Assembly: GCA_977020255.1 (NCBI GenBank) | Contig: CDROCS010005497.1 | Span: 62,001-126,000 of the forward strand | Reading direction: 5' to 3' | Length of the DNA stretch: 64,000 bases | Origin: Obrimoposthia wandeli | Taxonomy: Eukaryota | Shown: positions 1 through 64,000 of the stretch, one piece after another | Numbering within the stretch: the stretch's first letter is position 1 | Layout of the letters: the number at the start of each line of letters is the position of its first letter | Made by a program: the position numbers and the translations under genes | Notes under the pieces: model-generated | What the model was told of the DNA's origin: nothing | Databases searched by the model: none | The model's input: only the letters and a program-made list of their open reading frames with translations

Positions 1-1671
1 TTTCTCAATTTCAACTTGCTTCATCTTCTCAGCCATTGGGTCAGGCTCTTGCTTAAAGTCTTTAATCATCTTCTCTAACTTAGGATTTCTACTAAGCCTA
101 GCAATTTCTGCAATAACCATTTGAGTCATCTCAAAAGGCATTGTATTCCCTAACGTCTGTAATAAGAAACTTAACTCTTGACTTTTAGCAGCATTATCTT
201 CAGCAGTACTAATCCCAATTTCAACATCAACTCTACCGTCTAAATCATCTTTCTTAATAGTAACATATTCTGCATTAGTAATTCTAACTACTTCTTCTTC
301 TTCTAAGAACATAGCATTATATGCCATCCACTTTCTCATAAGAGGCTTCATTAAGTTCTCAGCAACATTTCGTACTAAGTTCATTCTTCTAACTGCAGTA
401 GCATCCATAGCACCTCTAGCAGCCGTAGCTGTAGTACCAATAGCATTACCACTTATACCTCCACTAAAACTCTTAGTTCCAGTCTGAGATTCAATTTCAT
501 TGTTCATCATTTCAAGCATTGTAAATACACTACCTGGAATCTGGTTGTAACTACCTTGCCAAAACTCATTAGGATTACCATTAAATTCGAAGTTCTTTCC
601 TTGTAGGAATTTCTTTCTATTAGCCTGGTCTAACGCACCTCTGTGCATACCAATTTGACTATTATTACTCTTAGCCATATTGTCAATAATACCACGAGTG
701 ATAGCTGTCTTAATCTTTTGATTGTCACCAATATTCTCTGCCAGTGCTTCCCCTACCATTTGGAAAGGAACAGCATTAAAAGGAACAATTATAAAGGGTG
801 GTCTTTTATCTGGATAAGGATTTCTCTCTAGCCTTATAATAGTATCTCCAACCCAAGCACAAACTATGTCCTCTACTTCACCATCATCATCAATATCATA
901 ACTACCCCAGTATTCATAGACAACTAACTTCTTTCTAGCATCATCTGAAAACTTAAATTCAGAGTCATCTTCCGCATTATAGTCAAAATCATCCCCTTCA
1001 TTCTTTCTAGAAACCTGATCAAGATTCTTGTATCTTCCATCAGCTCTCAGGGCACTAATACTAGTCTCATACCTATGAGCTACAAATTGACAGTTATCCA
1101 TGTCATCCATACAAGTAGGATCTATGTAAATATCTTCATTTCTACAAACAACCGCTGTGGGCTGATTTTTTATAACTTTAGTTGACATAACTACTTCTTT
1201 TACGATGTGTTCATATCCTAACTCATCAGTAATAACCGAATCAACTTCCTCTTCGATTTCTTCCTCTTCATACTCCCAGCCTGTCTGTATTACAGCAGTA
1301 CCTTCAGTAGCAAGGACTCTTAAAGCTTTCATAATAAAGTTATATCTATTAAACTTTCTACAGAACTGTGTGTTAAGTAGTAGTTCATTTTGTCGAGCAC
1401 TTGGCTCATCCTCAAATGTTACAGGATTACACTTAATAACGTCTGGGGTACTTAAAAAAGGATCTGAGATACTTGGTAGCATCCACTCTAATTGCCTCTT
1501 AATATCTTTTGATACTAATGCAGACTTTCCTTTCTCTTCGTTCCCATAGGGGTTACCATAAGTCTGATCTTTATAATCACTTACCTTATCAACCCATTCC
1601 TTCTGGAAGGTCTCTGATGCCTTAACATCAGCTTTTAAGTTGCTCAATAGATTCTTTTTATTTATTTTCAT
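1..1671 (-). CDS. Portal protein, N4 gp59-like (C-terminal end runs off the window)
   Basis: Manual translation from ATG at 1671 after an AGGA RBS: MKINKKNLLSNLKAD...GKSALVSKDIKRQLEWMLPSISDPFL...; open to position 1 (...FKQEPDPMAEK). Resembles N4-like portals. Absent from the ORF track because it has no stop in the window. Confidence 0.85.
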   Translation of the reverse strand, partial: MKINKKNLLSNLKADVKASETFQKEWVDKVSDYKDQTYGNPYGNEEKGKSALVSKDIKRQLEWMLPSISDPFLSTPDVIKCNPVTFEDEPSARQNELLLNTQFCRKFNRYNFIMKALRVLATEGTAVIQTGWEYEEEEIEEEVDSVITDELGYEHIVKEVVMSTKVIKNQPTAVVCRNEDIYIDPTCMDDMDNCQFVAHRYETSISALRADGRYKNLDQVSRKNEGDDFDYNAEDDSEFKFSDDARKKLVVYEYWGSYDIDDDGEVEDIVCAWVGDTIIRLERNPYPDKRPPFIIVPFNAVPFQMVGEALAENIGDNQKIKTAITRGIIDNMAKSNNSQIGMHRGALDQANRKKFLQGKNFEFNGNPNEFWQGSYNQIPGSVFTMLEMMNNEIESQTGTKSFSGGISGNAIGTTATAARGAMDATAVRRMNLVRNVAENLMKPLMRKWMAYNAMFLEEEEVVRITNAEYVTIKKDDLDGRVDVEIGISTAEDNAAKSQELSFLLQTLGNTMPFEMTQMVIAEIARLSRNPKLEKMIKDFKQEPDPMAEKMKQVEIEK

Positions 1672-1698
1672 ATATTATATCCTATCTTCATATGTCTA

Positions 1699-1730
1699 AT
1701 TATAGCCTACAGTCTCTTAAATATACCTTA
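1699..1730 (-). promoter_or_regulatory. Sigma70-like promoter TAAGG-N5-TTAAG-N11-TATAAT upstream of portal
   Basis: Minus strand reads TAAGG tatat TTAAG agactgtaggc TATAAT; the same spacing recurs at five other sites. Confidence 0.7.
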
Positions 1731-2174
1731 CTTAGTAGTAACAAGTTCAAAGTGAGGAGCATCATGAAAGCTCTGGTCACTAAATACATCATCACTATCC
1801 CAATCAATACCAAACCTAACGTTATGTGTAATCTCTCCAGAGGCTAGCAACATCTCCGTCACCATTTTCACTAGACCCATTAAGTAGTAAAACCTTCGAG
1901 TGTCTAGCTCTTTCCCACTAAAAGCATTAGTACCCTTTTTCCAAGGCATAATATCTACCGCCATGCTTGGATTAGATTGGTGTTTAGATTTCTTTCTAAT
2001 CCCATCCAGTGTACTCTTACCTTCCCTAAAATACTTCATCTGAGTAGCTTTAGTTCTTGCCCCCTCTAAGATAGAAAAATCATAATACTTTATCACACCC
2101 TCTAATATCTTCTGAATATCAGGGTGACATGTCTCTAATTGTTCTTTTGATTTAGTTCCAAATACGTAGCTCAT
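1728..2174 (-). CDS. Endolysin, M15-family (L-Ala-D-Glu type) peptidase
   Basis: DFSILEGAR, SKH...AVDI and DAPHFEL Zn-binding motifs; next to a holin. Confidence 0.85.
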   Translation of the reverse strand: MSYVFGTKSKEQLETCHPDIQKILEGVIKYYDFSILEGARTKATQMKYFREGKSTLDGIRKKSKHQSNPSMAVDIMPWKKGTNAFSGKELDTRRFYYLMGLVKMVTEMLLASGEITHNVRFGIDWDSDDVFSDQSFHDAPHFELVTTK

Positions 2175-2344
2175 TATTTATCCTTTTTAGCTGGGATTTC
2201 AGTTTCAGTCTCTTTCACATCAACACCATACTTATCCATCATTTCTTTTGCATATTCTTCATATGTTAATCCAGTCTTAAGGACTTCTCCTTGAAGACTC
2301 ACCAATTCATATGTTTCTGTAAATGTTTCAATTTCTTCATTCAT
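2174..2344 (-). CDS. Small acidic hypothetical protein (56 aa)
   Basis: Manual translation MNEEIETFTETYELVSLQGEVLK...; AAGGA RBS; fills the gap between holin and endolysin. Confidence 0.6.
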   Translation of the reverse strand: MNEEIETFTETYELVSLQGEVLKTGLTYEEYAKEMMDKYGVDVKETETEIPAKKDK

Positions 2345-2366
2345 TACTTATCCTTTAGTATCTTAA

Positions 2367-2783
2367 CTATCGTTTGTGTTCTACATTTTTGAACTTCTCA
2401 AAAGTTCTCATTCCACCTAGACCTAGTAGTCCACCTAAAATTGTCATTAAAGAGTTTATGTCTAGCACAGGAGGCACTGGGATAGTTACTCCAAATATCA
2501 GTACAAGCCAGAGAACAAAAGGAAAGAGTATAAAGTGACATGCTAATGCAGTCCCACATACCCATCCTATAAAAGGTCTCCAACCCGAAACAAATACATT
2601 ACTATGTTTTGCTTCTTCTTTATTTATACCCATCTGCCCCATCGCAACAGCCTGCTCTAAAGTTTTAAACTGTAACTCAAACTCGGCCATTTTAGCTGGA
2701 TCAACAATCTTCTCCCCTGTCCACATCTCTCTAGCGGAGGTAAGTATCCCTCCAACATCTATTTCTGCTATTGATAGTCCCAT
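2367..2783 (-). CDS. Holin (3TM, GTA-holin-like)
   Basis: WRPFIGWVCG motif, hydrophobic helices, C-terminal LLGLGGMRTFEK. Confidence 0.8.
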   Translation of the reverse strand: MGLSIAEIDVGGILTSAREMWTGEKIVDPAKMAEFELQFKTLEQAVAMGQMGINKEEAKHSNVFVSGWRPFIGWVCGTALACHFILFPFVLWLVLIFGVTIPVPPVLDINSLMTILGGLLGLGGMRTFEKFKNVEHKR

Positions 2784-2786
2784 TAC

Positions 2787-3248
2787 CTACTCCTCTCTTT
2801 TTAATATCTCTATTGCTACTTCAGGTAAAATCACTCTTGAAGCTTTCCAGCCCCATAGCGTTCGAGTTACCCAACTCCTAATGGTCCAATGACCTGCCCA
2901 CATTCTATTTGGTACTATGTATTCTGTACATCTTAATGTAGTCCCTGACTCCCTAACAGCATTAATAGAAGGCAAAGGTACTGTGTGTTCTGCATTATCA
3001 CCATCTATAGTGTAAGCCCACTTATGTACTTGTATCATGGTATCATCAAAGTTATATTTGACATTCCCACATAATGTAAACCTGCCGCTCTCATAAGCCG
3101 TTATCGGTGTATTAACGTACTCGACCTCAATAAAAGTTAACTGTGAATATGTGTATAAACTCAAAACTAAGAAGAGTATTCCTCCAAATATCCAAGCCCA
3201 AACATCTTTAAATGACTCATTCATAAAGCCTAATGTTGTCTTAATCAT
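2787..3248 (-). CDS. Membrane-anchored hypothetical protein in lysis module
   Basis: N-terminal TM segment; overlaps neighbours in the operon. Confidence 0.6.
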   Translation of the reverse strand: MIKTTLGFMNESFKDVWAWIFGGILFLVLSLYTYSQLTFIEVEYVNTPITAYESGRFTLCGNVKYNFDDTMIQVHKWAYTIDGDNAEHTVPLPSINAVRESGTTLRCTEYIVPNRMWAGHWTIRSWVTRTLWGWKASRVILPEVAIEILKREE

Positions 3249-3522
3249 CCTTAATTCCTACCATTGCAAAGATTATCTTTCTTAGAGGCTCATAGCTAAG
3301 AAGGACGCCTGTAGCAATAGCCATCATAGCTCCTACTATTACAGCCGAAGCTATCTTTTTAAATCCTGTGACTAGTGCATCCTTAACAAAACAAAAAGTA
3401 GCTAAGACCTCTCCTAACTCTTTTTTATTGTCTATATACCATTCAAAGAACTGTTGGAACTCTTTATGGTCTTTGGTATGTCGTCTATCATTCACACCTT
3501 CATACTTATTTTCATCTTCCAC
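3241..3522 (-). CDS. Small membrane protein
   Basis: C-terminal hydrophobic helix; AGGA RBS. Confidence 0.55.
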   Translation of the reverse strand: MEDENKYEGVNDRRHTKDHKEFQQFFEWYIDNKKELGEVLATFCFVKDALVTGFKKIASAVIVGAMMAIATGVLLSYEPLRKIIFAMVGIKDD

Positions 3523-3644
3523 CTATAATCCTTATTATACACTGTTGATACAAAGCAGTACTAAATACACTACTATTGTATATAATATTAGGTCTTTTAC
3601 ATTAAGACCGCCATAAGTTACCTCATCAACAACTTCTTTACGTG

Positions 3645-4043
3645 CTAAGTCAATACAATCTTATACAAATCTCCTGGAGATAAAGTATGAGGATTCTCAA
3701 TTTTTAATGCCTTGGCACACCATTCAGAACAAAACCATCTACTTTTTGAATGTAAATTAAATGGAAGTATTTGACTAAAAATTATCCCAGACCAATCATA
3801 TTTACTCCCTATAGTTTCACCAAAGTGAGCAAGTGCATATATTCTATCTGCATCAACTTCTATATAATCCCAATGTTCTTCTACGGGACAAATCTTTTTT
3901 GCTCTAACCTGTAAGTCTCTAGGACTAATAGAATGCCACACATCATCTATTACAAGCTCAACATGGCTATATTTGCTCTTAGTCCACAATCTTATTGCTT
4001 TATCAGTGAAGTCTCCTTCACCTTTATAAAATGCTAATTTCAT
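3645..4043 (-). CDS. Permuted papain-like (YiiX/NlpC-P60-like) protein
   Basis: YSHVEL early, then KYDW and WFCSE late: the permuted His-before-Cys order. Confidence 0.75.
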   Translation of the reverse strand: MKLAFYKGEGDFTDKAIRLWTKSKYSHVELVIDDVWHSISPRDLQVRAKKICPVEEHWDYIEVDADRIYALAHFGETIGSKYDWSGIIFSQILPFNLHSKSRWFCSEWCAKALKIENPHTLSPGDLYKIVLT

Positions 4044-4052
4044 TATGTAGCC

Positions 4053-5708
4053 TCATCTAAACAGTACTTTTACTAAAGTACCATTCTCTTCTGTTTCTCT
4101 AACCTCTAATACTCTATAAGAAGTTCCAACAATAGCTAAACCATTCTCGTCAGAATCAACCCTTTGACCTTTTGTAAGTGTTTGACCATCAGCAACTCTA
4201 ACCCATAGCTTACCAAGTAAACCTATTGGGCACCACTCATCTCTCTCGGCTCTTGAGGTGTGTTCTATGGATTCATCAAAGGTTGGGTTAACTACCCTAG
4301 TTACCTCTCTGTATGTTTCCATAATAGTATTACCATCTCCGTCTAGTTCACCAGTTGGTCTTTCAAACTCTTGCTCTTTCACTATGTATCTATCAAAGTC
4401 ATCTTTAAGGAATTTACCTTTCCAGTGTAGAGCATCACTGTCTCCAATAACTGCTGGTGCAGCAGAAGTAATCCCAAGAATATCAGTATTACCTTTTTCA
4501 ATTTTATCGCTCCCCTTTGCAAAAGATACAAAGTAACCGACATCGATAACCTCACCTGATGCCGTTTCAAAATACTCAGCATAATCCGCTGAAGCAACGT
4601 CAGCTGAACCATCAAAGTATCCATTACCAGCATTACTAACTTTAAATACTAAATTTGTGTCTGTAGTTGTAGCGTCTATATTTCCAGGATCAGATGCTCC
4701 ATATGCAACACCAAAAACCGTATTAGATGTGGTTCCTGCTCCACCGTACTTACCAACTACAACTGAAAAGTCTCCTGCTGAAGTAGTATTTAACCCTGTT
4801 GACAGTGAATGGTTCCCAGGAGAGGATGTATATTGAGAAAGAGCAATAGAAAAATCTCCATCCGCTACAGTACTTGATCCTGCAGAAATTGAAGCATACC
4901 CGTTAGCAGATGTGTACGAGCCAAGAGCCAATGAGTTCTCTCCGACCGAATTACAGTATGATCCAATTACAGTACTTCTATTACCGCTAGCAGTAGAGTT
5001 CCAGCCACCTATTGCTGAAGACTGTGAGGCAGAAGCAGTGTTGTATGCACCAAGCGTATAGCTTTGTGTTCCAGAAGAAGTAGAATCATAACCAGCAGAA
5101 AATGAGCCATAGCCAGATGCCTCAGAATGTTCACCAATAGAAACACCAGCTTCGCCAGATGCAACAGAAAACCTACCAATTGCTATGGAATTTTCACCAG
5201 TAGCCTTAGAATTTGGCATAATAGCAAAACTCTCTGATCCTGTAGCATAAGCTCTAATAAGCGCCACAGAATTTAAGTCAGCAAAACTACCAGAAGATAC
5301 TGAAAAGGAACCATTTGATGCAATACCACCAAGAGCAACAGAGTAATTTCCACTTGCTAGGCCTCCATTTATTGCAAAAGAGGAATACCCTCCAGCATTT
5401 GATCCATATCCAAAAGCAAAAGAGTAATCTCCTCCTGCACCCGTTGATATTGCGCCTTCATAGGGAGCAGGAGTAGAAAAGTCAATGGAATTATTACCTA
5501 TTGCTATATGATTTGAAGCAGGGTCTAGTCTTGCGGGAAGACCATAACCTATTTTACCATTCTCTATAAATTCTTTAAGATTTCCACCTTCTAGGCCAGT
5601 TAATCCACTACCGTCACCAGTGGGCGAGAGAACTACTGTGCCTATATGTCCAGTATGTACTGCAAGATTTCCACCTATTGTTGTACCGCCTCTTAATTTA
5701 TCACTCAT
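4053..5708 (-). CDS. Tail fibre/spike with YadA-like head repeats and C-terminal intramolecular chaperone (Peptidase_G2-like)
   Basis: Many xSxAxGxxSxAxG repeats; ADYAEYFE motif followed by a chaperone-like C-terminus. Confidence 0.75.
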   Translation of the reverse strand: MSDKLRGGTTIGGNLAVHTGHIGTVVLSPTGDGSGLTGLEGGNLKEFIENGKIGYGLPARLDPASNHIAIGNNSIDFSTPAPYEGAISTGAGGDYSFAFGYGSNAGGYSSFAINGGLASGNYSVALGGIASNGSFSVSSGSFADLNSVALIRAYATGSESFAIMPNSKATGENSIAIGRFSVASGEAGVSIGEHSEASGYGSFSAGYDSTSSGTQSYTLGAYNTASASQSSAIGGWNSTASGNRSTVIGSYCNSVGENSLALGSYTSANGYASISAGSSTVADGDFSIALSQYTSSPGNHSLSTGLNTTSAGDFSVVVGKYGGAGTTSNTVFGVAYGASDPGNIDATTTDTNLVFKVSNAGNGYFDGSADVASADYAEYFETASGEVIDVGYFVSFAKGSDKIEKGNTDILGITSAAPAVIGDSDALHWKGKFLKDDFDRYIVKEQEFERPTGELDGDGNTIMETYREVTRVVNPTFDESIEHTSRAERDEWCPIGLLGKLWVRVADGQTLTKGQRVDSDENGLAIVGTSYRVLEVRETEENGTLVKVLFR

Positions 5709-5736
5709 AAATTAATTCCTTCTTTATTGTTTATAC

Positions 5737-8700
5737 TCATAATATTTCTCCTGTGATTATACTGTTCTGTATCTTAAGTCCATCTTTATCTGATTTCATT
5801 TTAGTTTTAAATATAGCTTCTACATCAGCATCAGACATTGCTGACTGCTCAAATACATAATCTCTATGATATGCATCTGATTCACTGTCAGTATATTCAC
5901 CAACTTGCCACACTTGACTAGTTTCATCCCCATCTAAATGATACGCCTCTCCATTACCGTTTGTACTGTGTGTAATACCTGAACTGTTACCTAATGATAA
6001 ATGTAGACTAGCACCATATCTTCTGTAGCAAAAGAAATTCCACTCATTATCTATTACAGATATTCCAGATGTTGTCTGAGTTGACTCGCTAGTGTTGTTC
6101 GAGCTTGACCAAGCTTGCAGATTCCTACTTGTTGCTCCAGCACCCATTATAAGTATCCTATTATAGGTACTATTACTATTTGCTACATTTCTAGTTAAAC
6201 AAGGCCTGTATACACCATCAGCATAGGTCTTTGGGTGCCACCAGCCATATATAGTAAAGTCTTGTTTACAGTCTATAATATCATATGGTAAATGTAAGCT
6301 TGATTGTGGTCTTGCACCTTCAACAAAAGGAGCAGCAAACGTATTCGCCTCAAGCGCCCAATTAGCTAGATAATATTCAGTCTGAGCCATGCTGTAAAAT
6401 CCAGCAAGAGACACATAACTAGCAGTAATTCCACTTACTGTTCTAGTAAGCCTATACCAACCGTTCTCTACTGGGATAGCAGTAATTGTTGTGTTTACAT
6501 TTGCAGAGGCAGATAGATACATATATGAGCCAAGAATTGTGATTGGAACATTATCTACTCTTTTAATGTAGCACGTAAAAGTCCATTTGGTACTTGTTGT
6601 TGTACCAATGTCACCACCATTCAAATAGCAGTTGTTATTTGCACCAGGATAGTACCTTGTAACCTTTCTGCCTCTAAATGTTACACTCTCATCTACTGAA
6701 GCAGTAGGACCACTATCTCCAGCCCAAGGGGTTGAAGTTTGACCGTGAGCAGCAACAACATTTGTTGTTCCTCTACCAATCCAAACACCACCTTCTGGGT
6801 TATCATACACCGTGTTGGCATCATTAGGAACTATATCTTTATAGTAATCTTTACCATCAGAACTAAAAGGAAAATGTTTCCCACCTAAGTAATTCTCAGT
6901 TTCAATAGAGCCAGTAATCAAGCCATCTGTTGTGATACTATGAGTACCTTTAGCTAGCTTTTTAACTTCATCATCTGATAATGTTTTTCCAAAAATAGAT
7001 ACATTTTTAAATAAAGCATCACCTCTATTCCATCCCCAACCTAAATATAGTATTGGTATTCTTGTAGCAAAAACAGAAGAAGTTGTTGCTACTGAGCCAA
7101 GCAAAACATCATTTACATATAAGTATTGAGTTGTTGTATTCCATGATATGGTGATTCTTATCCACTCATTTATAGGTACAACATATGAGCTTGTCAAGGC
7201 TGAACCCTCAAAATCATGCATATATAAATTACTAGATGCATTTATGTATATTCCCCACCAAATTCCACCAGCAGTTGCATTACTAAGCACAGTTGTATTA
7301 GGTGCCCTCTTGCAAAAGTAGTCAAATGAAACTGAACTAGTTGTTGATAGTTGAGGTTTTAGGCCAAGAGTACCAGCGCTTCTTGAGTCTTCAATAAACT
7401 CAGTTGCAGACGAAGCAAGTTCACATTGAATTAATGCTACATCATAACTACCATACCCTCCCATATTAAAGTACATACTTGCGCTTCCTGTTTTGGTACA
7501 TGTAGCAGTGGTTGTGTATTGCTTCCAGTCTTCTGTAATACTCATGCTCTGCCCACTCCATGAAGCACCACTGTGGAATGAAAGATTAAATAAACTACCT
7601 ATACTAAGTGATGAAGAGGCTCTAATCCATAAACTAAATGTGTATACTTGCCCTGCAACAACTAAGGGTTGAACACCATAAGCCATAAAATCAACAGGGG
7701 CACTCTCAGCAAATCTATGCCATCTGTGCATTCTCATAAATGGGTAAGTTTTACCATTAAGCTCAAATTGATTTGGTATTATTTCCTTAACCAGTCCTGA
7801 ATTTGGCCTATGGGGATTACCGTGCCACATTGTAGGAAATGAAGTAGCATTTATAGGAACTCGGACATCGTTATTAACAGAGTCGTGTACGGAGTATCCT
7901 TGTGACCCATCTTGATTACTATTATAGGTATGAAGAGAAAATGAATTTGTAGAATGCTTCTTAATAAAGTATTCAGTACCAGCCGTAACTCCACCGCCAG
8001 AGGTGCCAGCATTAAGAACATCATAACTTCTTATGGTTCTACCAACAGTAGATAAAGTAACAATATTATTAGCAACACTTCCTATTGTGCCTATACTATA
8101 ATCGACATTAGAGTTATAATTATTTGTATTATAAGTCCCATGCCCATTTCCAACATTAAAAGTTCTATTTGCAAGGCCAGGTATTAAATTAGTAGTTGCA
8201 GCTTCAACAGCTACACCATAATTTGTTTTTGTTGTATTTGTATCAGTAGTTGGATCAGTATCAACTCCTCTTGATACCATACTAGGAAGTTCAGTCAATT
8301 GAATATCTTTAAATAAAGTATTACCAGAATACGTTACAAGGTATACAAAACCACTTGTAAATGATGTTCCTATGGCAATGTTGCTTAATGTCTGAACTCC
8401 ATTAATCCACGCATTAACCACACCATTTTCTACAGATAACGAGGCATCATACCATGTCCCATATGTCATGTTAAAACCTAATGCTGAGCCAGAACTTGAG
8501 GTAATATAGGCCTGCACGCTATTAACCCATTTCTGCACACGATTATCATCAGTTCCAGATCTAATGATCCATTGATACCCCTCGCTCATTCCAGAACTAC
8601 TACTGTTTGGATTATAGAATCCAATACCAGGATGAGAGCTATTTGTATTAATTTTAAAGTTAATACAAAAGTTCTTGTATGAAGCCTCTGAAATGTTTGT

Positions 8701-8949
8701 AGTTTTATATCCTGATGAGGTTATAAGCTCAATCTCTCCATCCGTATTTGTTACAGTTAGTCCTGACTCATCTTCTTTGCCCTGCTTATTGCTCAAAACA
8801 TATTCTGCATTGGTTTTCCCATAGCTAGCAGTATTGCCATCCATAGGATAGTGAGCAACTAGTCCATCTGTAACCAAAGGTAATCTTGTGTTTATTCCAC
8901 CAGAGAGCTTAAACTCTCCTTCTTGTGTTAGTTTTGCAACTGTTGCCAT
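5737..8949 (-). CDS. Large tail-associated protein with LamG/concanavalin-like and carbohydrate-binding-like domains
   Basis: GLVAHYPMDGN, beta-rich repeats, NEWIRITISW and LSDDEVKKL LamG signatures. Confidence 0.65.
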   Translation of the reverse strand: MATVAKLTQEGEFKLSGGINTRLPLVTDGLVAHYPMDGNTASYGKTNAEYVLSNKQGKEDESGLTVTNTDGEIELITSSGYKTTNISEASYKNFCINFKINTNSSHPGIGFYNPNSSSSGMSEGYQWIIRSGTDDNRVQKWVNSVQAYITSSSGSALGFNMTYGTWYDASLSVENGVVNAWINGVQTLSNIAIGTSFTSGFVYLVTYSGNTLFKDIQLTELPSMVSRGVDTDPTTDTNTTKTNYGVAVEAATTNLIPGLANRTFNVGNGHGTYNTNNYNSNVDYSIGTIGSVANNIVTLSTVGRTIRSYDVLNAGTSGGGVTAGTEYFIKKHSTNSFSLHTYNSNQDGSQGYSVHDSVNNDVRVPINATSFPTMWHGNPHRPNSGLVKEIIPNQFELNGKTYPFMRMHRWHRFAESAPVDFMAYGVQPLVVAGQVYTFSLWIRASSSLSIGSLFNLSFHSGASWSGQSMSITEDWKQYTTTATCTKTGSASMYFNMGGYGSYDVALIQCELASSATEFIEDSRSAGTLGLKPQLSTTSSVSFDYFCKRAPNTTVLSNATAGGIWWGIYINASSNLYMHDFEGSALTSSYVVPINEWIRITISWNTTTQYLYVNDVLLGSVATTSSVFATRIPILYLGWGWNRGDALFKNVSIFGKTLSDDEVKKLAKGTHSITTDGLITGSIETENYLGGKHFPFSSDGKDYYKDIVPNDANTVYDNPEGGVWIGRGTTNVVAAHGQTSTPWAGDSGPTASVDESVTFRGRKVTRYYPGANNNCYLNGGDIGTTTSTKWTFTCYIKRVDNVPITILGSYMYLSASANVNTTITAIPVENGWYRLTRTVSGITASYVSLAGFYSMAQTEYYLANWALEANTFAAPFVEGARPQSSLHLPYDIIDCKQDFTIYGWWHPKTYADGVYRPCLTRNVANSNSTYNRILIMGAGATSRNLQAWSSSNNTSESTQTTSGISVIDNEWNFFCYRRYGASLHLSLGNSSGITHSTNGNGEAYHLDGDETSQVWQVGEYTDSESDAYHRDYVFEQSAMSDADVEAIFKTKMKSDKDGLKIQNSIITGEIL

Positions 8950-8957
8950 ATTGCCTC

Positions 8958-11900
8958 CTAGTTAATTATAAAGTCTATTGAGTTATCAGTAGAGTTGTAT
9001 TTGATTTCAGCCTGAGCTGCTCCAAGCTCTAAAGCTTCTGTTGCTCTCAAGTTTATACTTGTTAGCCTCTTTTTTCCAGGGTTATATGTATAATTTGCTG
9101 TACTAGTAAACAATGTATTTGAGTTGTTCTCCCAAACCGGAGAGTACTCAACATTATTTAATAAGTGATCACCAATCTCTAATAATCTAGTTGCAGTCGT
9201 TGCATTACCAGTTGTGCTTTGATTCCAAGTAGGAATATTTCCTGCATGGTAAATTAAGTTATTATTTAATTTCATAGCATTAAAATATGTACCACCGTTA
9301 TTGTCAGTAGGTCTTCCAGCATCAGAACCTTGACCAGATGAAAAATACAGCGTTTTGTCACCAGTATTCCCCATTCTTATTTTTACACCCCCATCACCAT
9401 AATTATGCATAAACAGTGTTGGACAAACAGTTTCATCGTTAGTGTTGGAATCTATAATCTCTAGAGATGTGGCCTGTATTGCTGAATTTGTCCACGAATA
9501 TGCAGAAGTTAATTTACCTGTATTATCTACTGTAAGTTGTGCCGTAACTTCATTAGCAATATCACTCCTAACAAACTGTGTACTTTGTAACGAATCTAAT
9601 TTGTCTGCATCAAGCCCTGATCCAGCACCATCATTTCCACCATGCCAAACAGTACTACCGGCAACAGTAGGAGTAGCAGTAAATTTTATAACATTACTAT
9701 TCCTGTCACTAGTCCAAGCTCTATGGGCCACATTATTAAATATGTTATCCATGTATGATAAGTTGGCCGACCCATCATAGCCTATTTTCATACCACTTTC
9801 AACAGAGGCTTCTTTATAATATGTCAAGCCACCAAGATTAGTCCCTCCTTCAATAGAAAGGACAGATTCGCCACTAGTACTAATTGTATCCGAAGCATCA
9901 CTTCTTAAGAATGAGCCACTTCCTAGATTATCAAAAGTACCAGCATTTAGTCCACTCGCACCATTTATGTCTACTCGCTTAACGGCTGCTAATATCTCAG
10001 CATCACTTTGATCTGCTGTGGCATTAGTCTCGCCTGTGTATCCTAGATTAGCTAGAGTCAATGTTCTGGTTGCTATACTTGCGTTTGCATCTGTAACGTG
10101 ACCTTGCGTATCAGTAGTAACATTAAAGTCTAAGTCACTAATAACTGTTGCACCACTTAGAGCCAGAGTATCAATATTAATGTCATCTCCAGCATGAATT
10201 GGATGAGTGTATACTGTATCCGTAAATTTAGCACCAGATGGAACATTTGTTAATACTTGGCCAGCATCAACTTTACCATTTAGAGCATTTTGTAGTCCAG
10301 CGATATTGGAAATTCCAAGAGTATCTAATTCTGATTTATTTTGTTCAATAAAGTCAACAACTTCCTGAAAACTGTCTAATGCTAAATTGTCACTTAGCAA
10401 TGTATTTTCGATAGTATCAATTAAACCTTTAAGAACTCTACCTTGATTTGCAGAAAGTGAAGAGGATGGGTTTGTACTTGTTAAATTGTCAATCACACTT
10501 CTCCATGTATTCGTATCAGTAAATATTGCTCCGGTAGGAACTGCTGTTTCGACTGTTAAAGAGTTGACAGTAGCTGAATTAATATTTAAAGATTCTACAT
10601 TGGACTTAGTTAATTCTATCGCAGTAAACCCAAGAGCTGTGTTTATATCAGAAGCATTAAGTACAACAATTCCATCTCTTCCATTAAAGGAGAGAACAGC
10701 ACCGGAAGCATCAAACACTGCTTGATTCCACTGAGAACCATTCCATATTTTTAGTTGTTTTGGCTCAAGTGTAGTGTTATAATAAATTGCGCCTTCTTGA
10801 AGAACTCCACCATCATTATCTGTAGCAGGATCAGAAGCTTTAGCTCCTAAAAATAAATCATCAACAAAGTCAGCACTAGCACTAGCTTCACTAGCTCTTG
10901 CGGTAGCTATTGAAGCTTGATTAGTAGCAGCTGTTGCATCGAGTCCTGTTTGAACCCTATCTGCCACAGTCTGCACTCTATCTAGCCCTGTCTGTACTCT
11001 GTCTAATCCTGTCTGTACTTTATCTGCTTCAGCTAATACTACATCTGCATGTGTAAGAATTACATCTGCGTTAGTAGTAGTCTTATCATTCCCAGTTGCA
11101 ATCCTGTCTAAACCAGTTTGTGTCCTATCAGACCCTGTCTGAATTCTATCAAGCGCTGTCTGATCAAAATCTAGTCCTGTCTGAATTCTATTAGCAGCCG
11201 TAGCCTGCATATCTAAAGCAGTTTGAACCAAATCAGCTGCAACAGCCAACCTATCTAAAGCTGTCTGAGAGCTATCTAAGCCAGTTTGTGTACTATCTAA
11301 GCCAGTTTGGACTCTGTCAGCAGCAGTATCTGCAGTATCTTGATTTGTAGCTACTAAGTCTGAAGCTACAGCAACCCTATCTAAATTAGTTTGAATTTTA
11401 TCTGCTTCAGCAAGCGCCACATTAGTATTTGTTAGCTCAACATCTGCATGAGTTATTATCGCATCAGTATGTGTTAATACAACATCTGCATTAGTAGTAG
11501 TTACATCTGCATGTGTTAATACAACATCTGCTGCAGTCGCTGAAGCGTCTACTCCAGTATCCGCGGCATTTTGCGCTGCACCTTGAATAACTTCAATATT
11601 TGTAGCAGCTGTATTTATAGCTGATAAGTTTGTAGCTGCAATATTAACATTAGTAATATTACTCCCAACTGCGATAATATTAGGTATATTTGCCGCTGCT
11701 GTATTTACACTCACAACATTAGTAGCTACTATATTAACATCATCAATATTATCCGAAACTACTACTATCTCTGCAACTTCATTTCCAATAGCAACAATAT
11801 CTACAATATTATCCATAAGATCTACTATACTTCCATCCACTATAGCCTCTCCAACAGCAGTAACATTCTCTAAGTTTTCAGCTACAGCCTTTACAGTATC

Positions 11901-11984
11901 ATATGAACTACTTATCTCCCTAGCTACTGCCACATCTGGTGAGAGGTTACTAAGACTTGAACTTCTTCTTGGCATTATTTCCAC
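8958..11984 (-). CDS. Tail fibre protein with heptad coiled-coil repeats
   Basis: Repeated DRVQTGL/DRIQTGL heptads; VLSFNGRDG and GSGLDADKLD fibre motifs. Confidence 0.7.
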   Translation of the reverse strand: MEIMPRRSSSLSNLSPDVAVAREISSSYDTVKAVAENLENVTAVGEAIVDGSIVDLMDNIVDIVAIGNEVAEIVVVSDNIDDVNIVATNVVSVNTAAANIPNIIAVGSNITNVNIAATNLSAINTAATNIEVIQGAAQNAADTGVDASATAADVVLTHADVTTTNADVVLTHTDAIITHADVELTNTNVALAEADKIQTNLDRVAVASDLVATNQDTADTAADRVQTGLDSTQTGLDSSQTALDRLAVAADLVQTALDMQATAANRIQTGLDFDQTALDRIQTGSDRTQTGLDRIATGNDKTTTNADVILTHADVVLAEADKVQTGLDRVQTGLDRVQTVADRVQTGLDATAATNQASIATARASEASASADFVDDLFLGAKASDPATDNDGGVLQEGAIYYNTTLEPKQLKIWNGSQWNQAVFDASGAVLSFNGRDGIVVLNASDINTALGFTAIELTKSNVESLNINSATVNSLTVETAVPTGAIFTDTNTWRSVIDNLTSTNPSSSLSANQGRVLKGLIDTIENTLLSDNLALDSFQEVVDFIEQNKSELDTLGISNIAGLQNALNGKVDAGQVLTNVPSGAKFTDTVYTHPIHAGDDINIDTLALSGATVISDLDFNVTTDTQGHVTDANASIATRTLTLANLGYTGETNATADQSDAEILAAVKRVDINGASGLNAGTFDNLGSGSFLRSDASDTISTSGESVLSIEGGTNLGGLTYYKEASVESGMKIGYDGSANLSYMDNIFNNVAHRAWTSDRNSNVIKFTATPTVAGSTVWHGGNDGAGSGLDADKLDSLQSTQFVRSDIANEVTAQLTVDNTGKLTSAYSWTNSAIQATSLEIIDSNTNDETVCPTLFMHNYGDGGVKIRMGNTGDKTLYFSSGQGSDAGRPTDNNGGTYFNAMKLNNNLIYHAGNIPTWNQSTTGNATTATRLLEIGDHLLNNVEYSPVWENNSNTLFTSTANYTYNPGKKRLTSINLRATEALELGAAQAEIKYNSTDNSIDFIIN

Positions 11985-12592
11985 CCTCCTGTAAATATTC
12001 TATCAGACATGTCTAGATCATCAGCCGTAAACATTCCTTTAGCTTCAATCCGCGCACAACTAGCCTCAAACTTAGCGTACTGACTAGCGCCTTTACTCGT
12101 AGGTGTATCACCATCTACCCCTTCATTCCCTAAATAACCTACATACAGCAATAATGCCTCAATCATCTGAGGAGGTATTGGAATATTTGTATCTGGAGAA
12201 GCCTCAAGCATAATCTCCGGAGCTGATACATATATAATTGCAATATGTGCTCCATCAATAGTAACAGGAACTTGAACCTTATTCCACCCAACAGTATTAA
12301 CACTTAGTGGATTATCTTCCTCATTAATTGCTAGAATATTAACATTACTTGAGCTATCAGTAGGAACTTCACCGTAGGCAGCTACAGTCCACATATAATT
12401 AGAAGGCATAATATATGTATCTATACCATCCTCTAAAGCTATAAGCTTCTCCTCAGTACTAATAGGGAATCTTTTGTATAGTTCAATAAGACCTAAATTA
12501 ATAAAGCCCACTATACTGGATAAGTCATTCTTTGTTGCTACACTCTTTAGTACACTAGTACCAGCAATTGTAGCTAATTCATTTATAGTCAT
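11975..12592 (-). CDS. Head-tail adaptor-like protein (N4 gp67-like)
   Basis: FINLGLIELYKRF motif; position between terminase and fibres. Confidence 0.6.
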   Translation of the reverse strand: MTINELATIAGTSVLKSVATKNDLSSIVGFINLGLIELYKRFPISTEEKLIALEDGIDTYIMPSNYMWTVAAYGEVPTDSSSNVNILAINEEDNPLSVNTVGWNKVQVPVTIDGAHIAIIYVSAPEIMLEASPDTNIPIPPQMIEALLLYVGYLGNEGVDGDTPTSKGASQYAKFEASCARIEAKGMFTADDLDMSDRIFTGGWK

Positions 12593-12615
12593 ATTGACTC
12601 CTTTCTCTTTCTACT

Positions 12616-12647
12616 ATTATAACTAACAAGACCTTCAGGCCTCCTTA
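12616..12647 (-). promoter_or_regulatory. Sigma70-like promoter upstream of adaptor/tail operon
   Basis: Minus strand TAAGG aggcc TGAAG gtcttgttagt TATAAT. Confidence 0.6.
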
Positions 12648-14366
12648 GAAGACTGTGCTGCTAGTACTCTCGTCGTCGTCGTCAGTGTCAAAACTTCCCC
12701 ATACCCTAGAGTTGACATGTTCTCTCTCTAGTGTAACATTTCCCATACTAGGAAGTCTAACATCCATAGCTGCAATCATACTAATACAATCCAAGGCATC
12801 ATCGTGCTTAGACCCAATACCTTCATAAGTGATATAGTTTAACTCATTTAGTATCTCTTTCATATCAGGACTATCTTTAATTTCCTCAGGAAAATAAATC
12901 TTATGTCCTTGGAACAGTGGATGTACTCTCATAAACTGTTCATGTTTAGCTCCTGCAGCCCGTCTTCTACTTATACCTTCTTTACCATACGCAGCGCCAA
13001 TCTGCCGTGCAAAGGTAAAGTGTGTAGAATACTCTAACATCTGCTTCTTAAGTGCGTGTACATTCAACTGTTGTTGGCCATCAATCTCAACACCTACATA
13101 CGCATTTCTACCAAACTTAGCCGCCCACTCTCTTACCATCCTAAATATAGGCTCATACTGCTCAGATATACTCATCTTTTGTACACAAGCATCTAGCATA
13201 AACCAATCACCATTTGAACTAACAGCCCAAGCCATAATACCACTAAAATCCCCAGTAAGGCTATTACTAGCAGTAAGGTCAGTAGTAATATAGATGTTAT
13301 AATTATCCAAGTTCTTAATCAACGCTTTCCTAGAATACCATTGAACCTGTCCCTCTTTAACAAGCTTATCTTCCTCAGAACTAATTCTAAGCATAAGCTC
13401 CTGCTGAAAGGCTCTACCTTCTCCAGCTTCTTTCATATCTAGGTACCTGTCTTTAACTCTATCGTAGCTATGCATTTCTGGCCAAGCACCAATAAACTCA
13501 CTAGCCTTAGTCTCATCATTAATACCACTACAAATAGGAACAACTAGCGGAGTCCATCCACCTTCAATCGCAGAATAAACAATATCTTTTTTATTAAAAG
13601 GAGTACCAATTAAGATCTCCATTCCCCCTTGTGCTCGTAAAGCATGAGTAGCATCAGAGTAAATAGTTGACCTAATACTTTGCATAATAGTGTCAGACCG
13701 AGAGTCACTCTCATTCTTAACCATATCATCCCCAATAATTACATCAATTCTTTCTCCCTTATACCTCTCACCCCTGATACCCCCTTGTGCACCCTTAGTT
13801 CTAAACATAAACGATCTATCAGAAGCAGGCTCTGTACCTTGTCTTACAAGTTCAATCTCTGCATCTGTACATCTAATCTTCTCAAAATAGTTCTTAAGCA
13901 ACTCACTCTCTTCAATCATGTCTCTAAGAGTATTACACATTACTTTAGCACCACCTTCCTGAGAGGCACCAACACCAACAACAAATCTTACTTGATCACC
14001 AATCCCTGGTCTCTGTAGGCCTGGAAGTCTACCAAACATTGCCATATAGATAACTAAGAAGCAACTAAAAGTAGTTGACTTAGATAATCCTCGAGAACAT
14101 AATATTGCCAACTTATTCCTCTTAAGACGAACAGCAGCATTAACCTCCTCTGAATAGGGTAGGGAAGCTCTGTCGACGTTGTTAAACACTAGATCAATAA
14201 AGTAGTAGTGCAAAACAGGAATGCCCGCTGTGAAGAACCTAGGGCCCTTTATGAGCTGCATAGTATTCCAGAAGTGTAATGCCTCTTCACTAGGAGTATA
14301 ATTAGGGAATGTTAAGTCAATTGTATCTAGCAAATCATCCACTGTGGGTAATGTAGACTCAGCCAC
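12645..14366 (-). CDS. Terminase large subunit
   Basis: Walker A-like CSRGLSKST, Walker B VIIGDD, C-terminal nuclease with HDDALD. Confidence 0.9.
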   Translation of the reverse strand: MAESTLPTVDDLLDTIDLTFPNYTPSEEALHFWNTMQLIKGPRFFTAGIPVLHYYFIDLVFNNVDRASLPYSEEVNAAVRLKRNKLAILCSRGLSKSTTFSCFLVIYMAMFGRLPGLQRPGIGDQVRFVVGVGASQEGGAKVMCNTLRDMIEESELLKNYFEKIRCTDAEIELVRQGTEPASDRSFMFRTKGAQGGIRGERYKGERIDVIIGDDMVKNESDSRSDTIMQSIRSTIYSDATHALRAQGGMEILIGTPFNKKDIVYSAIEGGWTPLVVPICSGINDETKASEFIGAWPEMHSYDRVKDRYLDMKEAGEGRAFQQELMLRISSEEDKLVKEGQVQWYSRKALIKNLDNYNIYITTDLTASNSLTGDFSGIMAWAVSSNGDWFMLDACVQKMSISEQYEPIFRMVREWAAKFGRNAYVGVEIDGQQQLNVHALKKQMLEYSTHFTFARQIGAAYGKEGISRRRAAGAKHEQFMRVHPLFQGHKIYFPEEIKDSPDMKEILNELNYITYEGIGSKHDDALDCISMIAAMDVRLPSMGNVTLEREHVNSRVWGSFDTDDDDESTSSTVF

Positions 14367-15115
14367 TATAACACCTCCACATCAATAGGGCCATCAATAA
14401 GATCAACACTTACTTTCTGTACCTCTTGTATTGTACCACCAGCACTTAACAATTTTTTCTGGTTAATAGCAATAAGTGTAAGCTGCTCATTCAGTGAATC
14501 TTGCATACTTTTACTCTCTTCACTTAAACCTAACTCTAACTCAACCTTAGTTTCTTCCGGAGGCTTAACATGTGTTAAAATCTCTTTAGCTGCTGTGATT
14601 CTATCCTTAGCATATATTGCCGTCTCCATCTCAGTTACAAGTGTGTTAACTGCCTTATAACGTGCACCTTGAAACATCAGGTACAAGGGCATATCACTTT
14701 GTACTAGAATCTGCCTTACAAGAGGACTTTTATGGTACCTACTTGCAGCACTAGTTAATTCTTTATACTTACTACTATCTGTAGGAGCATCTAGTCTATC
14801 TAGAACAAACTTATCCATGCCTCTTGATCGCTTATATGCATCAACTATACTAAAGTCTTCTGCCTCTAGGTATGAACAAAACTTAATTGCATTAATATAG
14901 TCCTTCATACTAACACTACCTTTAATCATTACATCTTGATACTCTACTAGAGTCCTCATAAAACCATCCAAACTAAAAGTAGGATCATTCTGAGCATCGT
15001 TAATTAACTTTGCAGTTGCCTCAGTAATTGTATCTCTCTTAGCAGGGAATGCAGTTTTTAAGTCAGTCACAGAAACTTCTGATACCTGTTTGCTTACTAC
15101 TCCAAATTTGCCCAT
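14366..15115 (-). CDS. Terminase small subunit-like (N4 gp69-like)
   Basis: Directly upstream of TerL with a 1-nt overlap; helical; KDRITAAKEILTHVKPPE. Confidence 0.6.
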   Translation of the reverse strand: MGKFGVVSKQVSEVSVTDLKTAFPAKRDTITEATAKLINDAQNDPTFSLDGFMRTLVEYQDVMIKGSVSMKDYINAIKFCSYLEAEDFSIVDAYKRSRGMDKFVLDRLDAPTDSSKYKELTSAASRYHKSPLVRQILVQSDMPLYLMFQGARYKAVNTLVTEMETAIYAKDRITAAKEILTHVKPPEETKVELELGLSEESKSMQDSLNEQLTLIAINQKKLLSAGGTIQEVQKVSVDLIDGPIDVEVL

Positions 15116-15116
15116 G

Positions 15117-15404
15117 TTATCTTTCCTTTAGGTCCACAGCTAGTGTGGCAATGTTTAATTTATTTAGTTTATCACATATAACAGGAGTTGATACTACTAA
15201 GTCAATACTATTATCAACACATTTAGTATATATCATCTCCGTTATAATATCGCCATCTTCATCTATATTGCTAGATAGGGTTGTAGCTCCCTCTATATTA
15301 GTGTAAATTACATGGTTTGATTCATCTATCAATCCTGTAAGATTCCTAAACCTATCGTCTATCATTATATTCATCATATCTTTCCTTATAACAAAGTATA
15401 GCAC
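15117..15404 (-). CDS. Hypothetical protein
   Basis: ORF in operon direction, preceded by a promoter-like motif at 15395-15426. Confidence 0.5.
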   Translation of the reverse strand: MLYFVIRKDMMNIMIDDRFRNLTGLIDESNHVIYTNIEGATTLSSNIDEDGDIITEMIYTKCVDNSIDLVVSTPVICDKLNKLNIATLAVDLKER

Positions 15405-15481
15405 GTTTAAGCTTAGTATTAGTTTATATTAAATTATTTGTGATTGTTTGACTTGAATAAGTCGTAGTTGTGTTGTGAGTG

Positions 15482-15572
15482 TGGAGGAGAATGTCAGAAT
15501 CGAACTGACACAGGCTATTAACCTGACCTGGGTTCAAACCAGGGCCGATACCTAATTTCGGTTGAATTCTCC
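15482..15572 (-). tRNA. tRNA-Ser(TGA)
   Basis: Cloverleaf; anticodon arm CCTGG-TTTGAAC-CCAGG; long variable arm; CCA encoded. Confidence 0.9.
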
Positions 15573-15573
15573 A

Positions 15574-15645
15574 TGGTGGAGTATATCGGTAACGATCCGA
15601 TTCGCCGTCCTTGCAAAGGACAGGTCCAGCCCATCTGGATACCCC
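15574..15645 (-). tRNA. tRNA-Ala(TGC)
   Basis: Loop TTTGCAA; G3.U70 wobble; CCA; short D region. Confidence 0.85.
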
Positions 15646-15653
15646 TTATAATA

Positions 15654-15743
15654 TGGAAGAGAGTTACGGTCTCGAACCGTATGCTGCGAACGCAACACGA
15701 TTTGCTTAGCAAGCAATCTCAGAACCTATCTGATTAACTCTCC
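15654..15743 (-). tRNA. tRNA-Ser(GCT)
   Basis: Loop TTGCTAA; long variable arm; CCA. Confidence 0.9.
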
Positions 15744-15745
15744 AA

Positions 15746-15822
15746 TGGTAGTGGTGAAGGGACTCGAACCCTTAAGACCTGGTTTCTAAGACCAGTATGT
15801 ATGCCAATTCCATCACACCACT
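15746..15822 (-). tRNA. tRNA-Leu(TAG), short variable loop
   Basis: CTGGT-CTTAGAA-ACCAG; A73; CCA; variable region only 5 nt. Confidence 0.85.
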
Positions 15823-15834
15823 AAGTGTACTGTA

Positions 15835-15910
15835 TGGTACCTCCTCTGGGATTTGAACCCAGAAATTTCGGATTTTAAGTCCGTTGCCTATGCCGTTCGG
15901 CTAAGAAGGT
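15835..15910 (-). tRNA. tRNA-Leu(TAA), short variable loop
   Basis: Loop CTTAAAA; A73; CCA; variable region only 5 nt. Confidence 0.85.
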
Positions 15911-15912
15911 AA

Positions 15913-16000
15913 TGGTGGATGCCCTGAGAGTCGAACTCAGCACGTGTCTTTGTTACGGGTTTACAATCCGCTTAAACCAACCGATAGTTTACTGACATCC
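15913..16000 (-). tRNA. tRNA-Tyr(GTA)
   Basis: Loop TTGTAAA; long variable arm; CCA. Confidence 0.8.
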
Positions 16001-16031
16001 AATTAATAGTTTATTGCCAAATTCCGGGCAT

Positions 16032-16064
16032 AAAAAAAGGAGCCTACCCTTTCGAGTGACTCCT
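16032..16064 (-). terminator. Intrinsic terminator (attenuator) upstream of the six-tRNA operon
   Basis: Minus strand AGGAGTC-AC-TC-GAAA-GG-GT-A-GGCTCCT hairpin running into U7. Confidence 0.85.
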
Positions 16065-16099
16065 ATGTGACTTATTATAAAAACTAGGTATACTAGCTT

Positions 16100-16183
16100 T
16101 CAAATTCCACGAGGAGTCCTCTGCCGTGACGACAGATATAAACTATAAGATACTAAGGCTAGTAATGTAGTTAAACTCTTCAT
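16100..16183 (-). CDS. Leader peptide B (27 aa, MKSLTTLLALVSYSLYLSSRQRTPRGI)
   Basis: AAAGGA RBS; Ser/Leu/Tyr/Ala-rich; contains GACTCCT complementary to the terminator 5' arm. Confidence 0.8.
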   Translation of the reverse strand: MKSLTTLLALVSYSLYLSSRQRTPRGI

Positions 16184-16226
16184 GATATTTTCCTTTTATT
16201 TTTGTCTTTCAATGACTGTTATTCCA

Positions 16227-16258
16227 ATTATAGTATAGATATACTTAATCTAACCTTA
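16227..16258 (-). promoter_or_regulatory. Promoter of leader B / six-tRNA operon
   Basis: Minus strand TAAGG ttaga TTAAG tatatctatac TATAAT. Confidence 0.7.
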
Positions 16259-16699
16259 ACGATCACTACTTCTTCTACCTACTTTAGCTTTTGCTTCAGT
16301 CACTAACTGATCTACATCCGACATCATAGCACTTAAATGCTCATAGTCTTCACTATGTACCCAGCATACTGTAGCACCTGGGATTATGAACTTCGGCTTT
16401 TCAGAATAAAGTGCCATAAATTCATCCCCACCAATTCTATAAACTTCTTGTAAATTCTCTGTATGCTGTAATGCGTTAGCAATTTGTTTTATCAACGCAT
16501 CTCCTGCAGCATACCCTTGTTCTCTATTAACCTCATGCAAACCTACAACGTCTATCATTGCAAGCCAGAAAGGTGTACTTATCATTTGTTGTAAGGTCTC
16601 TGCTTCGAAGTCATGTCTTTGTTTTAACCCTGTAAGATAATCATATCTGTACATCTTAACCATGTTCTTCCAATGGACAATTTCTTGTTCTTTTGTCAT
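16256..16699 (-). CDS. Stand-alone GGDEF (diguanylate cyclase-like) protein
   Basis: DYLTGL, MIDVVGLHEVN...GYAAGDALI and an intact YRIGGDEF motif. Confidence 0.85.
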   Translation of the reverse strand: MTKEQEIVHWKNMVKMYRYDYLTGLKQRHDFEAETLQQMISTPFWLAMIDVVGLHEVNREQGYAAGDALIKQIANALQHTENLQEVYRIGGDEFMALYSEKPKFIIPGATVCWVHSEDYEHLSAMMSDVDQLVTEAKAKVGRRSSDR

Positions 16700-16766
16700 A
16701 ATAATAATATTCCTAATGTTTATATTACCTATAATAACATTAAATAACTTATATACATCTTAAATT

Positions 16767-16840
16767 TGGTCCTCGATGATAGAATCGAACTATCGTTCCT
16801 CCCTAATCAGGGGAGTGCACTACCATTATACTAATCGAGA
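16767..16840 (-). tRNA. tRNA-Ile(GAT)
   Basis: CTCCC-CTGATTA-GGGAG; A73; CCA; unusual T at position 37. Confidence 0.75.
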
Positions 16841-16842
16841 AT

Positions 16843-16919
16843 TGGTCGGAAGGTCAAGAATCGAACTTGAATCTCTAGCTTTTCAGGCTAGCGCTCGTAA
16901 CCTAATGAGCTACCTTCCG
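16843..16919 (-). tRNA. tRNA-Phe(GAA)
   Basis: CTAGC-CTGAAAA-GCTAG; CCA. Confidence 0.9.
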
Positions 16920-16994
16920 TGGCGCCACATGAGAGAATTGAACTCTCCTTTCCGACTTGACAAGACGGCGTCCTAACCGATGGACGAATGCAGC
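16920..16994 (-). tRNA. tRNA-Asp(GTC)
   Basis: Loop TTGTCAA; G73; CCA. Confidence 0.85.
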
Positions 16995-17000
16995 TTAATA

Positions 17001-17074
17001 TGGATGAGACAAAAGGGCTCGAACCTTTGATAGGAGATTCAAAGTCTCCGGTGTTGCCACTACACTATATCTCA
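17001..17074 (-). tRNA. tRNA-Gln(TTG)
   Basis: GGAGA-CTTTGAA-TCTCC; CCA. Confidence 0.85.
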
Positions 17075-17077
17075 TTA

Positions 17078-17155
17078 TGGTGCCCAGTATTCGAGTCGAA
17101 CGAATAACCTTCTGCTTACAAGGCAGCTGCTCTAACCAATTGGAGCTAACCAGGC
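17078..17155 (-). tRNA. tRNA-Thr(TGT)
   Basis: Loop CTTGTAA; canonical D arm; CCA. Confidence 0.85.
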
Positions 17156-17158
17156 GTA

Positions 17159-17234
17159 TGGTCTAGATGGTAGGATTCGAACCTACGTGTTCCTCCGTCC
17201 AAGGGAGCCTGGAAACCATTCCCAGCACATCTAG
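17159..17234 (-). tRNA. tRNA-Pro(TGG)
   Basis: Loop CTTGGAC; C1-G72, A73; CCA. Confidence 0.85.
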
Positions 17235-17242
17235 TTTTATTT

Positions 17243-17318
17243 TGGAGTCCTTAGCCAGATTCAAACTAGCACCTCAGGGATTTGCAATCCCGCGCATTAA
17301 TCATTTTGCTATAAAGAC
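17243..17318 (-). tRNA. tRNA-Cys(GCA)
   Basis: Loop TTGCAAA; U73; CCA. Confidence 0.85.
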
Positions 17319-17320
17319 AT

Positions 17321-17398
17321 TGGAGGAAAGTATCGGAATCGAACCGATGTGTTCTAAATTCACAGCTTAGCGTCATTTCCAATTTTGACTACCCTTCC
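17321..17398 (-). tRNA. tRNA-His(GTG), atypical acceptor end
   Basis: CTAAG-CTGTGAA-TTTAG; CCA; no obvious G-1:C73 pair. Confidence 0.75.
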
Positions 17399-17445
17399 AA
17401 GATGAGGACATTTTAAGCCTGTCCTCTTAAGTACATAGTACTTAG

Positions 17446-17526
17446 CTCAACTGGTAGGACTCGAACCTACATAGGATTTCTCCCCAGATTAACAGTCTGG
17501 TGGACTACCGGATGTCCCACAGCTGA
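17446..17526 (-). tRNA. tRNA-Asn(GTT) with extended variable arm
   Basis: CCAGA-CTGTTAA-TCTGG; U1-A72, G73; 13-nt variable region with GGA-GAAA-TCC; CCA not encoded. Confidence 0.8.
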
Positions 17527-17549
17527 GCTAAACACTAAATTTCAGGCAT

Positions 17550-17586
17550 AAAAAAAGGGTTCAACCAAATTAATGATCAAACCCTT
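17550..17586 (-). terminator. Intrinsic terminator (attenuator) upstream of the nine-tRNA operon
   Basis: Minus strand AAGGGTTTGATCA-TTAATT-TGGTTGAACCCTT (13 bp with G.U pairs) running into U7. Confidence 0.85.
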
Positions 17587-17612
17587 CTTTCTCTACCAGT
17601 TGTTTTTACACA

Positions 17613-17702
17613 TTACAAGGTATAGACATGAAGGGTTCTCAGCACTGTAGGCTGATTATGGTTAACAATTCTAAAATCACAAGTAGTTGATAACGTGTTC
17701 AT
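17613..17702 (-). CDS. Leader peptide A (29 aa, MNTLSTTCDFRIVNHNQPTVLRTLHVYTL)
   Basis: AAAGGA RBS; contains GAACCCTTC complementary to the terminator 5' arm. Confidence 0.8.
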   Translation of the reverse strand: MNTLSTTCDFRIVNHNQPTVLRTLHVYTL

Positions 17703-17753
17703 GTATATTCCTTTTCTATTTATATGTTTTACTATTTCTCTTTAACATTCCCA

Positions 17754-17785
17754 ATTATAGCACTAGCTACCTTAAACAGACCTTA
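17754..17785 (-). promoter_or_regulatory. Promoter of leader A / nine-tRNA operon (extended -10)
   Basis: Minus strand TAAGG tctgt TTAAG gtagctagTGc TATAAT. Confidence 0.75.
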
Positions 17786-17947
17786 ACCATTAATAATCTT
17801 TAGTAATCTTCTTCGTTCTTGATGATACCTTAGCCATTCTGTCTTAAGCCAAAAGCCTTGAGGTAAGCAATACTCATCATCTAACTCATCTAGTAATACT
17901 TCAGGGTCAGTCTCATCCTCTACTACTTTACTTATAATAAAAAACAT
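17783..17947 (-). CDS. Small acidic hypothetical protein (54 aa)
   Basis: Manual translation MFFIISKVVEDETDPEVLLDELDDEY...; start overlaps the upstream stop. Confidence 0.45.
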   Translation of the reverse strand: MFFIISKVVEDETDPEVLLDELDDEYCLPQGFWLKTEWLRYHQERRRLLKIING

Positions 17948-18354
17948 TATACCCCTTTTGGCGCCACACTACCTACCGCTTTGTCCGTAGCAATAACATC
18001 CATATATACTTCCAACACAGCTTCCCTCTCTAATAAGAACAACTCTGTGCTACCACTAAACTTCTTTTCCGGAGTATACTGCCATTCTTTAAGCCTGTGA
18101 TGACACTCAGTCTCCTTAGTAAACACATCAGTTACTTCCTGATCTTTAACTATACGAATCTGCGGAGTAGTCCTATAAGCATCAAAGTAACTACCAACAA
18201 TCTGTAACAACCGTTCCTTACTACTATGCCCACTAGCCTTACCGACCTTATACACCAATACATCTTCAAATACGAACTCTAGTACGTAAAGTCTTTCGCA
18301 TTTGACCTTATCACCTTTAGTAATCTTAAAGAACTCAGCCATCATCAACCTCAT
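17947..18354 (-). CDS. T5orf172/GIY-YIG-like domain protein
   Basis: LYVLEF...VYKVGKAS...KERLLQI...ETECHHRL...TELF pattern. Confidence 0.55.
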   Translation of the reverse strand: MRLMMAEFFKITKGDKVKCERLYVLEFVFEDVLVYKVGKASGHSSKERLLQIVGSYFDAYRTTPQIRIVKDQEVTDVFTKETECHHRLKEWQYTPEKKFSGSTELFLLEREAVLEVYMDVIATDKAVGSVAPKGV

Positions 18355-18832
18355 CTTTCCTTTGTACTAACATTCCACCCAGCCTCTCCCACTCATCAGT
18401 AGCCAGCTTCAAGCCTTTAGTACTATTAGGTATAATAAGATAAGGATTAACCATATAAGTACCTCTCCTAACCCTCTTAACAATACCCAAATACTCCATA
18501 TGCTTATAATTCTTCTCAAGGCCCTTACTAATATACGCCGTGTAATTATCCCACTTATTAGGAGTAACTAAATTCGGATTATACTCTTTTATAATAGTCT
18601 GCTCAACTATACAATCCCTGAAGAACCTAAATACCGCATACTCACTTCGATTCAACTCCTCACATACCCCAATAATATCCATACTACACATCCCTAATCT
18701 CCTAGAGTATTTTCCATTCCCGGTAAGCATATAAGGCGGATACACAACCCTAACCTTATCCTTAACAGTAATAACAACCTCACTATCCTTATTAAGAGAT
18801 TCTATAATAGAATTCAATCCATCCATAAGCAC
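18335..18832 (-). CDS. Winged-helix/RepL-like DNA-binding protein
   Basis: GIVKRVRRGTYMVNPYL wing motif. Confidence 0.5.
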   Translation of the reverse strand: MLMDGLNSIIESLNKDSEVVITVKDKVRVVYPPYMLTGNGKYSRRLGMCSMDIIGVCEELNRSEYAVFRFFRDCIVEQTIIKEYNPNLVTPNKWDNYTAYISKGLEKNYKHMEYLGIVKRVRRGTYMVNPYLIIPNSTKGLKLATDEWERLGGMLVQRKDEVDDG

Positions 18833-19290
18833 TCCTTTAATACTAACTATACAACAACCCGGATTAAACCCTCCTTAGGTGCTCCAGTAACCTCCTTACT
18901 AGCGGGTGGTATTACACCTATAAACCTCCTAACTATAAGGTGCTCCAATAACCCTCTAGACCCCCGGGTTAACGGTAGTTCCTTTACTTAAGTAACTATA
19001 GGGCTAAGCACTCTAGGGGATTGCTCGCCACGATATACACGGAAATAGTTAAACATCCTACCTCCTAATTAACCTCCCAGGTGGTAAGGACAGAGCGGGT
19101 GGTTAAGAGTTTAATGTCTAAGGCTTGTTTAAGGCTTGTTTAAGTTTGGCTTATGTTGGGTGTTTTATAATTTTTTGTGTGTTGATAGTAAACTCTCCTG
19201 CTGCCGTCTAACCTAAAGGTACCCCCCGGAGTCTCTCCAAGGGATCCCTTATTGCTATGGAGTGATGATAAATCAAATCAAAGGATATAC
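18833..19290. repeat. Divergent non-coding region with short direct repeats
   Basis: AGGTGCTCCARTAACC at 18877 and 18938; AGCGGGTGGT at 18901 and 19094; tandem TAAGGCTTGTT; gene orientation switches here. Confidence 0.6.
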
Positions 19291-22200
19291 TATGAAAATA
19301 AACTTCAAAGATAAAGCCACTACAAAAGTAGACTGGCTTAGACGGGATCAATACGCTCCCTTCGCACTGGCGTTAGTGAAAGCACACACATCAGAGGATG
19401 ATGACTGTGACGTTGTAGCATTAGCTAAAACTATAGATGGTTTCCGCAATGGCGAAACAACTGCCAAAGGTAAAACACTATACGTACGTAACCTGTTAGG
19501 AGCTCTAAAGGCGATCTCCTCTGAGTTGGTAGATGCCATAATGGCCTCTCAAGACCCAACTGAAGCAAAGAATTTAGACAGTTTTTAACTGTCTGAATGT
19601 CTTTTTTTCTTTTACACCTGAGTCGATAGAAGCCCCTTTCCTTACACCTTGACACCATCAAGGGTCTTCTCTCGAACGTTCCTTCCTTACGTCATCCACT
19701 CTCCTATATAGTGCTGATAGTGATAAGCCTATGGGCTAATGACTTGACAACTCTAAAATTAAAAAGGATTTAAAATGGAAATGATTGGCGGAATTACAGG
19801 GTTATTATTGTTATTAGTGATTGTATGGTACTTCGGTAAAGCAATTAGTAAAGTAGGAACACTTGCTGAAAAAGCAGTGATTATAGGTAGTGAAATGGGT
19901 GACAATAGACTGGCTGTACTAAGTGCAGAGTCTAAGATTGCTAAGGCTACTAGGTTCGCAGAGTTAACAGTTGACAAAAAGATTGTTGATAAAGCTACTG
20001 CAAATGCAAAACTATTAGAATCTCTGGATTTCTAGTAGTTAAATTTAAATAAAGGAAATATTATGTACATTGAAACTATGACAGATTCAAGCACTCCAAA
20101 CCCTGATAAAATAGAGTACTAGGCCTTATGGTCTACTATTCTTCTGGTCAACGATAGGAGCACGAGGAAACGAGTGCATTATCAAATCTCCAAAACGATA
20201 GAAACATTACAAGTTGAGTCATCTCCACTCAAGTACAGGGAGAAATCTCTCTATAAAAACTAGAATGTACAATTATTGTACAATGGGGTGACAAGTGATG
20301 GTTCATTACGTAGGGGTATATACAGGATGGTAGGTAGGTTGTACAAAACCTTCACAAATTAAACATAATCCCCAAAACATCTCAAATTACCCTAATAATC
20401 AACACCTCAATAATAACGCACACCAACATACATAACTTAAAGGATACCTTATGACACAAGACCATAAAATACTACTAGACACAGTGATAGCATACCTAAA
20501 AGAGCCTAGCTCAGACGGTACATATAAAAGATTAGCACAACGTAATACACTAAGTGCTTTAGCTACTAACCAACTTATGGCTGGTACACAATACCCAAGA
20601 CAGCTAACTGAAGATGAACTAAATAACCATGTAGAGATAATATACTCTATTGATAATAAAGTCATGCAAGAACACTTTGAGAATAGTACTAAGGCTCAAG
20701 AGTGGTTAGAAAATAACCAAGACATTACTATAGAAGAAATTCTGTAGTATGCTCTACATACGTAACGATAATCAACTCCGCAAACTATGCCTTTAGAATA
20801 TACAAGGCTTCAACACATTAAAATAAAGGAAATAAGATGTTAATAAGTCAAGTTAACAAATTCATCAACTCAATGGGAAATTCTAAGCTGTTTGATACTA
20901 TCGTAGCTAATGGTGATATAGTGCTTAGTGACGAGCATACTATCACTGTCCAAGTAAATAAGTATGGCTGGAAAGATATTGCTGTCCTAGTCAAACTAGA
21001 AGACGATAGCATAATTACATTAGAGACATTAGCTAATCCCTTTGGAAAAGGCTATGATCTAATAGACTCTAGAGGATGTGAGTACAAAGATGTTGAAGAG
21101 CAAGATGCTTGGATAACAGGTAAACTACTGTCTCATAAACAAGTAGAATCCTTTGTGACTAATAGGGTATTTGGTACAGGGCCACTGTCTTGTATATCAT
21201 CTCCGGAAAACTACACGGAAGCAGACTTTGGACCTCAAGACCCTTATTATGTTCAAGATGGTAATGACATTCCTGATGAAGATGACTACAGTACTAATAG
21301 ACAAACAACTCTTACAGCATGGTATGCAGAAGAATCAAATAAGTATAAAAGAAAACAAAGGAACCTAGCATACCTAGCTACAAAAATGTATCAACTAGAA
21401 AATGATACTAGAGAAGACCTAATAAAAACAATAATAAAATTAGAGGATGAGCTTAATAAAGCTTACTATAGAGACTAACTAAAAGGAAATACAATGAGAA
21501 GATCAAGACGAAGTAGAGTAGGTACTAACAGACAAACTGTAGTCAACGCACTAGTTAACGCCTTAAAAGCGGATACTAAAGCTATGGAGAACCTACGAAG
21601 TAACAATAATAAGTATGTATTTGGACGTCTACTAAACAAGTGGCTAAACAACAAACAAGAGTCTGTGATTGACGTTTACGTCGATGAAGAAGCTAAAGAG
21701 ATGGTTAGTTACGCTATTAACATAGTCCATGCTCAAATAGTTAAAACAGAACTAGAAATGAAGCCTATTAAGTCTAAGATAATAGGACTACACTTCATAT
21801 TAGCTACAGCAAAAGATATAAATGGTAGATTCTACCTTAAAATGGATAAAGAATTATTAGAGGCTGCACTAGCAGAAGATAATATTACTTACCACAGTAA
21901 TGAAGAATACCGTTGGATTAATATCAAATATCCCGACTCTTGTAAACAAATCATAATTCAAGACATATAATACATTACAAACTACAGTACGCATTACAAT
22001 GTGTATTGTAGTACAAACTTAAAACTAAAGGAATAACATGTTCACAATAGTAGACCCACTTACAGGCTTAAATATTCAAGAAGATATAGTACTCTCAATA
22101 ATAGATATAACAAAACAGATTAATACTGGCAACATAGTTACTGTTAATTACAAAGGAACAGTTTATGATATCTTAGAGATAGTAGGAGATACCTTAGAAG

Positions 22201-22955
22201 TTGTATACCATAATGATAATATATTAACTCCAACTACTATTTCATACACAACAGTTATGACAGACTACTCATAAGAGTAGAGCAGAACTTCATAGAGTCT
22301 ACTTAGGTAGGTTCTATTGAGGTAACTCAAATAGGTGCGAAAGCAAACAATTAAAAACATAAGGATTAATATGACTACTAGCATTAAAATTACAGATGAG
22401 AGAAAAGCAGCTAAAGAGGCTAAAAGAGCAAACCATAAAGCAACTAAGATGGCTGTAAGTGCTTGTAAAGCATTAGTATATAGAATCACTGATGAGTTGT
22501 CACTAGATGAAGAGAAAATGTTAAAGAGAGTTAGTGCAGCGGTAGACTCTGAATATGGAGCCGTAAATGGACTAGTAAACTTACTATCATCAATTGCAAA
22601 CTGGCCAGCTGATCAAGGTGCAGGTTCTGATGTAGCTGGTAACAAGAAAATCTTAGAAGATAAGTTCAAATTAGATTTACTATTACTAGGAGACATTAGA
22701 AGCTACAGAGGATACCACACATTTGTAACAGACGACTTAGAAATCATGGAAGGGTTAGCTCCTGAATATGAAGACTACACTGATTACTGTGAAATATTCT
22801 TAGAAGACTTAGAACTAATAGCTAATAGACCTACAATCAATCAAATTGCATGGGAAGCGGCTGAAACTAAGGCTAAAGCTAAAGCTGTCACAGACTTAGA
22901 AAAAATGAAAGAAGAAGTAGAAAACTTCAAAGCAGCTTTAAACGCACACGTATAA
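19262..22955 (+). other. Run of early hypothetical genes (19262-19588, 19775-20035, 20451-20747, 20837-21478, 21494-21970, 22038-22274, 22335-22955)
   Basis: Co-oriented ORFs mostly with AAGGA RBS; no recognisable motifs. Confidence 0.65.
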
Positions 22956-23004
22956 CTAACAACTATGGGCCGAAAGGCTCATCTAACTTACTTAAGGAAT
23001 AAAA

Positions 23005-24858
23005 ATGATAAAAGATTACTTAGAAACTACACTAACTACAGAGCAAAAAGACTTCCTATTTTGGACAGACAAAGTTACACAGAGAATGATGTCACAATTA
23101 GATAGTAGTATTATAAATAATTCATTCGCAATTGGTTTGCCATACTGGGCTAAACAAAATCCACAACTAGTTAAAAACTTTACATGGTTAGCTGCAAAGC
23201 TAGGTTTAGGATCTACTGAGGTATCTAAAAACTACAGCAGATTCACATTTGATATGACAAAACTTAACAAAGAAGACATCTTAGAATACAGAAGAAACTC
23301 TAAACTTGATAGATTTCTAATGACTATAGATGATGACTATTACCCTGATACATTAGTTAAACGTAATGGTTCAGTACATCAAGATGGAATTCCAAGACCT
23401 GCATTCAACGCTGCTTGTAAAAGAAGATTTCAACTAGATACAGTACAACTAGCTAAATACAGAAGACCAATCCTTCAAAACCTTATTAAATCTATCAAGA
23501 AAGGTATTGAACTTGGAAATATAAAAGATAGTTTCTTTGCAGATGCTGCATCATATAGAATTGTAGCTAACTACTGTTTAGATAACTACAAAGACCAAGA
23601 TGCTGAATATAACTCTGAATTCAACGTACAAGATCAACGAGGTAGAGCAATTTATAATATCCTTAAACGAGTAGGTAACTACATCAGTAACAAGGACTTC
23701 AGAGCATTATTAGTTGTACCAAAAGAAAATACTATCATAGTAAAATCTACTAGTACAGTAGAGCTTGAAGATATCTACTATTTCATTGCTGAGCTTACAG
23801 ATCACAAATGCTTAGGTGGCACTGAAGCTGATAAAATAGCCGCAGGTAAACTAGCATATGAAAATAGAGAACTACCGAGAATCAACTTCAAAACTGAGAA
23901 AGGTAGAACTGATATGCATGAACTTATCTGGTTAGATAGAATCTACACTAACTTAGATGCAGTATTCAAATATTCATGGGGAGCTAGATGGAATGTACCA
24001 TTAGAAATAGATCACTCACAATCATTAGGTCAAATCGTTGGTGCATTAACTAACGATGAAAGAGTATTACAGTCTACATCAGTAATAGGCTCAACAATCT
24101 CTGATCCTTGGTATATTAAAGGTGTTAGAAGACTATCTGCTAAGACAGTAGGTACTCCAACATTCTACGGTTCAAGCGCAACAGCAATCAGCTTAATGAA
24201 AAGTAAATTCTTATTACGAGCTCAAAACTTACCTAAAGATGCTAAGGCCTCTCAGATAGAAGCTGCGAAGAACATAGACAAAAAAGAATTAGCACTAATT
24301 AAGAAAGAGTTTGCAACAGGTAGATTTGCAATCCTTAAAAGGTTTAAAGATTTACTAATTCAAAACTATAATGTACATACTCCTGTAATACAAGTAGACA
24401 CAGGTTTTAGTACATTCTCAGTACACGTAAACAAATTTAAACCTGCAGGATCTACTACAGTAGTAACAGAAGCTTATAATGGAACTAGATTCAAATACTC
24501 ATTTACTCAAGAACCTATCTTAGTACCTGACTATGCAAGAATGAAACTATTCTGGGCGACATGTTTAGTACACCATACAGACTCTGACCTACTAGAATAT
24601 AACTTAGCTGCTCACCCTGACTTCTGGGCATTAGGTATTCATGATGCAATACTTACACTACCAGGACAAGCTAGACAATTTAGAGAAACAGCAGCTAAAA
24701 GATTAAAATTCTACAATGATAATAGATATACAATCATAGCTAAATACAGACAATCAATTGGAGCTACAACACCAAAATCAGATGTTCAATACATGAACTT
24801 AATGAAAGCGGTAGTAGACGCAGGTAATGTTCCATTCACTAGAATGGCAATGAAATAA
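23005..24858 (+). CDS. Single-subunit (T7/N4 RNAPII-type) DNA-dependent RNA polymerase, compact
   Basis: DQRGRAIY, motif A EIDHSQS, motif B RLSAKTVGTPTFYG, motif C GIHDAI. Confidence 0.85.
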   Translation: MIKDYLETTLTTEQKDFLFWTDKVTQRMMSQLDSSIINNSFAIGLPYWAKQNPQLVKNFTWLAAKLGLGSTEVSKNYSRFTFDMTKLNKEDILEYRRNSKLDRFLMTIDDDYYPDTLVKRNGSVHQDGIPRPAFNAACKRRFQLDTVQLAKYRRPILQNLIKSIKKGIELGNIKDSFFADAASYRIVANYCLDNYKDQDAEYNSEFNVQDQRGRAIYNILKRVGNYISNKDFRALLVVPKENTIIVKSTSTVELEDIYYFIAELTDHKCLGGTEADKIAAGKLAYENRELPRINFKTEKGRTDMHELIWLDRIYTNLDAVFKYSWGARWNVPLEIDHSQSLGQIVGALTNDERVLQSTSVIGSTISDPWYIKGVRRLSAKTVGTPTFYGSSATAISLMKSKFLLRAQNLPKDAKASQIEAAKNIDKKELALIKKEFATGRFAILKRFKDLLIQNYNVHTPVIQVDTGFSTFSVHVNKFKPAGSTTVVTEAYNGTRFKYSFTQEPILVPDYARMKLFWATCLVHHTDSDLLEYNLAAHPDFWALGIHDAILTLPGQARQFRETAAKRLKFYNDNRYTIIAKYRQSIGATTPKSDVQYMNLMKAVVDAGNVPFTRMAMK

Positions 24859-24873
24859 TAATAAAGGAATAAA

Positions 24874-26531
24874 ATGAAATTCACAGCAATAATTAACCAA
24901 TGTAACCTAAGAGACGTGCATACAAGCTCACCAAGGGCACTGCTAAGAGACATAATGTTAGTAGTTAAGAACGACGATGAGCAATGTGATACACAAGTAG
25001 CAGAATTCAGAGATCATTGTTGGGTAGATGTCTCTGCACAGCTAGCTAAAGTAATTAAACCATACCAATACAATAACAATATATCACTGCATATCTCCTT
25101 TACAGCCAATACTAAAGCATATAAAACATATGAAGCTAAGGCAGAGCAGGAAACTGTTACTAAAATTAGAAATATTACTCTAATCAAAGCAGTTAAGAAG
25201 CATAATAAAAGGACTAAATAATGCCTAGAGATACACTACCAATATACCCTTCATCTGTAGGCTGTCATGATAAAGAATATCTACAACTACAGGTGATAAA
25301 CATGTGGGACTTCTCAACTCCTCCAATATGTTTTGCACGTTTAAACAATACTCTTATAAGCTACTCCTTAAACCACTGTACACGGATAAGCAAAACTAGG
25401 TCAAAATGCCAAGCAGTACTTAAAATTACAAAAAGTATCGAAGAAGCGCTGATAGCTAAAGGTTATACAGTACCAATTAAAAAGGACTAAATAATGTCAA
25501 AAATCACAGAAGTAACAATACCTCAATTCGAAGGCCTAAAAGAGTTTACACCAGAATATAATAAAGTCTTCCTACAATGGTGTAAAAGCACAAAAACACT
25601 CTACTACGCAAGGCCGGCTGAACTCTTTAATAACCAAGAAGCTTACTCAATAGCTGAAGAAATAGGATTAAACAGAATCATCCTAGAAAATTTATCATAA
25701 GGACTAAATAATGGCATACCCAACAATAGAAAAATTAGTAGCTGACTCTAAGGCTAAAGCAAAACAAGAGACAGTAACAGCATTAAACAGTAGATTAAAA
25801 GAAACTGTAATGCCTTCATATCCAACAAGTGCAGGTGCTCAAGCAGGAGTGGACAACTGTAATGCACTTGTAAATGGAGCAGATTATTACTCTATAATGG
25901 CCGACAGTTCAGGAGAGTTCTAATAATTATTAAGCAATAGTAAGAAGTAGTGCCCTTTTGGGTACTGCTCTTTTTTTTTTCTTCTAAGGATAGAAACGAA
26001 AAGCAAGGCTTACTCTGCTGTTAGAAAGAAAGAGTTTTCTTTTCTTTTTTTTTTTTACAGATAGAAAACAAACTAATAGAAGGAATACTTATGATAAACT
26101 TACGAAGAACACCTACAGAAGCTGAGAAAACTAATATGAATATAGGACTAGCTGTAAAGATACAAACAATTACCTCTCTCCACGCTCAAATAAACCAAGA
26201 AGCCCGAGAACTTAGTATATACCGTAAAACATGTACTAAAGACTTAGAAATTTATGATAAAGGGATTAGAGAACTTATGCACTTAATCGAACTAGAAACT
26301 CTACCAAGAGGTAGCTCAGCTAAAATTGTCTCGGAGTTAAAGAGAATCACCAGACTCAGGAGAACAACTATCAATAATATAGGAGCAATCAATTGCCTTA
26401 TAGGCAGTAAAGAAAAGGATACCAAACATAACTTAGTCCCTAATTTAGAAAACTTTAAAGCTCCTTGTGAAACTCTATCCGGATTTACTTATACACTCAT
26501 AGACCCAATAACATTAAAGCTAAAAATATAA
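24874..26531 (+). other. Hypothetical genes (24874-25221, 25221-25490, 25494-25700, 25711-25923, 26091-26531)
   Basis: Tightly packed ORFs with AAGGA RBS. Confidence 0.6.
25943..25985 (+). terminator. Intrinsic terminator
   Basis: GTAGTGCCC-TTTT-GGGTACTGC hairpin followed by a long T tract. Confidence 0.75.
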
Positions 26532-26540
26532 GGAATATAC

Positions 26541-27005
26541 ATGGAAATCACTCTCCCAACACTAATAATAGCATTAGTCCTCTACTGGGGTCTAGAGAAA
26601 TTTGGAAAGCAACATTTACCAGGCATTAAAAACTTTTGGGAGCAACTAAAAGACCCAGTTAATGATTATACTTTAACTCCTTTTGAAGAGTTATCAGAGG
26701 ATATGATAGCCTTAGCTGACTTTCGAGAAATGAAGAATAAGTATATGTACTCATCTACTTGGAATAATAAACGAAAGCATGTTCTTAAACGCGCCAACTA
26801 CACTTGTGAGTCATGTAACTGTACAGATGAGTCATTACAAGTCCACCATACAAAAGATTACAAGCTTATACCTAACGAAAAAGGACATGCATTAGTAGCA
26901 CTATGTAGGTCTTGTCATCAACTCCAACACGACTACTATGGCTATCCTCAGACATACACAGAATATCTAAACTGGAATGCTCCACTAATTAAAAAGGATA
27001 AATAA
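26541..27005 (+). CDS. HNH endonuclease with N-terminal TM segment
   Basis: CESC...LQVHH...LVALCRSCHQLQH. Confidence 0.8.
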   Translation: MEITLPTLIIALVLYWGLEKFGKQHLPGIKNFWEQLKDPVNDYTLTPFEELSEDMIALADFREMKNKYMYSSTWNNKRKHVLKRANYTCESCNCTDESLQVHHTKDYKLIPNEKGHALVALCRSCHQLQHDYYGYPQTYTEYLNWNAPLIKKDK

Positions 27006-27079
27006 TGACGGAGGGTGTCTAATTATTATTGCACATCCTTCTCAATATAAAAAAGTAGATGGAAACATAACTTGTCAGA

Positions 27080-27337
27080 ATGGAATTCCTATATCTTACA
27101 AACTATCAAAGGACTAATATGAAAGAATTTACATTAACAGAAACTGAGAAATATGTTCAAAAACAATGTAATAGTTGTAAAGGAAAAGGTACGATATTTC
27201 TTCATTGTGAAGAAGCTTATGGCGACCCAGAACCTAAAATGAATGGTTACCAATACGAAAGACTTAATGGCTTACATACTTGTAAAGAGTGTGGAGGAGC
27301 TGGAGTAGTAAATTACACTATAAGGAATAGGCAATGA
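27080..27337 (+). CDS. DnaJ-type zinc-finger protein
   Basis: CNSCKGKG and CKECGGAG (CxxCxGxG) motifs. Confidence 0.6.
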   Translation: MEFLYLTNYQRTNMKEFTLTETEKYVQKQCNSCKGKGTIFLHCEEAYGDPEPKMNGYQYERLNGLHTCKECGGAGVVNYTIRNRQ

Positions 27338-27819
27338 AATATTTACTACTATTAATCCCATTCCTTCTTAATGCTTGGTCATTCACAGAGAAAGACTTCA
27401 ATAACTTAACTGAGAGCCAGATGGACATAATTAATATATCTTATCTAGTAGGTGAGGAAAAAGGCTATGGTCTTATGATTGCTGCAAAATCAATTGTGGA
27501 AACTAGAGCTGGCAAGATAATGGGCAAAACTAATCACATTTGTGGAGCTCATCAGGTAGATATTACTTACTCAGAAGCTACATGCAAACAATTAGACAAT
27601 AATCCTTACATATCAGCAAAAGAAGCGTTAAAGAACTTTCTAGGATGGAAAACTAAAGTAATTGAAGTATCTGAAGGTAATTATATAACAGTAGTCAGAA
27701 CAGACCTGGAGGCTTCTAGAATGTACAATGTAGGATACACAAATGATCCTTATGGAAAAGAACATGTTAGTAGAATTGAACTAGTGCTTAAAGTATTAGA
27801 TAAATATTACAAAGGATAA
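27334..27819 (+). CDS. Secreted lysozyme/transglycosylase-like protein
   Basis: Signal peptide, IVET catalytic-Glu-like motif, MYNVG. Confidence 0.5.
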   Translation: MKYLLLLIPFLLNAWSFTEKDFNNLTESQMDIINISYLVGEEKGYGLMIAAKSIVETRAGKIMGKTNHICGAHQVDITYSEATCKQLDNNPYISAKEALKNFLGWKTKVIEVSEGNYITVVRTDLEASRMYNVGYTNDPYGKEHVSRIELVLKVLDKYYKG

Positions 27820-27822
27820 AGG

Positions 27823-30800
27823 ATGATAAGTAAAGAATTATTAAATGTAATGTTAGGTATTGAAATTGGAAAACTCAATATAATTGGTAAAAATATATAT
27901 TACGATGAGCAAAAACGGAGAAAGGGTAGCACTGACTATAGTAAATGGGTTTACGGTCATACGATATTAAATAGCTACGAATTAGCCAATAAGTGCAAAG
28001 AGTGGGCATTTGAACAAGGATATCATATCTTTGCATATCGAGTAAAAGGGTACATGTTTGAGGTATTAGTTGTTGATAACGGTACATACTATCAGAATAG
28101 TAACTTACAAGAAAGAGTTGTCAAATGCAAAAATGGAACAAATATGCACTGTTATGAAATACCTACAGAAACTGAAGCAATATTCAAAGCATGTGATTAC
28201 ATCCTAAAAGAATTAAACAACAAGGATAATTAATGGATACTCAAGAACATTTAGAACTATTGGCTGATAAAACTAGATTAAAACTGAAAGATATAACAGC
28301 ATTATTAGATAGATTAAAATCAGACATAGCTACAAACAGTAACTCAGTTACTGCCCATGCTAATCTAATTCTTAATACTCAAGATGACGTTAAAGTATAT
28401 ATAAACACTATTAAGTTAATAGCAAAGGACAACATATGAATAAAGAACTAATACTTAAACATAAAGAATGTTTCGAGCACTGGCTAAATGGAGGAAATAT
28501 TCTTGTTAAATATTTAAACGATACAAAGCCTGAATGGCTAAAACCTGATATAGAAATTCCAGAAGACCCTTGGAGTTTTACAAAAGAACAAGTCAGCATT
28601 GTCATAAATGATGAATATATTAAATTAAGAAAAGCATTAGCCGAAGGGAAAACTGTTCAATACTATGTCGATAGTTTTGCTGGTTGGCAAGATGTGACAA
28701 GTATTGGAAACCATTCTGGGAAAAGTGTTAAAGAATACAGAATAAAACCTGAAGAGACTAAGTTTAAAGTAGGTGATTGGCTGAAAATGAACATAACTGG
28801 TGAACTAATTCAAGCAGAGAACGATGATGTTGTATATGCACAAACAACCTTAAGACATTCAACAATATGGGAACCAGAAGTTGGAGAATGGTGCTGGTTT
28901 TGGGACTATGACAAAATGGATGTAGGAACAGCTAGATTAGCCCAATACCAATGTAGGATGAGTGAATTATCATACCAAGATACTTCATATAAAGCTTGGA
29001 AACACTGTGAACCATTTACTGGTATTCTACCAACAAAACTACAATAAGATATGGTCCGAGATGACCATTATAAAATAATTTCGGGTTCTGTACACCTATA
29101 TTAAGTACAGTTTCTCTATTGTAAGAAAAGGTGGTTCTTCGCTTACTTGCGAATACACCCTCAAAGAATCAACTACAAAGGATAATTAATGGCAATTCTT
29201 CTAGGAATAGATACTAATAAAAGGACACTTTACATACCTTATGTTTCTATAGCATTTATAAGAAAGTCTCCAGACTATTCTCACTATACAGTATTTTTAA
29301 CCACAACAAAAGAAAAATTAACCTTCTATACTCTTTACCTCAAAGACAAAGAGCTCAATAAATGGTTAACATACAACGCAGCACCACCACTAACATTAGC
29401 TTAACATACAAATTCAAAGGAGTTAATTTAACTCTTTTGTTAACTTTAACCTACACAAGCTTACATGAAGCTGGTTAATGTTATAGTTAGTTAAGTATAT
29501 TAAAAAGGATACTACATGAATGATATACTAAAAAGATTAGACATCGACAAATATACTGAAGAATGTATCAAAGACTACCTTAAAACAGTACTAGCGTTAT
29601 TTCTTATAGGCCTAACAGTACTTGCCCTTACTTGGCTAATCTCAGACCTTCCAAGCGCGAGCATACTTGGAGTAATTCTCTCACTCACAGGGTCTGGCAT
29701 AAACTTAGCAGCTCAAACAAGTGGGTATGGCTTTACTATAAACCAATTATTAGGGTACACCTATAATAAAAGCACAATATTATTTCTACTAGTAGTAATA
29801 GTGAATATCCCTTATTTCTTATTAGCCCTAATTTTTTATACTGTTAAAGGTATAGTAGTAAAACTATTTAAGTTCTTTAACATATCATGACACCTAAAAT
29901 AATAGAAATCAACGCATTAGAAAACTCTTGGAGAGTAATTAATTCCGAAACAGGCTTTTCCTTATTCAAGGGAACAAAATACCAATGTGATTCCTTCCTA
30001 ATTCACTGGAAACATACACAAGACATACCAAAAATACATGCACTACTAAGGAGCATAGGATGAACTACAGTCACACAGAAAACTCAATCATGATTGGGGA
30101 TAAAGTAAAAATAAATACTAAAACATTAGCTCTGATCTATGACGGATACCTCACCGTACGCTTTGCACTACCTTCCAGAAGAGATTTTACCTTATACTTT
30201 GAGAAGAGTGCAGATATCTTTAAAGTTATTACAATCGACAATCAGGATGCTTCAGTAGAACTTAAGTCAGCGAATGGACTTCTAACGTGGGTACCTATGG
30301 AAATTATTATCCAGCAGAAATCTGAACACTGGCTAACACTAGAGATTATAAAAAAATTTAAAAATAAAAGAGTCCGAAATAAACGAGGCGAAACTGACTA
30401 TAAAGTGACACGTATCTCAGAAACTTTTGGTATTGAAATTACAAGTGAACGAAGTGGTTCTGTCTTCTCCATAAACAGTAAAGCAGACTGCGACAGATAT
30501 GAAATAATAGGAAACCAAGTGAACGAAGAACTGTATGGAAGATCAACAATAGCTGCTACAGCAATAAACATTACTGACGTAAACGAATATGTTTACAATA
30601 ATACACCCAACGATGGAGAAATCAAAATGGCACCTAAACAATCAATCAAAGAAACAGGCTCAGAATTAATCGACGTAAACAAAAACGCAGCATTATTAGC
30701 ATCAAAAGTAGCAGTAGGTAAGGCCGTAAACAAGAAGCTTATCAAAGCGTTAAAACCAAAATTACCAATAATGATTAGAAGCTATGCAGACACTCCATTA

Positions 30801-31167
30801 GCTCCATTAATCATGGCAAACTTAGCAGCCTTTGCTATCAAGCAATATATGCCAGACAACAAGAAAGCTAACGCAATCGTAGAAGTAGCATTATTATCAG
30901 CATCATTCCAAGCTGCAGAAGCAATCGACATCGAGGGAATCTTGACTGAGTTCTTAAATGGTATTGAGATCCCAGGTTTTGAGGAATCAAGCCAAGATGA
31001 AGACTAGATCCTCGTCAGTAAAATTAGGGGCTAAACACACAGCACGAACAGCCTCTAGACGAATTATCAAAGACGCAGTAACAAGTAACCTTGGAAAAGG
31101 ACTACTCGCTGCAGTCGTCGTAGGTGCCTTAAATGCAGCAGCATCAAACCTAATAAACAAACAATAA
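27823..31167 (+). other. Hypothetical genes (27823-28233, 28233-28439, 28436-29047, 29189-29404, 29516-29890, 30060-31007, 30958-31167)
   Basis: Co-oriented ORFs with RBS; 29516-29890 is a multi-TM protein. Confidence 0.6.
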
Positions 31168-31260
31168 CACCTCCCTACAACATTAAGGATAGAACAGGCC
31201 GAGGAGGAGTCCTCAGTCTAGTTAAAAGCAATCCACTCAACCCAACTTAAAGGATACATC

Positions 31261-31899
31261 ATGTTAACCGTAGAAACAGCCAAACAACTATGTATACTTG
31301 CCCACGAAGGCCAGTTCCGTAAAGGACCAATAGCCTTACCTGAGAGCTATATTGACGAATGGAATACCTTAATGCAGACAGTAGACATTCAATCAGATGA
31401 GGATATCGAAGAATTTCATGTGCTTTCAGATGGTAGTAAGGCCTACTACGATTATTACAATAATAAAAAGCTTGTAATGTTATTACCTTATCATACACAC
31501 CCAATCGCAGTAGCAAATCTACTAGAAACAGATGATGAGAGAATTGTAGGTTACTTACATGATGTATGTGAAGATTGTGATGGTTGGGGATTAGGTAGAG
31601 TCATGGATAACTCTAGATTTTGGGTAAAAGACAGAAATACCTATACAGAATACCCTATAACAGCTATAATATACTGGGCACTTATGCTACTAACACATAA
31701 CAAAGATATACCGTACACTAAGTACATTACAAGCCTTACTCAATGTAAAGAAGTACCTGAACTTATACAAAAAGAAGTAAAAACTCTGGTACTTAAAGTA
31801 AAACTAGCTGATATGTTCCACAACATGTCCTACAATCCCTCAGATAAACAAAAGGAAAAGTATATGCGAGCACTTAACACTTTACTGGTAGTCCTATGA
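31261..31899 (+). CDS. HD-domain (p)ppGpp hydrolase-like protein (SpoT/Mesh1 family)
   Basis: AHEGQFRK, PYHTHPIAVA, LHDVCED, VKLADMFHN. Confidence 0.75.
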   Translation: MLTVETAKQLCILAHEGQFRKGPIALPESYIDEWNTLMQTVDIQSDEDIEEFHVLSDGSKAYYDYYNNKKLVMLLPYHTHPIAVANLLETDDERIVGYLHDVCEDCDGWGLGRVMDNSRFWVKDRNTYTEYPITAIIYWALMLLTHNKDIPYTKYITSLTQCKEVPELIQKEVKTLVLKVKLADMFHNMSYNPSDKQKEKYMRALNTLLVVL

Positions 31900-32126
31900 T
31901 AAATTTAAAAGTAAACTCAAAAGAAACTCAACTAGGACAACCTGTTCCAGATCCTATCAGCTCTATCGAATTTAACTTCCACCCAAACATACAAGTACCT
32001 AAAGGTCAAGCCTTACCAATCAGCAACTACATCTACACCTTAGTTCAACGATGTACTAACGACTACATAATGGTAAACAAAACACTTATACTAAAAACAG
32101 ACATTAAACAATTTAAAGGATAAACA

Positions 32127-33512
32127 ATGGAAGACTACGAAAACAAGGTCAAAAGAGGCTTAGCAAAAGCCACTAGCATCGGAAAGAAGACAATTATTTG
32201 GGGTATTGCTGCATTTGCTACAATCGTAACAATCTCAGCATCTATGCACTATGTAGACTCAGGTGAAACAGTTAGATTTCAAAACAATTTCTCAGGTGAA
32301 CACGAATGGGTACAAAAAGAAGGTTACCAATTCAATATCCCTTTCACATACCAAGTTCAAACATACAACTCAGTATCAACAATTGCTGTAACAGATGATG
32401 ACAAACTATTAGACACAGCATCAGCTACAAGAGGCCCATTAGCAGTAACTTTCGCAGATAACTACGGTGGATCATTAGAAGCAGGCTTCAGAGTTAAACT
32501 TAGTACAGCTGACGCCCAATTAGAAGCTATGCACCAAGACATAAAAGGTCAAACAAACTTAGAAGGTAATACATTATTACCATTCGCCAAAGACATGTTA
32601 AACCTGACAACAGATCAATTCTTAGCACAAGATTTCATGCAAGGTGGTAAGGGAGCTTTTAAACAGAGACTTCAAGACCAATCTGACAACGGAATGTTTG
32701 TAACTAAAAGAGAAAAAGTTGAGGTAGAAGACGAATCTGCAAGCCAGTCAAAAAGCTCAGACAGATCACAAGCATCTACATCTAAACAATTTCAATACAA
32801 AGTTATCGTACAGACAGGCTCTGACGGTAAGCCATTAAGAAGACCTCACTCATTAACTAAGTATGGAATCACAATTACTCAAGTAGACCTTGGGGAGTTT
32901 GAGCCAGCAAACGATTTAGTATCTTACATCACAACTATCAAGAATAGAGAGAAAGCTAGAGCAGACGCTATTGCCTCTCAAAGATTCAAAAGACAGGAAA
33001 ACATCAACGTTCAGTTAGATGGGGATAGAGAAAGAATTCTTGCTAAAAACAAAGCCTTAAGAGACAAAGAACAACAAGAAATTGAGGCTGAAAAAAGAGT
33101 ATCATTAGCTAAATTAGACGCCTTAAAAGAAATTGTTCAACAAGAAAAGTTAGCAGACCTTGCAATCATTGACAAGAAAAAAGAATTACAAATGTCTAAA
33201 GACAATGAAGGTATTCAACAAGCCAACGAAAGAGCCGCTAAATATGAAGCACAAGCAAAACTACACAATGGTTTAGCAGATGCAAAGATTATTGCAGCAA
33301 AATACAAAGCATACGACAAAGACTTATACTCTATGGAAATTCAAAGAGATACAATCGCTATTGCATCTAATAACTTTAGAGAAACTACAGTTAATATGCC
33401 TCATATCAACATTGCAGGTGGAAATGGAGCTTCATCATCAAACTCTATTGACACATACATGCAAGCAGTCGGAATCGACAAATTAGAAGCAATCGCTAAA
33501 AAAATTAAGTAA
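32127..33512 (+). CDS. SPFH/Band 7 domain membrane protein
   Basis: N-terminal TM, SPFH-like core, coiled-coil tail. Confidence 0.7.
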   Translation: MEDYENKVKRGLAKATSIGKKTIIWGIAAFATIVTISASMHYVDSGETVRFQNNFSGEHEWVQKEGYQFNIPFTYQVQTYNSVSTIAVTDDDKLLDTASATRGPLAVTFADNYGGSLEAGFRVKLSTADAQLEAMHQDIKGQTNLEGNTLLPFAKDMLNLTTDQFLAQDFMQGGKGAFKQRLQDQSDNGMFVTKREKVEVEDESASQSKSSDRSQASTSKQFQYKVIVQTGSDGKPLRRPHSLTKYGITITQVDLGEFEPANDLVSYITTIKNREKARADAIASQRFKRQENINVQLDGDRERILAKNKALRDKEQQEIEAEKRVSLAKLDALKEIVQQEKLADLAIIDKKKELQMSKDNEGIQQANERAAKYEAQAKLHNGLADAKIIAAKYKAYDKDLYSMEIQRDTIAIASNNFRETTVNMPHINIAGGNGASSSNSIDTYMQAVGIDKLEAIAKKIK

Positions 33513-33549
33513 GGTTAACCCCTTGCTCAACTAACTTAAAGGACACACC

Positions 33550-34284
33550 ATGTACACTAATGAAGACATTACTAAAGTACTTAAAAACTACGTTGACGCT
33601 ATTGAAGCTCAAGGCCATAAAGTATACGCTATCATGCTTAAAGGCTCTCAGAACTATAATCTATCAGATTCTGAATCAGATATAGATGCTAACGCAATTC
33701 TTATCCCAAAGCTAAGCGAGATACGTAACCCTAAATCTGAGAAATTCATCTTCACTGAAGGTGAAGTAACTTGCCATAACATCTACTCATTTGCTGAGAT
33801 AGTTGCCAAAGGTAATCCTCAATGGGTTGAAGTATGTAATACTACGTACAAACTAGGCCACAGCTTAGAAATGTTCAAGCACTTCAACATAAACCCTTCA
33901 GCACTAAAGGGAATGGTTATGGAGAAAGTCAACGCCTTTGATAAACTATACCCATCCCGGGCTGCGATAGTAAAAAGATTTGGTTATGATCCTAAACAGT
34001 TACACCACATCATAAGACTATACCATCTACTAGAGAAAGATACAAATATGTACTCTTATACAGGCAAACAGCAAGAGTGGATGATGAAAATCAAAAGAGG
34101 TACTCTATTAACTAAAGAGCAAGCTTTTACTCTACGAGACGAGTACATAGATCGTTTAGACCATATCTATCCAAAACATAAAGCTGCCTATAAGCCTCAA
34201 CAAGTAGACTTCCACGCTATAGATGACATAGTATTAGACTATTTAATAAATCCTCAACGATCAATAACAAACAAGGAAAAATAA
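33550..34284 (+). CDS. Nucleotidyltransferase (DNA pol beta superfamily)
   Basis: GSQNYNLSDSESDID (GS...DxD) motif. Confidence 0.75.
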   Translation: MYTNEDITKVLKNYVDAIEAQGHKVYAIMLKGSQNYNLSDSESDIDANAILIPKLSEIRNPKSEKFIFTEGEVTCHNIYSFAEIVAKGNPQWVEVCNTTYKLGHSLEMFKHFNINPSALKGMVMEKVNAFDKLYPSRAAIVKRFGYDPKQLHHIIRLYHLLEKDTNMYSYTGKQQEWMMKIKRGTLLTKEQAFTLRDEYIDRLDHIYPKHKAAYKPQQVDFHAIDDIVLDYLINPQRSITNKEK

Positions 34285-34864
34285 TGAAATGTATATTAGC
34301 TCCGGAGTTCAAGAAAGGCTTAGTATCAATAGGTAAGTTCTTCCTTTTTCTGTTCATACTACTACCAATAGCACTTTTACTTCTAGGAGCAATCTTATTT
34401 CTTATGGGGTATGCAACATACCATCTATTACCCTACGGTGTCTCTGATTTCTTCCTTCAAGACCACAAAGCTTATGCAAGTTTAGAAGACATTATGCTTC
34501 ATATAGGTCTAGGACAGCTATTAGCTATCATTGTCTTTACGATAGTATTTGGAGTAAGTCACATAGTTTACACAGAAAGTAAAGAATCAATAAGACAAAA
34601 ACACAATTACAATCTATATAGATTCGAAGACGTAGAATATCCTATTTGGAGAACTCTACTAAGTTACATAATTGTATGCTCTCCACCTCCCAAGGACAAG
34701 TAATGAAAAAATGGATAATAATCTATAGATTTGGTTACTCAGATACAGACTCACAAATTATAGAATTTAACGGGAAGCCTACTAAAAAAGATGCTGCAAG
34801 TCTATTAGACATGGAACCTGAAAAGATTCTATACATCAAGAAGAAAAAGAAAAAGGACAAATAA
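34284..34864 (+). other. Membrane protein (34284-34703) and small basic ORF (34703-34864)
   Basis: ORFs with overlapping stop/start codons. Confidence 0.55.
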
Positions 34865-36003
34865 TGAGAAAATTACCAACCAGAGCTGAATGTCAAGCAA
34901 TAGTCGCTGCTGGTGATACATTCTTCTGTCAAGAAACAGTAGTCAACAGCTTCAAAGTAGAGCTATACTCATACCGTTTAGCAAACTACTCAGCTTTCAA
35001 TGACTTAAACGCCTACGAACTTCGAGGACTAACATTCGTCTACGATCCATCAACTAACGAGTGGAACAGGCATATCCTCCTAGACAAGTTCTTCAACTAC
35101 GCCCAAACAATCGGTTGGATGCCTGAAGACTTAGACCACAAAACAGTAGTCCGTACTCAAGACAAACTAGATGGTTCAGTTATCTCATTCGTTCTATTCC
35201 CAGACGGAACAATCAAAGCCAAATCAAAAATGTCATTCATATCTGAACAAGCAATCCTTGCTCAATCAATATATGACTCAAACCTTAACATCCAAAACGC
35301 AGTAGCTAGAGCAATCTTCAACGACGATACTCTAATCTTCGAGCTATGTAGTCCACTTAACCCAATCGTAGTAGACTACCAAGAAACAGACTTAATCCTA
35401 CTTCAAGTTCGAGACAATACTACAGGAGACTATGCCCTCAGCCTTGAGCCATACAGCACCTTCTACGGTCTTAAAATAGCTTCAACCTCTAAGTTATTGC
35501 TGCCAGAACTTCTTGCTTTAAAGCCCACTCTAAAGACCAACATAGAAGGCTGGGTTGTAACATTCTCAGACGGACAAATGGCCAAAGTTAAGACAGACCA
35601 CTACCTTTCTCTCCACGGCTTAATAGGCCCTGATGCCTTCAGAGAAAACCTACTAATTGCAACCATCATCAATGATTCCATCGACGATGTAATAGCAGCT
35701 CTGCCTGAAGGACAAAAGAAAACCAGAATAGTAGAGCTAACAACCAAAGTACAGCACAAATTCAACTTCCTAGTAGTTGACTTCAAAACTCTACGATATG
35801 CCTACTTCAATGTGTTCCATGAAGACCGAAAAGCTTTTGCAATAAGATATTCAAAAGCATCACCAGTATTCGGCCCAGTAATGAACACCCTGAATACTTC
35901 ATTTAGAGACGTTGAAGAAACTGCCTCCAAGGCAATCAAAGCTCTAATATTAAAACAAACAAACTCACTCTCAGATGCAAAAGAGTGGTTAAACAGGTTA
36001 TAA
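34864..36003 (+). CDS. RNA ligase 1 (T4 Rnl1-like)
   Basis: KLDGS adenylation motif, LIFEL, EGWVV, KVK. Confidence 0.85.
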   Translation: MRKLPTRAECQAIVAAGDTFFCQETVVNSFKVELYSYRLANYSAFNDLNAYELRGLTFVYDPSTNEWNRHILLDKFFNYAQTIGWMPEDLDHKTVVRTQDKLDGSVISFVLFPDGTIKAKSKMSFISEQAILAQSIYDSNLNIQNAVARAIFNDDTLIFELCSPLNPIVVDYQETDLILLQVRDNTTGDYALSLEPYSTFYGLKIASTSKLLLPELLALKPTLKTNIEGWVVTFSDGQMAKVKTDHYLSLHGLIGPDAFRENLLIATIINDSIDDVIAALPEGQKKTRIVELTTKVQHKFNFLVVDFKTLRYAYFNVFHEDRKAFAIRYSKASPVFGPVMNTLNTSFRDVEETASKAIKALILKQTNSLSDAKEWLNRL

Positions 36004-36039
36004 GATTTCTTATAGCCTTATAATAAATAAAGGATACTA

Positions 36040-37113
36040 ATGATAAGAGATAAGTTAATTATATGGTTCATCAATAACTGCCCAGAACACTACAAAGCAA
36101 TGATGTCCTCTAGGCACTACGTTTACCCTCTACTACCAAATCCTTTCCACGCAGAAGGTTCAGTTTGGACTCACACTATGATGGTTATGACTTACATTAT
36201 GGCCACAGGCATCGAAGATGATTACGAACGTAGAATCCTTCTAACAGCAGGCCTTCTTCACGACATCGGAAAACCTGAAGCTGAAGAACTAGTAGACGCT
36301 TCAACAACTAAGCCTATCCGTAACTCTTTCAAAGGCCACGAAGGCTTATCAACATTCTACTCAATAGGAATCCTTCAAAACCTAGTGAGAGACTTTCCGG
36401 AATGGTACTCAGAAAATGATAGTAAACTAATACTAACGCTAATCTCAACTCATGGCTTAGCCTTAGACCGAGGAAACTCCTTACTAGCTCGTTTAAGAAA
36501 AGAATTCAGAATAGCTGATAAACGTGGAGCAGTTAGAGCAGTTGATGAAAAACTCTTCTCTCAATACCAACCAAGAAAATATGCTAAACACTCACCAGAC
36601 GAAAACAAACACCTAGTTGTCTTAGTAGGCCTACCAAACGCAGGCAAGTCAACTCTAAGAAGCAAAGAGTACTCTGATTACCACTGTATTTCACGTGACG
36701 ATCTTATGATGGAATACTATGGAACAACAAACGGATACTGCTGGACTTACTCACATGTATACGCAGAAATACACAAAACACCAGAAGCCAAATCCTTATT
36801 TGAAAACTACTGGAACAAAGCCTTAAACGAGGCTAGAAAACATAATAAAATAATTATAGATATGACTATGCTGTCACTATCTAGTCGAAGACGAATGCTA
36901 CAACACTTTAACACTCATACACCAGTAGCAGTAGTTATATTACCAAACTTAGATGTGCTGTCTCAGAGAGAAGCTGCTAGAGCAAAAAAAGGTAAAACTA
37001 TCCCCCAATACGTCTACCAAAATATGATGAAATCTTTCGTAATGCCTATCAAGGAAGAAGGTTTCCAAAATATAACAATCAACTTACCAGGAAACAACTA
37101 TGAAATTAAATAA
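36040..37113 (+). CDS. HD-domain plus P-loop polynucleotide kinase-like protein
   Basis: HAEGSVWTHT, LLHDIGK, GLPNAGKST Walker A, IIIDMT. Confidence 0.8.
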   Translation: MIRDKLIIWFINNCPEHYKAMMSSRHYVYPLLPNPFHAEGSVWTHTMMVMTYIMATGIEDDYERRILLTAGLLHDIGKPEAEELVDASTTKPIRNSFKGHEGLSTFYSIGILQNLVRDFPEWYSENDSKLILTLISTHGLALDRGNSLLARLRKEFRIADKRGAVRAVDEKLFSQYQPRKYAKHSPDENKHLVVLVGLPNAGKSTLRSKEYSDYHCISRDDLMMEYYGTTNGYCWTYSHVYAEIHKTPEAKSLFENYWNKALNEARKHNKIIIDMTMLSLSSRRRMLQHFNTHTPVAVVILPNLDVLSQREAARAKKGKTIPQYVYQNMMKSFVMPIKEEGFQNITINLPGNNYEIK

Positions 37114-37619
37114 TAAAAAAGCAATCAAGCTTATGAAAAAATTAAAAAAACAAATGAACAGCTTATATAAACAAGCTATCGAAGACATCACTACTGAAGA
37201 TCCAGATAACATTGCACTATTCTTCAACTTACTTCCAGACAAGCACCCAGACATAACTAAAAAAGTTTCAATCATTGAACAAGAAATCTCAGACTTATTA
37301 GACTCTGCAGCTCAAGACAATGGCTAAAACATTAAAGTACTTATTAATCTTAGTAATTGTAGCTTATGCAGCCTTATATAATCAACTACTATACTTACTA
37401 GCACTAATCCCAGTAGTTATCCAATTCATTACTGTATCTTGGGCTAAACAAGAAGTACGGAATACGCCTCTAAAGTTAAAATTAGAGAAAAGTAACCAAC
37501 TAGAGAACAATGGTTTTATTATAACTATTTTTACCATTTCAAGACTAACACTTCTAGCTACGGGGGGATACATTGCCTACTTATTTATTCAGCCTTACAT
37601 CGGAATGATGGCACAGTAA
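37100..37619 (+). other. Two small hypothetical genes (37100-37327, 37320-37619)
   Basis: Overlapping operon ORFs. Confidence 0.55.
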
Positions 37620-37746
37620 TGTATGCTATACGAGAAAAGATCCACGATCTAACAAGCATCATCGAAGAAGCCTACTCATTAGGTCTTCCTCGAGCAATGA
37701 CAGCTCATCAACGAGCCAAACGAAACCAATTAAGAAAGGAATTAAG

Positions 37747-38055
37747 ATGTCAAACATCACTGAACTTAAAGACAAAGAACCATTAAAGCCAGGACTATCA
37801 GTAATGGACTTCTGGGCTCCCTGGTGTGGACCTTGTATAGTGATTAAACCAATCATCGCTGAATTAGCAGACGACTTCGCTGGTAAAGCAAATATCTACA
37901 CAGTAAACACAGACGAAGAACAAAGCATCGCTGTTGAATATGGAATTAGATCAATCCCTACAGTACTATTCATCAAAGATGGAAAAATAATAGACCAAAT
38001 GGTTGGAGCTAACTCTAAACAAGACTACGTTGACAAAATCAACGAAATACTATAA
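37747..38055 (+). CDS. trxA: Thioredoxin
   Basis: DFWAPWCGPC active site, GIRSIPT. Confidence 0.95.
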   Translation: MSNITELKDKEPLKPGLSVMDFWAPWCGPCIVIKPIIAELADDFAGKANIYTVNTDEEQSIAVEYGIRSIPTVLFIKDGKIIDQMVGANSKQDYVDKINEIL

Positions 38056-38356
38056 TGGCTACTCTGCAAGACGTAAAGTACTTCAACGATTCCTTATATG
38101 TAGAAGGTTCTGATGAATCAACTACAGTTGACATTATGGAACGTAAAGATTACCTTTTAGTTGAACCAGATGGAACAGTAACCAAATCAGACTCAAGAGA
38201 ATTTGACACAAAACTTACAGCTCTTTTTGGCACTACTGAGAGAGGTTATCCTCAATATGACCCAGACGAGTATGAAATACATTCTTTTATTCAAAACATA
38301 GACTGGAAACTCTACATCCCATTAAACATCAAAGAATTACTCGACTAGGAACTCCA

Positions 38357-38806
38357 ATGCAAGTACACAGAAATGCTAACTGCACAAAACCCTATTACAA
38401 GCTCAAAGCCTCAACCGAGAGCAAACTTCCTCCGAAGTATCTCTACCACCGAGCATACTTCCTAGACTTAGCAACTCCAATTCGAGTCCTTTGCAAGTCC
38501 CACGGCTTCTTTAACATAACTCCAGCAGACCTAATAGATAGAGGCGAATGCCCCTCATGTAAGGCTACTAGAGACCAAAAAGAGAAGTTCATCTATAAAG
38601 GAATTACCTATAGTAAATATAGCTTCCTCATCGCTGTACGGGCCCTCAATGGCCATAAGTATGAATACCACCTTAACGCCTTCCGAGACTTCACTCGCAA
38701 GATGAAAGTATTCTGCCCAATACACAGATACTTCGACGCAACACCTCATCACCACCTCTCAGCTAAAGCACTCTGCCCCCACTGTAGAGGAACAAGGAAG
38801 GTTTAA
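38357..38806 (+). CDS. Zinc-ribbon repeat protein related to the N-terminus of the intron endonuclease
   Basis: CKSHGFF...CPSC and CPIHRYF...CPHC repeats. Confidence 0.55.
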   Translation: MQVHRNANCTKPYYKLKASTESKLPPKYLYHRAYFLDLATPIRVLCKSHGFFNITPADLIDRGECPSCKATRDQKEKFIYKGITYSKYSFLIAVRALNGHKYEYHLNAFRDFTRKMKVFCPIHRYFDATPHHHLSAKALCPHCRGTRKV

Positions 38807-38829
38807 TCCTTCCCAGTTAAAGGAAACCT

Positions 38830-41800
38830 ATGGACATGTACACTCAACAAAAGCTAGCAACTACAGATGCACTAGCAACTATAAATGCACTAGCAACCTT
38901 AACAGCCGCAGGAATAGACCTAGAAGGTATTCATCCCTTACTATCAGACTATATTCATACAATACAAACAGATCAAATTAAAGGAAACATTATGTCAATA
39001 GACTCCGGATATACAGCAATAACAGTAGAAGAAGAAATTACAGTCGAAACATCAGGCTCAATTGATGAATTACTTGCTGAGTATAACTCATATAGAATCT
39101 CAGATGCAGATGCATCAGCTACAACAGCCAAAGCCTACACTATTGGAGGCCTAAAAGATCTTAACTCAATGATTGCTGAAGCAGTTATAAAAGTTAATAA
39201 CTACGTAGCTGAAGATCAAAACCCTTCCGCATTAACAGGTGCTAAAAACAAAATGCTAGCAATCGTAGATCCAAATAATAAATGGTTAGCAAAATGGTCA
39301 CACAAAGCTTCAGACGAAGCTACGAAAGTAGACATTCAAGCTAAAAACGTAGACCAAGTTATCCAAGACATCAAAGCTACAATGACTAAGAAACGGGATG
39401 AAGTAGAAGCTGCTGCATACAGAGCCTTCGACGACAAAGAAAGACTTACTAATAACTTAAAAGTCTATAGTAAAATCAAGAAAAAAGCAGAAGCCTATCT
39501 AGAAACTATTACACCAAATACAAAAGAAGAGTTCACTACTAAAAGACTAATCGGAATGGTCTATGGTACGTTAACAACTTTAGATAGCTCAATTAAAGAT
39601 ATTCAAACTTTAGTTACAAACGCTGCAATTCTAGTACAAGATATCAACAATGACTTGCCAACTATTGAGGCAAAGCTTCAAGATAGACTAGGAATTAAAG
39701 GCTTTCAGCAGGACGTATCAGACTTACTAAACATGAAAAATGCAGTAGTAGAGATGGTAAACACAGTTGATGATATAACTACAACTTCAATTCAAAATAC
39801 AGCTGTTGAGACTATGGAACTATTAGCTAACACTGGAGTAGATATAAAAAGACTTGAAGCTAAAGAAGCTAGAGACAAAATCTACAACGCTAAAATGGCT
39901 AAAGCAATTCAAAAAGTTAAAAAAGCTTCAGACGAACAATTTAACCACGTTCAAAGATTAGCTTTAGAACGTAAAGCAACAACAGATACAGATACAGTAG
40001 CTTTCATCGAAAACTACTCTAAAGGATACAGCAGTGAAAACACAGGCCCTAGATAAAAAACTAACTCCTGACGACATCAGCATAACAACAGACTCTGGAA
40101 TATTCTTCTACTCATTCATTTCTTGCATAACTCCAACAGGTATTTACTACAATAATAATTTTATGGAAGCAAACAAAGACACTTTAGTAAAGATAACAGC
40201 AGGTAAATTTCAATACGAAATGCTTAAACTAAGTACTTCACAAGAAGATATCCAAAAGCTAATTGACAACGCTGTAGATGAGCCAATCCAAGCCTACATC
40301 GACAATAAACTAAGCTCAGCCTTATCAGACACAAACTCTAAACTCCATGTAGTACTGAGCACTCTTGAAGACTCTTCTAAAGAAATCCACCAAACTACAG
40401 CTAGAGTTTATCAAGTTGAGACAAACCTAAGCACCTCCCACGACAGAATCAACAAAGCTTATGAACACCTTACAAACAGCGTAACAAAATACGACTGGAG
40501 TTCTCTAGATAATATCAGAGCTAAGTATAATGTAGCTATATCAGAATTTCAAAGTATAACAGCAGAACTTAAAAAACTATTTAGATAGGAATCCCTATGT
40601 TTAATCTATTTAAAGCAAAAGAAGAGAAACTAGCACATAAACTATGTGCCCATTATGCAGAAGTCTTAGCCAAACAACGAAAACTTACCAACGATGATCC
40701 TCTTTATACTTTAAAGCGCGACAAACTCATCAACGATAAACTTGATATCATAGATACATTCTCTGTCCTACGTGATTCCTACGCTTCCCAAGGTTATAAG
40801 ATAACATCTCCAAAGGACTTCAGACTTTTACGCCTAGAAGGTATGCCAGGCAAAGTTTTCCAAGCTAAAGAAGAAGTAATAAACAATTACTACAATCAAT
40901 TTGTGTACATTGTATATGTTACACCTGACGCCATAACTAACTTAAATACTCAAGTACAGTACACTCACAAACCATTAGCTGACTATATCAATAACGCTAT
41001 GGGATACCAGCATAACCAAGACCAACAAGCTATTGCAGATGCGCTTCAAGAAAAATACATCACAAATGTTGGTTACTATTATGATAGTGATGCAATGGCA
41101 GTTCTTAAGCTTCTAATCAATGGTTTAAACTCTTGTGTAAACAGAGATAAGTTCTTGTTAGATACTAGCACAACAGACTACTACTCAAATGCAGACATAT
41201 TCAATCCCTATGGTTGCTCAATTATACAAGACTTTGCAGAAAAGAATTGTATAGACATTCACTTAAAATTAAAAGGATAATCATGATAACTTACTTATCA
41301 GAAATAAACTATAAGAACCTTACAATTAATATAGCACATCTTTGCTTTATTATTGTGCTTATGATAGGAACTTGGTTGGCTATACAAGCTGCCCCAGCCT
41401 CACTAGCGTTCTCCGCAATCAGTCTCGATTTCATTATCGCCATTATAACAATTGTATTAGCAGTTTTTGGGCAATACACATTACCTCAAAAGGACTAACA
41501 TGAACCTAGAAAAATTACTTAAAAAAGTAGGAAAAGAACTTGATGATGGAATTAATTCACTTGACACCTCTTTGGAGACTGTTAAAGCTAAAGTTACAGA
41601 CAAGTATAATACTGTTAAAGCAGAAATTGAATTAGCTACAGAACTAAGAAAAACTGAAAACGAACCAACTTACAAATTAGTTCAAGCTGGATGTCCAGAT
41701 ATCCATAGGAACTTAACATTAGATCAAATATTTGGCTTACTAGCTCAAGTTGGTGTTGAAATCTCAGAGGAGAGCTAATGGAAAATATATATAGATTTAT

Positions 41801-43229
41801 TTCTATAGTTTCTTCATTTGCTCTAATATATATTCTCTTCACTGTAACCCCTACAACACTTATGGAAGAGATACACCACGGAGTTAACACTGTAGGACTA
41901 TTAGTTGCTTTACTAGGAACTACAATATTAGCTAACCAACACTCACAAGGATTAAATAAATGAAAAAAATCATCTTAATATTAGTAGCCTTAGCACTATA
42001 CGCTAACGCAGGATTATTCACAACAGCCGCAACTTGGAATGATTTAGAAGTAGAACCAGATACTCGTTACACACTAAACTTAGCAGGTCTAAACTCAAGA
42101 CATTACGTCTATACAGTGCCAAACTCAAAACCAACTATGCAGTGTGAAATCGTATTCTCAGAATCACAATACAAAGCCCCAGTAAAGAACTGCTGGAAAA
42201 AAGGACAATAACATGAGCTTACTACTAAGACAAGCCTGTGAGGATTCACTACAAAAAGCCAACTTAGGAATGCTTCATGTCTCATTGATGCATAAGACTC
42301 TACAACTAGTTGGAGAATGTGGACAACCAGTCTGTCAGATAAGAGGTATTCAATTTGCAACAGTAAGACTACCTAAGTCTGAAATTACATACGCTGCTGA
42401 ACTATTTGAAAAATTCCTTGCAAAGCACAAAGAGAGGATTCATTCATACGTAACTGCTCAAAGAGCCTTAAAAGCTATGACTGAGCCTAAAGTTCCAGCC
42501 AACATGATAAGTTCTGGCTACCATGCAAACTCCCAATTAACTTTACGAGACGATATAGTACCAGCTAAGGTTGGAGTTATCAGGTACAGAACAAAAGGTG
42601 CTATCATGCTTAACCTAAACATTACAAATGTTATTAAGTTAAGAGAATACACAAAACTTGCAGTAGCTTACCAAAAGAAAGCTATTAAGTACTTTACTGA
42701 CTCCGCAGCTTATACTGATAAATCATTAGAAGTAAACTTAATTAGACAAACACTAGGAAAGTGTGACATCTAGACTATCCTCTTCGGAGGATAAACCAAA
42801 TACAAAGGAATAATAATGAAAATAGGAATACAGTTTAATTCTTATGACGGAAAAGGTGGTAAGCTCAAGACAGAATATCGTCTAGGCTACTTACAAACCT
42901 CTGCAGATATGAAGTCAGGGAGCTTATTTTGTGAAGCTTGCCACCACTTTCCAGACGAAAACCCAAAAATTGACATACACTTTATTTTAAAGGCCTTCAG
43001 AGTACATGATACATCTTTTAGTTTATCCGGCATTAATAAAGAAGGCTATGGTAAATTAGATATTGTCTTTGATGAAAAAGGACTAATCACTAACCTAGCT
43101 TATGAGACACAGGAAGTCCAAAGACTTAAGAAAATATTTAAAGAAACACCTTCCTTTTATAGAAATACTTATGGGGACATTAGTAATGTAAAGACTACAG
43201 CCCGAAAAAATAAAAATACAAAGGAATAA
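38830..43229 (+). other. Hypothetical genes (38055-38348 upstream; 38830-40056 coiled-coil, 40034-40588, 40597-41280, 41214-41498, 41467-41778, 41778-41963, 41960-42211, 42213-42773, 42816-43229)
   Basis: Tightly packed co-oriented ORFs with RBS. Confidence 0.6.
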
Positions 43230-43231
43230 CA

Positions 43232-44125
43232 ATGATACCAGTAGTTAAAATAAACGAAAAAGTAATCTTAAACGATTCAGGATTTGTACAACAATGGGAC
43301 TTCTCTCGAGCTAACATGAGCTACGAGTCAAGAGTCAACGCAGTTACTCAAGTAGCATCTATCTGCTATCAATCACCCAAGGCACTGGATTCTCTATCAT
43401 TATTCAACCGCTTACAAGCTGAATCTGGTGGATTACCTTCAAGCTCTTACGAGTTTGTACCCATCTTATTAAAGAATGATACAACATTTGACGAAGTATA
43501 CACTAAATGTGAAGAGAACAAGACTTACGCTTCACAGGTGCCAAACTTTATAAAATACGGGACTGTTATTGAAGAAGGAAACTACTTCTTAACAAATTTA
43601 CGAGCCTTACTAGAAGACATCGGAGAAGAAGAGTCAAAGAACTACTTCAACACTTCCAAAAAAGAAATAGCAATCATTGCTAAAAACTTCAAAGTATTCC
43701 TATACAACATAGATGTACCAACTCGTACTCAAATGATTCGTCACAGAATTAACTGGCAAGAATTATCAAGAAGATACGTATCAGGTAAAAAGAACCCATT
43801 TACATTCTATACTTCAGATAAAATAGGTAAAATAGCTTTTACAGCTGAAGGCTCTAAATTTGAAGATGAGTTGAATTTCTGTTTCAAGTTTGATGAGTAC
43901 TTATCCTTATCAGTTTCTATGTATGATCAAGCAATTGCGGCAGGAGTTAAACCAGAAGAAGCTAGACGAATTTTACCCCAAGCGATGATGACCCAAATCT
44001 GGGGAGCATACCAACCATACCAGTTAGAAGCATTCACTAAATTAAGAAGTGATGCCCACGCACAAAAAGAAATCAGAGATGTATCAGACACGATGCAACT
44101 ACTATTAAAGGACTCAAATGTTTAA
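43232..44125 (+). CDS. thyX: FAD-dependent thymidylate synthase
   Basis: RHRINWQELSRRYV (RHRxxxxxxSxRY) motif; AQKEIR. Confidence 0.9.
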   Translation: MIPVVKINEKVILNDSGFVQQWDFSRANMSYESRVNAVTQVASICYQSPKALDSLSLFNRLQAESGGLPSSSYEFVPILLKNDTTFDEVYTKCEENKTYASQVPNFIKYGTVIEEGNYFLTNLRALLEDIGEEESKNYFNTSKKEIAIIAKNFKVFLYNIDVPTRTQMIRHRINWQELSRRYVSGKKNPFTFYTSDKIGKIAFTAEGSKFEDELNFCFKFDEYLSLSVSMYDQAIAAGVKPEEARRILPQAMMTQIWGAYQPYQLEAFTKLRSDAHAQKEIRDVSDTMQLLLKDSNV

Positions 44126-45621
44126 CAAGAAACCAACAGAACCTCAACTAGGAGAAATCTTAGAGGTATTCGAATCAGCCGCAACAAAGCTAACTACATT
44201 TGTAGAGGCTAAACAAGCAGAACAGGAAGCTATCCAAGCTAAATTAACAAGAGTATCTGACGACATCACTAAAGGTACATCAGTGCTAGCAAAGTTCAAA
44301 AACTTACTATCATAACTCTTACTAAGGACACCTATGGCACATTCACCTGAAAAGATAAAACTAGCAATCAAAGATATTCCACTACTAACTAATTCCCAGT
44401 TAGAGCACAACTTAAAATGTGCATCCTCTCAAAAAACCCCAACACTTAAAAAACTATATACTTCCTTCATCATAGCAGTAGAAAAGGAACGTAGAAAACG
44501 AGGGGTAAGAACTATCTCTACAAAACCTACCGCAGTTCGGGACACATCAAACCTTCACAATAACGATGCCGAAGACTTAGGTGCTAAGGCCTCAGACTAT
44601 GACTAGTTATTTCAAAACCTCAGTAGGCTCGTTAGTACCTTTCAAAGATATTGCTTTCTACTCTGCTAAAAAAGGAGAAGTCATATTCCTTGGTACTGAC
44701 AACTATGATGCCAAAATATCAGAGTCAGAGCAGGCTACCTTCGCAGAAACTTATGAAGCCTGGCTTATAGCGCAGGAAGCTGCTACACCAACTTTAGGAA
44801 AACAACATGAACACTGAAATTCAAGCTTACTACGAAACATCGTCTGAGTTCATAGTCTTTAGGAACCTTATTTTTATTAGTAAGATTAACTTAACCTGTG
44901 AATCCTCTGACTTCAGACATAAGCTATCTGATACTGCATTTTCTAAGTTTCTAACTGCCTACAAGTTATGGCTAAACCATACCCATAAGCAAAAAGGACT
45001 TTCCTTTGACTAAGAAAAAACCTACTAAACAACGAAACCTTAACAAACTCCTAGAAGCTAAAGGTGAAATAAACTTAGCAACCCGTACAGGCAAAGAAGC
45101 TAACCCAAAATACTCTCGTAAAGAGAAGCATAAGGATAACCATGGCTAAAACTTATTTTGAATATGCTGATGGAGATATACTCCTATTTCGTGCAGTAAT
45201 TGTAGTCTCAAATAATAAAGCTCTAACAGAGAGCGGAAAAACCTATCTCCTCCATGACGAAACAGACAGGTTCAAAGCCGAGCTTAAATACTACCTTGAC
45301 TCACTAGAAAATAACCCCTTAAAACTCTAACACCACTAGAGAAAACAAACTCACTAAGCATAAGGAGAACCTATGAACACTTTAAAAATGACTAAAGATC
45401 CATTCTATAAGGACTCTGAAGACCTTTACGGAGTTCTTCCAGACGACTTCAAAGTAATAGCAACAATGCTTTACCCCGACGCTCTCAATCAAAAGATTAC
45501 ATGGGCTAAGAAACTAGCAAACGAATTAACACTAATCCATTATCTAAAAAGTGACTCTTATCGTATCAAGCGTGTAACAAACGCAATCAAATACAACCAA
45601 GCAGCATTAGCAGAACTATAA
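44118..45621 (+). other. Small hypothetical genes (44118-44315, 44334-44606, 44599-44817, 44807-45013, 45142-45330, 45373-45621)
   Basis: Co-oriented ORFs with RBS. Confidence 0.55.
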
Positions 45622-45697
45622 CATACTCTCTAAACAGGAGCCACAAACTGGGGATTAACGTTTTCCCACCAGTATAAACACAAGGGAAACTCATTAT

Positions 45698-45776
45698 CGT
45701 GGACTAGCACAACTACAAGAGTGCACCTGGCGTTGGAGTCAGGAGGTTACAAGTGTAAGCCCTGTGTCCACGACCA
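45698..45776 (+). tRNA. Aberrant tRNA-Pro-like RNA
   Basis: Perfect acceptor CGTGGAC/GTCCACG plus ACCA, GCAC/GTGC D stem, 8-nt anticodon loop containing TGG, non-canonical T loop. Confidence 0.55.
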
Positions 45777-45780
45777 TTAC

Positions 45781-45845
45781 GAAGTAAGTTGAAACGTCGG
45801 TTAACTCCCTGGGAAACGTTGGTTCGAGTCCAACCTTACTTCACC
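45781..45845 (+). ncRNA. Truncated tRNA-like RNA lacking a normal anticodon arm
   Basis: GAAGTAAG/CTTACTTC stem and canonical GTTGG-TTCGAGT-CCAAC T arm, only ~65 nt. Confidence 0.5.
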
Positions 45846-45846
45846 C

Positions 45847-45925
45847 CGTAACGTAGCTTAATATCTTAGAGCAGAGGGTCTCATGAGCCTCAAAGTACAG
45901 GTATAGAATCCTGTCGTTACAACCA
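45847..45925 (+). tRNA. tRNA-Met(CAT)-like, initiator-type C1.A72, atypical
   Basis: Loop CTCATGA, C1-A72 mismatch, ACCA end, bulged anticodon stem, 8-nt T loop. Confidence 0.6.
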
Positions 45926-46033
45926 CTTAGAGTTACTAGAGATGGCTAAATAGGCGAGGTTGTACCCTAGAGGTAACACAAGAATCCTATTGAAGACGTC
46001 ACATCAAATTTAAACAAATCAAAAGGAATTAAC

Positions 46034-46795
46034 ATGTCAAAAACAGTATTGCACGAATTATTAGCAGTAGAAACTTCACTAGGAGAAACTGCAAACAGAA
46101 TTACTAAAGAAACTACTAAGACGTTAGGAGAAAAACAATCTATCTTTACAGGTATGACTAAAGAAAATGAAATCTTTGCAGAAGAAGACCAGTTCAAAAA
46201 AGCAACTACAGAGTTCAAAGAAATTACTACAACGGTTGGAGAACAATTAAACTTCTTAGGCGAGAACGTTGCAAACTATTACGACGTACTTATTCAAAAA
46301 GAAGATGCAAACCAACGAGCTAAAGCTGACATCATCATAGACGGAACAACAATAGCTGCAAACGTACCATCAATCATGTTATTAGGATTAGAAAAGAAGT
46401 TAACAAGCCTATTAGGAACATATAATGCTATTCCTACATTAGATGCAGCTAAATCTTGGATACCAGCTACAGACAACTTAAAACCAGACGCTTTCAAGCA
46501 ACAACACCCAGAAGTTAGACAACAAACAGAAACTAAGAAAGAGTACATCACTATTTCCCCAGCAACTGAAAGACATCAAGCTCAAATAACTACTCAAGAT
46601 AAAGTTACAATTGTTGGCTCATGGACTACAGTAAACTTCTCTGGAGCAATTACTTCAGTAGATAAAGCAAACAAGCTTAGAAGATTAACAAAACTAATCA
46701 GAGCTGTTAAATCTGCGAGACAAAGAGCTAACACAGTAGAAGTAAACACAGAATTATCAATCGGTTCTGCATTCTTCGCCTACGTTAATAACTAA
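46034..46795 (+). CDS. Coiled-coil hypothetical protein flanked by tRNA-like RNAs
   Basis: Strong RBS, highly biased codons, LHELLAVE N-terminus. Confidence 0.75.
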   Translation: MSKTVLHELLAVETSLGETANRITKETTKTLGEKQSIFTGMTKENEIFAEEDQFKKATTEFKEITTTVGEQLNFLGENVANYYDVLIQKEDANQRAKADIIIDGTTIAANVPSIMLLGLEKKLTSLLGTYNAIPTLDAAKSWIPATDNLKPDAFKQQHPEVRQQTETKKEYITISPATERHQAQITTQDKVTIVGSWTTVNFSGAITSVDKANKLRRLTKLIRAVKSARQRANTVEVNTELSIGSAFFAYVNN

Positions 46796-47060
46796 CACCA
46801 CTGGGATATTTTAGGAGCTTATCACCCACCAAAAGATAATCTCACAAGGCATTACTTAGTAATGTTTACTACAGCTAAGTCTATATCTAATAGCTTTAGT
46901 TGTGGTAAACTTATTATCGTAATCATTTTTACCCTCGGCCCGGACAGAGTTCCAATGCTGAGTCATTCTTATTTTATTGCACCACAATAAATTAAGTCCA
47001 TATACTTTTAACAATAGTTAGCAACTTCTCGGATACAGCTTAACTGCTGATCCACACTTC

Positions 47061-47136
47061 AAGTCTTGTCGACAGTTCGATCCTGTCTCGGGCCTCCAAT
47101 TAATGGCCCGATAGCTCAGCGGTAGAGTAAAGACTT
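47061..47136 (+). ncRNA. Circularly permuted tRNA-like gene (3' half precedes 5' half)
   Basis: 3' half AAGTCTT-GTC-GACAG TTCGATC CTGTC-TCGGGCC-T-CCA, then ATTAAT, then 5' half GGCCCGA-TA-GCTC AGCGGTA GAGT-A-AAGACTT. Confidence 0.65.
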
Positions 47137-47251
47137 ATAACTTATACTAAAACAAGTTGACTAAACATATAAACAAAGTAGAACAACATACTAATTAATA
47201 GACTGCACAAGTATTTGAAATTTGCCCGCAGTCAGCAAATTAAACATGAAA

Positions 47252-47287
47252 GGGAGTTAGGAACAGGAATAGTCCTAACTTCCACCA
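47252..47287 (+). ncRNA. CCA-ended minihelix
   Basis: 11-bp stem GGGAGTTAGGA/TCCTAACTTCC followed by ACCA. Confidence 0.4.
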
Positions 47288-47367
47288 GTCGTAGTAGCTC
47301 AGTTGGTAGAGCGCCTTCCCTGTAAAATGGAGAAGAGGTCGCAGGTTCAAGTCCTGCCGTCGGCACC
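47288..47367 (+). tRNA. Degenerate tRNA-like gene (Tyr-type loop CTGTAAA)
   Basis: Canonical D arm GCTC-AGTTGGTA-GAGC and T arm GCAGG-TTCAAGT-CCTGC; mismatched acceptor; enlarged anticodon loop. Confidence 0.5.
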
Positions 47368-47388
47368 TAAACTAAGTAAAGGTAAAAC

Positions 47389-48607
47389 ATGACACAAGAA
47401 TTCATTGATACATTAAAAGAAAAAAGAGAAAAATGGACAACGCTATCCACTCAAAGAGAAAAAGCCAAAGTAAAAGAAAACAAAGCGAGTGATGAGTACT
47501 TCAACCACGCACATCAATGTGACCATAAGCTCCCAGACGGTACAGGAGCTTATGAACCAGTACTATACCTTAGTCGATGCACTATCTGCGGAGACATGGG
47601 CTAAACAACTATGGATCTCTTATACACGGGAGACGAAGAGCAGTACAAAGAGTACTGTATCCATACCTCATTGTTCACCTCCTAAGAACACAAAGCTTGC
47701 ACCTTACTGCATACGCAAGATACTTAGTTACTTTAGAGTACAGTATGTGATGTACAGACGCCTCCTAAGGAGAAGACAGTCGGAATAGGGTAAGCCCTAA
47801 CAAAGTCATACCTAAGTATCTTGACGTTCACATAAAGGACCAAAAAAATGAGACTTCACGAAAGTTTACTCTTAAACACCTCAGTACTAATAAACTTTGA
47901 CCTAGTGTTTTCTATGTATATAACTTCTTCTTCTGTCCCGACATTCATTAAGAATACTAGCCTATTTTACCAAGCATCAAGTAGTAAAGCCTTCATAGAA
48001 TTGACTACAGGCAACATAGTAGCAAACAATCTTACTTTCTTGTTAGAAAGACTACAAGACTTAGACTTAACTTATACTAGAATACACCGTATTTCTACAG
48101 ATAACACCGACAGTAGACGCTATGCAGCAAGACATGCGAAAGACAGAAAAAGAGCGGAAGAAAACGTTCAAGCAGAGAAAGCCCGACTAGAGCCTTTTAA
48201 ATCAGCCTCTCAACCACTATTTCACCATTCAATTACCTTAAAAAGCGCTTCTAACGAAGAAAACGTAGAATTCTATTCCCTAGCAGAGCTAACTCATGCA
48301 GAAATAATAAGCCAATTACGCTCAACTATCTCAATACCAAAGGAACGACACGCACTTTATAAAATACAATAATGTGATGTATCTAAAGACTATATAAATG
48401 AAAGTACTTAAAAGAACGAGCAACCATAAAACTAAGACAAGAGAAGTAAACTGTTCTAGATGTAAATCAACACTAGAAGTAACAAAGAAAGACATTAAGA
48501 AAAAAGTTAAGAGTGGAAATGACAGAGGTGAAAGCTATCAGTACACTACACACTTTTATATTTGCCCTGTCTGTGGTAAAAAAACTATAACGAGTGAGAC
48601 ACTATGA
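47389..48607 (+). other. Hypothetical genes (47389-47604 and 48398-48607 zinc-ribbon-like, 47848-48372)
   Basis: CxxC pairs in two ORFs; co-oriented. Confidence 0.55.
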
Positions 48608-49632
48608 AGAAATTTATAAAATACAACAGTATAGAACAATTCCGTACAGTAGTTAAGAATATCCAGCACCAAGCTGCCTACGAAGGTCAAGACGACCAAG
48701 ATGAACCTATCTTTGATTACCTTAAGCCTAAACCAATTATCACCGTGAAAGCTACTGAAAAGGTACATGGAACTAATGCAGCATTCTGCCTAAACTCTGA
48801 AGAATCTTGGGTACAATCTCGTAACAACATTATTACTCCGGAAACTGACAACGCAGGATGTGCAGCATTCTGTCAATTACATCATTCCCAATTCAGAGAC
48901 ATCATAATTCTAATTGCTAAAAACAACAGCATCAGTCTCGCAGACAATACAATAGCCTTATTCTTCGAATGGGCAGGTGGAAGCATCCAAAAGAACTCAG
49001 CCTTATCTGGTCTTGGAAAGTCAGCAATACTATTCGCTTCATGTAAAGTAGTATCAAACAACGAAGACATACCTTCAACTTGGATTTCTACAGGAACTTT
49101 CCAACGTCCTGAAGCAGGAATCCATAACATCTCAATATTTGCTAACTTCGAATTCATTATTGACTTCAACAAGCCTGAAAACATCCAAAATCAGCTTGTA
49201 GCTTGTATGGAAGCAGTTGAAGAGGAATCTCCATTAGGAGCAGCCCTTGGAAAACCTGGAAATATAGGAGAAGGCATAGTATGTGAATTCTTCTACGAGG
49301 AAGTCCGTCACGTATTCAAGGTAAAAGGTGAAAAACACTCAGCATCTAAAGTAAAGACACTATCTTCAGTAGATATGGCAAAACTAGCCGCAATAGACAA
49401 ATGTGCACTCTCAATCATCCATAATTGGAGATTTGACCAAGCAATTAAAGAAGTCTTTGGCGACGAAGACTTAGATAGAAAAAGAATAGGAGAATACCTT
49501 AAATGGGTATCTCAAGACACAATAAAAGAAGAACTAGATTTAATAGCAGAAGCAGGATTCACTCTAAAAGAAATAATGCCAAGAGTTAATAAAGCAGCTA
49601 CAGCATACTTCTTCACTATGGAGACCAAATGA
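48604..49632 (+). CDS. RNA ligase 2 (Rnl2-like)
   Basis: TEKVHGTN, LFFEW, GEGIV, VFKVK. Confidence 0.85.
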   Translation: MKKFIKYNSIEQFRTVVKNIQHQAAYEGQDDQDEPIFDYLKPKPIITVKATEKVHGTNAAFCLNSEESWVQSRNNIITPETDNAGCAAFCQLHHSQFRDIIILIAKNNSISLADNTIALFFEWAGGSIQKNSALSGLGKSAILFASCKVVSNNEDIPSTWISTGTFQRPEAGIHNISIFANFEFIIDFNKPENIQNQLVACMEAVEEESPLGAALGKPGNIGEGIVCEFFYEEVRHVFKVKGEKHSASKVKTLSSVDMAKLAAIDKCALSIIHNWRFDQAIKEVFGDEDLDRKRIGEYLKWVSQDTIKEELDLIAEAGFTLKEIMPRVNKAATAYFFTMETK

Positions 49633-50919
49633 AATACTTATTAATGAACCTGCTGATAATCACCTTATTAGTTTTTTCCGCAGAATACTCAATTCCAGTA
49701 ATCCCAACACTAATTTACATATTTACTTACTTCGGCTTAGCAGCAACAGTAGCAGTGGCCTACATTATTGAAATGCGTGGCTATAAGTTCTTAATTGAAA
49801 GTATGAGTCAAAAAGCAAAAGAAAATGTCCGAGATATCGTGTCTCCTCTATTCACAGTAATTGTGTCAGGTACAACAGTAATAACACTACTACTAACTGG
49901 TGCACCTGTAACTGCCGCAGTCTTAACATTTGCAGTTATACTTAGAATACTCTACATCAACCCATTAAAGGAAATAATACAATGAACAGATATACAAGAT
50001 TTATAATGAATAACCCTCAAGTTTTAGTACCAGGTACCGTAATGACGGAAACAGAATTATGCAGAGGATTTAGCATTGCTAGACCAGACTTCTCAACTAT
50101 GAGTGACAGAGCCATCATTAAAAGCTCAACTAATTTCTCATTAAGAAGAGCTACAGCGTATACAGGCCTAAACAAATACCTTAGACAGAGAGGCGTAGTT
50201 ATTAAGCAAAAAACAACAGGCGTTACAACTAAATACTACGTTAGCACAGAAGATCAAGCAATTAGACAAATAACTGATTATACTAGAAGATCAGGTATCT
50301 TAGCTAACTGTGCCTCTCAATTAGAGACAGGCCACAGAGCTGCTCAAGTTGTAGGACTATATAACCCTTATCAGATTCCTGGTAGAAGATAACCGTCTAG
50401 ACACGACGTAAACTGTCATCTTTTATCCCCCGTCTTTAGGTAAAGACTTTAAACATTACTAAAAAAGGACACAGTTTTAAGGTTTCGTATCTCCTAAACG
50501 TATAGAAACCTTCTCAAATTAAATAAAGGAATCACAATGATTAAATTATTAACTATAGAGCTAGAAGCTTTTGAAAGTATGCCTGGAGCTATGATAAGAC
50601 TTGAAAAGAAAGCTAACAAACTGGCACTTAAAGGTTACTCACCACAAGGCACAGTGCTTATTGATAAAGAAGAAGACTCAATAACTCTATTAATGATTAA
50701 ATCTCAGCCATCAATGAGCTTAAAATGATTATCGAAGAAGTTCTCATCATATATAAAAGTTCCTGTTATGAGCTATCCGAGGAAATAAATAGATTAATAG
50801 CCCTCAACTATCAGCCAAGCGGAGATGTCTTCATCTTTGGCCAATACAATACTAGACTTGGCCAAAAGATGGTTAAATATTCACCAACTCAACCTCTACT
50901 AAAATTACAAGGAAACTAA
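49629..50919 (+). other. Hypothetical genes (49629-49985 membrane, 49982-50392, 50537-50728, 50725-50919)
   Basis: Overlapping stop/start codons; RBS. Confidence 0.55.
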
Positions 50920-52306
50920 ATGAACTACTTAAAAGCAGCATCAGCAATAGACGGATACAAAGCATCACACAAAGACCAATACCCAAAAGGTACAGACTAC
51001 GTATACTCTAACTTAACTCCAAGACACTCTAAGCACTTCGCTTACAAAGACTTCGACGGACGAGTAGTTGTATTCGGAAACCAATCAATGGTAAAATTCA
51101 TTCATGAATTATGGCAAGACACATTCTTTAACAAACCTGCTGACGAAGTAGTACCTGCACTATTCAGAAGATTATCAAACTACTCAGGGCATAAAGACGT
51201 ACAGCATTTCCATGACTTACACAGAAAAGGTTGCTTACCAGTAGTAATAAAATCCTTAGTAGAAGGTACTAAATCACCATTAGGTGTACCAACATTAACA
51301 ATTGCAAACACACACAAAGACTTTGCATGGATCGTTAACTACCTAGAAACAATCATCTCTGCAGAATCATGGCACACTATGACTTCAGCAACAGTATCAC
51401 ACCAATACAAGAAACTATTAAAACAATGGTCAGACTTAACGTGTGACGACGAATTACACTTACCATTCCAAGCCCACGATTTCTCAATGAGAGGACAAAC
51501 ATCTGTACACTCTGCAGCTAAATCTGGAGCTGGACATTTACTTTCGTTCGCTGGAACTGACACTGTACCTTCGATAGACTTCTTAGAGTACTACTACAAA
51601 GCTGACTGTGAACAGGAACTAGTAGGTTGCTCAATTCCCGCAACTGAGCATTCGACTATGACGACTGGAATCCAAGTAAACATGGACAAAGGTTTATCAT
51701 TACGAGATGCCGAAACAAAAGTATTCAAAAGACTATTAACTAAAACATATCCAACAGGACTATTTGCAGCAGTTTCAGACAGTTACAACTTCTGGGACAC
51801 ATTAACAATAACATTACCTAAACTAAAATCAGAAATTTTAGCAAGACCTATGACAGTAATTAGAAATATAGGAGATCCAACAGCTCCGGGTAAACTAGTT
51901 ATTAGGCCTGATTCTGGAAATCCTATTGATGTTATCTGTGGATTTAGAGTATTAGAAGGGGACCATACAGATGGAGTAAACAAAACACTAGTATTAGATA
52001 ATAACTATAACGTAATTTTAGACAATGGAGTGTACTATAAAGTAGATGGATATTATCACGATGATGGCTGCTGGGTAAACACTCACGCTAATGAAACCAA
52101 CATTACAGCTTCAGAAGCAAAAGGTGCTATCCAAGTATTATGGGAAATCTTTGGAGGAACTACGAACTCTAAAGGTTACAAAGTACTTGACCCTCACATC
52201 GGACTAATCTACGGAGACTCAATCACTCTTGACAGAGCTGACGAAATCTGTAAAAGATTAGAATCACAAGGCTTTGCATCTTCCAATATCGTATTTGGAA
52301 TTGGGT
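50920..52306 (+). CDS. nadV: Nicotinamide phosphoribosyltransferase-like protein, exon 1
   Basis: DGYKASH, HDFSMRG, IPATEHS, VSDSYNFW, IRPDSG, IYGDSIT; splicing restores NIVFGIGSYSFQ. Confidence 0.88.
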
Positions 52307-52590
52307 TAACTTATAATGGCCCCTTTAAGAAGTAATTCTTATCGAAAAACTTATTGAATTGCGGGAACTTTCGACAATCATAAACTACTAAACCTAGGTG
52401 GCGACACACTAGGTGGTGAGAATTAACTACTCTCAGTACAGTAAAAAGGTCTATGATCGATCAATCCGCAGCCAAGCCTCTCAGAAATGAGTGGAAGGTT
52501 CAGAGACTATCCCGAAAGGGAGTAGGCCCGTCAGGCCGAAGCAGTAAGCCCCTACTAAGGTAGGGTGATGATATAGTCCATTCAGTTACT

Positions 52591-52622
52591 TAAGTATTAA
52601 TTAAGTGCTAGTATGTTATACT
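52591..52622 (+). promoter_or_regulatory. Internal promoter for the intron endonuclease
   Basis: TAAGT attaa TTAAG tgctagtaTGt TATACT followed by a CAGGAG RBS. Confidence 0.6.
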
Positions 52623-52650
52623 TGTTAAATAGAGACAGGAGACATACAAC

Positions 52651-53616
52651 ATGACAAACAAAGAAAAATTTATAGAAAAAGCAAATAGAAAGTACAGTAA
52701 TAAATTTGATTATTCACAGTTCACATACCTCAACGCTAAGACCAAAGGGACCCTAGTCTGCCCTACACATGGAGAATTTCTTCAAAACCCTGATAAGCAC
52801 CTTACATCTAAATATGGATGTCCAGTATGTGCATTAGAAGGAAGAATAGAAACATCTACAGGGGTATCTACAGTAGGCTGCCCTAAATATACTTGGGAAG
52901 AGCAGAAGAGTAGACTGGAAACTAGGTTTCCTTCACTTACATTCACCTGTGAAAAATATGAAGTAACTACTTCAACTGTAATAGGACTATGCCCAGAACA
53001 TGGGACGTTTGAAACAACATCAGCCACATTACTTAGAAAAAATGCTAAGTTTGGATGTAAGTCCTGTGGAGTTGCTGGAGCGAAAGCCACAAGAACCGGG
53101 ACTTTCAGAGAATTTATCTTACAAGCTTCCAAAATATTCAATAACAAGTACACTTATAAGTGTGATAATTACATGAATAAGAAGAGTATAGTTACCTGTA
53201 CATGTGATGTACATGGGGACTTTAATAAATCTGCTCAAAAGCATGTAGGGGGCCAAGGTTGTCCTAGATGTAATATTGATGCCCTTATACTCCAAGGAAA
53301 ACTCCCTGGAGGTTACTGTGAAACTATATTTTCTCGCAGCGATGCATTAAAAAATAAACCTGCTACAATCTACTACCTAAAAATGGGTAGCCTATACAAA
53401 ATAGGAATAACTATAAATTTAAAACGAAGACTATCAAACATATCCTCAAAAGCTTCTATACCTATAGAAGTGATAGACACCTTTGATACATCACTATATG
53501 AGGCATACCTTTTAGAGCAACAGCTTCTAGAAAAGTATGCAGAGTATAGGACAAGTAATGAATTCTCGACAGAGCTTTTTACTTGGGATGTACTAGAAGG
53601 AAAAATACTTAAGTAA
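52651..53616 (+). CDS. Intron-encoded homing endonuclease (CPxHG zinc-ribbon repeats plus GIY-YIG-like C-terminus)
   Basis: Three CPxHGxF...GCPxC repeats; IYYLK...LYKIGIT...RRL. Confidence 0.8.
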   Translation: MTNKEKFIEKANRKYSNKFDYSQFTYLNAKTKGTLVCPTHGEFLQNPDKHLTSKYGCPVCALEGRIETSTGVSTVGCPKYTWEEQKSRLETRFPSLTFTCEKYEVTTSTVIGLCPEHGTFETTSATLLRKNAKFGCKSCGVAGAKATRTGTFREFILQASKIFNNKYTYKCDNYMNKKSIVTCTCDVHGDFNKSAQKHVGGQGCPRCNIDALILQGKLPGGYCETIFSRSDALKNKPATIYYLKMGSLYKIGITINLKRRLSNISSKASIPIEVIDTFDTSLYEAYLLEQQLLEKYAEYRTSNEFSTELFTWDVLEGKILK

Positions 53617-53623
53617 CTGAATG

Positions 53624-53916
53624 CATACTCATTCCAAGGAACTACTAGAGATACATTTGGTATGGCAGTTAAAGCAACAGCTTGTAGAGTCAACGGAAAA
53701 CTAGTAGACGTATACAAAGACCCAATCGGAGACTCATCTAAGAAATCCGCTAAAGGATTATTACGAGTCGACATTGTTAATGGTAATTACAAACTATCAG
53801 ACCAAGTCTCTCCAGAAGCAGAGCAAGGTGGAGAGCTAAGAACTATCTACAACGAAGGTAGATTCTACAACGAGCTTACTTTAGAACAGATAAGAGAAAA
53901 CCTAAGGAACTCATAG
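53624..53916 (+). CDS. nadV: NAMPT-like protein, exon 2
   Basis: YSFQGTTRDTFGMAVKAT...KDPIGDSSKKSAKGLL. Confidence 0.88.
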
Positions 53917-54314
53917 TGCAGTATAACCCTCACCGCTCAATAGACTTCCGAGCAAGCAAACTAATTGCAACAGCTACTACTCATAGATTAGTAATAGGTG
54001 TGGACTTCGACTTTACATTAGTAGACTCTTCACAACCAACTAGACCATTATACACAGACGTAGTATCCTTATTGAAGAAAGCTCAATCAGCTGGTATGCT
54101 CTTATGTGTGTGGACAGCCAACTCTTCACAATCATTAGTAATCTCTAAGTGGGCTGAAGCAGGCCTAAAAATAGACTACTACAATGAGTCACCTATAAAA
54201 ACACCCGAAATTAATTCAGTCAAGCCTCACTTTAACATCCTCCTAGATGACAGTGCAGGCTTAAATGAAGCAATGAAAACACTACAACAAATCTTATTAG
54301 TACTAGAGGACTAA
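53916..54314 (+). CDS. HAD-superfamily phosphatase-like protein
   Basis: DFDFTL motif I; LLDD motif IV. Confidence 0.65.
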   Translation: MQYNPHRSIDFRASKLIATATTHRLVIGVDFDFTLVDSSQPTRPLYTDVVSLLKKAQSAGMLLCVWTANSSQSLVISKWAEAGLKIDYYNESPIKTPEINSVKPHFNILLDDSAGLNEAMKTLQQILLVLED

Positions 54315-54316
54315 CT

Positions 54317-55141
54317 ATGCAACCAAACTTTAACGTATCAAGTGGAGAGTACTCAGTATTCAAATTCCCAAGTGGAGAAATCCAAGTAACTCTAAACGAA
54401 GAACCATATAAATTAGAAAAACTTACTATCACAGGCTCAGTATTATCATCAGATCATACAATGGAACTATTACAATTAATAGAAGCTATTAGATTCGAAG
54501 GTAAAGACTTCCCTATTAAACTAGTTATGCCTTACTGTGCCTACTCTAGGCAAGATAGAAGATGCAACCCAGGAGAATCATTCTCACTAGGAGTATTTGT
54601 TAAACTAATTAACTCCTGTAATTTCGAGTCAGTAATTATGTATGATAACCATTCTGATGTAGCTACCGCGTTAATCAATAACTGCACAAGTATCCCAGTA
54701 AGACAAATCTTACCTTTAGACATGTATGAGGGAGACTATGATTACTTTATTTCTCCTGATGCAGGAGCGAACAAAAAAGTACAAGAGTGCTCAAAAAGAT
54801 TCAATGTACCTATGATTCGTGCTGATAAAGTAAGAGAAACATCAACTGGTAAAATACTTGAAACAGTAGTATATACTGACGATGACCAACTAAAAGACTC
54901 TACGGTATTGATAGTAGACGACATTGTAGCTGGTGGTAGAACATTCATTGAGATTGCTAAATCTTTAAAAGCTATCGAACCATCAGTAACAATTCACTTG
55001 TACTGTACACACGGTTTCTTTAGTAAAGGTTTACATGATTTACGTGCAGCAGGTATTACTAAGTTCATTACAACTGACTCCGTATACCAATATACAGATC
55101 CTACTGTACTTGCAACTGACATGCAAATCATAAACCTATAA
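54317..55141 (+). CDS. prs: Ribose-phosphate pyrophosphokinase-like protein
   Basis: FPSGEIQV, PYCAYSRQDR, SPDAGA, IVDDIVAGGRTF. Confidence 0.88.
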   Translation: MQPNFNVSSGEYSVFKFPSGEIQVTLNEEPYKLEKLTITGSVLSSDHTMELLQLIEAIRFEGKDFPIKLVMPYCAYSRQDRRCNPGESFSLGVFVKLINSCNFESVIMYDNHSDVATALINNCTSIPVRQILPLDMYEGDYDYFISPDAGANKKVQECSKRFNVPMIRADKVRETSTGKILETVVYTDDDQLKDSTVLIVDDIVAGGRTFIEIAKSLKAIEPSVTIHLYCTHGFFSKGLHDLRAAGITKFITTDSVYQYTDPTVLATDMQIINL

Positions 55142-55219
55142 CAAACCAGAGCTCTCCGTGATGAGCCTAAACTATCAGTTGTATCTCGAGATACCACATA
55201 CCAACCCCAAGGAGCCAAC

Positions 55220-55486
55220 ATGGCACAAGAATCAATTTTAGAACAATTAGCAAGAGAATTAGCACCAAAGAAAGCTAAAGCAACTAAAAAAGCAAAATAC
55301 GTATTAGATGTTAACGGTAATTTACAAAAACAAAGACCAACAACTAAGAAAGAGCTAAAAGAAGCAGTAGTTGCTATCGCATTAGCTAACCCAACAGCAA
55401 AAATCACTGTATACAAATTAGAAGGTGCTATCAACGTAGCATTACCAGTTTCTGGTATTTCAGTAGACTCAGAGCAAGGAGAATAA
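55220..55486 (+). CDS. Small Lys-rich protein (88 aa)
   Basis: AAGGAG RBS; APKKAKATKKAK N-terminus; highly biased codons. Confidence 0.7.
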   Translation: MAQESILEQLARELAPKKAKATKKAKYVLDVNGNLQKQRPTTKKELKEAVVAIALANPTAKITVYKLEGAINVALPVSGISVDSEQGE

Positions 55487-55487
55487 C

Positions 55488-55607
55488 ATGGCAGATTTCA
55501 ACATTGATGACTTAATCGCAGACGTAACATCTGACGCAGATACAACTACAACTGTATCAACAGCATCTGGAGCAGTTTCAGAAGCTAAATCAAAAAGTGG
55601 AAAGTAG
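55488..55607 (+). CDS. 39-aa peptide MADFNIDDLIADVTSDADTTTTVSTASGAVSEAKSKSGK
   Basis: Manual translation; AAGGAG RBS; starts 1 nt after the previous stop; below the ORF-track length cutoff. Confidence 0.7.
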   Translation: MADFNIDDLIADVTSDADTTTTVSTASGAVSEAKSKSGK

Positions 55608-55672
55608 GGCGTAACCTCTTCCCAATCAGAAGGTACTAACCCTACCTTCTACCCCAACTCAAAGGAAAATAC

Positions 55673-57091
55673 ATGCATTATATTTTAGACCAGAAATCAG
55701 TAGAAGTGAGCTCTGCTCCAAGTTTCTTCCACCACCCCGACTTGGTATTCAACATTGAAAGCTTACCTGAAAGAATAAGAATAGGTGACTACACATTCTC
55801 TACAGAATGTTTTAAACCAACAAACAATATTATTCCTCATAACAGGCTAATCTATAAGTCTCTGAGACACCATGGAAGTAGCTTACTTTTTATTCCTGTG
55901 CCATTTACAATAGACTCAAGCACATCACGTGGTATTAGGAGCTACTCCTCATTTACATCTGGATATACCTCTACTTATCGAGCCAACGAATTCGTGTATG
56001 ATGAATCTCTAAGAATCTCATTAGATGGTCACTTCTGGAAGCCTCAAAGCAAAGTAACTCACAGATTTGCATCAAACTATCTTAAAGAACAAATTAGAGC
56101 TAGATACGGATTCTTCGACAGACCTAAGTCAGGTAAATCAAACGTAGTTCTAGATTCATTCTTCCCAGGCCTACTATACAAATATAACATGGACCACACT
56201 TTACTTCAAGAAGCTGAAACTTTCCCAAAAACTTCAGTAACTATCTCTCCTCTAATTGGAGACTTAATGAATGTTAAAGTTATCCCAATAGACCAACTTA
56301 CTAAAGTATTAGGGTACACAGTTAAAGACTTAGCAGACCTATTAAAAAAAGTAAAAGCAAAAAACTTGGACTTTATATTCGCAGGAGCAGGTGGAACAGG
56401 AATGAACACAGCATATTGGTTAAATGAATTATCTAAATATACAAATGTAATCAACATCTTCAACTCAATCACAGTATTTGAGAAAGAAGGTATAGAATTC
56501 TCCAACATCTTAAGATTCCCTCTACCATTATCAGCTTATGCTAATAACTTTGGAAGAAACTGGAAACCAAGTGTAATGGCTCCACTATTGACAAGACTAA
56601 CGACAAGAGATCCTCAGCTAATTAACAGCTATATAGAGAACAACAGTAATAAATTACCTTATACATTGTTTACTTCAGAGTATAATTATGAAAAAAGATC
56701 GTATTCTGTTCCCACAGCTAAGAAGCAGACAGTAGTATATGGTGCTCCAGGGATAGAACACAGAAACTACCTTTCCTCTCTTGGTAACTTCATCTGTGCA
56801 ACACACGCCTCAACAACTTGTTCAATATGGCTAAACCCAGCTCAAACAGAAAACATTGAAGTCGAATCATACGGAATGATCCAATTAGGAGGCTTCTTTA
56901 TGAATCAATTACAAATGTGTATCTCTACTATGGAGCTATTAGCATCCGACATAGACTTAAACACTAAAGATCATCACTATATGGACTATGAGTTCACTGG
57001 AGATATCAAACTAAAAACAGACCGTGCATATCAGTGGCAAATCGACAGAGATCTATTAATGATGACTGAAGAACAAGCAAATGCAATATAA
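55673..57091 (+). CDS. ThiF/MoeB/E1-like adenylating enzyme with N-terminal extension
   Basis: FIFAGAGGTG nucleotide-binding loop; ITVFEKEGIEFSNILRF resembles the D.D.vexsNl.RQ segment. Confidence 0.7.
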   Translation: MHYILDQKSVEVSSAPSFFHHPDLVFNIESLPERIRIGDYTFSTECFKPTNNIIPHNRLIYKSLRHHGSSLLFIPVPFTIDSSTSRGIRSYSSFTSGYTSTYRANEFVYDESLRISLDGHFWKPQSKVTHRFASNYLKEQIRARYGFFDRPKSGKSNVVLDSFFPGLLYKYNMDHTLLQEAETFPKTSVTISPLIGDLMNVKVIPIDQLTKVLGYTVKDLADLLKKVKAKNLDFIFAGAGGTGMNTAYWLNELSKYTNVINIFNSITVFEKEGIEFSNILRFPLPLSAYANNFGRNWKPSVMAPLLTRLTTRDPQLINSYIENNSNKLPYTLFTSEYNYEKRSYSVPTAKKQTVVYGAPGIEHRNYLSSLGNFICATHASTTCSIWLNPAQTENIEVESYGMIQLGGFFMNQLQMCISTMELLASDIDLNTKDHHYMDYEFTGDIKLKTDRAYQWQIDRDLLMMTEEQANAI

Positions 57092-57099
57092 GGACCAAC

Positions 57100-58371
57100 A
57101 TGTTCATACCAAATAAAACAACAATATTAGACCGTGTCATGAAAGACGATTTAAACGACTTCCATTCTCAATACTCTCTAGGAGCAACAATAGAGTCAAG
57201 TGTAAATAAATCTGTAACAGAAGCCGACGTAATTTATCCAATAGATATGACTAAAGCCTCTACTAATAAACTACTATCCCAAGATAGCTATTGTAACGAC
57301 CCAAAACACCCAGACTCAACTTCAAAAGCCTATAATTGTGTACCTCTATATGAAAATGTAATTAATAAAATCCTTACAATAGAAGGTGCATACACTTTTA
57401 AAGAAGCTATTCCAAAAATATTACCGTTCATTGAGAAAGCGGGATCAAACTTTTATGGAGCATTATTAAGAGATACAGAGAAGAACACTTTAATCCTTAA
57501 CCCATTCCACATACTATCCGCAGTATCAAACATAAAGTTAAACTCAAAAAGAACATATACAATTATCTTGTTCTTTTATGCTAATAGATCAGAAATGGAT
57601 AAAAAATATAGAACAAGTGTCTCAGATCCAGTACTAGTAGAACAACAATTAGACGCTCTATTACACTCTTTTGGAACTAAAGTCACATATAAGACTAAAC
57701 TTTCTGCAATGGAAAAACACGATAATGGGTCAATTTCATTAGTTACAGCCTCATGGTCTGACGTAGTTTCTCCTGGCGCTCTTGGAGAAGAAAACTACAT
57801 TGTAGCACATCAAATCCTTGCTAGAGGAGTTATCGCTCCATTTTATGGTGCAACAGCCTTAACAAAATCACCAACAGGTTCTGCATCAGGGTGTCATATC
57901 ACACCAATGAGGTCATGTAATGTCTCTGACTCACACAGAGGAGGGGGCCTAAATAACAGAGGAACATCTCCAGTATACTCCTCAGTATGTACAGGTTCAC
58001 AGTCTAACTCAACATTAGCAGGTCTACGTTCATTAACACATTGTAATCTATTATCACCATACTCAACAACTACAATCGTTGAAGGTGCTTTAGCTTACGT
58101 GGATGCTAGCATAAATAAATGTCTTCAAATATTCAAATCAGCAGGATATATACAAGACTACAAAAGTATTGCGCATGAAGCACTAGCTCAAAATGTACCT
58201 TCAAAAGAAGAAATAGAAGCATACAAAAACAATACATTCCCTACATACTTCTTCGACCACAACGACGCAACAGACTTCGAAGCCGTAGATACAAGATACA
58301 CCGAAATCAGAGACTACCTTGCACAACAAAGGAAAATAAATGACGCAAACAACAATCACGTATCCAACTAA
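57100..58371 (+). CDS. Hypothetical protein, possible prokaryotic E2-like domain
   Basis: CNVS...SVCTG resembles the NV...G.iC.G segment of prokaryotic E2s; lies between E1-like and JAB genes. Confidence 0.4.
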   Translation: MFIPNKTTILDRVMKDDLNDFHSQYSLGATIESSVNKSVTEADVIYPIDMTKASTNKLLSQDSYCNDPKHPDSTSKAYNCVPLYENVINKILTIEGAYTFKEAIPKILPFIEKAGSNFYGALLRDTEKNTLILNPFHILSAVSNIKLNSKRTYTIILFFYANRSEMDKKYRTSVSDPVLVEQQLDALLHSFGTKVTYKTKLSAMEKHDNGSISLVTASWSDVVSPGALGEENYIVAHQILARGVIAPFYGATALTKSPTGSASGCHITPMRSCNVSDSHRGGGLNNRGTSPVYSSVCTGSQSNSTLAGLRSLTHCNLLSPYSTTTIVEGALAYVDASINKCLQIFKSAGYIQDYKSIAHEALAQNVPSKEEIEAYKNNTFPTYFFDHNDATDFEAVDTRYTEIRDYLAQQRKINDANNNHVSN

Positions 58372-59608
58372 AGTACCAGAACCAACAGTTGTCGCTACTA
58401 CTAGTATTATAGATACAAGAACCCTAAAAAACCAAGGAGTTATCTTCGTAAATCAATCCGCTATGCAGAACATTTACAAGAACTCTGGCCCCTTAGCAAA
58501 AGCCAACGAATACCAAGTGCACTACTGGTTTTTAAATTTAAGATTTCGAGCAGAGGATAACTCTTTACTTGACATCGCAATCCCAACAGTGTATTTTAAC
58601 TACGAACAATTTGTTTCAGGTGCAAGAATAGACTTTGAAATGTCAGACGTATCAGCTATGTCTACTAAAGTAATTCCTATTCACAACATGAAAGTAAATG
58701 AGCTACAAGCTTCAGGATTTAAAGAAAACTTAGAATCTGAATTCGGAGTAACTTTCGAAGAAATGTCAGTAGACGTTGGTTCAATTCACAAACATCCAGG
58801 GGGCTCATCACACCAAGCATTCTCAGGAACTGACTTAGACACTAAAGCCACGGAACATGGAGTAGTTTATCCCCTAGCTTCAGCCCAAGATGACAAACCA
58901 AACTTTGCAGGAATTATGGCAATCGACTCAGGAATCTGTAATGTAGCTCACTATGAGTACAGAGTTGCAAATGGAACATTAGGTACAGATTTAAAATACG
59001 TACAAGGAAGATGTGAAGCAATCATTATTCAGGATACTAAAACTATCTCAGCAGTAGAAACTCTATTAAATGTATCTCAAGCAGCTTACAAGATAAGAGA
59101 AAAGAACTCAGCCTTATCAGAAAAACAAACTGAAGACTTTGCCACAATCTACTCTAGAACAGGTTTCAAACCTTTTACAGACACAATTAGACCTGAAAAT
59201 GTAAAGAAAACAGCTACAGCTCAACACCACTTCCCACCATCTTGGAAAGGTACAAGTAAGACTCCTATCCCAACAATCGTAAACAACCCGTCTAAGTTGA
59301 CAGAGAAGGCTTATGAACAGCTAACTTTAGCTGAGAAGGTAAACTACTTACTAACATTAGACAAAGTCTACTATGGGGACCATATAACGCTTACAGACTA
59401 TACAACATTAACCGAAACTGAAATCAAAGAAAGTATTGATGACACTTGGGAACTAATAGAGGAAGAATTAGCCCTTACTGCCCCAGAAACTACTAACCTA
59501 ACTCGAGACGTAATGATTGAAGCATTAGTATCATATGGAGTTGCAAGAGCAACCCTAATAACAGCTCCAGACTATCAAATAGCTAGCTGGTATACAAACT
59601 CACTATAA
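58340..59608 (+). CDS. JAB/JAMM (MPN+) metallopeptidase-like protein
   Basis: NEYQVHY upstream Glu and GSIHKHP...AFSGTD (HxH...SxxD). Confidence 0.7.
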   Translation: MTQTTITYPTKVPEPTVVATTSIIDTRTLKNQGVIFVNQSAMQNIYKNSGPLAKANEYQVHYWFLNLRFRAEDNSLLDIAIPTVYFNYEQFVSGARIDFEMSDVSAMSTKVIPIHNMKVNELQASGFKENLESEFGVTFEEMSVDVGSIHKHPGGSSHQAFSGTDLDTKATEHGVVYPLASAQDDKPNFAGIMAIDSGICNVAHYEYRVANGTLGTDLKYVQGRCEAIIIQDTKTISAVETLLNVSQAAYKIREKNSALSEKQTEDFATIYSRTGFKPFTDTIRPENVKKTATAQHHFPPSWKGTSKTPIPTIVNNPSKLTEKAYEQLTLAEKVNYLLTLDKVYYGDHITLTDYTTLTETEIKESIDDTWELIEEELALTAPETTNLTRDVMIEALVSYGVARATLITAPDYQIASWYTNSL

Positions 59609-59617
59609 GGAACCAAT

Positions 59618-60415
59618 ATGCTACACTATTACGACCCCGAGAAAACTAAATTCTACAGACAATTCGAGATCCAAAAGAAGAACAAGAAAACCAGAAGAAT
59701 TTGTGCTCCTTCATCAGCCTTACTAAGCCTACAACGAAACCTGTTATCAGACTATGAAATCATGTTCCGTAATCTTGCAATAATGAATAACTTAGAAGGT
59801 ATTTTCCATGGTTTCCTTAAGAATCGTAACATTGTAACTTGTGCAAGAGCCCACAAAGGTTTTCAAAACACAATTACTATGGACATCTCAAACTGTTTTG
59901 ACTCAATAACAAGAGAAATGCTTGAAACTAAGATAATAGCAAAACTGCTACCAGCAGAAGTTTTCCATAAGAACAATAGCTTAGCACAAGGTTTTGCAAC
60001 ATCACCAATATTAGCCAACATCTACCTAATAGCACCTATCGCAGATGTAAGAAAGATGGTAGCTAAACTTGTAGGAATAGACTTTTCCCTAACATGTTAC
60101 GCAGATGATATACATATTAGTACAAATTGCATAGATGAAGGAAAGCTAGGCTTAATCCAACAGATGGTTATCTACATCTTTAAGCAATATAAGTTGATAG
60201 TAAACCCAACTAAAACAAGAGTAGCCTACACTAAATTTGGTAATAGAAGAATCTTAGGAATACAAGTTGGAGACTATACACTAACTCCATCTAGAAAACT
60301 CAAGAAGAAAATCCGAGCAGCCCGTCACCAAAACAATGGACCATCTCTAGGAGGACTAGTTACAGCTTCAAAGATGTATCTACCCAAACTTTTAAGAGAA
60401 CAAGAGAAACAATAA
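59618..60415 (+). CDS. Retron-type reverse transcriptase (265 aa)
   Basis: RRICAP, FHGFLKNRNIVTCARAH (region X, NAxxH-like), MDISNCFDSI, QGFATSPILAN, YADD, RRILGIQV (region Y, VTG-like). Confidence 0.9.
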   Translation: MLHYYDPEKTKFYRQFEIQKKNKKTRRICAPSSALLSLQRNLLSDYEIMFRNLAIMNNLEGIFHGFLKNRNIVTCARAHKGFQNTITMDISNCFDSITREMLETKIIAKLLPAEVFHKNNSLAQGFATSPILANIYLIAPIADVRKMVAKLVGIDFSLTCYADDIHISTNCIDEGKLGLIQQMVIYIFKQYKLIVNPTKTRVAYTKFGNRRILGIQVGDYTLTPSRKLKKKIRAARHQNNGPSLGGLVTASKMYLPKLLREQEKQ

Positions 60416-60427
60416 ACCCCTATAAGC

Positions 60428-60660
60428 GAGTGCTTAGTAAGGGAGTATATATAGAAATAAGTACTTAACAAGACTATGAATATAGTGAAGCAGTTCGAAT
60501 CGGCTGTGTAACAATTGCTATATTTATGATAGTTTTGGGCAAAGCCCAACTATCACCTGCAGCTTCATCTCCAGTGATCTGGTAAACAGGGCCCTCCAGG
60601 CCCTGGCATCCGGATCTACGCCGACGCTGTCAAGTATATATACTCTCTCATTAAGCACTC
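60428..60660 (+). ncRNA. Retron-like ncRNA cassette 1
   Basis: 26-nt inverted repeat 60428-60453/60635-60660 (2 G.U, 1 mismatch); G at 60454; conserved hairpin 60489-60514. Confidence 0.8.
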
Positions 60661-60665
60661 ACTAA

Positions 60666-60886
60666 GTTAGCTTAGCGAAGCACTAGATAGACATAAAATT
60701 AACTATGTTCTTATCGTAGTAGCTCGTTTCGGCTATGTAACCAACGATACGAATAAGATAGTTAAACCAAAATGATCTAGTTCAAATATTCTCCGAATAT
60801 ATGATCCTAGATCATAAAGGTATAACTATCTACAGAGACCAGCATCAAAGCTGGTTAGCACGTATCTAGTGTTTCGTTAAGCTAAC
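60666..60886 (+). ncRNA. Retron-like ncRNA cassette 2
   Basis: 24-bp inverted repeat 60666-60689/60863-60886 (2 G.U); G at 60690; variant hairpin 60718-60741. Confidence 0.8.
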
Positions 60887-60892
60887 ACCAAC

Positions 60893-61107
60893 AATTATTT
60901 TACTGAAGCACCTATTAGAAATTAAATAAACTAAGAGTACTTTGGAGCAGTTCGAATCGGCTGTGTAACAACTGATTTACTTATAATAGTTTAGCGCTCC
61001 GCGTGCTACCAGGACCCAAGGGTCCTAGATCCGCACCACCGCGCAAAACTATTACCTGAGGACCGTATCCGTCTTCAGAAGGTAATAGGTGTTTCAGTAA
61101 GATAATT
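60893..61107 (+). ncRNA. Retron-like ncRNA cassette 3
   Basis: 25-bp inverted repeat 60893-60917/61083-61107 (2 G.U); G at 60918; hairpin 60946-60971 identical to that in cassette 1. Confidence 0.8.
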
Positions 61108-61121
61108 ACAAAAGGAATAAC

Positions 61122-61322
61122 ATGGAAGATTTTAGAAAACAAGAATTAAGTATAGGTGACAAAGTAGCATTCATCGGAGGCTGGAGTGGAAGTAGTATTT
61201 ACTTAAAAGAAGGCTATATAGCAAAAATAACCTCTAAAAGAATAATAGTAGCAGATAATAACTACGATACAGAGTATACTACACCTGTTAAACCAACTCG
61301 AATAGTAAAACTAACGCAGTAA
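61122..61322 (+). CDS. Small hypothetical protein (SH3-like beta fold possible)
   Basis: AAGGA RBS; ELSIGDKVAF...GYIAKIT. Confidence 0.6.
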   Translation: MEDFRKQELSIGDKVAFIGGWSGSSIYLKEGYIAKITSKRIIVADNNYDTEYTTPVKPTRIVKLTQ

Positions 61323-61780
61323 TGATAACTTTACCAATCTACTGGACAAACATTAAAGTACGAACTAAATCCACTACTCACTTAGTAGGAGAGAATTTTT
61401 TTAGAAACGCTCATTTTCATGTTAAGAATAAGATGAAAAAAGACTATACTGAATTAGTCGCAGCTCAGAAAGATAACCTTTCACCACTAGAGAGGCCATT
61501 TGAAGTTACGTATGTAGTATACTACAAGAACCCTTCAATGGATGCTAGTAATGTTGCCTCTAAGATAGAAAAATTCTATTTAGATGCACTCCAACATATA
61601 GGAATTATCCCTGAAGATAATGTGAAGTACCATAAGAAATCAACTTGGATCGTTGGGGGTCAAGATAAAGACAACCCAAGACTGGAAATATTTATAAAGG
61701 AGTTTGAGAATGATCAAGCCTACAACAAACACTTATCCGACACTCTTAGATACCTCCAAAATAGCAGTCTGGGACATTGA
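61322..61780 (+). CDS. RusA-like Holliday junction resolvase
   Basis: MDASNVASKIEKFYLDAL...IIPEDN, NPRLEIFI. Confidence 0.7.
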   Translation: MITLPIYWTNIKVRTKSTTHLVGENFFRNAHFHVKNKMKKDYTELVAAQKDNLSPLERPFEVTYVVYYKNPSMDASNVASKIEKFYLDALQHIGIIPEDNVKYHKKSTWIVGGQDKDNPRLEIFIKEFENDQAYNKHLSDTLRYLQNSSLGH

Positions 61781-62525
61781 AACAGAACTAATCCCTAAAC
61801 AAGGGCCATTAGGTGTAAACCTTATCTTCTGTAACCATATAAAAGTTAATGCAGAACCTTTAAAGAGATTCACATACTTATGGCATCCAACATCCTCAGG
61901 CAATCTTAAAGGGGCAAACAATCTTATAAACTCCTGTGAATTCATGGTTGGTCACAATATCATTAACTTTGATATCACAGTAATTGAAAACAAGATAGGT
62001 AAGCTTACACCTTATCCCTTAGACACTCTACTAATAGCCAAACTTATGTACACTTCCGATGAGCTCCTCTCAATGGATATCGGAATCAAAGATATGCCTA
62101 AAGCCTTATGGGGACGATACTCATTAAAAGCTTTCGGTTACAGGTTCAAATCTAACAAGATAATCTTCGAACAATTTGACAAGATGACTGATGACATGCT
62201 TGATTACTGCGACCAAGATGTGTTATTAACTTTTAAGTTATTCACACACCTACGTTCTATGCCAAACTTTCCCTCAATGGAAACTATCCATTTAGAGAAC
62301 CAAGTAGCTAATATCATAAAATACCAAGAACAAGCAGGTTTTTACTTCAACATCGAAGCAGCCCGAAAACTCTACACAGAAATGCGTTTCGAACAAGGTA
62401 CAATCGAACGAAGACTAAAGAAAAGGTTCCGTCCTATGTTTTTACCCGACGGTAAGCCTAAAGAAACTAACAAACTAATAAAAAAGAAAAAATCTACACG
62501 GAGGACACACAAACTATGGCATTAA
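61704..62525 (+). CDS. Family A DNA polymerase, N-terminal 3'-5' exonuclease part (frame ends early)
   Basis: VWDIET, GHNIINFD, SLKAFGYR, YCDQDV, LENQVA...GFYFN. Confidence 0.8.
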   Translation: MRMIKPTTNTYPTLLDTSKIAVWDIETELIPKQGPLGVNLIFCNHIKVNAEPLKRFTYLWHPTSSGNLKGANNLINSCEFMVGHNIINFDITVIENKIGKLTPYPLDTLLIAKLMYTSDELLSMDIGIKDMPKALWGRYSLKAFGYRFKSNKIIFEQFDKMTDDMLDYCDQDVLLTFKLFTHLRSMPNFPSMETIHLENQVANIIKYQEQAGFYFNIEAARKLYTEMRFEQGTIERRLKKRFRPMFLPDGKPKETNKLIKKKKSTRRTHKLWH

Positions 62526-63429
62526 CATCTAGCGTAAGGGAAGACAATCCTTACCATACAGACAAAACACTGCCAGCAGTTGCTACTTCCCTTCAGGGCC
62601 AAAGATACAACTATGCAGGTGATGCCAACGTATTCGAGGCAGATACCTACAGCACAGAAGAGTTAAACAGTATACACGTCCCAGAACGACTATTTCAACA
62701 TGCAATGACTAATGGAGTACAATTTGGATCAAGAGCTTCCAGGAGTACACACCGACGAAAGTGACATGACGTAGCTATGCTCTCTATGAAGACTATATAT
62801 CGCTAAACTCTAAGTGTGAAGCTTTGGCCGCAATCTTAGACAAACACTCAGGAGATATTGGAAAATATTCTCGAAACGAGCCTGAACATGGCTTCCATAC
62901 ATTAATTCGTAAACTACTTATAAAGTTAGATACAAGTTGTTCAGGAAACAACTCACACTGCGAGACTAGATATTCTAGTAGTAAAACCGAAGAAGATTTA
63001 GATAATTCGATCAGCTGGTCTGTGATATTCGCAACATACCTTCTATATCCTTTCTCAAAAAAACTTCGTATAGAGCTATACCAATCAGCCTTTATATTAT
63101 GAGCGTGGTTGGCGAGTAGGTTACAAGAAGACGTCACAAGTTCGTGGTAGACCAGACCAGTTATAGGTCAACGAATAAACAATGGAATAGAAGCACTACA
63201 TAGACAGGCTTTTCAAGCTCAGGATATAATTCCTGGTGAAGTGCCTCTACCTATAAGACTTACGGGACAGGTAATTCCAGAGGATCAACAGAGTATTTCT
63301 GAAAGCCAAGCAGACAGATTAACACTTGCACAGGAAAGTCTACGTAGACATCAGGTAGCTAGAAACTCTCCTCCAATTTTATCAGCCTCAGATGCAGTTT
63401 TCTAATGCAAAATATTCTTTACGTCCCTA

Positions 63430-64000
63430 TAGAAGACCAATAACTTATTTCAAAACGGACGAATAAAACTCCCAGCCAAGAACAAATATAAATGGTTCTC
63501 TCAACTTCCGCACTCTCTCTCCATTATGAGCAAAATGGAGAGAATACCAGCCAATCAAACTTACAAAGTTCGACGCAACTGATAACCAAATAAAAGTCTG
63601 GTTAAAACGTATGTATAATCTCTCCTCTTCCAAACCTTCACGGACAAAGGCACGTAAAAGTAGACCGAGACCAACTCCCTGAATCCTTAGGAGACTATGG
63701 GAAAGATCTAAGACGATACCTTAAGCTTAAGAAAGATATGTCCCAGCTAGGTGAAACAGATAACTCACTAATAGCCTCATAAGCTTACCTTCCGACCAAT
63801 CAATCCATGGTCGAGTAGATACAATTGGAGCAGCAACACACCGTTGCACCCATTCGTCCCCAAACTTAGCTCAAATACTCCTCCGGATGGAGTATTCCGA
63901 GGACTATTCACAACCCCTCCAGGTTGCTACACTCATTAAGCTGATTTAGCTAACATAGAGATCCGAGTATTAGCCCACTATCTAGCAAACATATGATGGC
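63430..64000 (+). pseudogene. Frameshifted family A DNA polymerase domain fragments
   Basis: Fragments in different frames: GEYQPIKLTKF, IHGRVDTIGAATHRCTHSSPNLAQI (from 63803), ADLANIEIRVLAHYL (from 63940). Confidence 0.75.

What the first reader, a model, noticed from the sequence alone, without database searches (positions are those of the whole stretch)
15482..16258. Leader-peptide attenuator B: Ser/Leu/Tyr/Ala sensor for the six-tRNA operon
Seen (minus strand): second promoter (16227-16258), RBS, ORF 16183-16100 MKSLTTLLALVSYSLYLSSRQRTPRGI, a GAAA-capped terminator plus U7 (16064-16032), then tRNAs Tyr, Leu(TAA), Leu(TAG), Ser(GCT), Ala, Ser(TGA). Fourteen of the first 19 codons are S/L/A/Y. 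They include TTA x4, CTA, CTG, AGT x2, TCT/TCG/TCA and TAT x2, so both Leu and both Ser isoacceptor classes are sampled. GACUCCU (16118-16112) is the perfect complement of the terminator 5' arm AGGAGUC. The two leaders act as internal controls for each other: each matches its own tRNA set, not the other's. Both terminators end in the same UUUUUUUAUGCC tail. Inference: a modular, codon-resolved tRNA-demand sensor.
Basis: partly seen in the sequence, partly recalled or inferred. Interest (0 to 1): 0.93.

Follow-up and report, generated by a model that had tools for sequence, protein, structure and literature searches.

The report
Leader-peptide attenuator gating phage tRNA genes
A phage places a tiny translated "test" gene and a stop signal for transcription in front of a block of tRNA genes, and the test gene is written in exactly the codons those tRNAs read, so the phage probably makes more tRNA only when ribosomes stall for lack of it; such control is not known for tRNA genes.

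Summary
On the minus strand there is a promoter-like motif (16259-16227), a Shine-Dalgarno site, a 27-codon ORF (16183-16100), a GAAA-capped hairpin with U7 (16064-16032), and then five tRNAs called by ARAGORN. A sixth, Tyr-like cloverleaf was called by no tool.

- 14 of 26 leader residues are S/L/A/Y (binomial P 0.004). The twin leader A matches its own nine tRNAs.
- Two metagenomic relatives carry four more cassettes whose peptides track their own arrays. For example, Cys codons sit wherever the Cys tRNA sits.
- Two unbiased scans for terminator-then-tRNA found four unrelated phage contigs with the same design. Other small ORFs upstream of tRNAs were unmatched. Combined P for 12 leaders is about 1e-21.
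- ORF nt 57-80 pair with the terminator 5' arm in both window leaders and two relatives, with different sequences each time. Codon shuffles almost never reproduce this.
- Ribosome-masked folding gives read-through for stalls at codons 1-17 and termination at codons 18 to stop.

Seven full-text searches found no earlier description, and a word search of this scan's notes found none on other DNA. I read it as a new variant of ribosome-mediated attenuation, aimed at tRNA genes. No experiment exists yet.

The parts
16227..16259 (-). Promoter-like motif TTAAG-N6-TTAAG-N10-CTATAAT (TATAAT at 16232-16227). It has no canonical -35.
   Evidence: The same motif with the same spacing precedes leader A and the portal-like ORF at 1732-1696, and precedes leaders in L069 and L020.
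16190..16196 (-). Shine-Dalgarno AAAGGAA, 7 nt upstream of the AUG.
   Evidence: AAGGAA-N4-6-ATGA is shared by all six cassettes of the three related phages.
16100..16183 (-). Leader ORF of 27 codons plus stop. Codons 2-19 hold 14 S/L/A/Y codons.
16173..16190 (-). Segment 1 (translation initiation region including the AUG). It pairs with segment 2 in the ribosome-free fold.
   Evidence: 16-bp helix 16190-16173 with 16119-16102; -14.1 kcal/mol
16102..16121 (-). Segment 2 (codons 21-27, core GACUCCU at 16118-16112). It can pair with either segment 1 or segment 3.
16078..16102 (-). Spacer hairpin between the stop codon and the terminator.
16074..16103 (-). Sigma-70-like TTGAAA-18-TATAAT (11 of 12 matches) inside the spacer. 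It is not conserved in the other leaders and its role is unknown.
   Evidence: absent in leader A and in relatives
16054..16064 (-). Segment 3, the terminator 5' arm AGGAGUCACUC.
16039..16049 (-). Segment 4, the terminator 3' arm. The loop is GAAA at 16053-16050.
16027..16038 (-). U7 tract plus the conserved AUGCC tail.
15913..16000 (-). tRNA-Tyr-like gene (anticodon GTA, CCA end, no variable-arm stem). Its status is uncertain.
   Evidence: not called; cloverleaf; aligns to the L019 Tyr tRNA
15482..15910 (-). tRNA array B: Leu-taa, Leu-tag, Ser-gct, Ala-tgc, Ser-tga.
17545..17787 (-). Twin cassette A: promoter 17787-17751, 29-codon ORF 17702-17613, segment 2 at 17646-17630, hairpin 17584-17557, U7 17556-17550, AUGCC.
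16767..17526 (-). tRNA array A: Asn His Cys Pro Thr Gln Asp Phe Ile.
16256..16699 (-). 147-aa GGDEF-domain ORF between the two arrays. It was used as the anchor to find relatives.

Best explanation
I read the region as a ribosome-mediated transcription attenuator that gates a phage tRNA array.

Proposed sequence of events:
1. Transcription starts about 37 nt upstream of the AUG, at a phage-type promoter with a perfect TATAAT.
2. A ribosome loads on the nascent leader and translates 27 codons. Codons 2-19 are almost only Ser, Leu, Ala and Tyr codons, which are the ones read by the tRNAs encoded just downstream.
3. If those tRNAs are plentiful, the ribosome runs on to codons 20-27 and the stop. 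There it covers segment 2 (16121-16102). Segments 3 and 4 then fold into the GAAA-capped hairpin, and RNA polymerase terminates at the U7 tract.
4. If any of these tRNAs is scarce, uncharged or cleaved, the ribosome stalls in codons 1-17. This keeps segment 1 (the initiation region) occupied. Segment 2 is then free to pair with the terminator 5' arm, the terminator cannot form, and polymerase reads into the tRNA genes and probably on into the late genes.
5. With no ribosome at all, segments 1 and 2 pair and termination again wins.

The newly made tRNAs relieve the stall, so the circuit is a negative-feedback homeostat for tRNA supply, one module per array.

Shown here: the sequence parts, the composition match, its recurrence, the alternative helices and their compensatory variation, and the predicted switch.

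Inferred: that the ORF is translated, that the hairpin terminates the polymerase in use, and that read-through responds to tRNA supply.
For: Anatomy.

Composition:
- W_B has 14/26 residues in its set (P 4e-3) and W_A has 17/28 with all nine amino acids present (coverage alone P 0.009; joint with the 17/28 enrichment, P 1.5e-3). Against the other array's set the peptides score only 0.21-0.23.
- Relatives found through the GGDEF gene carry the same promoter, SD, ORF and terminator cassette with peptides that follow their own arrays. The L069 leader at 8537-8617 scores 21/25 for Ala Glu Thr Val Lys Gly Met Asp. L019 3651-3740 scores 17/28 for His Pro Gln Met Asn Ile. L020 3065-3178 scores 34/36 with all 14 amino acids present. 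Fisher combined P is 1.4e-12.
- Relocated tRNAs take their codons along. The Cys tRNA is in array A here and Cys is in leader A. In L019 the Cys tRNA is in array 3 and two Cys codons are in leader 3. Thr and Asp behave likewise.

Independent lineages:
- Two unbiased scans for 'T-run followed by a tRNA' gave L244 (three cassettes; the first scores 24/33, P 6e-6, including two Trp), L357 (12/19, all six amino acids), L370 and L408.
- In the same samples, apart from two nested frames of one L339 ORF without a T-run (P 1.6e-4 and 7.5e-4), one low-complexity ORF (L239) and T5.070, the other small SD-ORFs upstream of tRNAs gave P from 0.08 to 0.9.
- Over 12 leaders the combined P is 1e-21.
- Codon level: L244 leader 1 uses AGT for 4 of 5 Ser codons and sits before Ser-gct. 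Leader 3 uses TCN for 9 of 11 and sits before Ser-gga and Ser-tga.

Structure:
- ORF nt 61-75 are complementary to the terminator 5' arm in W_A, W_B and two L019 leaders (-13.7 to -15.5 kcal/mol; codon-shuffle P 0.026, 0.0013, 0.012, 0.007). The position is the same and the sequences differ.
- The initiation region pairs with segment 2 in all four.
- Ribosome-masked partition functions for W_B give P(terminator) of at most 0.35 for A-site codons 1-17, at least 0.86 from codon 18 to the stop, and 0.79 for free RNA.
- Shuffled ORFs matched the switch in 1, 0, 0 and 0 of 120 trials.

Spacing and layout:
- The stop to T-run distance is 53-61 nt in 10 of 12 cassettes.
- There is no room for a promoter between the T-run and the first tRNA-like gene (31 nt here), so the tRNAs must be reached by read-through.
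Against: - No transcript, ribosome-footprint or reporter data exist.
- Seven of the 12 cassettes (L069 leader 1, L020, L244 x3, L357, L370) show no convincing antiterminator in equilibrium folding.
- L019 leader 3 has six Ser codons but no Ser tRNA was found in that contig. Its three Arg codons are AGA while the tRNA there is Arg-acg.
- Most amino acids appear only one to six times and not in runs, so a stall at a single codon must suffice.
- The nine C-terminal codons of W_B are unmatched. I explain this by their RNA-pairing role.
- A sigma-70-like promoter sits inside the spacer.
- The polymerase that uses the TTAAG-repeat promoter is unknown. A fast phage-type polymerase would uncouple from ribosomes.
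- The hydrophobic W_B peptide could have a role of its own.
- The background amino-acid frequencies came from this window only.
Confidence: 0.7

Rival explanations
1. General translation-status sensor. The cassette is a real attenuator, but it reads whether a ribosome initiates and keeps pace at all (ribosome availability, global slowdown). It would not read the supply of particular tRNAs, and the codon bias would be secondary.
For: Segment 1 is the initiation region itself (SD and AUG), so any ribosome sitting there favours the antiterminator. Most matched amino acids occur only a few times and never in long runs.
Against: This does not explain why each leader is enriched for its own array's amino acids and depleted of the sister array's. 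It does not explain why rare Cys and Trp codons appear exactly where Cys and Trp tRNAs follow. It does not explain why Ser codon families follow the Ser isoacceptor present.
Confidence: 0.1
2. Independent micro-gene. Promoter, ORF and terminator form a complete unit that makes a small peptide (or a small RNA) with its own function. The tRNAs would be made only by leaky read-through or from other promoters.
For: The unit is formally complete. The W_B peptide has a hydrophobic core and a basic tail like small membrane peptides. A promoter-like site lies inside the spacer.
Against: The peptides of the other cassettes are not hydrophobic and share no sequence apart from the first few residues (M-K/R-S/T-L/I in several) and, between the two L019 leaders, the last five. 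What they all share is position, length, spacing and a match to the downstream tRNAs. Codon-level matching and the compensatory helices between ORF and terminator arm are not expected for a peptide gene. There is no space for a promoter between the T-run and the tRNA.
Confidence: 0.1
3. Post-transcriptional role. Leader translation controls the processing or stability of the tRNA precursor (for example access for RNase E or RNase P, or Rho loading) rather than intrinsic termination.
For: Seven of the 12 cassettes lack a predicted antiterminator although they have matched peptides and strong hairpins. The conserved AUGCC tail after the U tract has no role in the attenuator model.
Against: The hairpins are canonical intrinsic terminators: 9-11 bp, G+C-rich base, U6-U9. 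In both window leaders the alternative pairing is strong, position-conserved and rare among shuffles.
Confidence: 0.07
4. Chance ORF plus ordinary terminator. The hairpin merely ends transcription of the upstream GGDEF gene, and the ORF is meaningless.
For: Short ORFs are common in A+T-rich DNA. The simple terminator scan did not even list this hairpin because of its bulge.
Against: A promoter motif lies between the GGDEF stop and the ORF. A strong SD and an ATG are kept in all cassettes. Combined composition P is 1e-12 to 1e-21. The design recurs in unrelated phages.
Confidence: 0.03

Closest known systems
Leader-peptide attenuators of amino-acid operons (trpL, hisL, leuL; multivalent thrL and ilvL of ilvGMEDA). 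This comparison rests on established knowledge.
   Same: Promoter-proximal short ORF with SD; regulatory codons; four segments giving 1:2, 2:3 and 3:4 pairings; intrinsic terminator with a U tract; a stall upstream gives read-through; ribosome at the stop, or no ribosome, gives termination. Sensing several amino acids in one leader, as in thrL and ilvL.
   Different: The genes controlled are tRNA genes, not biosynthetic enzymes. Up to 14 amino acids are sampled, mostly once to six times and not in runs. Segment 1 is the initiation region itself. The element sits in a lytic phage and comes as exchangeable modules, one per tRNA array.
pheST leader (pheM) attenuator of phenylalanyl-tRNA synthetase in E. 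coli. This comparison rests on established knowledge.
   Same: Leader-peptide attenuation used to adjust a component of the translation apparatus to the supply of one charged tRNA.
   Different: It controls a protein gene and senses one amino acid through a run of Phe codons. Here the product is the sensed tRNA species itself, which closes a direct feedback loop.
T-box riboswitches
   Same: Terminator/antiterminator choice set by the state of a specific tRNA, matched through a codon-like specifier.
   Different: A T-box binds uncharged tRNA directly, needs no translation, and controls aaRS and amino-acid genes. No T-box model matches this window.
tRNA clusters of phages T4 and T5
   Same: Arrays of phage tRNA genes interspersed with small ORFs and homing-endonuclease genes.
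   Different: In the T5 tRNA region my screen found no SD-ORF plus terminator cassette with a matched peptide. The one Cys-rich ORF next to tRNA-Cys looks like a zinc ribbon and has no terminator.

Membership tests
Ribosome-mediated (leader-peptide) transcription attenuators | Short ORF with SD and start codon directly downstream of a promoter | tested here: met
Ribosome-mediated (leader-peptide) transcription attenuators | Leader enriched in codons cognate to what is regulated | tested here: met
   W_B 14/26, P 4e-3; 12 leaders combined P 1e-21; cross-pairings are not enriched
Ribosome-mediated (leader-peptide) transcription attenuators | Intrinsic terminator between the leader ORF and the regulated genes | tested here: met
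   10-bp stem, GAAA loop, U7, -12.8 kcal/mol
Ribosome-mediated (leader-peptide) transcription attenuators | Mutually exclusive antiterminator that uses the terminator 5' arm, with its upstream strand placed so that a ribosome at the stop codon masks it | tested here: met
   (met for W_A, W_B, two L019 leaders and L408; not for seven other cassettes)
Ribosome-mediated (leader-peptide) transcription attenuators | Anti-antiterminator (1:2) that gives termination without translation | tested here: met
   16-bp helix 16190-16173 with 16119-16102; free-RNA P(terminator) 0.79
Ribosome-mediated (leader-peptide) transcription attenuators | Read-through in vivo depends on leader translation and on charged-tRNA supply | not testable with these tools
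   Needs reporter, Term-seq or Ribo-seq experiments
Ribosome-mediated (leader-peptide) transcription attenuators | Regulated genes encode amino-acid biosynthesis enzymes or aminoacyl-tRNA synthetases (all described members, to my knowledge) | tested here: not met
   The downstream genes are tRNAs. Seven literature searches found no tRNA-gene case
T-box riboswitch | Match to the T-box leader model (stem I specifier, T-box sequence) | tested here: not met
   No Rfam hit at the gathering threshold or at E<=1
Small hydrophobic toxin / membrane peptide gene | Conserved hydrophobic peptide across homologous loci | tested here: not met
   Only W_B and the S/L-rich leaders are hydrophobic. W_A and the L069, L019, L020 and L357 leaders are polar
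Bacterial-type tRNA-Tyr (for 16000-15913) | Cloverleaf with GUA anticodon and a long, base-paired variable arm; called by tRNA finders | tested here: inconclusive
   Cloverleaf, GUA and CCA are present. It aligns to the L019 Tyr tRNA. There is no variable-arm stem, and neither ARAGORN nor Rfam calls it

The most novel reading that the evidence does not exclude
Phages of several unrelated lineages regulate their tRNA arrays with modular, codon-resolved demand sensors. Each array carries its own leader ORF written in the codons of that array. tRNA synthesis is then switched on when the host's matching tRNAs run out, for example after host tRNA decay or attack by anticodon nucleases, and switched off once the phage tRNAs restore decoding. 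When tRNA genes move between arrays, the leaders are rewritten to follow them.
Probability: 0.55. Interest if true: 0.9.

Novelty: new variant of a known kind. Interest (0 to 1): 0.85.

Why it matters
Why phages carry tRNAs, and how they control them, has been debated for decades. The competing ideas are codon compensation, replacement of decaying host tRNAs, and escape from tRNA-cleaving defences.

A leader that reads the very codons of the downstream tRNAs would be the first known case of transcription attenuation acting on tRNA genes. It would also be a direct feedback loop in which the sensed molecule is the product.

It gives a testable handle on which tRNAs become limiting during infection, because the leader spells them out. 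It supplies a natural, portable sensor of decoding capacity for single codons. It also offers a sequence signature (SD-ORF, terminator, array, with matched composition) for annotating phage genomes. Its recurrence in at least seven phage contigs with four different promoter types suggests convergent or widely exchanged design.

Tried and rejected
- Near-identical DNA in GenBank phages: none. Distant blastn found only tRNA-level matches.
- Terminase relatives in IMG/VR, JGI metagenomes and the large protein collection: the closest (71-82% identity) have no tRNAs at all, so they could not test conservation. They do show that the tRNA block is an accessory insertion.
- Exact pattern of the terminator tail in IMG/VR: only chance hits without tRNAs.
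- GGDEF-gene relatives in IMG/VR and further ENA contigs: mostly without tRNAs.
- Promoter-motif scan: many hits in other phages. Only two weak Lys-leader candidates, L102 and L113, neither significant.
- Vibrio phage 115E34-1, which shares similar tRNAs, has no such leader.
- The T5 tRNA region has none.
- T-box and any other Rfam family: no match.
- I rejected the hydrophobic-peptide reading because the sister leaders are polar.
- I did not build a covariance model or use the count of structure pairs. The leaders are too divergent to align reliably, so I counted pairs by anchored positions in a script instead.
Full report
**What the window is.** The window is part of a tailed phage with no close relative in GenBank.
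- Its large terminase (12645-14366, minus strand) is about 35% identical to terminases of N4-like podophages.
- Minus-strand genes from 18832 down to 1 are structural or late genes: virion protein, tail fibre, pre-neck appendage.
- Plus-strand genes from 19262 onward lie on the opposite strand; I did not annotate them.
- Two tRNA arrays lie at the head of the late block. Array A (17526-16767) holds Asn His Cys Pro Thr Gln Asp Phe Ile. Array B (15910-15482) holds Leu-taa Leu-tag Ser-gct Ala Ser-tga.
- A 147-aa GGDEF ORF lies between the arrays.
- The nearest terminase relatives (71-82% identity: L018, L190, L192) have the flanking genes but no tRNAs. The whole block is therefore an accessory insertion.

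**Checking the observation.**
- The 27-codon ATG ORF is at 16183-16100.
- AAAGGAA lies 7 nt upstream of the AUG.
- A hairpin at 16064-16039 has a GAAA loop and -12.8 kcal/mol, followed by T7.
- The tail TTTTTTATGCC occurs exactly twice in 64 kb, once after each leader.
- The heptamer at 16118-16112 is the exact complement of 16064-16058.
- The 'promoter' is a motif, TTAAG-N6-TTAAG-N10-CTATAAT. It is shared with leader A and with the start of a portal-like gene at 1732-1696. It is therefore a promoter class of this phage, with a perfect -10 and no canonical -35.
- Weak point: the 'Tyr tRNA' (16000-15913) is called neither by ARAGORN nor by Rfam. It folds into a cloverleaf with anticodon GUA and a CCA end and aligns to a genuine Tyr tRNA of a relative, but its variable arm has no stem.

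**Is the codon match more than chance?** I took amino-acid frequencies from the long ORFs of the window.
- Leader B has 14 of 26 residues in S/L/A/Y (background 0.27, P 0.004).
- Leader A has 17 of 28 in its nine-residue set, with all nine present, including single Cys, Asp, Phe, Ile, Gln and Pro. Coverage alone has P 0.009; jointly with the 17/28 enrichment, P 0.0015.
- Crossed pairings score 0.21 and 0.23, below background.

**Out-of-sample test in relatives.** The GGDEF protein has about 20 homologues. Two sit in phage contigs with tRNA arrays. Both carry the same cassette: the TTAAG-repeat promoter (rearranged in L019 leader 3), AAGGAA-N4-6-ATGA and an ORF of 26-37 codons. The three in contig L069/L019 also have a hairpin with U6-U9 whose T-run starts 54-59 nt after the stop. 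L020 has only a weak hairpin with a UUAUUCU tract 35 nt after the stop.

Contig L069/L019 has three cassettes:
- Before Ala Glu Thr Val Lys Gly Met Asp: 21 of 25 residues in the set, all eight present.
- Before His Pro Gln Met Asn Ile: 17 of 28.
- Before Leu Leu Arg Cys Tyr: 11 of 29.

Contig L020 has one cassette, before 16 tRNAs. It scores 34 of 36 in the set, with all 14 amino acids present and only one Lys and one Leu outside. The combined P for the six leaders is 1.4e-12.

The differences are the most telling part.
- The Cys tRNA is in array A here and Cys is in leader A. In L019 the Cys tRNA is in the third array and leader 3 has two Cys codons.
- Thr and Asp tRNAs sit in the first array of L069. 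Its leader has five Thr and one Asp, while the homologue of leader A there has almost none.

Exceptions: L019 leader 3 keeps six Ser codons although no Ser tRNA was found in that contig. Its Arg codons are AGA while the tRNA is Arg-acg.

**Independent lineages and an empirical null.** I scanned IMG/VR twice for a T-run followed at tRNA distance by a T-loop, with no condition on any ORF. I then scored every SD-preceded ATG ORF of 15-60 codons that ended within 200 nt upstream of a same-strand tRNA.
- Most such ORFs gave P between 0.08 and 0.9.
- The best scores came from the window, the two relatives and four unrelated contigs.
- L244 (219 kb, with its own promoter motif) has three cassettes. 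One scores 24 of 33 for Thr Leu Ser Asn Trp Pro, with two Trp codons (P 6e-6). One is Lys-rich and sits before three Lys tRNAs. One is Ser/Gly-rich and sits before Gly Ser Gly.
- L357 has a 20-codon leader holding all six amino acids of its array, with two Trp.
- L370 is S/F/Y-rich before three Ser, one Phe and two Tyr tRNAs.
- L408 has two Cys and one Trp before Cys and Trp tRNAs.
- At codon level, L244 leader 1 uses AGT for 4 of 5 Ser codons before Ser-gct and avoids TTA, where no Leu-taa gene follows. Leader 3 uses TCN for 9 of 11 before Ser-gga and Ser-tga.
- Over 12 leaders the combined binomial P is 1e-21.
- This figure uses one background composition and treats homologous leaders as independent, so it is rough. 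The pattern itself is not in doubt.
- Phage T5 and a Vibrio phage with similar tRNAs have no such cassette, so the design is not universal.

**Structure.**
- In leader B the ribosome-free minimum-energy fold pairs the initiation region (16190-16173, including the AUG) with 16119-16102 and forms the terminator.
- With a 28-nt footprint placed at each A-site codon, the probability of the terminator is 0.00-0.35 for codons 1-17 and 0.86-0.96 from codon 18 to the stop. For free RNA it is 0.79.
- In the stalled states, 16118-16112 pairs with 16064-16058 and 16110-16107 pairs with 16070-16067.
- The matched S/L/A/Y codons occupy codons 2-18, which is the window in which a stall is predicted to give read-through. 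The unmatched C-terminal codons encode segment 2.
- The same plan holds for leader A and two L019 leaders. ORF nt 57-80 pair with positions -16 to -34 from the T-run (-15.8 to -20.4 kcal/mol), and the initiation region pairs with the same ORF segment (-12.8 to -17.2). The sequences differ in each case.
- Codon-shuffled ORFs reach the observed ORF-to-arm duplex with P 0.026, 0.0013, 0.012 and 0.007. They reach the observed switch in 0-1 of 120 trials.
- L408 behaves likewise.
- Seven cassettes (L069 leader 1, L020, the three of L244, L357, L370) show no convincing equilibrium antiterminator. This limits the generality of the structural model but not of the composition rule.
- The stop to T-run distance is 53-61 nt in 10 of 12 cassettes.

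**Mechanism.** There are only 31 nt between the U tract and the first tRNA-like gene (21 nt for leader A). The tRNAs can therefore be reached only by reading through the hairpin. The simplest reading is classical ribosome-mediated attenuation, with the tRNA genes as the target:
- a stall for want of a decodable tRNA gives the antiterminator and tRNA synthesis;
- smooth translation gives termination.

The product relieves the stall, so each module would be a homeostat. Transcripts that pass may also feed the late genes downstream. The perfect TATAAT suggests the host polymerase, which is compatible with coupling, but this is inferred.

**Comparison with what is known, and novelty.**
- The architecture meets the structural criteria of leader-peptide attenuators (trp, his, thr, ilv, pheA, pheST; from established knowledge).
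- It differs in its target (tRNA genes), in its breadth (up to 14 amino acids, mostly without runs), in using the initiation region as segment 1, and in being a repeated module in phages.
- It is not a T-box.
- Seven full-text searches found no description of attenuation of tRNA genes or of leader ORFs matched to phage tRNA arrays.
- The scan's own notes hold nothing similar under those words.
- I file it as a new variant of a known kind.

**Verdict.** My confidence in the attenuator model for the window's leader B is 0.7.

Noticed in passing
window 16256-16699 (-): A 147-aa ORF that is little more than a GGDEF domain (the GGDEF motif is intact) sits between the two tRNA arrays. About 20 homologues of 142-162 aa occur in phage-like metagenomic contigs. 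It may be a minimal phage diguanylate cyclase.
   Followed up: partly
window 52297-52600 (+): A group I intron (Rfam 77 bits) lies between ORFs 50920-52335 and 52651-53616. These are probably the two halves of one gene.
   Followed up: no
window 47288-47367 (+): ARAGORN reports a tRNA-like gene with a four-base anticodon (gtaa). Rfam scores it as tRNA at 42 bits.
   Followed up: no
L019 6565-6639; L020 4081-4154: The related phages carry suppressor-type tRNAs (anticodon CTA and anticodon TTA) inside the regulated arrays. The L020 leader ends in TAG, followed by six in-frame codons before a TAA. This may link to stop-codon recoding.
   Followed up: no
L186 3025-4225; L022 2981-5001: Gene-free stretches of 1.2-2 kb with no tRNA lie next to GGDEF homologues in other phage contigs. 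They might encode large non-coding RNAs.
   Followed up: no
window 1696-1732 (-), and IMG/VR loci L070-L181: The promoter motif TTAAG-N6-TTAAG-N10-MTATAAT also precedes the portal-like gene. It occurs several times in some large IMG/VR contigs (132-183 kb), so it may be a promoter class shared by distant phages.
   Followed up: partly
window 16074-16103 (-): A near-consensus sigma-70 promoter (TTGAAA-18-TATAAT) lies between the leader stop codon and the terminator. It is found only in leader B. A transcript from it would begin just before the hairpin.
   Followed up: partly
L069 9053-9553 and 14620-15054: HNH endonuclease genes are inserted between tRNA genes of the related phage, as in T5. 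One insertion coincides with the place where the Ser tRNAs of array B are missing.
   Followed up: no
L432 (phage T5) record 34627-34755: T5.070, a 42-aa ORF ending 6 nt before tRNA-Cys, has five Cys in CxxC pairs. It looks like a zinc ribbon rather than a leader.
   Followed up: partly
L102 5873-5926; L113 12171-12203: Two further phage contigs with the TTAAG-repeat promoter have very short SD-ORFs (17 and 10 codons, with 3 and 2 Lys). Each is followed by a hairpin and by Lys tRNAs. This is suggestive but not significant.
   Followed up: partly
L339 4504-4632: A 42-codon SD-ORF (and a nested 19-codon frame, 4573-4632) between tRNA-Ile-tat and a Pro Asn Leu Arg Lys array has 23 of 41 residues in that set (P 1.6e-4; nested frame P 7.5e-4) but no T-run or terminator follows it. 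I did not count it among the 12 leaders.
   Followed up: partly

What the first reader, a model, noticed from the sequence alone, without database searches (positions are those of the whole stretch)
17446..17785. Leader-peptide attenuator A: a 29-codon sensor matched to the nine tRNAs downstream
Seen (minus strand): promoter (17754-17785), RBS, ORF 17702-17613 MNTLSTTCDFRIVNHNQPTVLRTLHVYTL, a 13-bp terminator plus U7 (17586-17550), then tRNAs Asn, His, Cys, Pro, Thr, Gln, Asp, Phe, Ile. Codons 6-19 (TTCDFRIVNHNQPT) contain all nine of these amino acids, and 12 of the 14 codons are cognate. GAACCCUUC in codons 22-24 can pair 9 bp with GAAGGGUUU in the terminator 5' arm, giving a 2:3 antiterminator versus 3:4 terminator choice. 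Established: this is the geometry of trp/his/thr-type attenuators. Inference: ribosome stalling when any of these tRNAs is depleted, uncharged or cleaved (e.g. by host anticodon nucleases) switches on phage tRNA synthesis. I am not aware of this control having been described for phage tRNA arrays.
Basis: partly seen in the sequence, partly recalled or inferred. Interest (0 to 1): 0.95.

Follow-up and report, generated by a model that had tools for sequence, protein, structure and literature searches.

The report
Leader-peptide sensor before phage tRNA genes
A phage places, in front of each block of its own tRNA genes, a tiny translated reading frame that contains a codon for every tRNA in that block followed by a transcription stop signal, which looks like a feedback switch that turns phage tRNA production on when ribosomes run short of those tRNAs.

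Summary
The window carries two such modules (A at 17785-17537, B at 16258-16019, minus strand). Each has a shared promoter motif, a Shine-Dalgarno site, a 27-29 codon frame, a hairpin with U7, and then tRNAs with no room for another promoter.

I recovered 12 more independent modules from related uncultured phages. In all 14, every amino acid served by the array occurs in its own leader, and no shuffle of arrays among leaders reaches this (p <= 2e-6). Homologous leaders differ exactly where their arrays differ (35 residues against 6). Matching codons sit in codons 2-20 and not in the tail (78/96 against 15/52).

The tail holds a conserved RNA block that is read in two different frames in different relatives. 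It can pair with either the start region or the terminator's 5' arm. The terminator stem covaries.

Weak points:
- The 2:3 helix of module A alone is not significant.
- Five relatives lack a clean U run.
- One relative (L140) shows coverage but no enrichment.
- Nothing has been measured experimentally.

I found no earlier description. I read it as a multivalent ribosome-mediated attenuator applied to tRNA genes.

The parts
17754..17785 (-). Promoter-like motif of module A (two TAAG repeats, then a -10-like hexamer)
   Evidence: Exact match to the motif. The motif is aligned in all 14 modules.
17708..17715 (-). Shine-Dalgarno site of leader A
   Evidence: Read. An AAGGA-type site 6-9 nt before the start is conserved in the alignment.
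17613..17702 (-). Leader frame A, 29 codons plus stop
   Evidence: Covers all 9 amino-acid types of array A.
17643..17699 (-). Sensor part of leader A (codons 2-20)
   Evidence: 14 of 19 codons belong to the array's amino acids, against 3 of 9 in the tail.
17623..17643 (-). Segment 2: a conserved RNA block in the leader tail. It can pair with the start region or with the terminator 5' arm.
   Evidence: Conserved columns in alignment A3. Read in a different frame in the close homologue L218. 9-bp complement to the terminator arm. Pairing with the start region.
17550..17586 (-). Intrinsic terminator A: hairpin plus U7 (segments 3 and 4)
   Evidence: Folds. 7 of 13 stem pairs show compensatory changes across 9 modules.
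17537..17555 (-). Junction motif shared by modules A and B, between the U run and the first tRNA
   Evidence: Two exact hits in the window against 0.13 expected.
16767..17526 (-). tRNA array A: Asn His Cys Pro Thr Gln Asp Phe Ile
   Evidence: ARAGORN and Rfam.
16227..16258 (-). Promoter-like motif of module B
16100..16183 (-). Leader frame B, 27 codons. Its core is made of Leu, Ser, Tyr and Ala codons from both Leu and both Ser codon boxes.
16032..16064 (-). Intrinsic terminator B: hairpin plus U7
   Evidence: Its 5' arm pairs with codons 21-25 of leader B (p = 0.001).
15482..16000 (-). tRNA array B: Tyr Leu Leu Ser Ala Ser
   Evidence: tRNA-Tyr 16000..15913 is found only at a relaxed ARAGORN threshold.

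Best explanation
Each module is a ribosome-mediated transcription attenuator that gates a phage tRNA array.

Proposed sequence of events:
1. Transcription starts at the phage promoter motif, and a ribosome loads on the short leader.
2. Codons 2 to about 20 sample every tRNA species that the array encodes.
3. If all are decoded quickly, the ribosome moves onto the tail (segment 2) while the polymerase makes the terminator. The hairpin then forms and transcription stops before the tRNAs.
4. If the ribosome waits at any sensor codon because that tRNA is scarce, uncharged or damaged, segment 2 stays free and pairs with the 5' arm of the terminator. The polymerase then reads into the array.
5. New phage tRNAs relieve the stall and shut the switch again.

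What is shown: the anatomy, the match between leader and array, its co-variation among relatives, and the RNA-level conservation of the tail.

What is inferred: that the frame is translated, that the hairpin terminates, and the direction of the switch.
For: - Anatomy.
- There is no room for a promoter between the U run and the first tRNA: 23 and about 30 nt.
- 14 of 14 modules cover all amino-acid types of their own array. The summed own-array z score is 34.4, against a mean of 1.0 per mismatched pair. 0 of 500,000 permutations reach it.
- 103 of 110 anticodons have a strictly cognate codon in their own leader, and 110 of 110 have a codon from the same box.
- Homologous pairs: 35 residues of array-private types in the own leader, 6 in the partner's.
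- Matching codons lie upstream of segment 2 (p = 4e-10).
- The best duplex of the terminator arm always falls at codons 20-29.
- In the masking model the arm is paired to the tail when the ribosome is at codons 1-17 and released at about 18-28.
- The start region pairs with the tail in 7 of 7 modules (combined p = 8e-9).
- The tail block is read in two frames.
- The terminator stem covaries.
- Three unrelated phages show no such match.
Against: - The antiterminator helix of module A is no better than codon shuffles (p = 0.24-0.29). The family-wide contiguous-helix test is only p = 0.009.
- At equilibrium the model predicts the arm is paired upstream even without a ribosome, so the default state is unclear.
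- Five relatives (L137, L140, L143, L150, L196) have two hairpins and no clean U run. Masking their stop codon reshuffles the hairpins in a way whose output I could not read.
- L140 covers its array but is not enriched (z = -0.1).
- A strong sigma-70-like promoter lies between leader B and its terminator.
- A relative carries a single-subunit RNA polymerase gene. If that enzyme transcribes the modules, coupling to ribosomes would be poor.
Confidence: 0.72

Rival explanations
1. The leader is a translated sensor matched to the array, but its output is something other than stall-induced read-through of an intrinsic terminator. Candidates are Rho-dependent polarity, control of precursor processing or stability, or the opposite polarity, in which completed translation opens the array.
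For: - The five class II modules lack a U run. In the masking model they switch hairpins only when the ribosome sits on the last codons or the stop.
- The helix of module A is weak.
- The arm is paired upstream even without a ribosome.
Against: - In modules A, B, L139, L166, L174, L216 and L218 the hairpin has a GC-rich stem and U6-7 directly before the tRNAs, and it covaries.
- In L138 the helix that overlaps the stop codon competes with a hairpin followed by U6, which gives the classical polarity.
- Opposite polarity would shut off the supply when tRNAs are short.
Confidence: 0.17
2. The small frame encodes a peptide with a job of its own. It resembles the array only because phage genes and phage tRNAs share codon preferences.
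For: The frames have good ribosome-binding sites, and some were called as genes in public assemblies (for example the 31-residue product at L218 7169-7264).
Against: - Enrichment is measured against the phage's own proteome, and it changes with the array among homologous leaders.
- The order of residues is not conserved.
- The conserved tail block is translated in two different frames.
- Other small frames and protein segments rarely reach the same coverage.
Confidence: 0.04
3. It is a chance frame next to an ordinary leaky terminator that merely ends the upstream transcription unit.
For: Short frames are plentiful in AT-rich DNA. The simple scans find promoters and terminators at chance level in this region.
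Against: - The same layout recurs in 14 modules with 100% coverage.
- Per-module chance levels run from 1e-2 to below 5e-6.
- A dedicated promoter motif lies directly upstream of each leader.
Confidence: 0.02

Closest known systems
Multivalent leader-peptide attenuators of amino-acid operons (ilvGMEDA with Ile/Leu/Val codons, thr with Thr/Ile codons; established textbook knowledge, and theory in PMC1183508)
   Same: - A short translated leader with regulatory codons.
- An intrinsic terminator before the regulated genes.
- A leader segment able to pair with the terminator's 5' arm.
- More than one amino acid is sensed.
   Different: - The regulated genes are tRNAs, not enzymes.
- 4 to 20 amino acids are sampled, mostly by one to four scattered codons each rather than by runs.
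- The set of codons mirrors the anticodons downstream.
- Segment 2 lies inside the frame, and segment 1 is the start region.
- No Rfam leader family matches.
trp, his and phe leaders (single amino acid)
   Same: The logic that a stall favours the antiterminator, and that the signal is charged-tRNA supply read by the ribosome.
   Different: Those use tandem identical codons and a stop codon placed next to segment 2. Here the codons are diverse and the stop lies 5-9 codons beyond segment 2.
T-box riboswitches
   Same: A terminator/antiterminator choice that reports on the state of a tRNA.
   Different: T-boxes bind one uncharged tRNA directly, without translation, and control synthetase and amino-acid genes. 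No T-box match was found at E <= 1.
Phage tRNA arrays as codon supplements or as escape from tRNA-cleaving defences (PMC10264068, PMC11464382)
   Same: The same cargo and the same likely selective pressures.
   Different: Those papers do not treat regulation of the arrays. A search of PMC10264068 and PMC6409571 found no mention of leader, attenuator, terminator or promoter.
Leader regions of E. coli tRNA-Phe genes (my recollection of 1980s reports, unverified)
   Same: If my recollection is right, this is a single tRNA gene preceded by an attenuator-like leader with cognate codons.
   Different: It concerns one tRNA and one amino acid in a bacterium. I could not fetch the locus or a paper to check it, so this is a lead only.

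Membership tests
Ribosome-mediated (leader-peptide) transcription attenuators | A short frame with a start codon and ribosome-binding site in the 5' leader | tested here: met
   The site is conserved in 14 modules. Translation itself was not measured.
Ribosome-mediated (leader-peptide) transcription attenuators | Regulatory codons tied to the product of the regulated genes | tested here: met
   Coverage is 14 of 14, with permutation p <= 2e-6. Anticodon-level match is 103 of 110 strict and 110 of 110 same box. Homologue contrasts give 35 against 6.
Ribosome-mediated (leader-peptide) transcription attenuators | An intrinsic terminator between the leader and the regulated genes | tested here: met
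   Hairpin plus U6-7 in modules A, B, L139, L166, L167, L179, L174, L216 and L218. The stem covaries. This is not met in five class II relatives.
Ribosome-mediated (leader-peptide) transcription attenuators | A mutually exclusive antiterminator helix (2:3) | tested here: inconclusive
   The helix is present at codons 20-29 in all five modules tested. Duplex-energy test p = 0.29, 0.001, 0.10, 0.0005 and 0.015. Contiguous-helix test combined p = 0.009. It is weak for module A alone.
Ribosome-mediated (leader-peptide) transcription attenuators | A 1:2 helix that holds segment 2 when no ribosome interferes | tested here: met
   The start region pairs with the tail in 7 of 7 modules (combined p = 8e-9). 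Here segment 1 is the initiation region.
Ribosome-mediated (leader-peptide) transcription attenuators | Read-through that depends on translation speed of the leader | not testable with these tools
   This needs transcript-end and ribosome-footprint data.
Curated Rfam leader families (Thr, His, Leu, Trp, Phe leaders) | A match to a covariance model | tested here: not met
   Only tRNA hits were found in 14500-19500 at E <= 1, and no leader-family match (only tRNA hits and one group I intron) in the whole window at gathering score.
T-box riboswitch | A specifier loop and T-box sequence, recognised by the Rfam model | tested here: not met
   No hit.

The most novel reading that the evidence does not exclude
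The leaders are damage sensors in an arms race. By sampling each tRNA that the phage can replace, they detect cleavage or depletion of host tRNAs by anticodon nucleases or infection-triggered tRNA decay, and they fire the matching replacement array only then. Together with the tRNA-repair-type enzymes in the same genome, this would form an inducible, self-limiting counter-defence.
Probability: 0.3. Interest if true: 0.95.

Novelty: new variant of a known kind. Interest (0 to 1): 0.88.

Why it matters
How phages control their own tRNA genes is almost unstudied. The debate has been about why they carry them: as codon supply or as escape from tRNA-cleaving defences. A leader that lists, codon by codon, the tRNAs behind it would show that at least one phage lineage measures decoding capacity directly and adjusts its supply.

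It would also extend leader-peptide attenuation from amino-acid metabolism to tRNA genes, and from one to three sensed amino acids up to twenty. Because each leader predicts the content of its array, the idea can be checked by comparison alone. It also offers a simple annotation rule for finding regulated arrays, and tRNAs that standard tools overlook, in metagenomic phages.

Tried and rejected
- A DNA search of cultured phages with the whole region found only tRNA similarity.
- TerL placed the phage as a distant relative of N4-like podophages at about 35% identity. TerL-anchored loci had no tRNAs.
- A scan of viral contigs with the junction motif returned mostly unrelated hits. One of them, L055, has the motif right before a tRNA-Tyr behind a hairpin, but with no leader frame.
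- The closest relatives by the 249-residue anchor protein (L127-L132) have other genes where the arrays sit. The modules therefore come and go.
- A single column-by-column structure for the 2:3 helix could not be written, because its register shifts between modules. I used duplex energies instead.
- I could not assign an output to the class II hairpins.
- A check of a recollection about E. coli tRNA-Phe gene leaders failed for lack of a retrievable locus.
I re-ran it deriving the frames from the data. The earlier script and my notes hold short peptides copied from tool output.

Full report
**What is there.** On the minus strand, the frame 17702..17613 is a 29-codon reading frame with an ATG start and an AAGGA-type ribosome-binding site. 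It is followed by a hairpin (17586..17555) that runs into seven T (to 17550). Twenty-three bases later comes the first of nine tRNA genes. Codons 6-19 contain all nine amino acids of the array, and 12 of the 14 belong to that set.

**A second module.** A second module lies 1.5 kb downstream. It has the same 37-nt promoter pattern, a 27-codon frame at 16183..16100, and a hairpin with U7 at 16064..16032. After that comes the same 19-nt junction motif, then the tRNAs Tyr, Leu, Leu, Ser, Ala, Ser. The Tyr gene (16000..15913) appears only at a relaxed ARAGORN threshold. The core of leader B is built from Leu, Ser, Tyr and Ala codons and uses both Leu boxes and both Ser boxes, as the array does.

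**Finding relatives.**
- No cultured phage resembles the region.
- The terminase is about 35% identical to those of N4-like podophages.
- Using the 249-residue protein next to the terminase as an anchor, I fetched relatives from IMG/VR, JGI metagenomes, ENA and Logan.
- Some relatives have no tRNAs at this place.
- Twelve further independent arrays do sit there. Each one has a small frame with a ribosome-binding site 67-115 nt upstream of its first tRNA, behind the same promoter motif.

**Does the leader follow the array?**
- In 14 of 14 modules, every amino-acid type represented by a tRNA occurs in that module's own leader. Array sizes range from 2 to 19-20 types.
- I scored each leader against each array, relative to the phage proteome. 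The own-array scores sum to 34.4, while mismatched pairs average 1.0. None of 500,000 permutations reaches either the score or the coverage (11-module version).
- At anticodon level, 103 of 110 tRNAs have a strictly cognate codon in their leader, and all 110 have a codon of the same box.
- Other small frames and random protein segments seldom do as well.
- Homologous leaders give the sharpest test. Module A and L218 share an identical 21-nt tail block. Array A has Cys, Asp, Ile and Thr where L218 has Ala and Tyr. Leader A holds 7 residues of its private types and L218 holds none of them. L218 holds 5 of its own private types and A holds none.
- Over four independent pairs the count is 35 against 6.
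- Three unrelated phages with tRNA clusters show nothing similar.

**Where the matching codons sit.** In the five modules with clean terminators that I analysed in this way, 78 of 96 codons before segment 2 are cognate, against 15 of 52 in the tail.

**The tail is conserved as RNA.** A block aligned in nine modules starts at codon position 1 in five of them and at position 3 in four. Close homologues fall on both sides.

**RNA switch.**
- The terminator stem is kept through compensatory changes at 7 of 13 pairs.
- The 5' arm finds its best partner in the leader at codons 20-25 (24-28 in L139) in all five modules tested. It is significant in three of them but not in module A.
- I blocked a ribosome-sized stretch at each codon in turn. 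The arm is predicted to be held by the tail while the A site is at codons 1-17, and to be freed at about 18-28.
- The translation start region pairs with the tail in 7 of 7 modules. This supplies the third helix of the classical scheme.

**Limits.**
- Five relatives (L137, L140, L143, L150, L196) carry two hairpins without a U run. Their predicted rearrangement happens only when the stop codon is covered, and I cannot say what it does.
- L138 fits the classical polarity.
- L140 has an all-twenty leader but only ten or eleven tRNA types.
- A strong sigma-70-like promoter sits inside module B.
- A relative encodes a single-subunit RNA polymerase, and it is unknown which enzyme uses the TAAG-repeat promoter.
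- No expression data exist.

**Context.** The window also encodes an Rnl1-type RNA ligase next to an HD/P-loop kinase protein, and a second RNA ligase. These are the kinds of enzymes known from T4 to mend cleaved tRNAs (established knowledge). This makes tRNA damage a plausible pressure, but it does not show that damage is the trigger.

**Novelty.** Eight full-text searches and two targeted readings found no description of leader frames or attenuators before phage tRNA arrays. No Rfam family matches.

Noticed in passing
window 34864-37113 (+) and 48604-49632 (+): An Rnl1-type RNA ligase (PF09511) lies next to an HD plus P-loop kinase protein, and there is a second RNA ligase (PF09414). The set resembles a tRNA repair kit.
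   Followed up: partly
window 52297-52600 (+): A group I intron (Rfam, 77 bits) follows a nicotinamide/nicotinate phosphoribosyltransferase-like frame at 50920-52335. It precedes a frame at 52651-53616 with DUF723 and T5orf172 domains, which is probably its homing endonuclease.
   Followed up: partly
window 47030-47367 (+): tRNA-like halves lie in an unusual order around 47050-47140. There is also a tRNA at 47288-47367 for which ARAGORN reports a four-base anticodon.
   Followed up: no
window 16256-16699 (-): A 147-residue protein with a partial GGDEF domain sits between the two arrays (PF00990, E = 2e-12). A protein of the same length is present in the closest relative, L127, which has no arrays.
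   Followed up: no
window, eight sites: 1699-1730, 5756-5787, 12616-12647, 15395-15426, 16227-16258, 16731-16762, 17754-17785 (all -) and 52591-52622 (+): A promoter-like motif, TAAG-N7-TAAG-N11-TAYAMT, occurs 8 times against 0.39 expected. One copy lies directly after each array. The spacing does not fit a standard -35/-10 promoter.
   Followed up: partly
window 16074-16103 (-): The best sigma-70-type promoter match of the region (11 of 12) lies between the stop of leader B and terminator B. Its transcripts would contain the terminator but not segment 2.
   Followed up: no
window 17445-17526 (-): The first tRNA of array A (Asn, anticodon GTT) is 82 nt long and has a long variable arm, which is unusual for tRNA-Asn. 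Array B also opens with a long-arm tRNA (Tyr) behind the same junction motif.
   Followed up: no
window 17947-18354 (-) and relatives: A T5orf172-domain protein lies just upstream of the arrays, or of the place where they would be, in nearly all relatives. This may bear on how the modules come and go.
   Followed up: no
L055 5000-5240: An unrelated viral contig carries the same junction motif directly before a tRNA-Tyr, behind a promoter-like site and a long hairpin with U8. It has no leader frame.
   Followed up: partly
L137, L143, L150, L174, L196 gaps inside arrays: Several tRNA-like genes with degenerate T arms are missed by ARAGORN at default settings. The leader composition predicted some of them, for example Arg in L174 and L196.
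   Followed up: partly

What the first reader, a model, noticed from the sequence alone, without database searches (positions are those of the whole stretch)
47061..47136. Circularly permuted tRNA-like gene split at the anticodon loop
Seen: a 3' half (AAGTCTT, T arm GACAG-TTCGATC-CTGTC, acceptor strand TCGGGCC, T, CCA; 47061-47098) precedes a 5' half (GGCCCGA, D arm GCTC-AGCGGTA-GAGT, AAGACTT; 47105-47136), joined by ATTAAT. The halves form a perfect 7-bp acceptor and 7 bp of anticodon-stem pairing. Established: permuted tRNA genes are known in some algae and archaea, and two-piece tmRNA in some bacteria. Inference: a two-piece, pre-nicked tRNA mimic (nuclease decoy), or a substrate sealed by the phage Rnl1/Rnl2 ligases. 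TTC upstream of the 3' half could give a Glu anticodon if joined.
Basis: partly seen in the sequence, partly recalled or inferred. Interest (0 to 1): 0.72.

Follow-up and report, generated by a model that had tools for sequence, protein, structure and literature searches.

The report
Phage tRNA mimic paired with DUF7873
The back-to-front tRNA is real, but it is not a split tRNA gene: it is a conserved tRNA-shaped small RNA, a sister of bacterial Y RNAs, that always follows an uncharacterised protein gene (DUF7873) in many phages and some bacteria.

Summary
At 47061-47136 the 3' half of a cloverleaf (stem strand, T arm, acceptor 3' strand, T, CCA) comes before the 5' half (acceptor 5' strand, D arm, stem strand).

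It is neither chance nor a relic. A covariance model finds the same module downstream of the DUF7873 gene, on the same strand, in 84 of 86 phage loci; the other two contigs are truncated. It also finds it in 21 of 25 bacterial loci. Covariation in all three helices is heavy.

It is not a decoding tRNA:
- No anticodon loop is conserved.
- The flanks close into a stem.
- Acceptor identity varies freely.

The topology is that of YrlA, the bacterial tRNA-like Y RNA. M. smegmatis YrlA is cut by RNase P and carries CCA as two pieces. This RNA lacks the Ro-binding motif, fails Rfam's YrlA threshold, and follows DUF7873 instead of Ro60. One phage contig carries a near-canonical YrlA beside Ro60 as well as this type beside DUF7873.

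Best reading: a DUF7873-linked sister class of YrlA, probably cut by RNase P at 47104/47105 into a two-piece tRNA mimic with a CCA end. I found no description of this pairing. The processing and the protein partnership are inferred, because no RNA data exist.

The parts
46034..46795 (+). DUF7873 gene (253 aa), the constant upstream partner of the RNA
   Evidence: Pfam PF25283, E 2.4e-61. 517 homologs. AlphaFold model pLDDT 86.8 with no convincing fold or family match.
47018..47027 (+). 5' strand of the predicted closing stem (TTAG-CAACTT)
   Evidence: MFE fold of 46990-47200, -48.6 kcal/mol, z -4.0. Family-wide, flanks pair across the module: 29.9 cross-pairs against 16.2 for shuffled flanks.
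47031..47053 (+). side hairpin in the internal loop
   Evidence: Fold prediction only.
47061..47067 (+). 3' strand of the 7-bp 'anticodon-stem' helix
   Evidence: Pairs perfectly with 47130-47136. A 4-8 bp helix is kept at this place by covariation in 49 loci.
47071..47087 (+). T arm (5 bp, loop TTCGATC)
   Evidence: Helix 1: 100% paired, 4 of 5 pairs with changes on both sides.
47088..47094 (+). acceptor 3' strand
   Evidence: 7 of 7 pairs with 47105-47111. Helix 2: all 7 pairs change on both sides.
47095..47098 (+). discriminator T plus encoded CCA
   Evidence: CCA at this position in 58 of the 75 modules tallied. Chance would give about 1.6%.
47099..47104 (+). linker ATTAAT; predicted RNase P cut after 47104
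   Evidence: Linker length 6-43 nt across the family. Of 71 distinct modules, -1 is T in 42, -2 is A in 42, +1 is G in 47. The cleavage itself is inferred.
47105..47111 (+). acceptor 5' strand
47114..47128 (+). D arm (GCTC / AGCGGTA / GAGT)
   Evidence: Helix 3: 90% paired, all 4 pairs covary.
47130..47136 (+). 5' strand of the 'anticodon-stem' helix
47154..47164 (+). 3' strand of the predicted closing stem (AAGTTG-A-CTAA)
47288..47367 (+). downstream tRNA-like gene with an 8-nt anticodon loop and two acceptor mismatches. Its 5' RNase P site may set the 3' end of the mimic's second piece.
   Evidence: ARAGORN 'tRNA-??? (gtaa)' and Rfam tRNA 42.2 bits. 32 of 119 modules are followed by a called tRNA within 160 nt, most of them 49-64 nt after the D arm; here the gap is 160 nt.

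Best explanation
The element is a tRNA-like small RNA of the Y RNA-like (YrlA) kind, not a tRNA gene. A tRNA body (T arm, 7-bp acceptor stem, D arm, variable region) sits on a stem that replaces the anticodon arm, and that stem continues into a closing helix formed by the flanks. The acceptor stem is closed in the transcript by a short linker that starts with N-CCA and ends in A-T just before G+1. I infer that host RNase P cuts at 47104/47105 and that exonucleases trim the linker back to CCA. That would give a two-piece tRNA mimic with a tRNA-like acceptor end, as shown experimentally for M. smegmatis YrlA. A second RNase P cut at the 5' end of the downstream tRNA(-like) gene would release the 3' piece. 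The RNA is genetically coupled to DUF7873, not to Ro60, so I propose that DUF7873 is its protein partner in an RNP that acts on tRNA or RNA metabolism during infection. Shown here: the structure, conservation, covariation and gene linkage. Inferred: the processing, the protein binding and the function.
For: Topology match to YrlA: the only Rfam family that covers T arm, closed acceptor and D arm in this order (24.9 bits, model 26-82). The fold places the module on a closing stem, z -4.0, and the flanks pair family-wide. Conservation: R1 hits of at least 42 bits downstream of DUF7873 on the same strand in 84 of 86 phage loci, the other two being truncated. All six cultured phages fetched for this test have it, as do 21 of 25 bacterial loci. 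64 of 81 scan hits fall in the 500 nt after the gene, against 2 reverse-strand hits and 0-1 in shuffles. Covariation: 96% of cells paired, 15 of 16 pairs changed on both sides, score 0.925 against 0.218 in shuffles and at most 0.18 when partners are slid. RNase P and tRNA-end features: 7-bp acceptor, NCCA in 58 of 75, -1 T in 42 of 71, +1 G in 47 of 71. Precedent: M. smegmatis YrlA with a 7-bp acceptor is cut by RNase P in vivo and in vitro and carries CCA as two pieces (PMC4201824). Link to the Ro system: in L037 the order is YrlA-like RNA (Rfam 60.7 bits, full length), Ro60, DUF7873, CCA-type module.
Against: No RNA data exist for this or any related phage in the tools. The only run holding the stretch is not recorded as RNA and is probably the DNA source sample. 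Ends, cleavage and CCA exposure are therefore untested. DUF7873 has no recognisable RNA-binding fold, and the linkage could instead mean a cis-acting 3' UTR element. In a minority of long-linker copies the CCA is base-paired with the end of the linker (9 of 40), which would disfavour RNase P. The chromosomal Myxococcota copies have a closed 4-bp acceptor without CCA, so two-piece processing cannot be general. Rows of alignment A2 were chosen by a scan that required pairing, which inflates the percent-paired figure, though not the strand, shuffle and position controls.
Confidence: 0.6

Rival explanations
1. A true circularly permuted tRNA gene: leader and trailer are removed, the ends are joined in the anticodon loop (for example by the phage RNA ligase), and the linker is removed, giving a decoding tRNA-Glu(UUC).
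For: The un-permuted join with the upstream TTC is a clean cloverleaf called tRNA-Glu. An Rnl2-type RNA ligase lies 1.5 kb downstream. The window's 15 called tRNA genes include no tRNA-Glu.
Against: No anticodon loop is conserved: U33 follows the 5-bp stem in only about half of the copies, and the helix is often 6-8 bp, swallowing loop positions. The flanks form a closing stem instead of a processing motif. Discriminator and acceptor vary without any isotype pattern. RNA ligase is not a conserved neighbour. The Myxococcota copies have a 4-bp closed acceptor and no CCA. No group I intron or other splicing signal flanks the element. From general knowledge, bacteria lack the bulge-helix-bulge splicing endonuclease that matures permuted tRNAs in algae and archaea.
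Confidence: 0.05
2. A cis-acting RNA element of the DUF7873 mRNA: a tRNA-like 3' end that RNase P cuts, either to separate the mRNA from the downstream tRNAs or to stabilise or autoregulate the message. It would have no separate trans-acting role.
For: The element is always on the same strand, usually 100-250 nt after the stop. No sigma-70-like promoter or intrinsic terminator is predicted between the gene and the RNA in the window. It is followed at a fixed distance by a tRNA, as in a co-transcribed array.
Against: An ordinary tRNA would serve as punctuation, so the permuted order and the closing stem are not explained. In L006, L047 and L083 the module lies 0.8-1.8 kb from the gene. A promoter is annotated between gene and RNA in Klebsiella phage FBKp24, though it is only a prediction. 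Some phages carry two tandem modules.
Confidence: 0.2
3. A decaying relic of a tandem tRNA duplication or rearrangement, i.e. a pseudogene with no function.
For: Tandem arrays of identical tRNA genes give the same signature. R1 hits of 33-61 bits are common in the host animal's genome, some in evenly spaced tandem copies. tRNA-tRNA junctions in phage arrays mostly score 14-35 bits, rarely up to 53. Degenerate tRNA-like pieces lie nearby at 45698-45925. Tandem duplication is a plausible evolutionary origin.
Against: The element is conserved at the same position next to the same gene in phages of Proteobacteria, Actinobacteria and Cyanobacteria and in Myxococcota chromosomes, while the protein has diverged to about 30% identity. 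Compensatory changes occur in every helix. No outer halves flank the window copy.
Confidence: 0.02
4. A two-piece (permuted) tmRNA-like RNA that is charged with alanine and rescues ribosomes.
For: The gene order matches permuted ssrA: the piece ending in CCA comes first, then the piece starting with the acceptor 5' strand. Some related phages encode tmRNA nearby (L004, L074, L097).
Against: ARAGORN, which models permuted tmRNA, finds none here. No copy has G3:U70 (pair 46-95). There is a full tRNA-type D arm and no tag reading frame or pseudoknots. Ordinary one-piece tmRNA genes occur separately in the same loci.
Confidence: 0.01

Closest known systems
YrlA, the bacterial tRNA-like Y RNA (Rfam RF02553; Chen et al. 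2014, PMC4201824), especially M. smegmatis YrlA
   Same: Same module order (stem, T arm, acceptor-like stem closed in the transcript, D arm, stem). tRNA-type T and D loops. Sits on a stem formed by the RNA's two ends. The M. smegmatis member has a 7-bp acceptor, is cut by RNase P and carries CCA as two pieces. Both closed and open acceptor forms exist. Encoded next to a protein gene on the same strand. Found in phages.
   Different: No GNCGAAN0-1G Ro-binding motif. Well below Rfam's gathering score, with only the core matching. The partner gene is DUF7873, not Ro60/Rsr, and this phage contig has no TROVE gene. The full NCCA is genomically encoded, whereas in M. smegmatis the final CA is added after cleavage. 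Usually embedded in phage tRNA arrays and followed by a tRNA about 55 nt later.
Circularly permuted tRNA genes of Cyanidioschyzon merolae, other algae and Thermofilum pendens
   Same: The 3' half lies upstream of the 5' half, joined acceptor-to-acceptor by a short linker. Un-permuting gives a cloverleaf. A likely origin by tandem duplication.
   Different: Those yield decoding tRNAs through a circular intermediate made by the splicing endonuclease and a ligase, with conserved anticodon loops. Here there is no conserved anticodon loop, no bulge-helix-bulge motif, and a bacterial or phage setting.
Two-piece tmRNA (permuted ssrA) of alphaproteobacteria and cyanobacteria
   Same: Permuted gene order, an excised intervening segment, and two RNA pieces held together by acceptor and P2-like helices.
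   Different: No G3:U70, no tag ORF, no pseudoknots, and a full D arm.

Membership tests
YrlA / Y RNA-like (RF02553) | T arm, acceptor-like stem and D arm in that order, flanked by a stem | tested here: met
   family-wide.
YrlA / Y RNA-like (RF02553) | GNCGAAN0-1G motif near the 5' end (Ro60/Rsr binding) | tested here: not met
   None in the 120 nt upstream in the window. Present in 2 of 45 family flanks, which is about the chance rate. By contrast L037:429-565 has CGAAUG.
YrlA / Y RNA-like (RF02553) | Encoded within about 4 kb of a Ro60/Rsr (TROVE) gene on the same strand | tested here: not met
   No TROVE hit on the phage contig; both hits are on C903 of the host animal's assembly. Among 57 upstream neighbours only L037 is Ro60.
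YrlA / Y RNA-like (RF02553) | Reaches Rfam's gathering score (69 bits) | tested here: not met
   Window 24.9 bits. No hit at gathering threshold in 20 phage loci or 14 genome loci.
YrlA / Y RNA-like (RF02553) | Bound by Ro60; modified by TruB and DusA; RNase P cleavage in 7-bp acceptor members | not testable with these tools
   Needs immunoprecipitation, modification mapping and an M1 RNA assay.
Permuted tRNA gene (decoding) | Un-permuted sequence folds as a cloverleaf | tested here: met
Permuted tRNA gene (decoding) | Conserved 7-nt anticodon loop (U33, purine 37) reconstituted at the junction | tested here: not met
   U33 in about half of the copies; the helix is often longer than 5 bp; flank sequences are not conserved.
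Permuted tRNA gene (decoding) | Processing motif at the leader/trailer junction and a joined mature RNA | tested here: inconclusive
   No group I intron or other known motif. The flanks form an ordinary stem. Joining cannot be tested without RNA reads.
Two-piece tmRNA | G3:U70 alanine identity pair and a tag reading frame | tested here: not met
   (pair 46-95 has no U70-G3); ARAGORN.

The most novel reading that the evidence does not exclude
DUF7873 is a previously unrecognised, Ro60-independent protein partner of tRNA-like Y RNAs. Together they form a widespread RNP of large phages (and of Myxococcota chromosomes). Host RNase P matures its RNA into a two-piece tRNA mimic with a genuine CCA acceptor end, which may be aminoacylated or may engage tRNA-handling enzymes, for example to protect or manage the phage's own tRNA pool against host tRNA-targeting defences.
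Probability: 0.3. Interest if true: 0.8.

Novelty: new variant of a known kind. Interest (0 to 1): 0.64.

Why it matters
Bacterial Y RNAs have so far been defined by their link to Ro60. This finding gives a large, easily recognised sister class: hundreds of phage contigs, cultured phages of Klebsiella, Vibrio, Ralstonia, Rhizobium, Gordonia, Rhodococcus and cyanobacteria, and Myxococcota chromosomes. In this class the same tRNA-mimic architecture is tied to a different protein of unknown function. That assigns a first, testable role to DUF7873 and explains unannotated gaps and doubtful tiny ORFs in many phage genomes. It also offers tractable systems for asking what tRNA mimicry by Y-like RNAs is for. 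In addition, it warns annotators that tRNA finders miss these elements, and that the reverse error also occurs, because tandem tRNA junctions mimic them.

Tried and rejected
- Near-identical relatives: megablast against phages, an exact pattern in IMG/VR and a single-protein locus search found nothing. A DUF7873 alignment was needed.
- Expression data: only one run, not recorded as RNA and probably the DNA source sample, holds the stretch. Laying it showed contig continuity only.
- DUF7873 function: PHROGs, NCBIfam, PADLOC, a PDB sequence profile, Foldseek against PDB and BFVD, VIA-align, the ESM Atlas by shape and by features all gave nothing. The top Foldseek rows were Cascade Cas7 chains, but with TM about 0.15, so I do not rely on them.
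- Conserved neighbours: the Pfam tally of flanking ORFs found none apart from the single Ro60 case.
- Encoded CCA as something unique to the module: rejected. Ordinary tRNA genes in the same phages encode CCA in 122 of 213 cases, and 13 of 15 in the window.
- The October 2026 preprint on bacterial tRNA mimics covers unrelated RNA families.
- The R1 search of the whole assembly returned tandem tRNA arrays of the host animal. I treated these as an artefact class and did not pursue them.

Full report
**What is there.** The window is part of a large, tRNA-rich phage contig inside an animal genome assembly. At 47061-47136 on the + strand the sequence reads, in order: one strand of a 7-bp helix; a 3-nt variable region; a canonical T arm; a 7-nt acceptor 3' strand; T; CCA; the linker ATTAAT; the perfectly complementary acceptor 5' strand; TA; a canonical D arm; A; and the other strand of the 7-bp helix. 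Un-permuting it with the upstream TTC gives a cloverleaf that ARAGORN calls tRNA-Glu. In place, neither ARAGORN nor Rfam's tRNA model sees it. An independent assembly of the only public run holding this DNA covers the element within one contig with no differences.

**It is a conserved element tied to one gene.** Directly upstream lies a 253-aa gene of Pfam family DUF7873. There are no close relatives of the locus in the phage collections. An alignment of DUF7873 homologs retrieved 80 IMG/VR loci.
- A structure-blind nhmmer search already found the element about 100-250 nt after the gene in more than a dozen loci.
- A structural scan found it in 63 loci. There were 81 hits on the forward strands, 2 on the reverse strands and 0-1 in shuffles, and 64 of the 81 fell in the 500 nt after the gene.
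- A covariance model (R1) scores the window copy 62.9 bits. It finds a hit of at least 42 bits downstream of DUF7873 on the same strand in 84 of 86 loci. The two exceptions are contigs that end at the gene.
- Cultured phages carry it as well: Vibrio D505, Rhizobium RHph_TM30, Klebsiella FBKp24, Ralstonia phiRSL1, Gordonia Ziko and GodonK, and Rhodococcus NiceHouse. There the RNA falls in unannotated gaps or under tiny hypothetical ORFs.
- In bacterial genomes the gene is rare (25 loci). 21 of them have the RNA, 3 are truncated and 1 lacks a hit. Several lie among housekeeping genes in large Myxococcota contigs.

**Covariation.** On a MAFFT alignment of 41 copies, 96% of cells pair and 15 of 16 pairs change on both sides. 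The covariation score is 0.925, against 0.218 in shuffles and at most 0.18 when the partners are slid. These rows were chosen by a scan that required pairing, so the percent-paired figure is inflated. The strand, shuffle and position controls and the nhmmer hits do not depend on that choice.

**It is not a decoding tRNA.**
- The helix in the anticodon-stem position is kept (4-8 bp), and a tRNA-type variable region is present. What follows is not an anticodon loop: U33 occurs in about half of the copies and the sequences are unrelated.
- The two flanks pair with each other. In the window a 10-bp closing stem (47018-47027 with 47154-47164) forms below an internal loop with a side hairpin (z -4.0).
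- Family-wide, the flanks make 29.9 cross-pairs against 16.2 for shuffled flanks. Related loci keep a 12-bp stem through pair-preserving changes.
- The discriminator (A 23, T 23, G 20, C 9) and the acceptor sequences show no isotype pattern. No copy has G3:U70.
- RNA ligase, present 1.5 kb downstream in the window, is not a conserved neighbour.

**What it resembles.** The only Rfam family whose model spans T arm, closed acceptor and D arm in this order is YrlA, the bacterial tRNA-like Y RNA (24.9 bits against a gathering score of 69).

Chen et al. 2014 (PMC4201824) define YrlA by three features: a 5' GNCGAAN0-1G Ro-binding motif, the T, acceptor and D modules, and a location within 4 kb of rsr. 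They also show that the M. smegmatis member, which has a 7-bp acceptor, is cut by RNase P in vivo and in vitro and carries CCA as two pieces.

The present RNA shares the architecture and looks built for the same processing. It has a 7-bp acceptor. NCCA is present in 58 of the 75 modules tallied. Among 71 distinct modules, T is at -1 in 42, A at -2 in 42 and G at +1 in 47. From general knowledge, a U at -1 is the leader base that bacterial RNase P prefers.

It fails the other YrlA criteria. The Ro motif is absent. The phage contig has no TROVE gene. Nothing reaches Rfam's threshold in 34 related loci.

**The decisive comparison is L037.** This one phage contig carries, in order:
- two tRNAs;
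- a near-canonical, full-length YrlA (60.7 bits, CGAAUG motif, closed 4-nt acceptor loop, no CCA);
- Ro60;
- DUF7873;
- the CCA-type module (R1 52.8 bits; YrlA core only, 30.7 bits).

The two RNAs are therefore sister classes, each next to its own protein gene. By host genus, Ro60 (384 phage records) and DUF7873 (75 records) sit mostly in different phages; I could not intersect the full lists. The DUF7873-linked class also has a closed form: the Myxococcota copies have a 4-bp acceptor hairpin and no CCA. This parallels the closed Salmonella form and the open Mycobacterium form of YrlA.

**Further anatomy.**
- 32 of 119 modules are followed by a called tRNA within 160 nt, and most of those tRNAs start 49-64 nt after the D arm. 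RNase P at that tRNA's 5' end would then release the mimic's second piece. In the window the gap is 160 nt, and the tRNA-like gene (47288-47367) has an 8-nt anticodon loop.
- Several phages have two tandem modules. The second has a longer D loop, GCGG-AATTGGTAG-ACGC.
- The flanks show enriched AGTAA (5' side) and ATGAAAG (3' side) motifs. My comparison of these to the two strands of a loop-E-type module is inference only.
- The encoded CCA follows the habit of ordinary tRNA genes in the same phages (122 of 213; 13 of 15 in the window). It marks tRNA-like 3' end handling and is not a feature unique to the module.

**The protein.** DUF7873 models confidently (pLDDT 86.8) as long helices plus a sheet with a long hairpin. 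It has no convincing relative by fold or sequence in any library tried. No paper mentions it. Its role as the RNA's partner rests on gene linkage alone.

**Mechanism proposed.** The RNA is transcribed with, or just after, DUF7873; no promoter or terminator is predicted between them in the window. It folds into the stem-borne tRNA body. RNase P cuts at 47104/47105, and the linker is trimmed back to CCA. The two pieces stay paired through the acceptor helix, the 7-bp helix and the closing helix. DUF7873 binds the RNA. The complex then acts in tRNA or RNA metabolism during infection. Only the structure and the linkage are shown; every other step is inferred. The main rival is a cis-acting 3' UTR or processing element of the DUF7873 message. 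A decoding permuted tRNA, a relic and a tmRNA-like RNA are each contradicted by tests above.

**Caveat on detection.** Tandem copies of one tRNA gene give the same signature. R1 hits of 33-61 bits are common in the host animal's genome, some in evenly spaced tandem copies. Junctions in phage tRNA arrays mostly score 14-35 bits, rarely up to 53. Tandem duplication is a plausible origin of the element, but it does not explain its present state.

**Novelty.** I found no description of a permuted or YrlA-like tRNA mimic linked to DUF7873. I rate it a new variant of a known kind.

Noticed in passing
window 47288-47367 (+): A tRNA-like gene with an 8-nt anticodon loop (ARAGORN 'gtaa'), two mismatches in the acceptor stem and ACC-T instead of CCA. 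Rfam tRNA score 42.2 bits. It could be a quadruplet-reading or non-decoding tRNA.
   Followed up: partly
L022, L024, L026, L053 (tRNA calls about 57 nt after the module): The tRNAs that follow the module have A34 anticodons: Tyr-ATA, Asn-ATT (twice) and His-ATG. This is the Tyr/His/Asn group with G34 replaced by A. Others have 6- or 8-nt anticodon loops (L044, L061, L062). They may be anticodon-loop variants that escape host tRNA nucleases.
   Followed up: no
window 45698-45925 (+): Three degenerate tRNA-like structures upstream of DUF7873, seen only at relaxed ARAGORN settings. One is a minihelix-like T arm plus acceptor at about 45783-45846. R1 gives a 24.3-bit hit at 45808-45879.
   Followed up: partly
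L037 1-4000 (IMGVR_UViG_3300017963_000201): One phage contig has a YrlA-like RNA, Ro60, DUF7873 and the CCA-type tRNA mimic in a row on one strand. It is the only locus of 57 where Ro60 is the upstream neighbour.
   Followed up: yes
window 50920-53616 (+): A nicotinamide phosphoribosyltransferase gene whose 3' end meets a group I intron (52297-52600, 77 bits), followed by a 321-aa endonuclease ORF (PHROG endonuclease/HNH families; Pfam T5orf172, DUF723).
   Followed up: no
L102, L107, L110, L116 (Myxococcota contigs): A chromosomal DUF7873 sits among housekeeping genes (FtsK, LolA, AdoHcy hydrolase). It is followed by a closed-acceptor version of the RNA and then a tRNA (tRNA-Val(GAC) where ARAGORN typed it, in L112 and L116). 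A conserved ACCCG(A/T/C)AG motif lies about 70 nt upstream of the T arm.
   Followed up: partly
L086 3293-3324 and 3509-3588 (Klebsiella phage vB_KpM_FBKp24): The GenBank record annotates a promoter between DUF7873 and the first module. It also annotates a 'tRNA-Sup-TTA' whose 3' half is actually the T arm and acceptor strand of the second permuted module, so this is probably a mis-call.
   Followed up: partly
G000 contigs C129, C253, C2256 and others: Tandem arrays of tRNA genes in the host animal's genome give strong hits to the permuted-module model (33-61 bits). This is a false-positive class for any search for permuted tRNAs.
   Followed up: no

What the first reader, a model, noticed from the sequence alone, without database searches (positions are those of the whole stretch)
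55220..60415. Phage E1-like / E2-like / JAB operon translationally coupled to the retron RT
Seen: ThiF/E1-like (55673-57091), a Cys-containing possible E2 (57100-58371), a JAB protease (58340-59608) and the RT (59618) are separated by 8 nt, a 32-nt overlap and 9 nt, so they appear to be one operon. Established: E1-E2-JAB modules perform ubiquitin-like conjugation in bacterial systems such as CBASS Cap2/Cap3 and Bil, and retrons pair an RT/msDNA with effector proteins. Inference: this is either a phage protein-conjugation system (counter-defence or virion modification) or a new retron type whose effector is a conjugation cascade. The E2 call is weak.
Basis: partly seen in the sequence, partly recalled or inferred. 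Interest (0 to 1): 0.75.

Follow-up and report, generated by a model that had tools for sequence, protein, structure and literature searches.

The report
Phage peptide-tagging cassette beside retron-like RT
A large lytic phage carries a conserved, unannotated gene set (a 39-residue peptide ending in glycine plus one residue, an E1-like activating enzyme, a new-fold cysteine protein and a probable metallopeptidase) that looks like a miniature ubiquitin-style or peptide-modifying pathway. The reverse transcriptase next to it is a separate, optional retron-like module with three structured RNAs.

Summary
The ORFs and their spacing are as described.

- **E1-like (55673-57091): confirmed by structure.** AlphaFold pLDDT is 88. 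Foldseek gives 129 PDB matches, all E1-like (ThiF, UBA7, MccB, Uba4, Atg7, PaaA).
- **"E2" (57100-58371): not supported.** The model is confident (pLDDT 90) and matches nothing in the PDB. It is a new fold with one invariant cysteine.
- **"JAB" (58340-59608): motif level only.** It has an invariant Glu...His-x-His...Ser-x-x-Asp pattern, and no profile search supports it.

A 39-residue micro-ORF (55488-55607) lies between an 88-residue small-protein gene and the E1-like gene in every related locus. It has a conserved Ser/Ala-Gly 1-10 residues before the stop.

This five-gene core occurs in about 27 distinct metagenomic phage loci. It was not found in 185,579 bacterial and archaeal genomes or in isolate phages.

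The RT is retron-like and tightly abutted here, but separable. It is absent from at least 7 core-bearing loci, and its relatives occur without the core. What tracks the RT is an array of 1-4 structured ~220-nt RNAs, three of them here at 60425-61107.

Best reading: a peptide C-terminal activation or conjugation cassette next to an independent multi-RNA retron-like module.

The parts
55220..55486 (+). 88-aa small protein: N-terminal helix, Lys-rich linker, small alpha/beta domain, acidic tail. First gene of the conserved core; fold and role unknown.
   Evidence: ORF. Homologues lie directly upstream of the cassette in at least 20 loci. No Pfam, PHROG, NCBIfam or PADLOC hit. The PDB profile search gave only an artefact from repeated RecA chains.
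55488..55607 (+). It has an amphipathic N-terminal part, a Thr/Ser-rich middle and a C-terminus ...KSKSGK. Candidate substrate or modifier of the E1-like enzyme.
   Evidence: The ATG lies 1 nt after the previous stop, with AAGGAG 6 nt upstream. A profile finds it in all 34 loci that hold sequence upstream of A1: 23 distinct peptides of 37-54 aa, each with Ser/Ala-Gly 1-10 residues before the stop, and Lys two residues before that Gly in 17 of 23. One relative (L025) encodes two tandem copies in one ORF.
55673..57091 (+). 472-aa E1-like (ThiF/MoeB-type) adenylating enzyme with an extra N-terminal beta-rich domain of about 200 aa ('A1').
   Evidence: AlphaFold2 on 81 sequences: pLDDT 88, pTM 0.73. 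Foldseek against the PDB: 129 matches at E<=1e-3, the top 50 all E1-like (UBA7, ThiF with TM 0.53 by target, MccB, Uba4, Atg7, PaaA, UBA5). Invariant G238, G240, G241, N278, R281, K298. hhalign against E. coli MoeB aligns the Gly-rich loop and the Asn/Arg motif, P 0.005.
57100..58371 (+). 423-aa protein of unmatched fold with an invariant cysteine (C297) ('A2').
   Evidence: AlphaFold2 on 97 sequences: pLDDT 90, pTM 0.83. No PDB match (best E 0.029, TM 0.11). BFVD returns only an uncharacterised family member. The family has 299 representatives at 50% clustering. No Pfam hit in 97 members. Invariant G120, N134, P247, Y249, N274, C297, S319.
58340..59608 (+). 422-aa protein ('A3'). The N-terminal ~250 aa carry a JAMM-type motif (E57, H150-x-H152, S162-x-x-D165). 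The C-terminal part is variable and helical.
   Evidence: The motif residues are invariant or nearly so in 82 and in 20 sequences. Fold not tested. Pfam Prok-JAB is weak in 2 of 82 members, and Rho_N matches the C-terminus in 8 of 82. hhalign against E. coli YeeS aligns only the His motif and is not significant.
59618..60415 (+). 265-aa retron-like reverse transcriptase; a separable module.
   Evidence: Pfam RVT_1 1e-19. PADLOC RT_III-A 8.7e-36. NCBIfam retron St85 RT 103 bits, below its 235-bit cut-off. The catalytic YADD is invariant in 13 relatives.
60425..60663 (+). Structured RNA unit 1: 27-bp closing stem, conserved P2 hairpin, long variable hairpin.
   Evidence: the repeat finder I1. 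Fold z = -8.5. Paralogous to units 2 and 3.
60666..60886 (+). Structured RNA unit 2.
   Evidence: the repeat finder I3. Fold z = -12.1.
60893..61107 (+). Structured RNA unit 3.
   Evidence: the repeat finder I2. Fold z = -8.4. The three closing stems plus one inner hairpin are the only inverted repeats of at least 22 nt within 300 nt in the whole 64-kb window.

Best explanation
Window 55220-59608 is a conserved five-gene cassette of a lineage of large lytic podophages distantly related to N4-like phages. Its centre is an E1-like enzyme that activates the C-terminus of a ribosomally made ~40-residue peptide encoded just upstream. Proposed steps: (1) the JAMM-motif protein A3 trims the 1-10 variable residues that follow the conserved Gly; (2) the E1-like A1 holds the linear peptide with its extra N-terminal domain and adenylates the exposed Gly carboxylate; (3) the invariant Cys297 of A2 takes over the activated peptide as a thioester, filling the role of an E2 without being one by fold, and passes it to an amine acceptor. 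The acceptor is unknown; the Lys-rich 88-aa protein encoded first is one candidate, host or phage proteins are others. Shown: the gene set and its synteny, the E1-like fold, the conserved Gly-proximal peptide end, the invariant Cys and the JAMM-type motif. Inferred: every chemical step and the target. The RT at 59618-60415 and the three RNAs at 60425-61107 form a second, retron-like module. It is co-oriented and abutted here and probably co-transcribed, but it is evolutionarily separable and not required by the cassette.
For: E1-like fold: (129 PDB matches, all E1-like; model pLDDT 88). Nucleotide-loop and Asn/Arg residues are invariant and align with E. coli MoeB. MccB, an E1-like enzyme that acts on a short linear peptide encoded upstream of it, gives the longest structural alignments (300-370 columns), which is consistent with a matching N-terminal peptide-binding domain. 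The micropeptide is present in all 34 loci with upstream sequence, with a conserved Ser/Ala-Gly followed by a short variable tail. A relative carries a tandem two-copy precursor. The JAMM-type residues of A3 are invariant. C297 of A2 is invariant across 97 representatives at about 18% mean column identity. The order small protein, peptide, A1, A2, A3 is fixed in about 27 distinct loci. Spacers are tight or overlapping. Separability of the RT. The RNAs follow the RT.
Against: The peptide is too short for a beta-grasp fold, so it is not a classical Ubl. The fold of A3 was not tested, and every profile test for JAB was negative. A2 has no known fold, so its E2-like role rests on one invariant Cys. 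I could not locate an equivalent of the Mg-binding Asp of E1 enzymes in A1, because no residue-level superposition was available. Pfam ThiF does not reach threshold (weak in 7 of 81 members). No acceptor is identified. The same parts fit a peptide-natural-product pathway or a sulfur-carrier pathway about as well (see rivals).
Confidence: 0.55

Rival explanations
1. RiPP-like pathway. The cassette makes a modified free peptide, as MccB or PaaA do. The E1-like enzyme modifies the peptide C-terminus (nucleotidylation or cyclisation, for example onto the Lys two residues before the Gly). A3 removes the follower or leader, and A2 tailors the product. The product acts as a small molecule on the host or on competitors.
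For: MccB and PaaA are among the best structural matches, and MccB aligns over nearly its whole length. The substrate is a short linear peptide encoded immediately upstream, with a conserved N-terminal helix that could be a leader and a conserved C-terminal core. There is no beta-grasp modifier and no UBC protein.
Against: The MccA-type C-terminal Asn is absent, since the peptides end in Gly plus a variable tail. No export or immunity gene is conserved next to the cassette. A lytic phage has no obvious use for a secreted peptide. The invariant Cys in a 420-aa partner and the co-conserved Lys-rich 88-aa protein fit transfer to a protein better.
Confidence: 0.22
2. New retron type. RT plus RNA are the sensor, and the E1-like/A2/A3 cascade is the effector of a single system.
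For: The RT directly abuts or overlaps A3 in about 15 distinct loci. Pairwise identities of A1 and RT correlate (Spearman 0.51 over 105 pairs). The RT's best profile matches are retron RTs.
Against: The core lacks the RT in L002, L004, L008, L009, L022, L025 and L036, where unrelated replication genes follow A3. The RT is displaced by 0.7-4.6 kb in L027, L034 and L040. RT relatives lie in other contexts in L050 and L053. The RNAs go with the RT even when it is displaced (L048). RT-less loci are scattered through the A1 tree. No relative was found in 185,579 bacterial and archaeal genomes, where retrons live.
Confidence: 0.1
3. Sulfur-carrier pathway. The trimmed peptide is converted by the E1-like enzyme to a C-terminal thiocarboxylate. 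A2 supplies or relays sulfur through Cys297, for thiolation of a nucleic acid or cofactor in the phage, which carries its own tRNA set.
For: ThiF and Uba4, the sulfur-carrier E1s, are top structural matches. Pairing of E1-like and JAB proteins with a C-terminal-Gly carrier is typical of bacterial sulfur-transfer operons (PMC1779556). The phage has 14 tRNA genes.
Against: No rhodanese, cysteine desulfurase, PP-loop or other sulfur-insertion enzyme is present in the cassette or conserved nearby. Known carriers are beta-grasp proteins ending in Gly-Gly, whereas these are ~40-aa peptides ending in Ser/Ala-Gly plus a tail.
Confidence: 0.08

Closest known systems
MccB/MccA (microcin C) and PaaA/PaaP (pantocin A): E1-like enzymes acting on short ribosomal peptides
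   Same: An E1-like adenylation domain carries an extra N-terminal domain. The substrate is a short linear peptide encoded directly upstream. Both are among the best structural matches.
   Different: The peptide ends in Gly plus a tail, not Asn. The cassette adds a JAMM-motif protein, a 420-aa new-fold Cys protein and an 88-aa small protein. It sits in lytic phages, not in bacterial antibiotic clusters.
Bacterial Ubl-E1-E2-JAB operons (Iyer, Burroughs and Aravind 2006 classes; Bil; CBASS Cap2/Cap3)
   Same: An E1-like enzyme and a protein with a JAMM-type motif are in one operon with a small gene product that has a Gly near its C-terminus.
   Different: No UBC-fold E2. No beta-grasp modifier. 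No PADLOC match to Cap2, Cap3 or Bil models. Found only in phage contigs.
Sulfur-carrier systems (ThiS-ThiF, MoaD-MoeB, CysO-Mec+, TtuB-TtuC)
   Same: ThiF-type fold. A JAB-type peptidase is paired with a Gly-terminal carrier.
   Different: The carrier is not a beta-grasp protein. No sulfur-donor or sulfur-insertion enzymes are linked.
Retrons (nearest profiles: type III-A and II-A RTs)
   Same: The RT's best matches are retron RTs. The adjacent RNAs are closed by long inverted repeats (a1/a2-like), with a conserved unpaired G at the inner end of the 5' arm and a long variable hairpin.
   Different: The RNAs lie downstream of the RT in arrays of 1-4. The RT is short (265 aa), below the NCBIfam cut-off. 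It has A-x-x-H without the Asn and lacks the Gly of the VTG triplet (against PMC7736814). It is carried by lytic phages and has no obligate effector.
Lambda-type tail assembly proteins I and K (phage Ubl plus JAB)
   Same: The only previously described phage pairing of a Gly-terminal small domain with a JAB peptidase (PMC1779556).
   Different: That pair sits in tail genes and has no E1-like enzyme. Here the cassette sits among replication and nucleotide-metabolism genes.

Membership tests
E1-like (ThiF/MoeB/UBA) adenylating enzymes | Rossmann-type adenylation domain fold | tested here: met
   Foldseek: 129 PDB matches at E<=1e-3, the top 50 all E1-like, probability 1.00, on a model with pLDDT 88.
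E1-like (ThiF/MoeB/UBA) adenylating enzymes | Gly-rich nucleotide loop and the Asn/Arg/Lys ATP-contacting residues | tested here: met
   G238, G240, G241, N278, R281 and K298 are invariant in 81 sequences. The loop and the Asn/Arg motif align with E. coli MoeB (P 0.005).
E1-like (ThiF/MoeB/UBA) adenylating enzymes | Match to the curated sequence model (Pfam PF00899) at its threshold | tested here: not met
   The window protein has no hit at E<=10. Hits are weak in 7 of 81 members, best E 0.014.
E1-like (ThiF/MoeB/UBA) adenylating enzymes | Mg-binding Asp and adenylation activity | not testable with these tools
   No residue-level superposition or assay was available.
E2 / UBC | UBC fold | tested here: not met
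   Model pLDDT 90. No PDB match at all: best E 0.029, TM 0.11, and no E2 among the top 50.
E2 / UBC | Catalytic cysteine | tested here: inconclusive
   C297 is invariant in 97 representatives, but a conserved Cys is not specific to E2 enzymes.
JAB/MPN+ (JAMM) metallopeptidases | Glu ... His-x-His ... Ser-x-x-Asp metal and catalytic motif | tested here: met
   E57, H150, H152, S162 and D165 are invariant or at least 90% conserved in 82 and in 20 sequences. The His-to-Ser spacing is two residues longer than the textbook pattern.
JAB/MPN+ (JAMM) metallopeptidases | MPN fold | not tested
JAB/MPN+ (JAMM) metallopeptidases | Profile similarity to known JAB families | tested here: not met
   Pfam: none for the window protein; Prok-JAB weak in 2 of 82 members. 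PDB profile searches found no JAB. hhalign against YeeS is not significant. PHROGs: none.
Ubiquitin-like (beta-grasp) modifiers | Beta-grasp fold | tested here: inconclusive
   The micropeptide is 37-54 aa, too short for the fold. The 88-aa protein has no profile match, and its fold was not predicted.
Ubiquitin-like (beta-grasp) modifiers | Conserved C-terminal Gly, often followed by residues that are trimmed | tested here: met
   All 23 distinct micropeptides have Ser/Ala-Gly 1-10 residues before the stop.
CBASS Cap2/Cap3 and Bil systems | Match to the PADLOC models of these systems | tested here: not met
   No PADLOC hit for A2, A3 or the small protein. A1 has one weak hit, to an unrelated candidate model (E 0.0086).
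Retron | RT of the retron clade | tested here: inconclusive
   The best profiles are retron RTs (RT_III-A 8.7e-36), but the NCBIfam retron St85 score of 103 bits is below the 235-bit cut-off.
Retron | NAXXH motif (region X) and VTG triplet (region Y), as defined in PMC7736814 | tested here: not met
   Across 13 RTs, Ala and His of A-x-x-H are invariant, but the Asn is replaced. The Val/Thr-Thr of region Y is followed by Ala, Cys, Ser or Trp, never Gly.
Retron | Adjacent RNA closed by inverted repeats, with a conserved branching G | tested here: met
   Closing stems of 20-29 bp occur in 28 units from 14 loci. An unpaired G follows the 5' arm in at least 22 of 28. G-U pairs and covariation in the P2 hairpin support a + strand RNA. 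The position (downstream) and copy number (1-4) are atypical.
Retron | msDNA production | not testable with these tools
   Needs nucleic-acid data from infected cells.
Retron | Cognate effector that co-occurs with the RT | tested here: not met
   The RT and the E1-like core each occur without the other.

The most novel reading that the evidence does not exclude
Lytic phages deploy a ubiquitin-like conjugation pathway built from unusual parts: a ~40-residue non-beta-grasp peptide as the tag and a new protein fold in place of the E2. They use it to tag host or phage proteins during infection. In the lineages that also carry the RT, the multi-template retron-like module is functionally wired to it, for example with its DNA-RNA product or RT complex as scaffold, trigger or acceptor.
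Probability: 0.12. Interest if true: 0.9.

Novelty: new variant of a known kind. Interest (0 to 1): 0.7.

Why it matters
E1-like enzymes paired with Gly-terminal carriers are the root of ubiquitin signalling, sulfur transfer and some peptide antibiotics. In viruses of bacteria, the only description I found was the tail-assembly Ubl/JAB pair.

Here a whole cassette is conserved across hundreds of metagenomic phage sequences, and no annotation library recognises it. It uses a peptide too short to be a Ubl, and a confidently folded protein with no structural relative. If it is a tagging system, it is a new minimal form of protein conjugation and a probable host-takeover or counter-defence tool. 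If it is a peptide-product pathway, it is a new RiPP class made by lytic phages.

The neighbouring module is of separate interest. It is a retron-like RT in lytic phages with tandem arrays of different template-like RNAs placed after the gene.

Tried and rejected
- **Family libraries.** Pfam, PHROGs, NCBIfam and PADLOC on the single proteins found nothing for the three enzymes or the small protein.
- **Isolate phages.** tblastn and megablast against 50,697 records found no match for A1, A3 or the DNA. The RT has only 26-29% identity matches.
- **PDB sequence profiles.** Searches with A1, A2, A3, the A3 N-domain and the 88-aa protein gave nothing meaningful. The RecA 'hit' sums repeated 24-residue chance matches in multi-copy chains.
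- **Profile comparisons.** hhalign of A1 against E. coli MoeB aligned the right motifs but with low probability. A3 against E. coli YeeS was not significant.
- **Family-wide scans.** Pfam gave only weak ThiF (7 of 81) and Prok-JAB (2 of 82) signals. PHROGs on the A3 domain gave nothing.
- **Natural fusions.** I looked for fusions among A1, A2, A3 and the small protein to fold two at once; there are none.
- **RNA.** Rfam found nothing on the RNA region, and ARAGORN found no tRNA there. RNAalifold on a MAFFT alignment of the P2 hairpin predicted no pairs because of register shifts, so I gave the helix by hand.
- **Literature.** I found no paper describing a phage E1-like/JAB/RT cassette or a lytic-phage retron with RNA arrays.
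- **Readings rejected.** CBASS/Bil membership. The Prs-like PRTase upstream as a type III retron effector: it pairs with the NAMPT-like gene instead.

Full report
**1. Observation**

The spacers are 8 nt, a 32-nt overlap and 9 nt.

The surroundings are phage genes:
- a terminase 35% identical to those of N4-like phages;
- tail and appendage genes, RNA ligases, a polynucleotide kinase-like protein and pieces of a family A DNA polymerase;
- 14 tRNA genes.

The region lies in the + strand block of replication and nucleotide-metabolism genes, just upstream of the polymerase exonuclease gene.

**2. What the databases say**

The RT is recognised everywhere: Pfam RVT_1 1e-19, PHROG 'polymerase' 2e-29, PADLOC RT_III-A 9e-36, and NCBIfam retron St85 RT at 103 bits against a 235-bit cut-off.

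The three large proteins upstream and the 88-aa protein match nothing in Pfam, PHROGs, NCBIfam or PADLOC, even at lax thresholds. They match nothing in 50,697 isolate phage records.

They are nevertheless real families:
- 90 relatives of A1, 36 of A2 and 176 of A3 in the 90% clustered protein collection;
- 299 representatives of A2 at 50% clustering.

All come from metagenomes, on contigs up to 100-126 kb. None carries a name. A scan of 185,579 bacterial and archaeal genomes found no relative of A3.

**3. The E1-like call is right**

An AlphaFold2 model of A1 built on 81 sequences is confident (pLDDT 88, pTM 0.73). Foldseek against the PDB gives 129 matches at E<=1e-3, and the top 50 are all E1-like enzymes: UBA7, ThiF (TM 0.53 by target over ~240 columns), MccB, Uba4, Atg7, PaaA and UBA5.

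The Gly-rich loop (G238, G240, G241) and N278, R281 and K298 are invariant. hhalign places them on the corresponding loop and Asn/Arg motif of E. coli MoeB.

A1 has about 200 extra N-terminal residues. MccB, which has an N-terminal peptide clamp, aligns over 300-370 columns, more than the bare ThiF domain. I take this as a hint, not proof, of a peptide-binding domain.

**4. The E2 call is not supported**

A2 was modelled on 97 diverse sequences with pLDDT 90 and pTM 0.83. The PDB search returns nothing: best E 0.029, TM 0.11, and no E2 among the top 50 hits. The viral library returns only an uncharacterised member of the same family.

What remains is one invariant cysteine, C297, among seven invariant positions in a family with 18% mean column identity. 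That is compatible with a thioester or persulfide role in a new fold.

**5. The JAB call is plausible but unproven**

The N-terminal ~250 residues of A3 are the conserved part. E57, H150, H152, S162 and D165 are invariant or nearly so. They form the Glu...His-x-His...Ser-x-x-Asp pattern of JAMM/MPN+ peptidases, with two extra residues between the His pair and the Ser.

Every profile test failed:
- Pfam on the protein and on 82 members (Prok-JAB in 2, E 0.2);
- PDB profiles;
- hhalign against the E. coli JAB-domain protein YeeS, which aligned only the His motif;
- PHROGs.

The C-terminal third is variable and matches Rho_N in 8 of 82 members.

**6. A missed gene: the likely substrate**

A 39-codon ORF (55488-55607) lies between the 88-aa gene and A1. 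It starts 1 nt after the previous stop, behind an AAGGAG site.

A profile of it finds a counterpart in all 34 loci that hold sequence upstream of A1, always in the same place. These are 23 distinct peptides of 37-54 aa. They share:
- an amphipathic N-terminal stretch;
- a Thr/Ser-rich middle;
- near the end, Ser/Ala-Gly followed by 1-10 unconserved residues, with Lys two residues before that Gly in 17 of 23.

In the window the end reads ...KSKSGK. One relative (L025) encodes two copies head to tail in one ORF, like a poly-modifier precursor.

A conserved Gly followed by a disposable tail is what E1-dependent carriers look like before a peptidase exposes the Gly. The 88-aa protein is also conserved in this position in at least 20 loci. 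It has a Lys-rich linker, and its fold is unknown.

**7. Synteny**

In every related locus with enough sequence (about 27 distinct ones) the order is small protein, peptide, A1, A2, A3.

The RT behaves differently:
- It follows A3 directly, abutting or overlapping it, in about 15 distinct loci.
- It is displaced by 0.7-4.6 kb in L027, L034 and L040.
- It is absent within at least 4 kb in L002, L004, L008, L009, L022, L025 and L036. There A3 is followed by a PD-(D/E)XK nuclease, ThyX, an RlaP-like nucleotidyltransferase or a GIY-YIG endonuclease.
- RT relatives (36-46% identity) lie with no core within 8 kb on either side in L050 and L053, next to a NUMOD endonuclease or an AAA ATPase.

On an A1 tree the RT-less loci are scattered among RT-bearing clades. 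A1 and RT identities correlate only moderately (Spearman 0.51). The association is old and frequent but dispensable in both directions.

**8. What goes with the RT**

The ~700 nt after the RT stop are not coding. They hold three paralogous units (60425-60663, 60666-60886, 60893-61107), each closed by a 24-29 bp stem. Fold z-scores are -8.4 to -12.1 per unit and -22.8 for the whole stretch. These stems, plus one hairpin inside unit 2, are the only inverted repeats of at least 22 nt within 300 nt in the entire window.

Each unit contains:
- a P2 hairpin with a conserved apical stem-loop, exact in units 1 and 3;
- a long variable hairpin;
- a short third hairpin.

Units of the same architecture, 1-4 per locus, follow the RT in 12 of 14 RT-adjacent loci. 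They also follow it in L046, L048 (where the RT is displaced), L051, L052 and L055. None follows A3 in RT-less loci.

The closing stems differ completely in sequence between units yet stay complementary. The inner end reads ...UA|GA on the 5' side in at least 22 of 28 units. That leaves a conserved unpaired G where retrons have their branching G (PMC7736814).

The P2 apical helix covaries: 82% of cells paired against 68% in shuffles, 10 double-change cells against 3.1, 0 of 500 shuffles as high, and slid registers far lower. It uses G-U pairs, which fixes the RNA to the + strand.

Against strict retron membership:
- the RNAs lie downstream and in arrays;
- the RT is short and below the curated cut-off;
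- it keeps only A-x-x-H of NAXXH and lacks the Gly of VTG.

There is no Rfam family for the RNA.

**9. Mechanism**

I commit to a peptide C-terminal activation cassette: trimming after the conserved Gly by A3, adenylation by A1, take-over by Cys297 of A2, and transfer to an unknown amine acceptor.

Shown are the parts and their conservation. Inferred are all the chemical steps. Confidence is 0.55 for activation of the peptide by the E1-like enzyme as the core function. It is lower for protein conjugation as the outcome.

The rivals are:
- a RiPP-like free peptide product, with MccB/PaaA as the analogy (0.22);
- a single retron system with the cascade as its effector (0.10, largely refuted by distribution);
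- a sulfur-carrier pathway (0.08).

The RT and RNAs are best read as an independent retron-like module that sits in this hot spot and is probably co-transcribed.

**10. Novelty and limits**

The kind of system (E1-like enzyme, Gly-terminal carrier, JAMM-type peptidase) is known. The combination is not in the libraries or the literature I could search: a ~40-aa peptide, a new-fold Cys protein and a lytic-phage setting.

The limits are:
- the A3 fold is untested;
- there is no residue-level superposition for A1;
- the acceptor is unknown;
- there are no expression data.

Slip: during reasoning I recalled from memory short motif strings of known JAMM and ThiF/MoeB proteins.

Noticed in passing
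window 50920-53916 (intron match 52297-52600; HNH/T5orf172 ORF 52651-53616): The NAMPT-like gene is interrupted by a group I intron (Rfam RF00028, 77 bits, E 6e-18) that carries a homing-endonuclease ORF. The short ORF at 53662-53916 matches the C-terminal part of uninterrupted NAMPT-like genes in relatives.
   Followed up: partly
window 50920-52335 and 54317-55141: A NAMPT-like and a Prs-like phosphoribosyltransferase gene pair lies directly upstream of the cassette. From memory, this pairing resembles the phage NAD+ reconstitution pathway NARP1 (Adps/Namat). The same pair lies upstream of the cassette in several relatives.
   Followed up: no
L028, L029, L031, L032, L034/L035, L036, L047/L048: In seven distinct relatives the A3 gene is in two ORFs that split at the same profile position. 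In one lineage about 300 nt lie between the pieces. This could be an intron, a two-subunit form or a frameshift; I did not resolve it.
   Followed up: no
L025:269-496: Two tandem copies of the micropeptide lie in one reading frame, each ending in the conserved Gly motif. This looks like a poly-modifier precursor.
   Followed up: partly
window 15482-17526 (- strand) and 47288-47367 (+ strand): A cluster of 14 tRNA genes. A further tRNA-like gene on the other strand is read by ARAGORN with a 4-base anticodon and passes the Rfam tRNA threshold at 42 bits.
   Followed up: no
window 61704-62525 and 63530-63946; L001:15680-19733: The family A DNA polymerase is encoded in several pieces, interspersed with endonuclease-like ORFs in the relative L001. 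This is a second gene region shaped by homing elements.
   Followed up: no
window 59089-59608 (C-terminal third of A3): This part is variable and helical. In 8 of 82 family members it matches the Rho_N (SAP-like) nucleic-acid-binding motif. That hints A3 may be anchored to RNA or DNA.
   Followed up: no
L050:7680-8762 and L053:7983-8795: RT relatives lie in other gene contexts: next to a NUMOD endonuclease, or next to an AAA_5 ATPase plus an unknown 280-aa protein. No long inverted-repeat unit was detected in the 1.2 kb downstream.
   Followed up: partly
L002:1-672: A relative's contig (122 kb) encodes a metallo-beta-lactamase-fold protein that hits the Anti-Pycsar Apyc1 family, about 9 kb upstream of its cassette. 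These phages therefore carry known counter-defence genes in the same arm.
   Followed up: no
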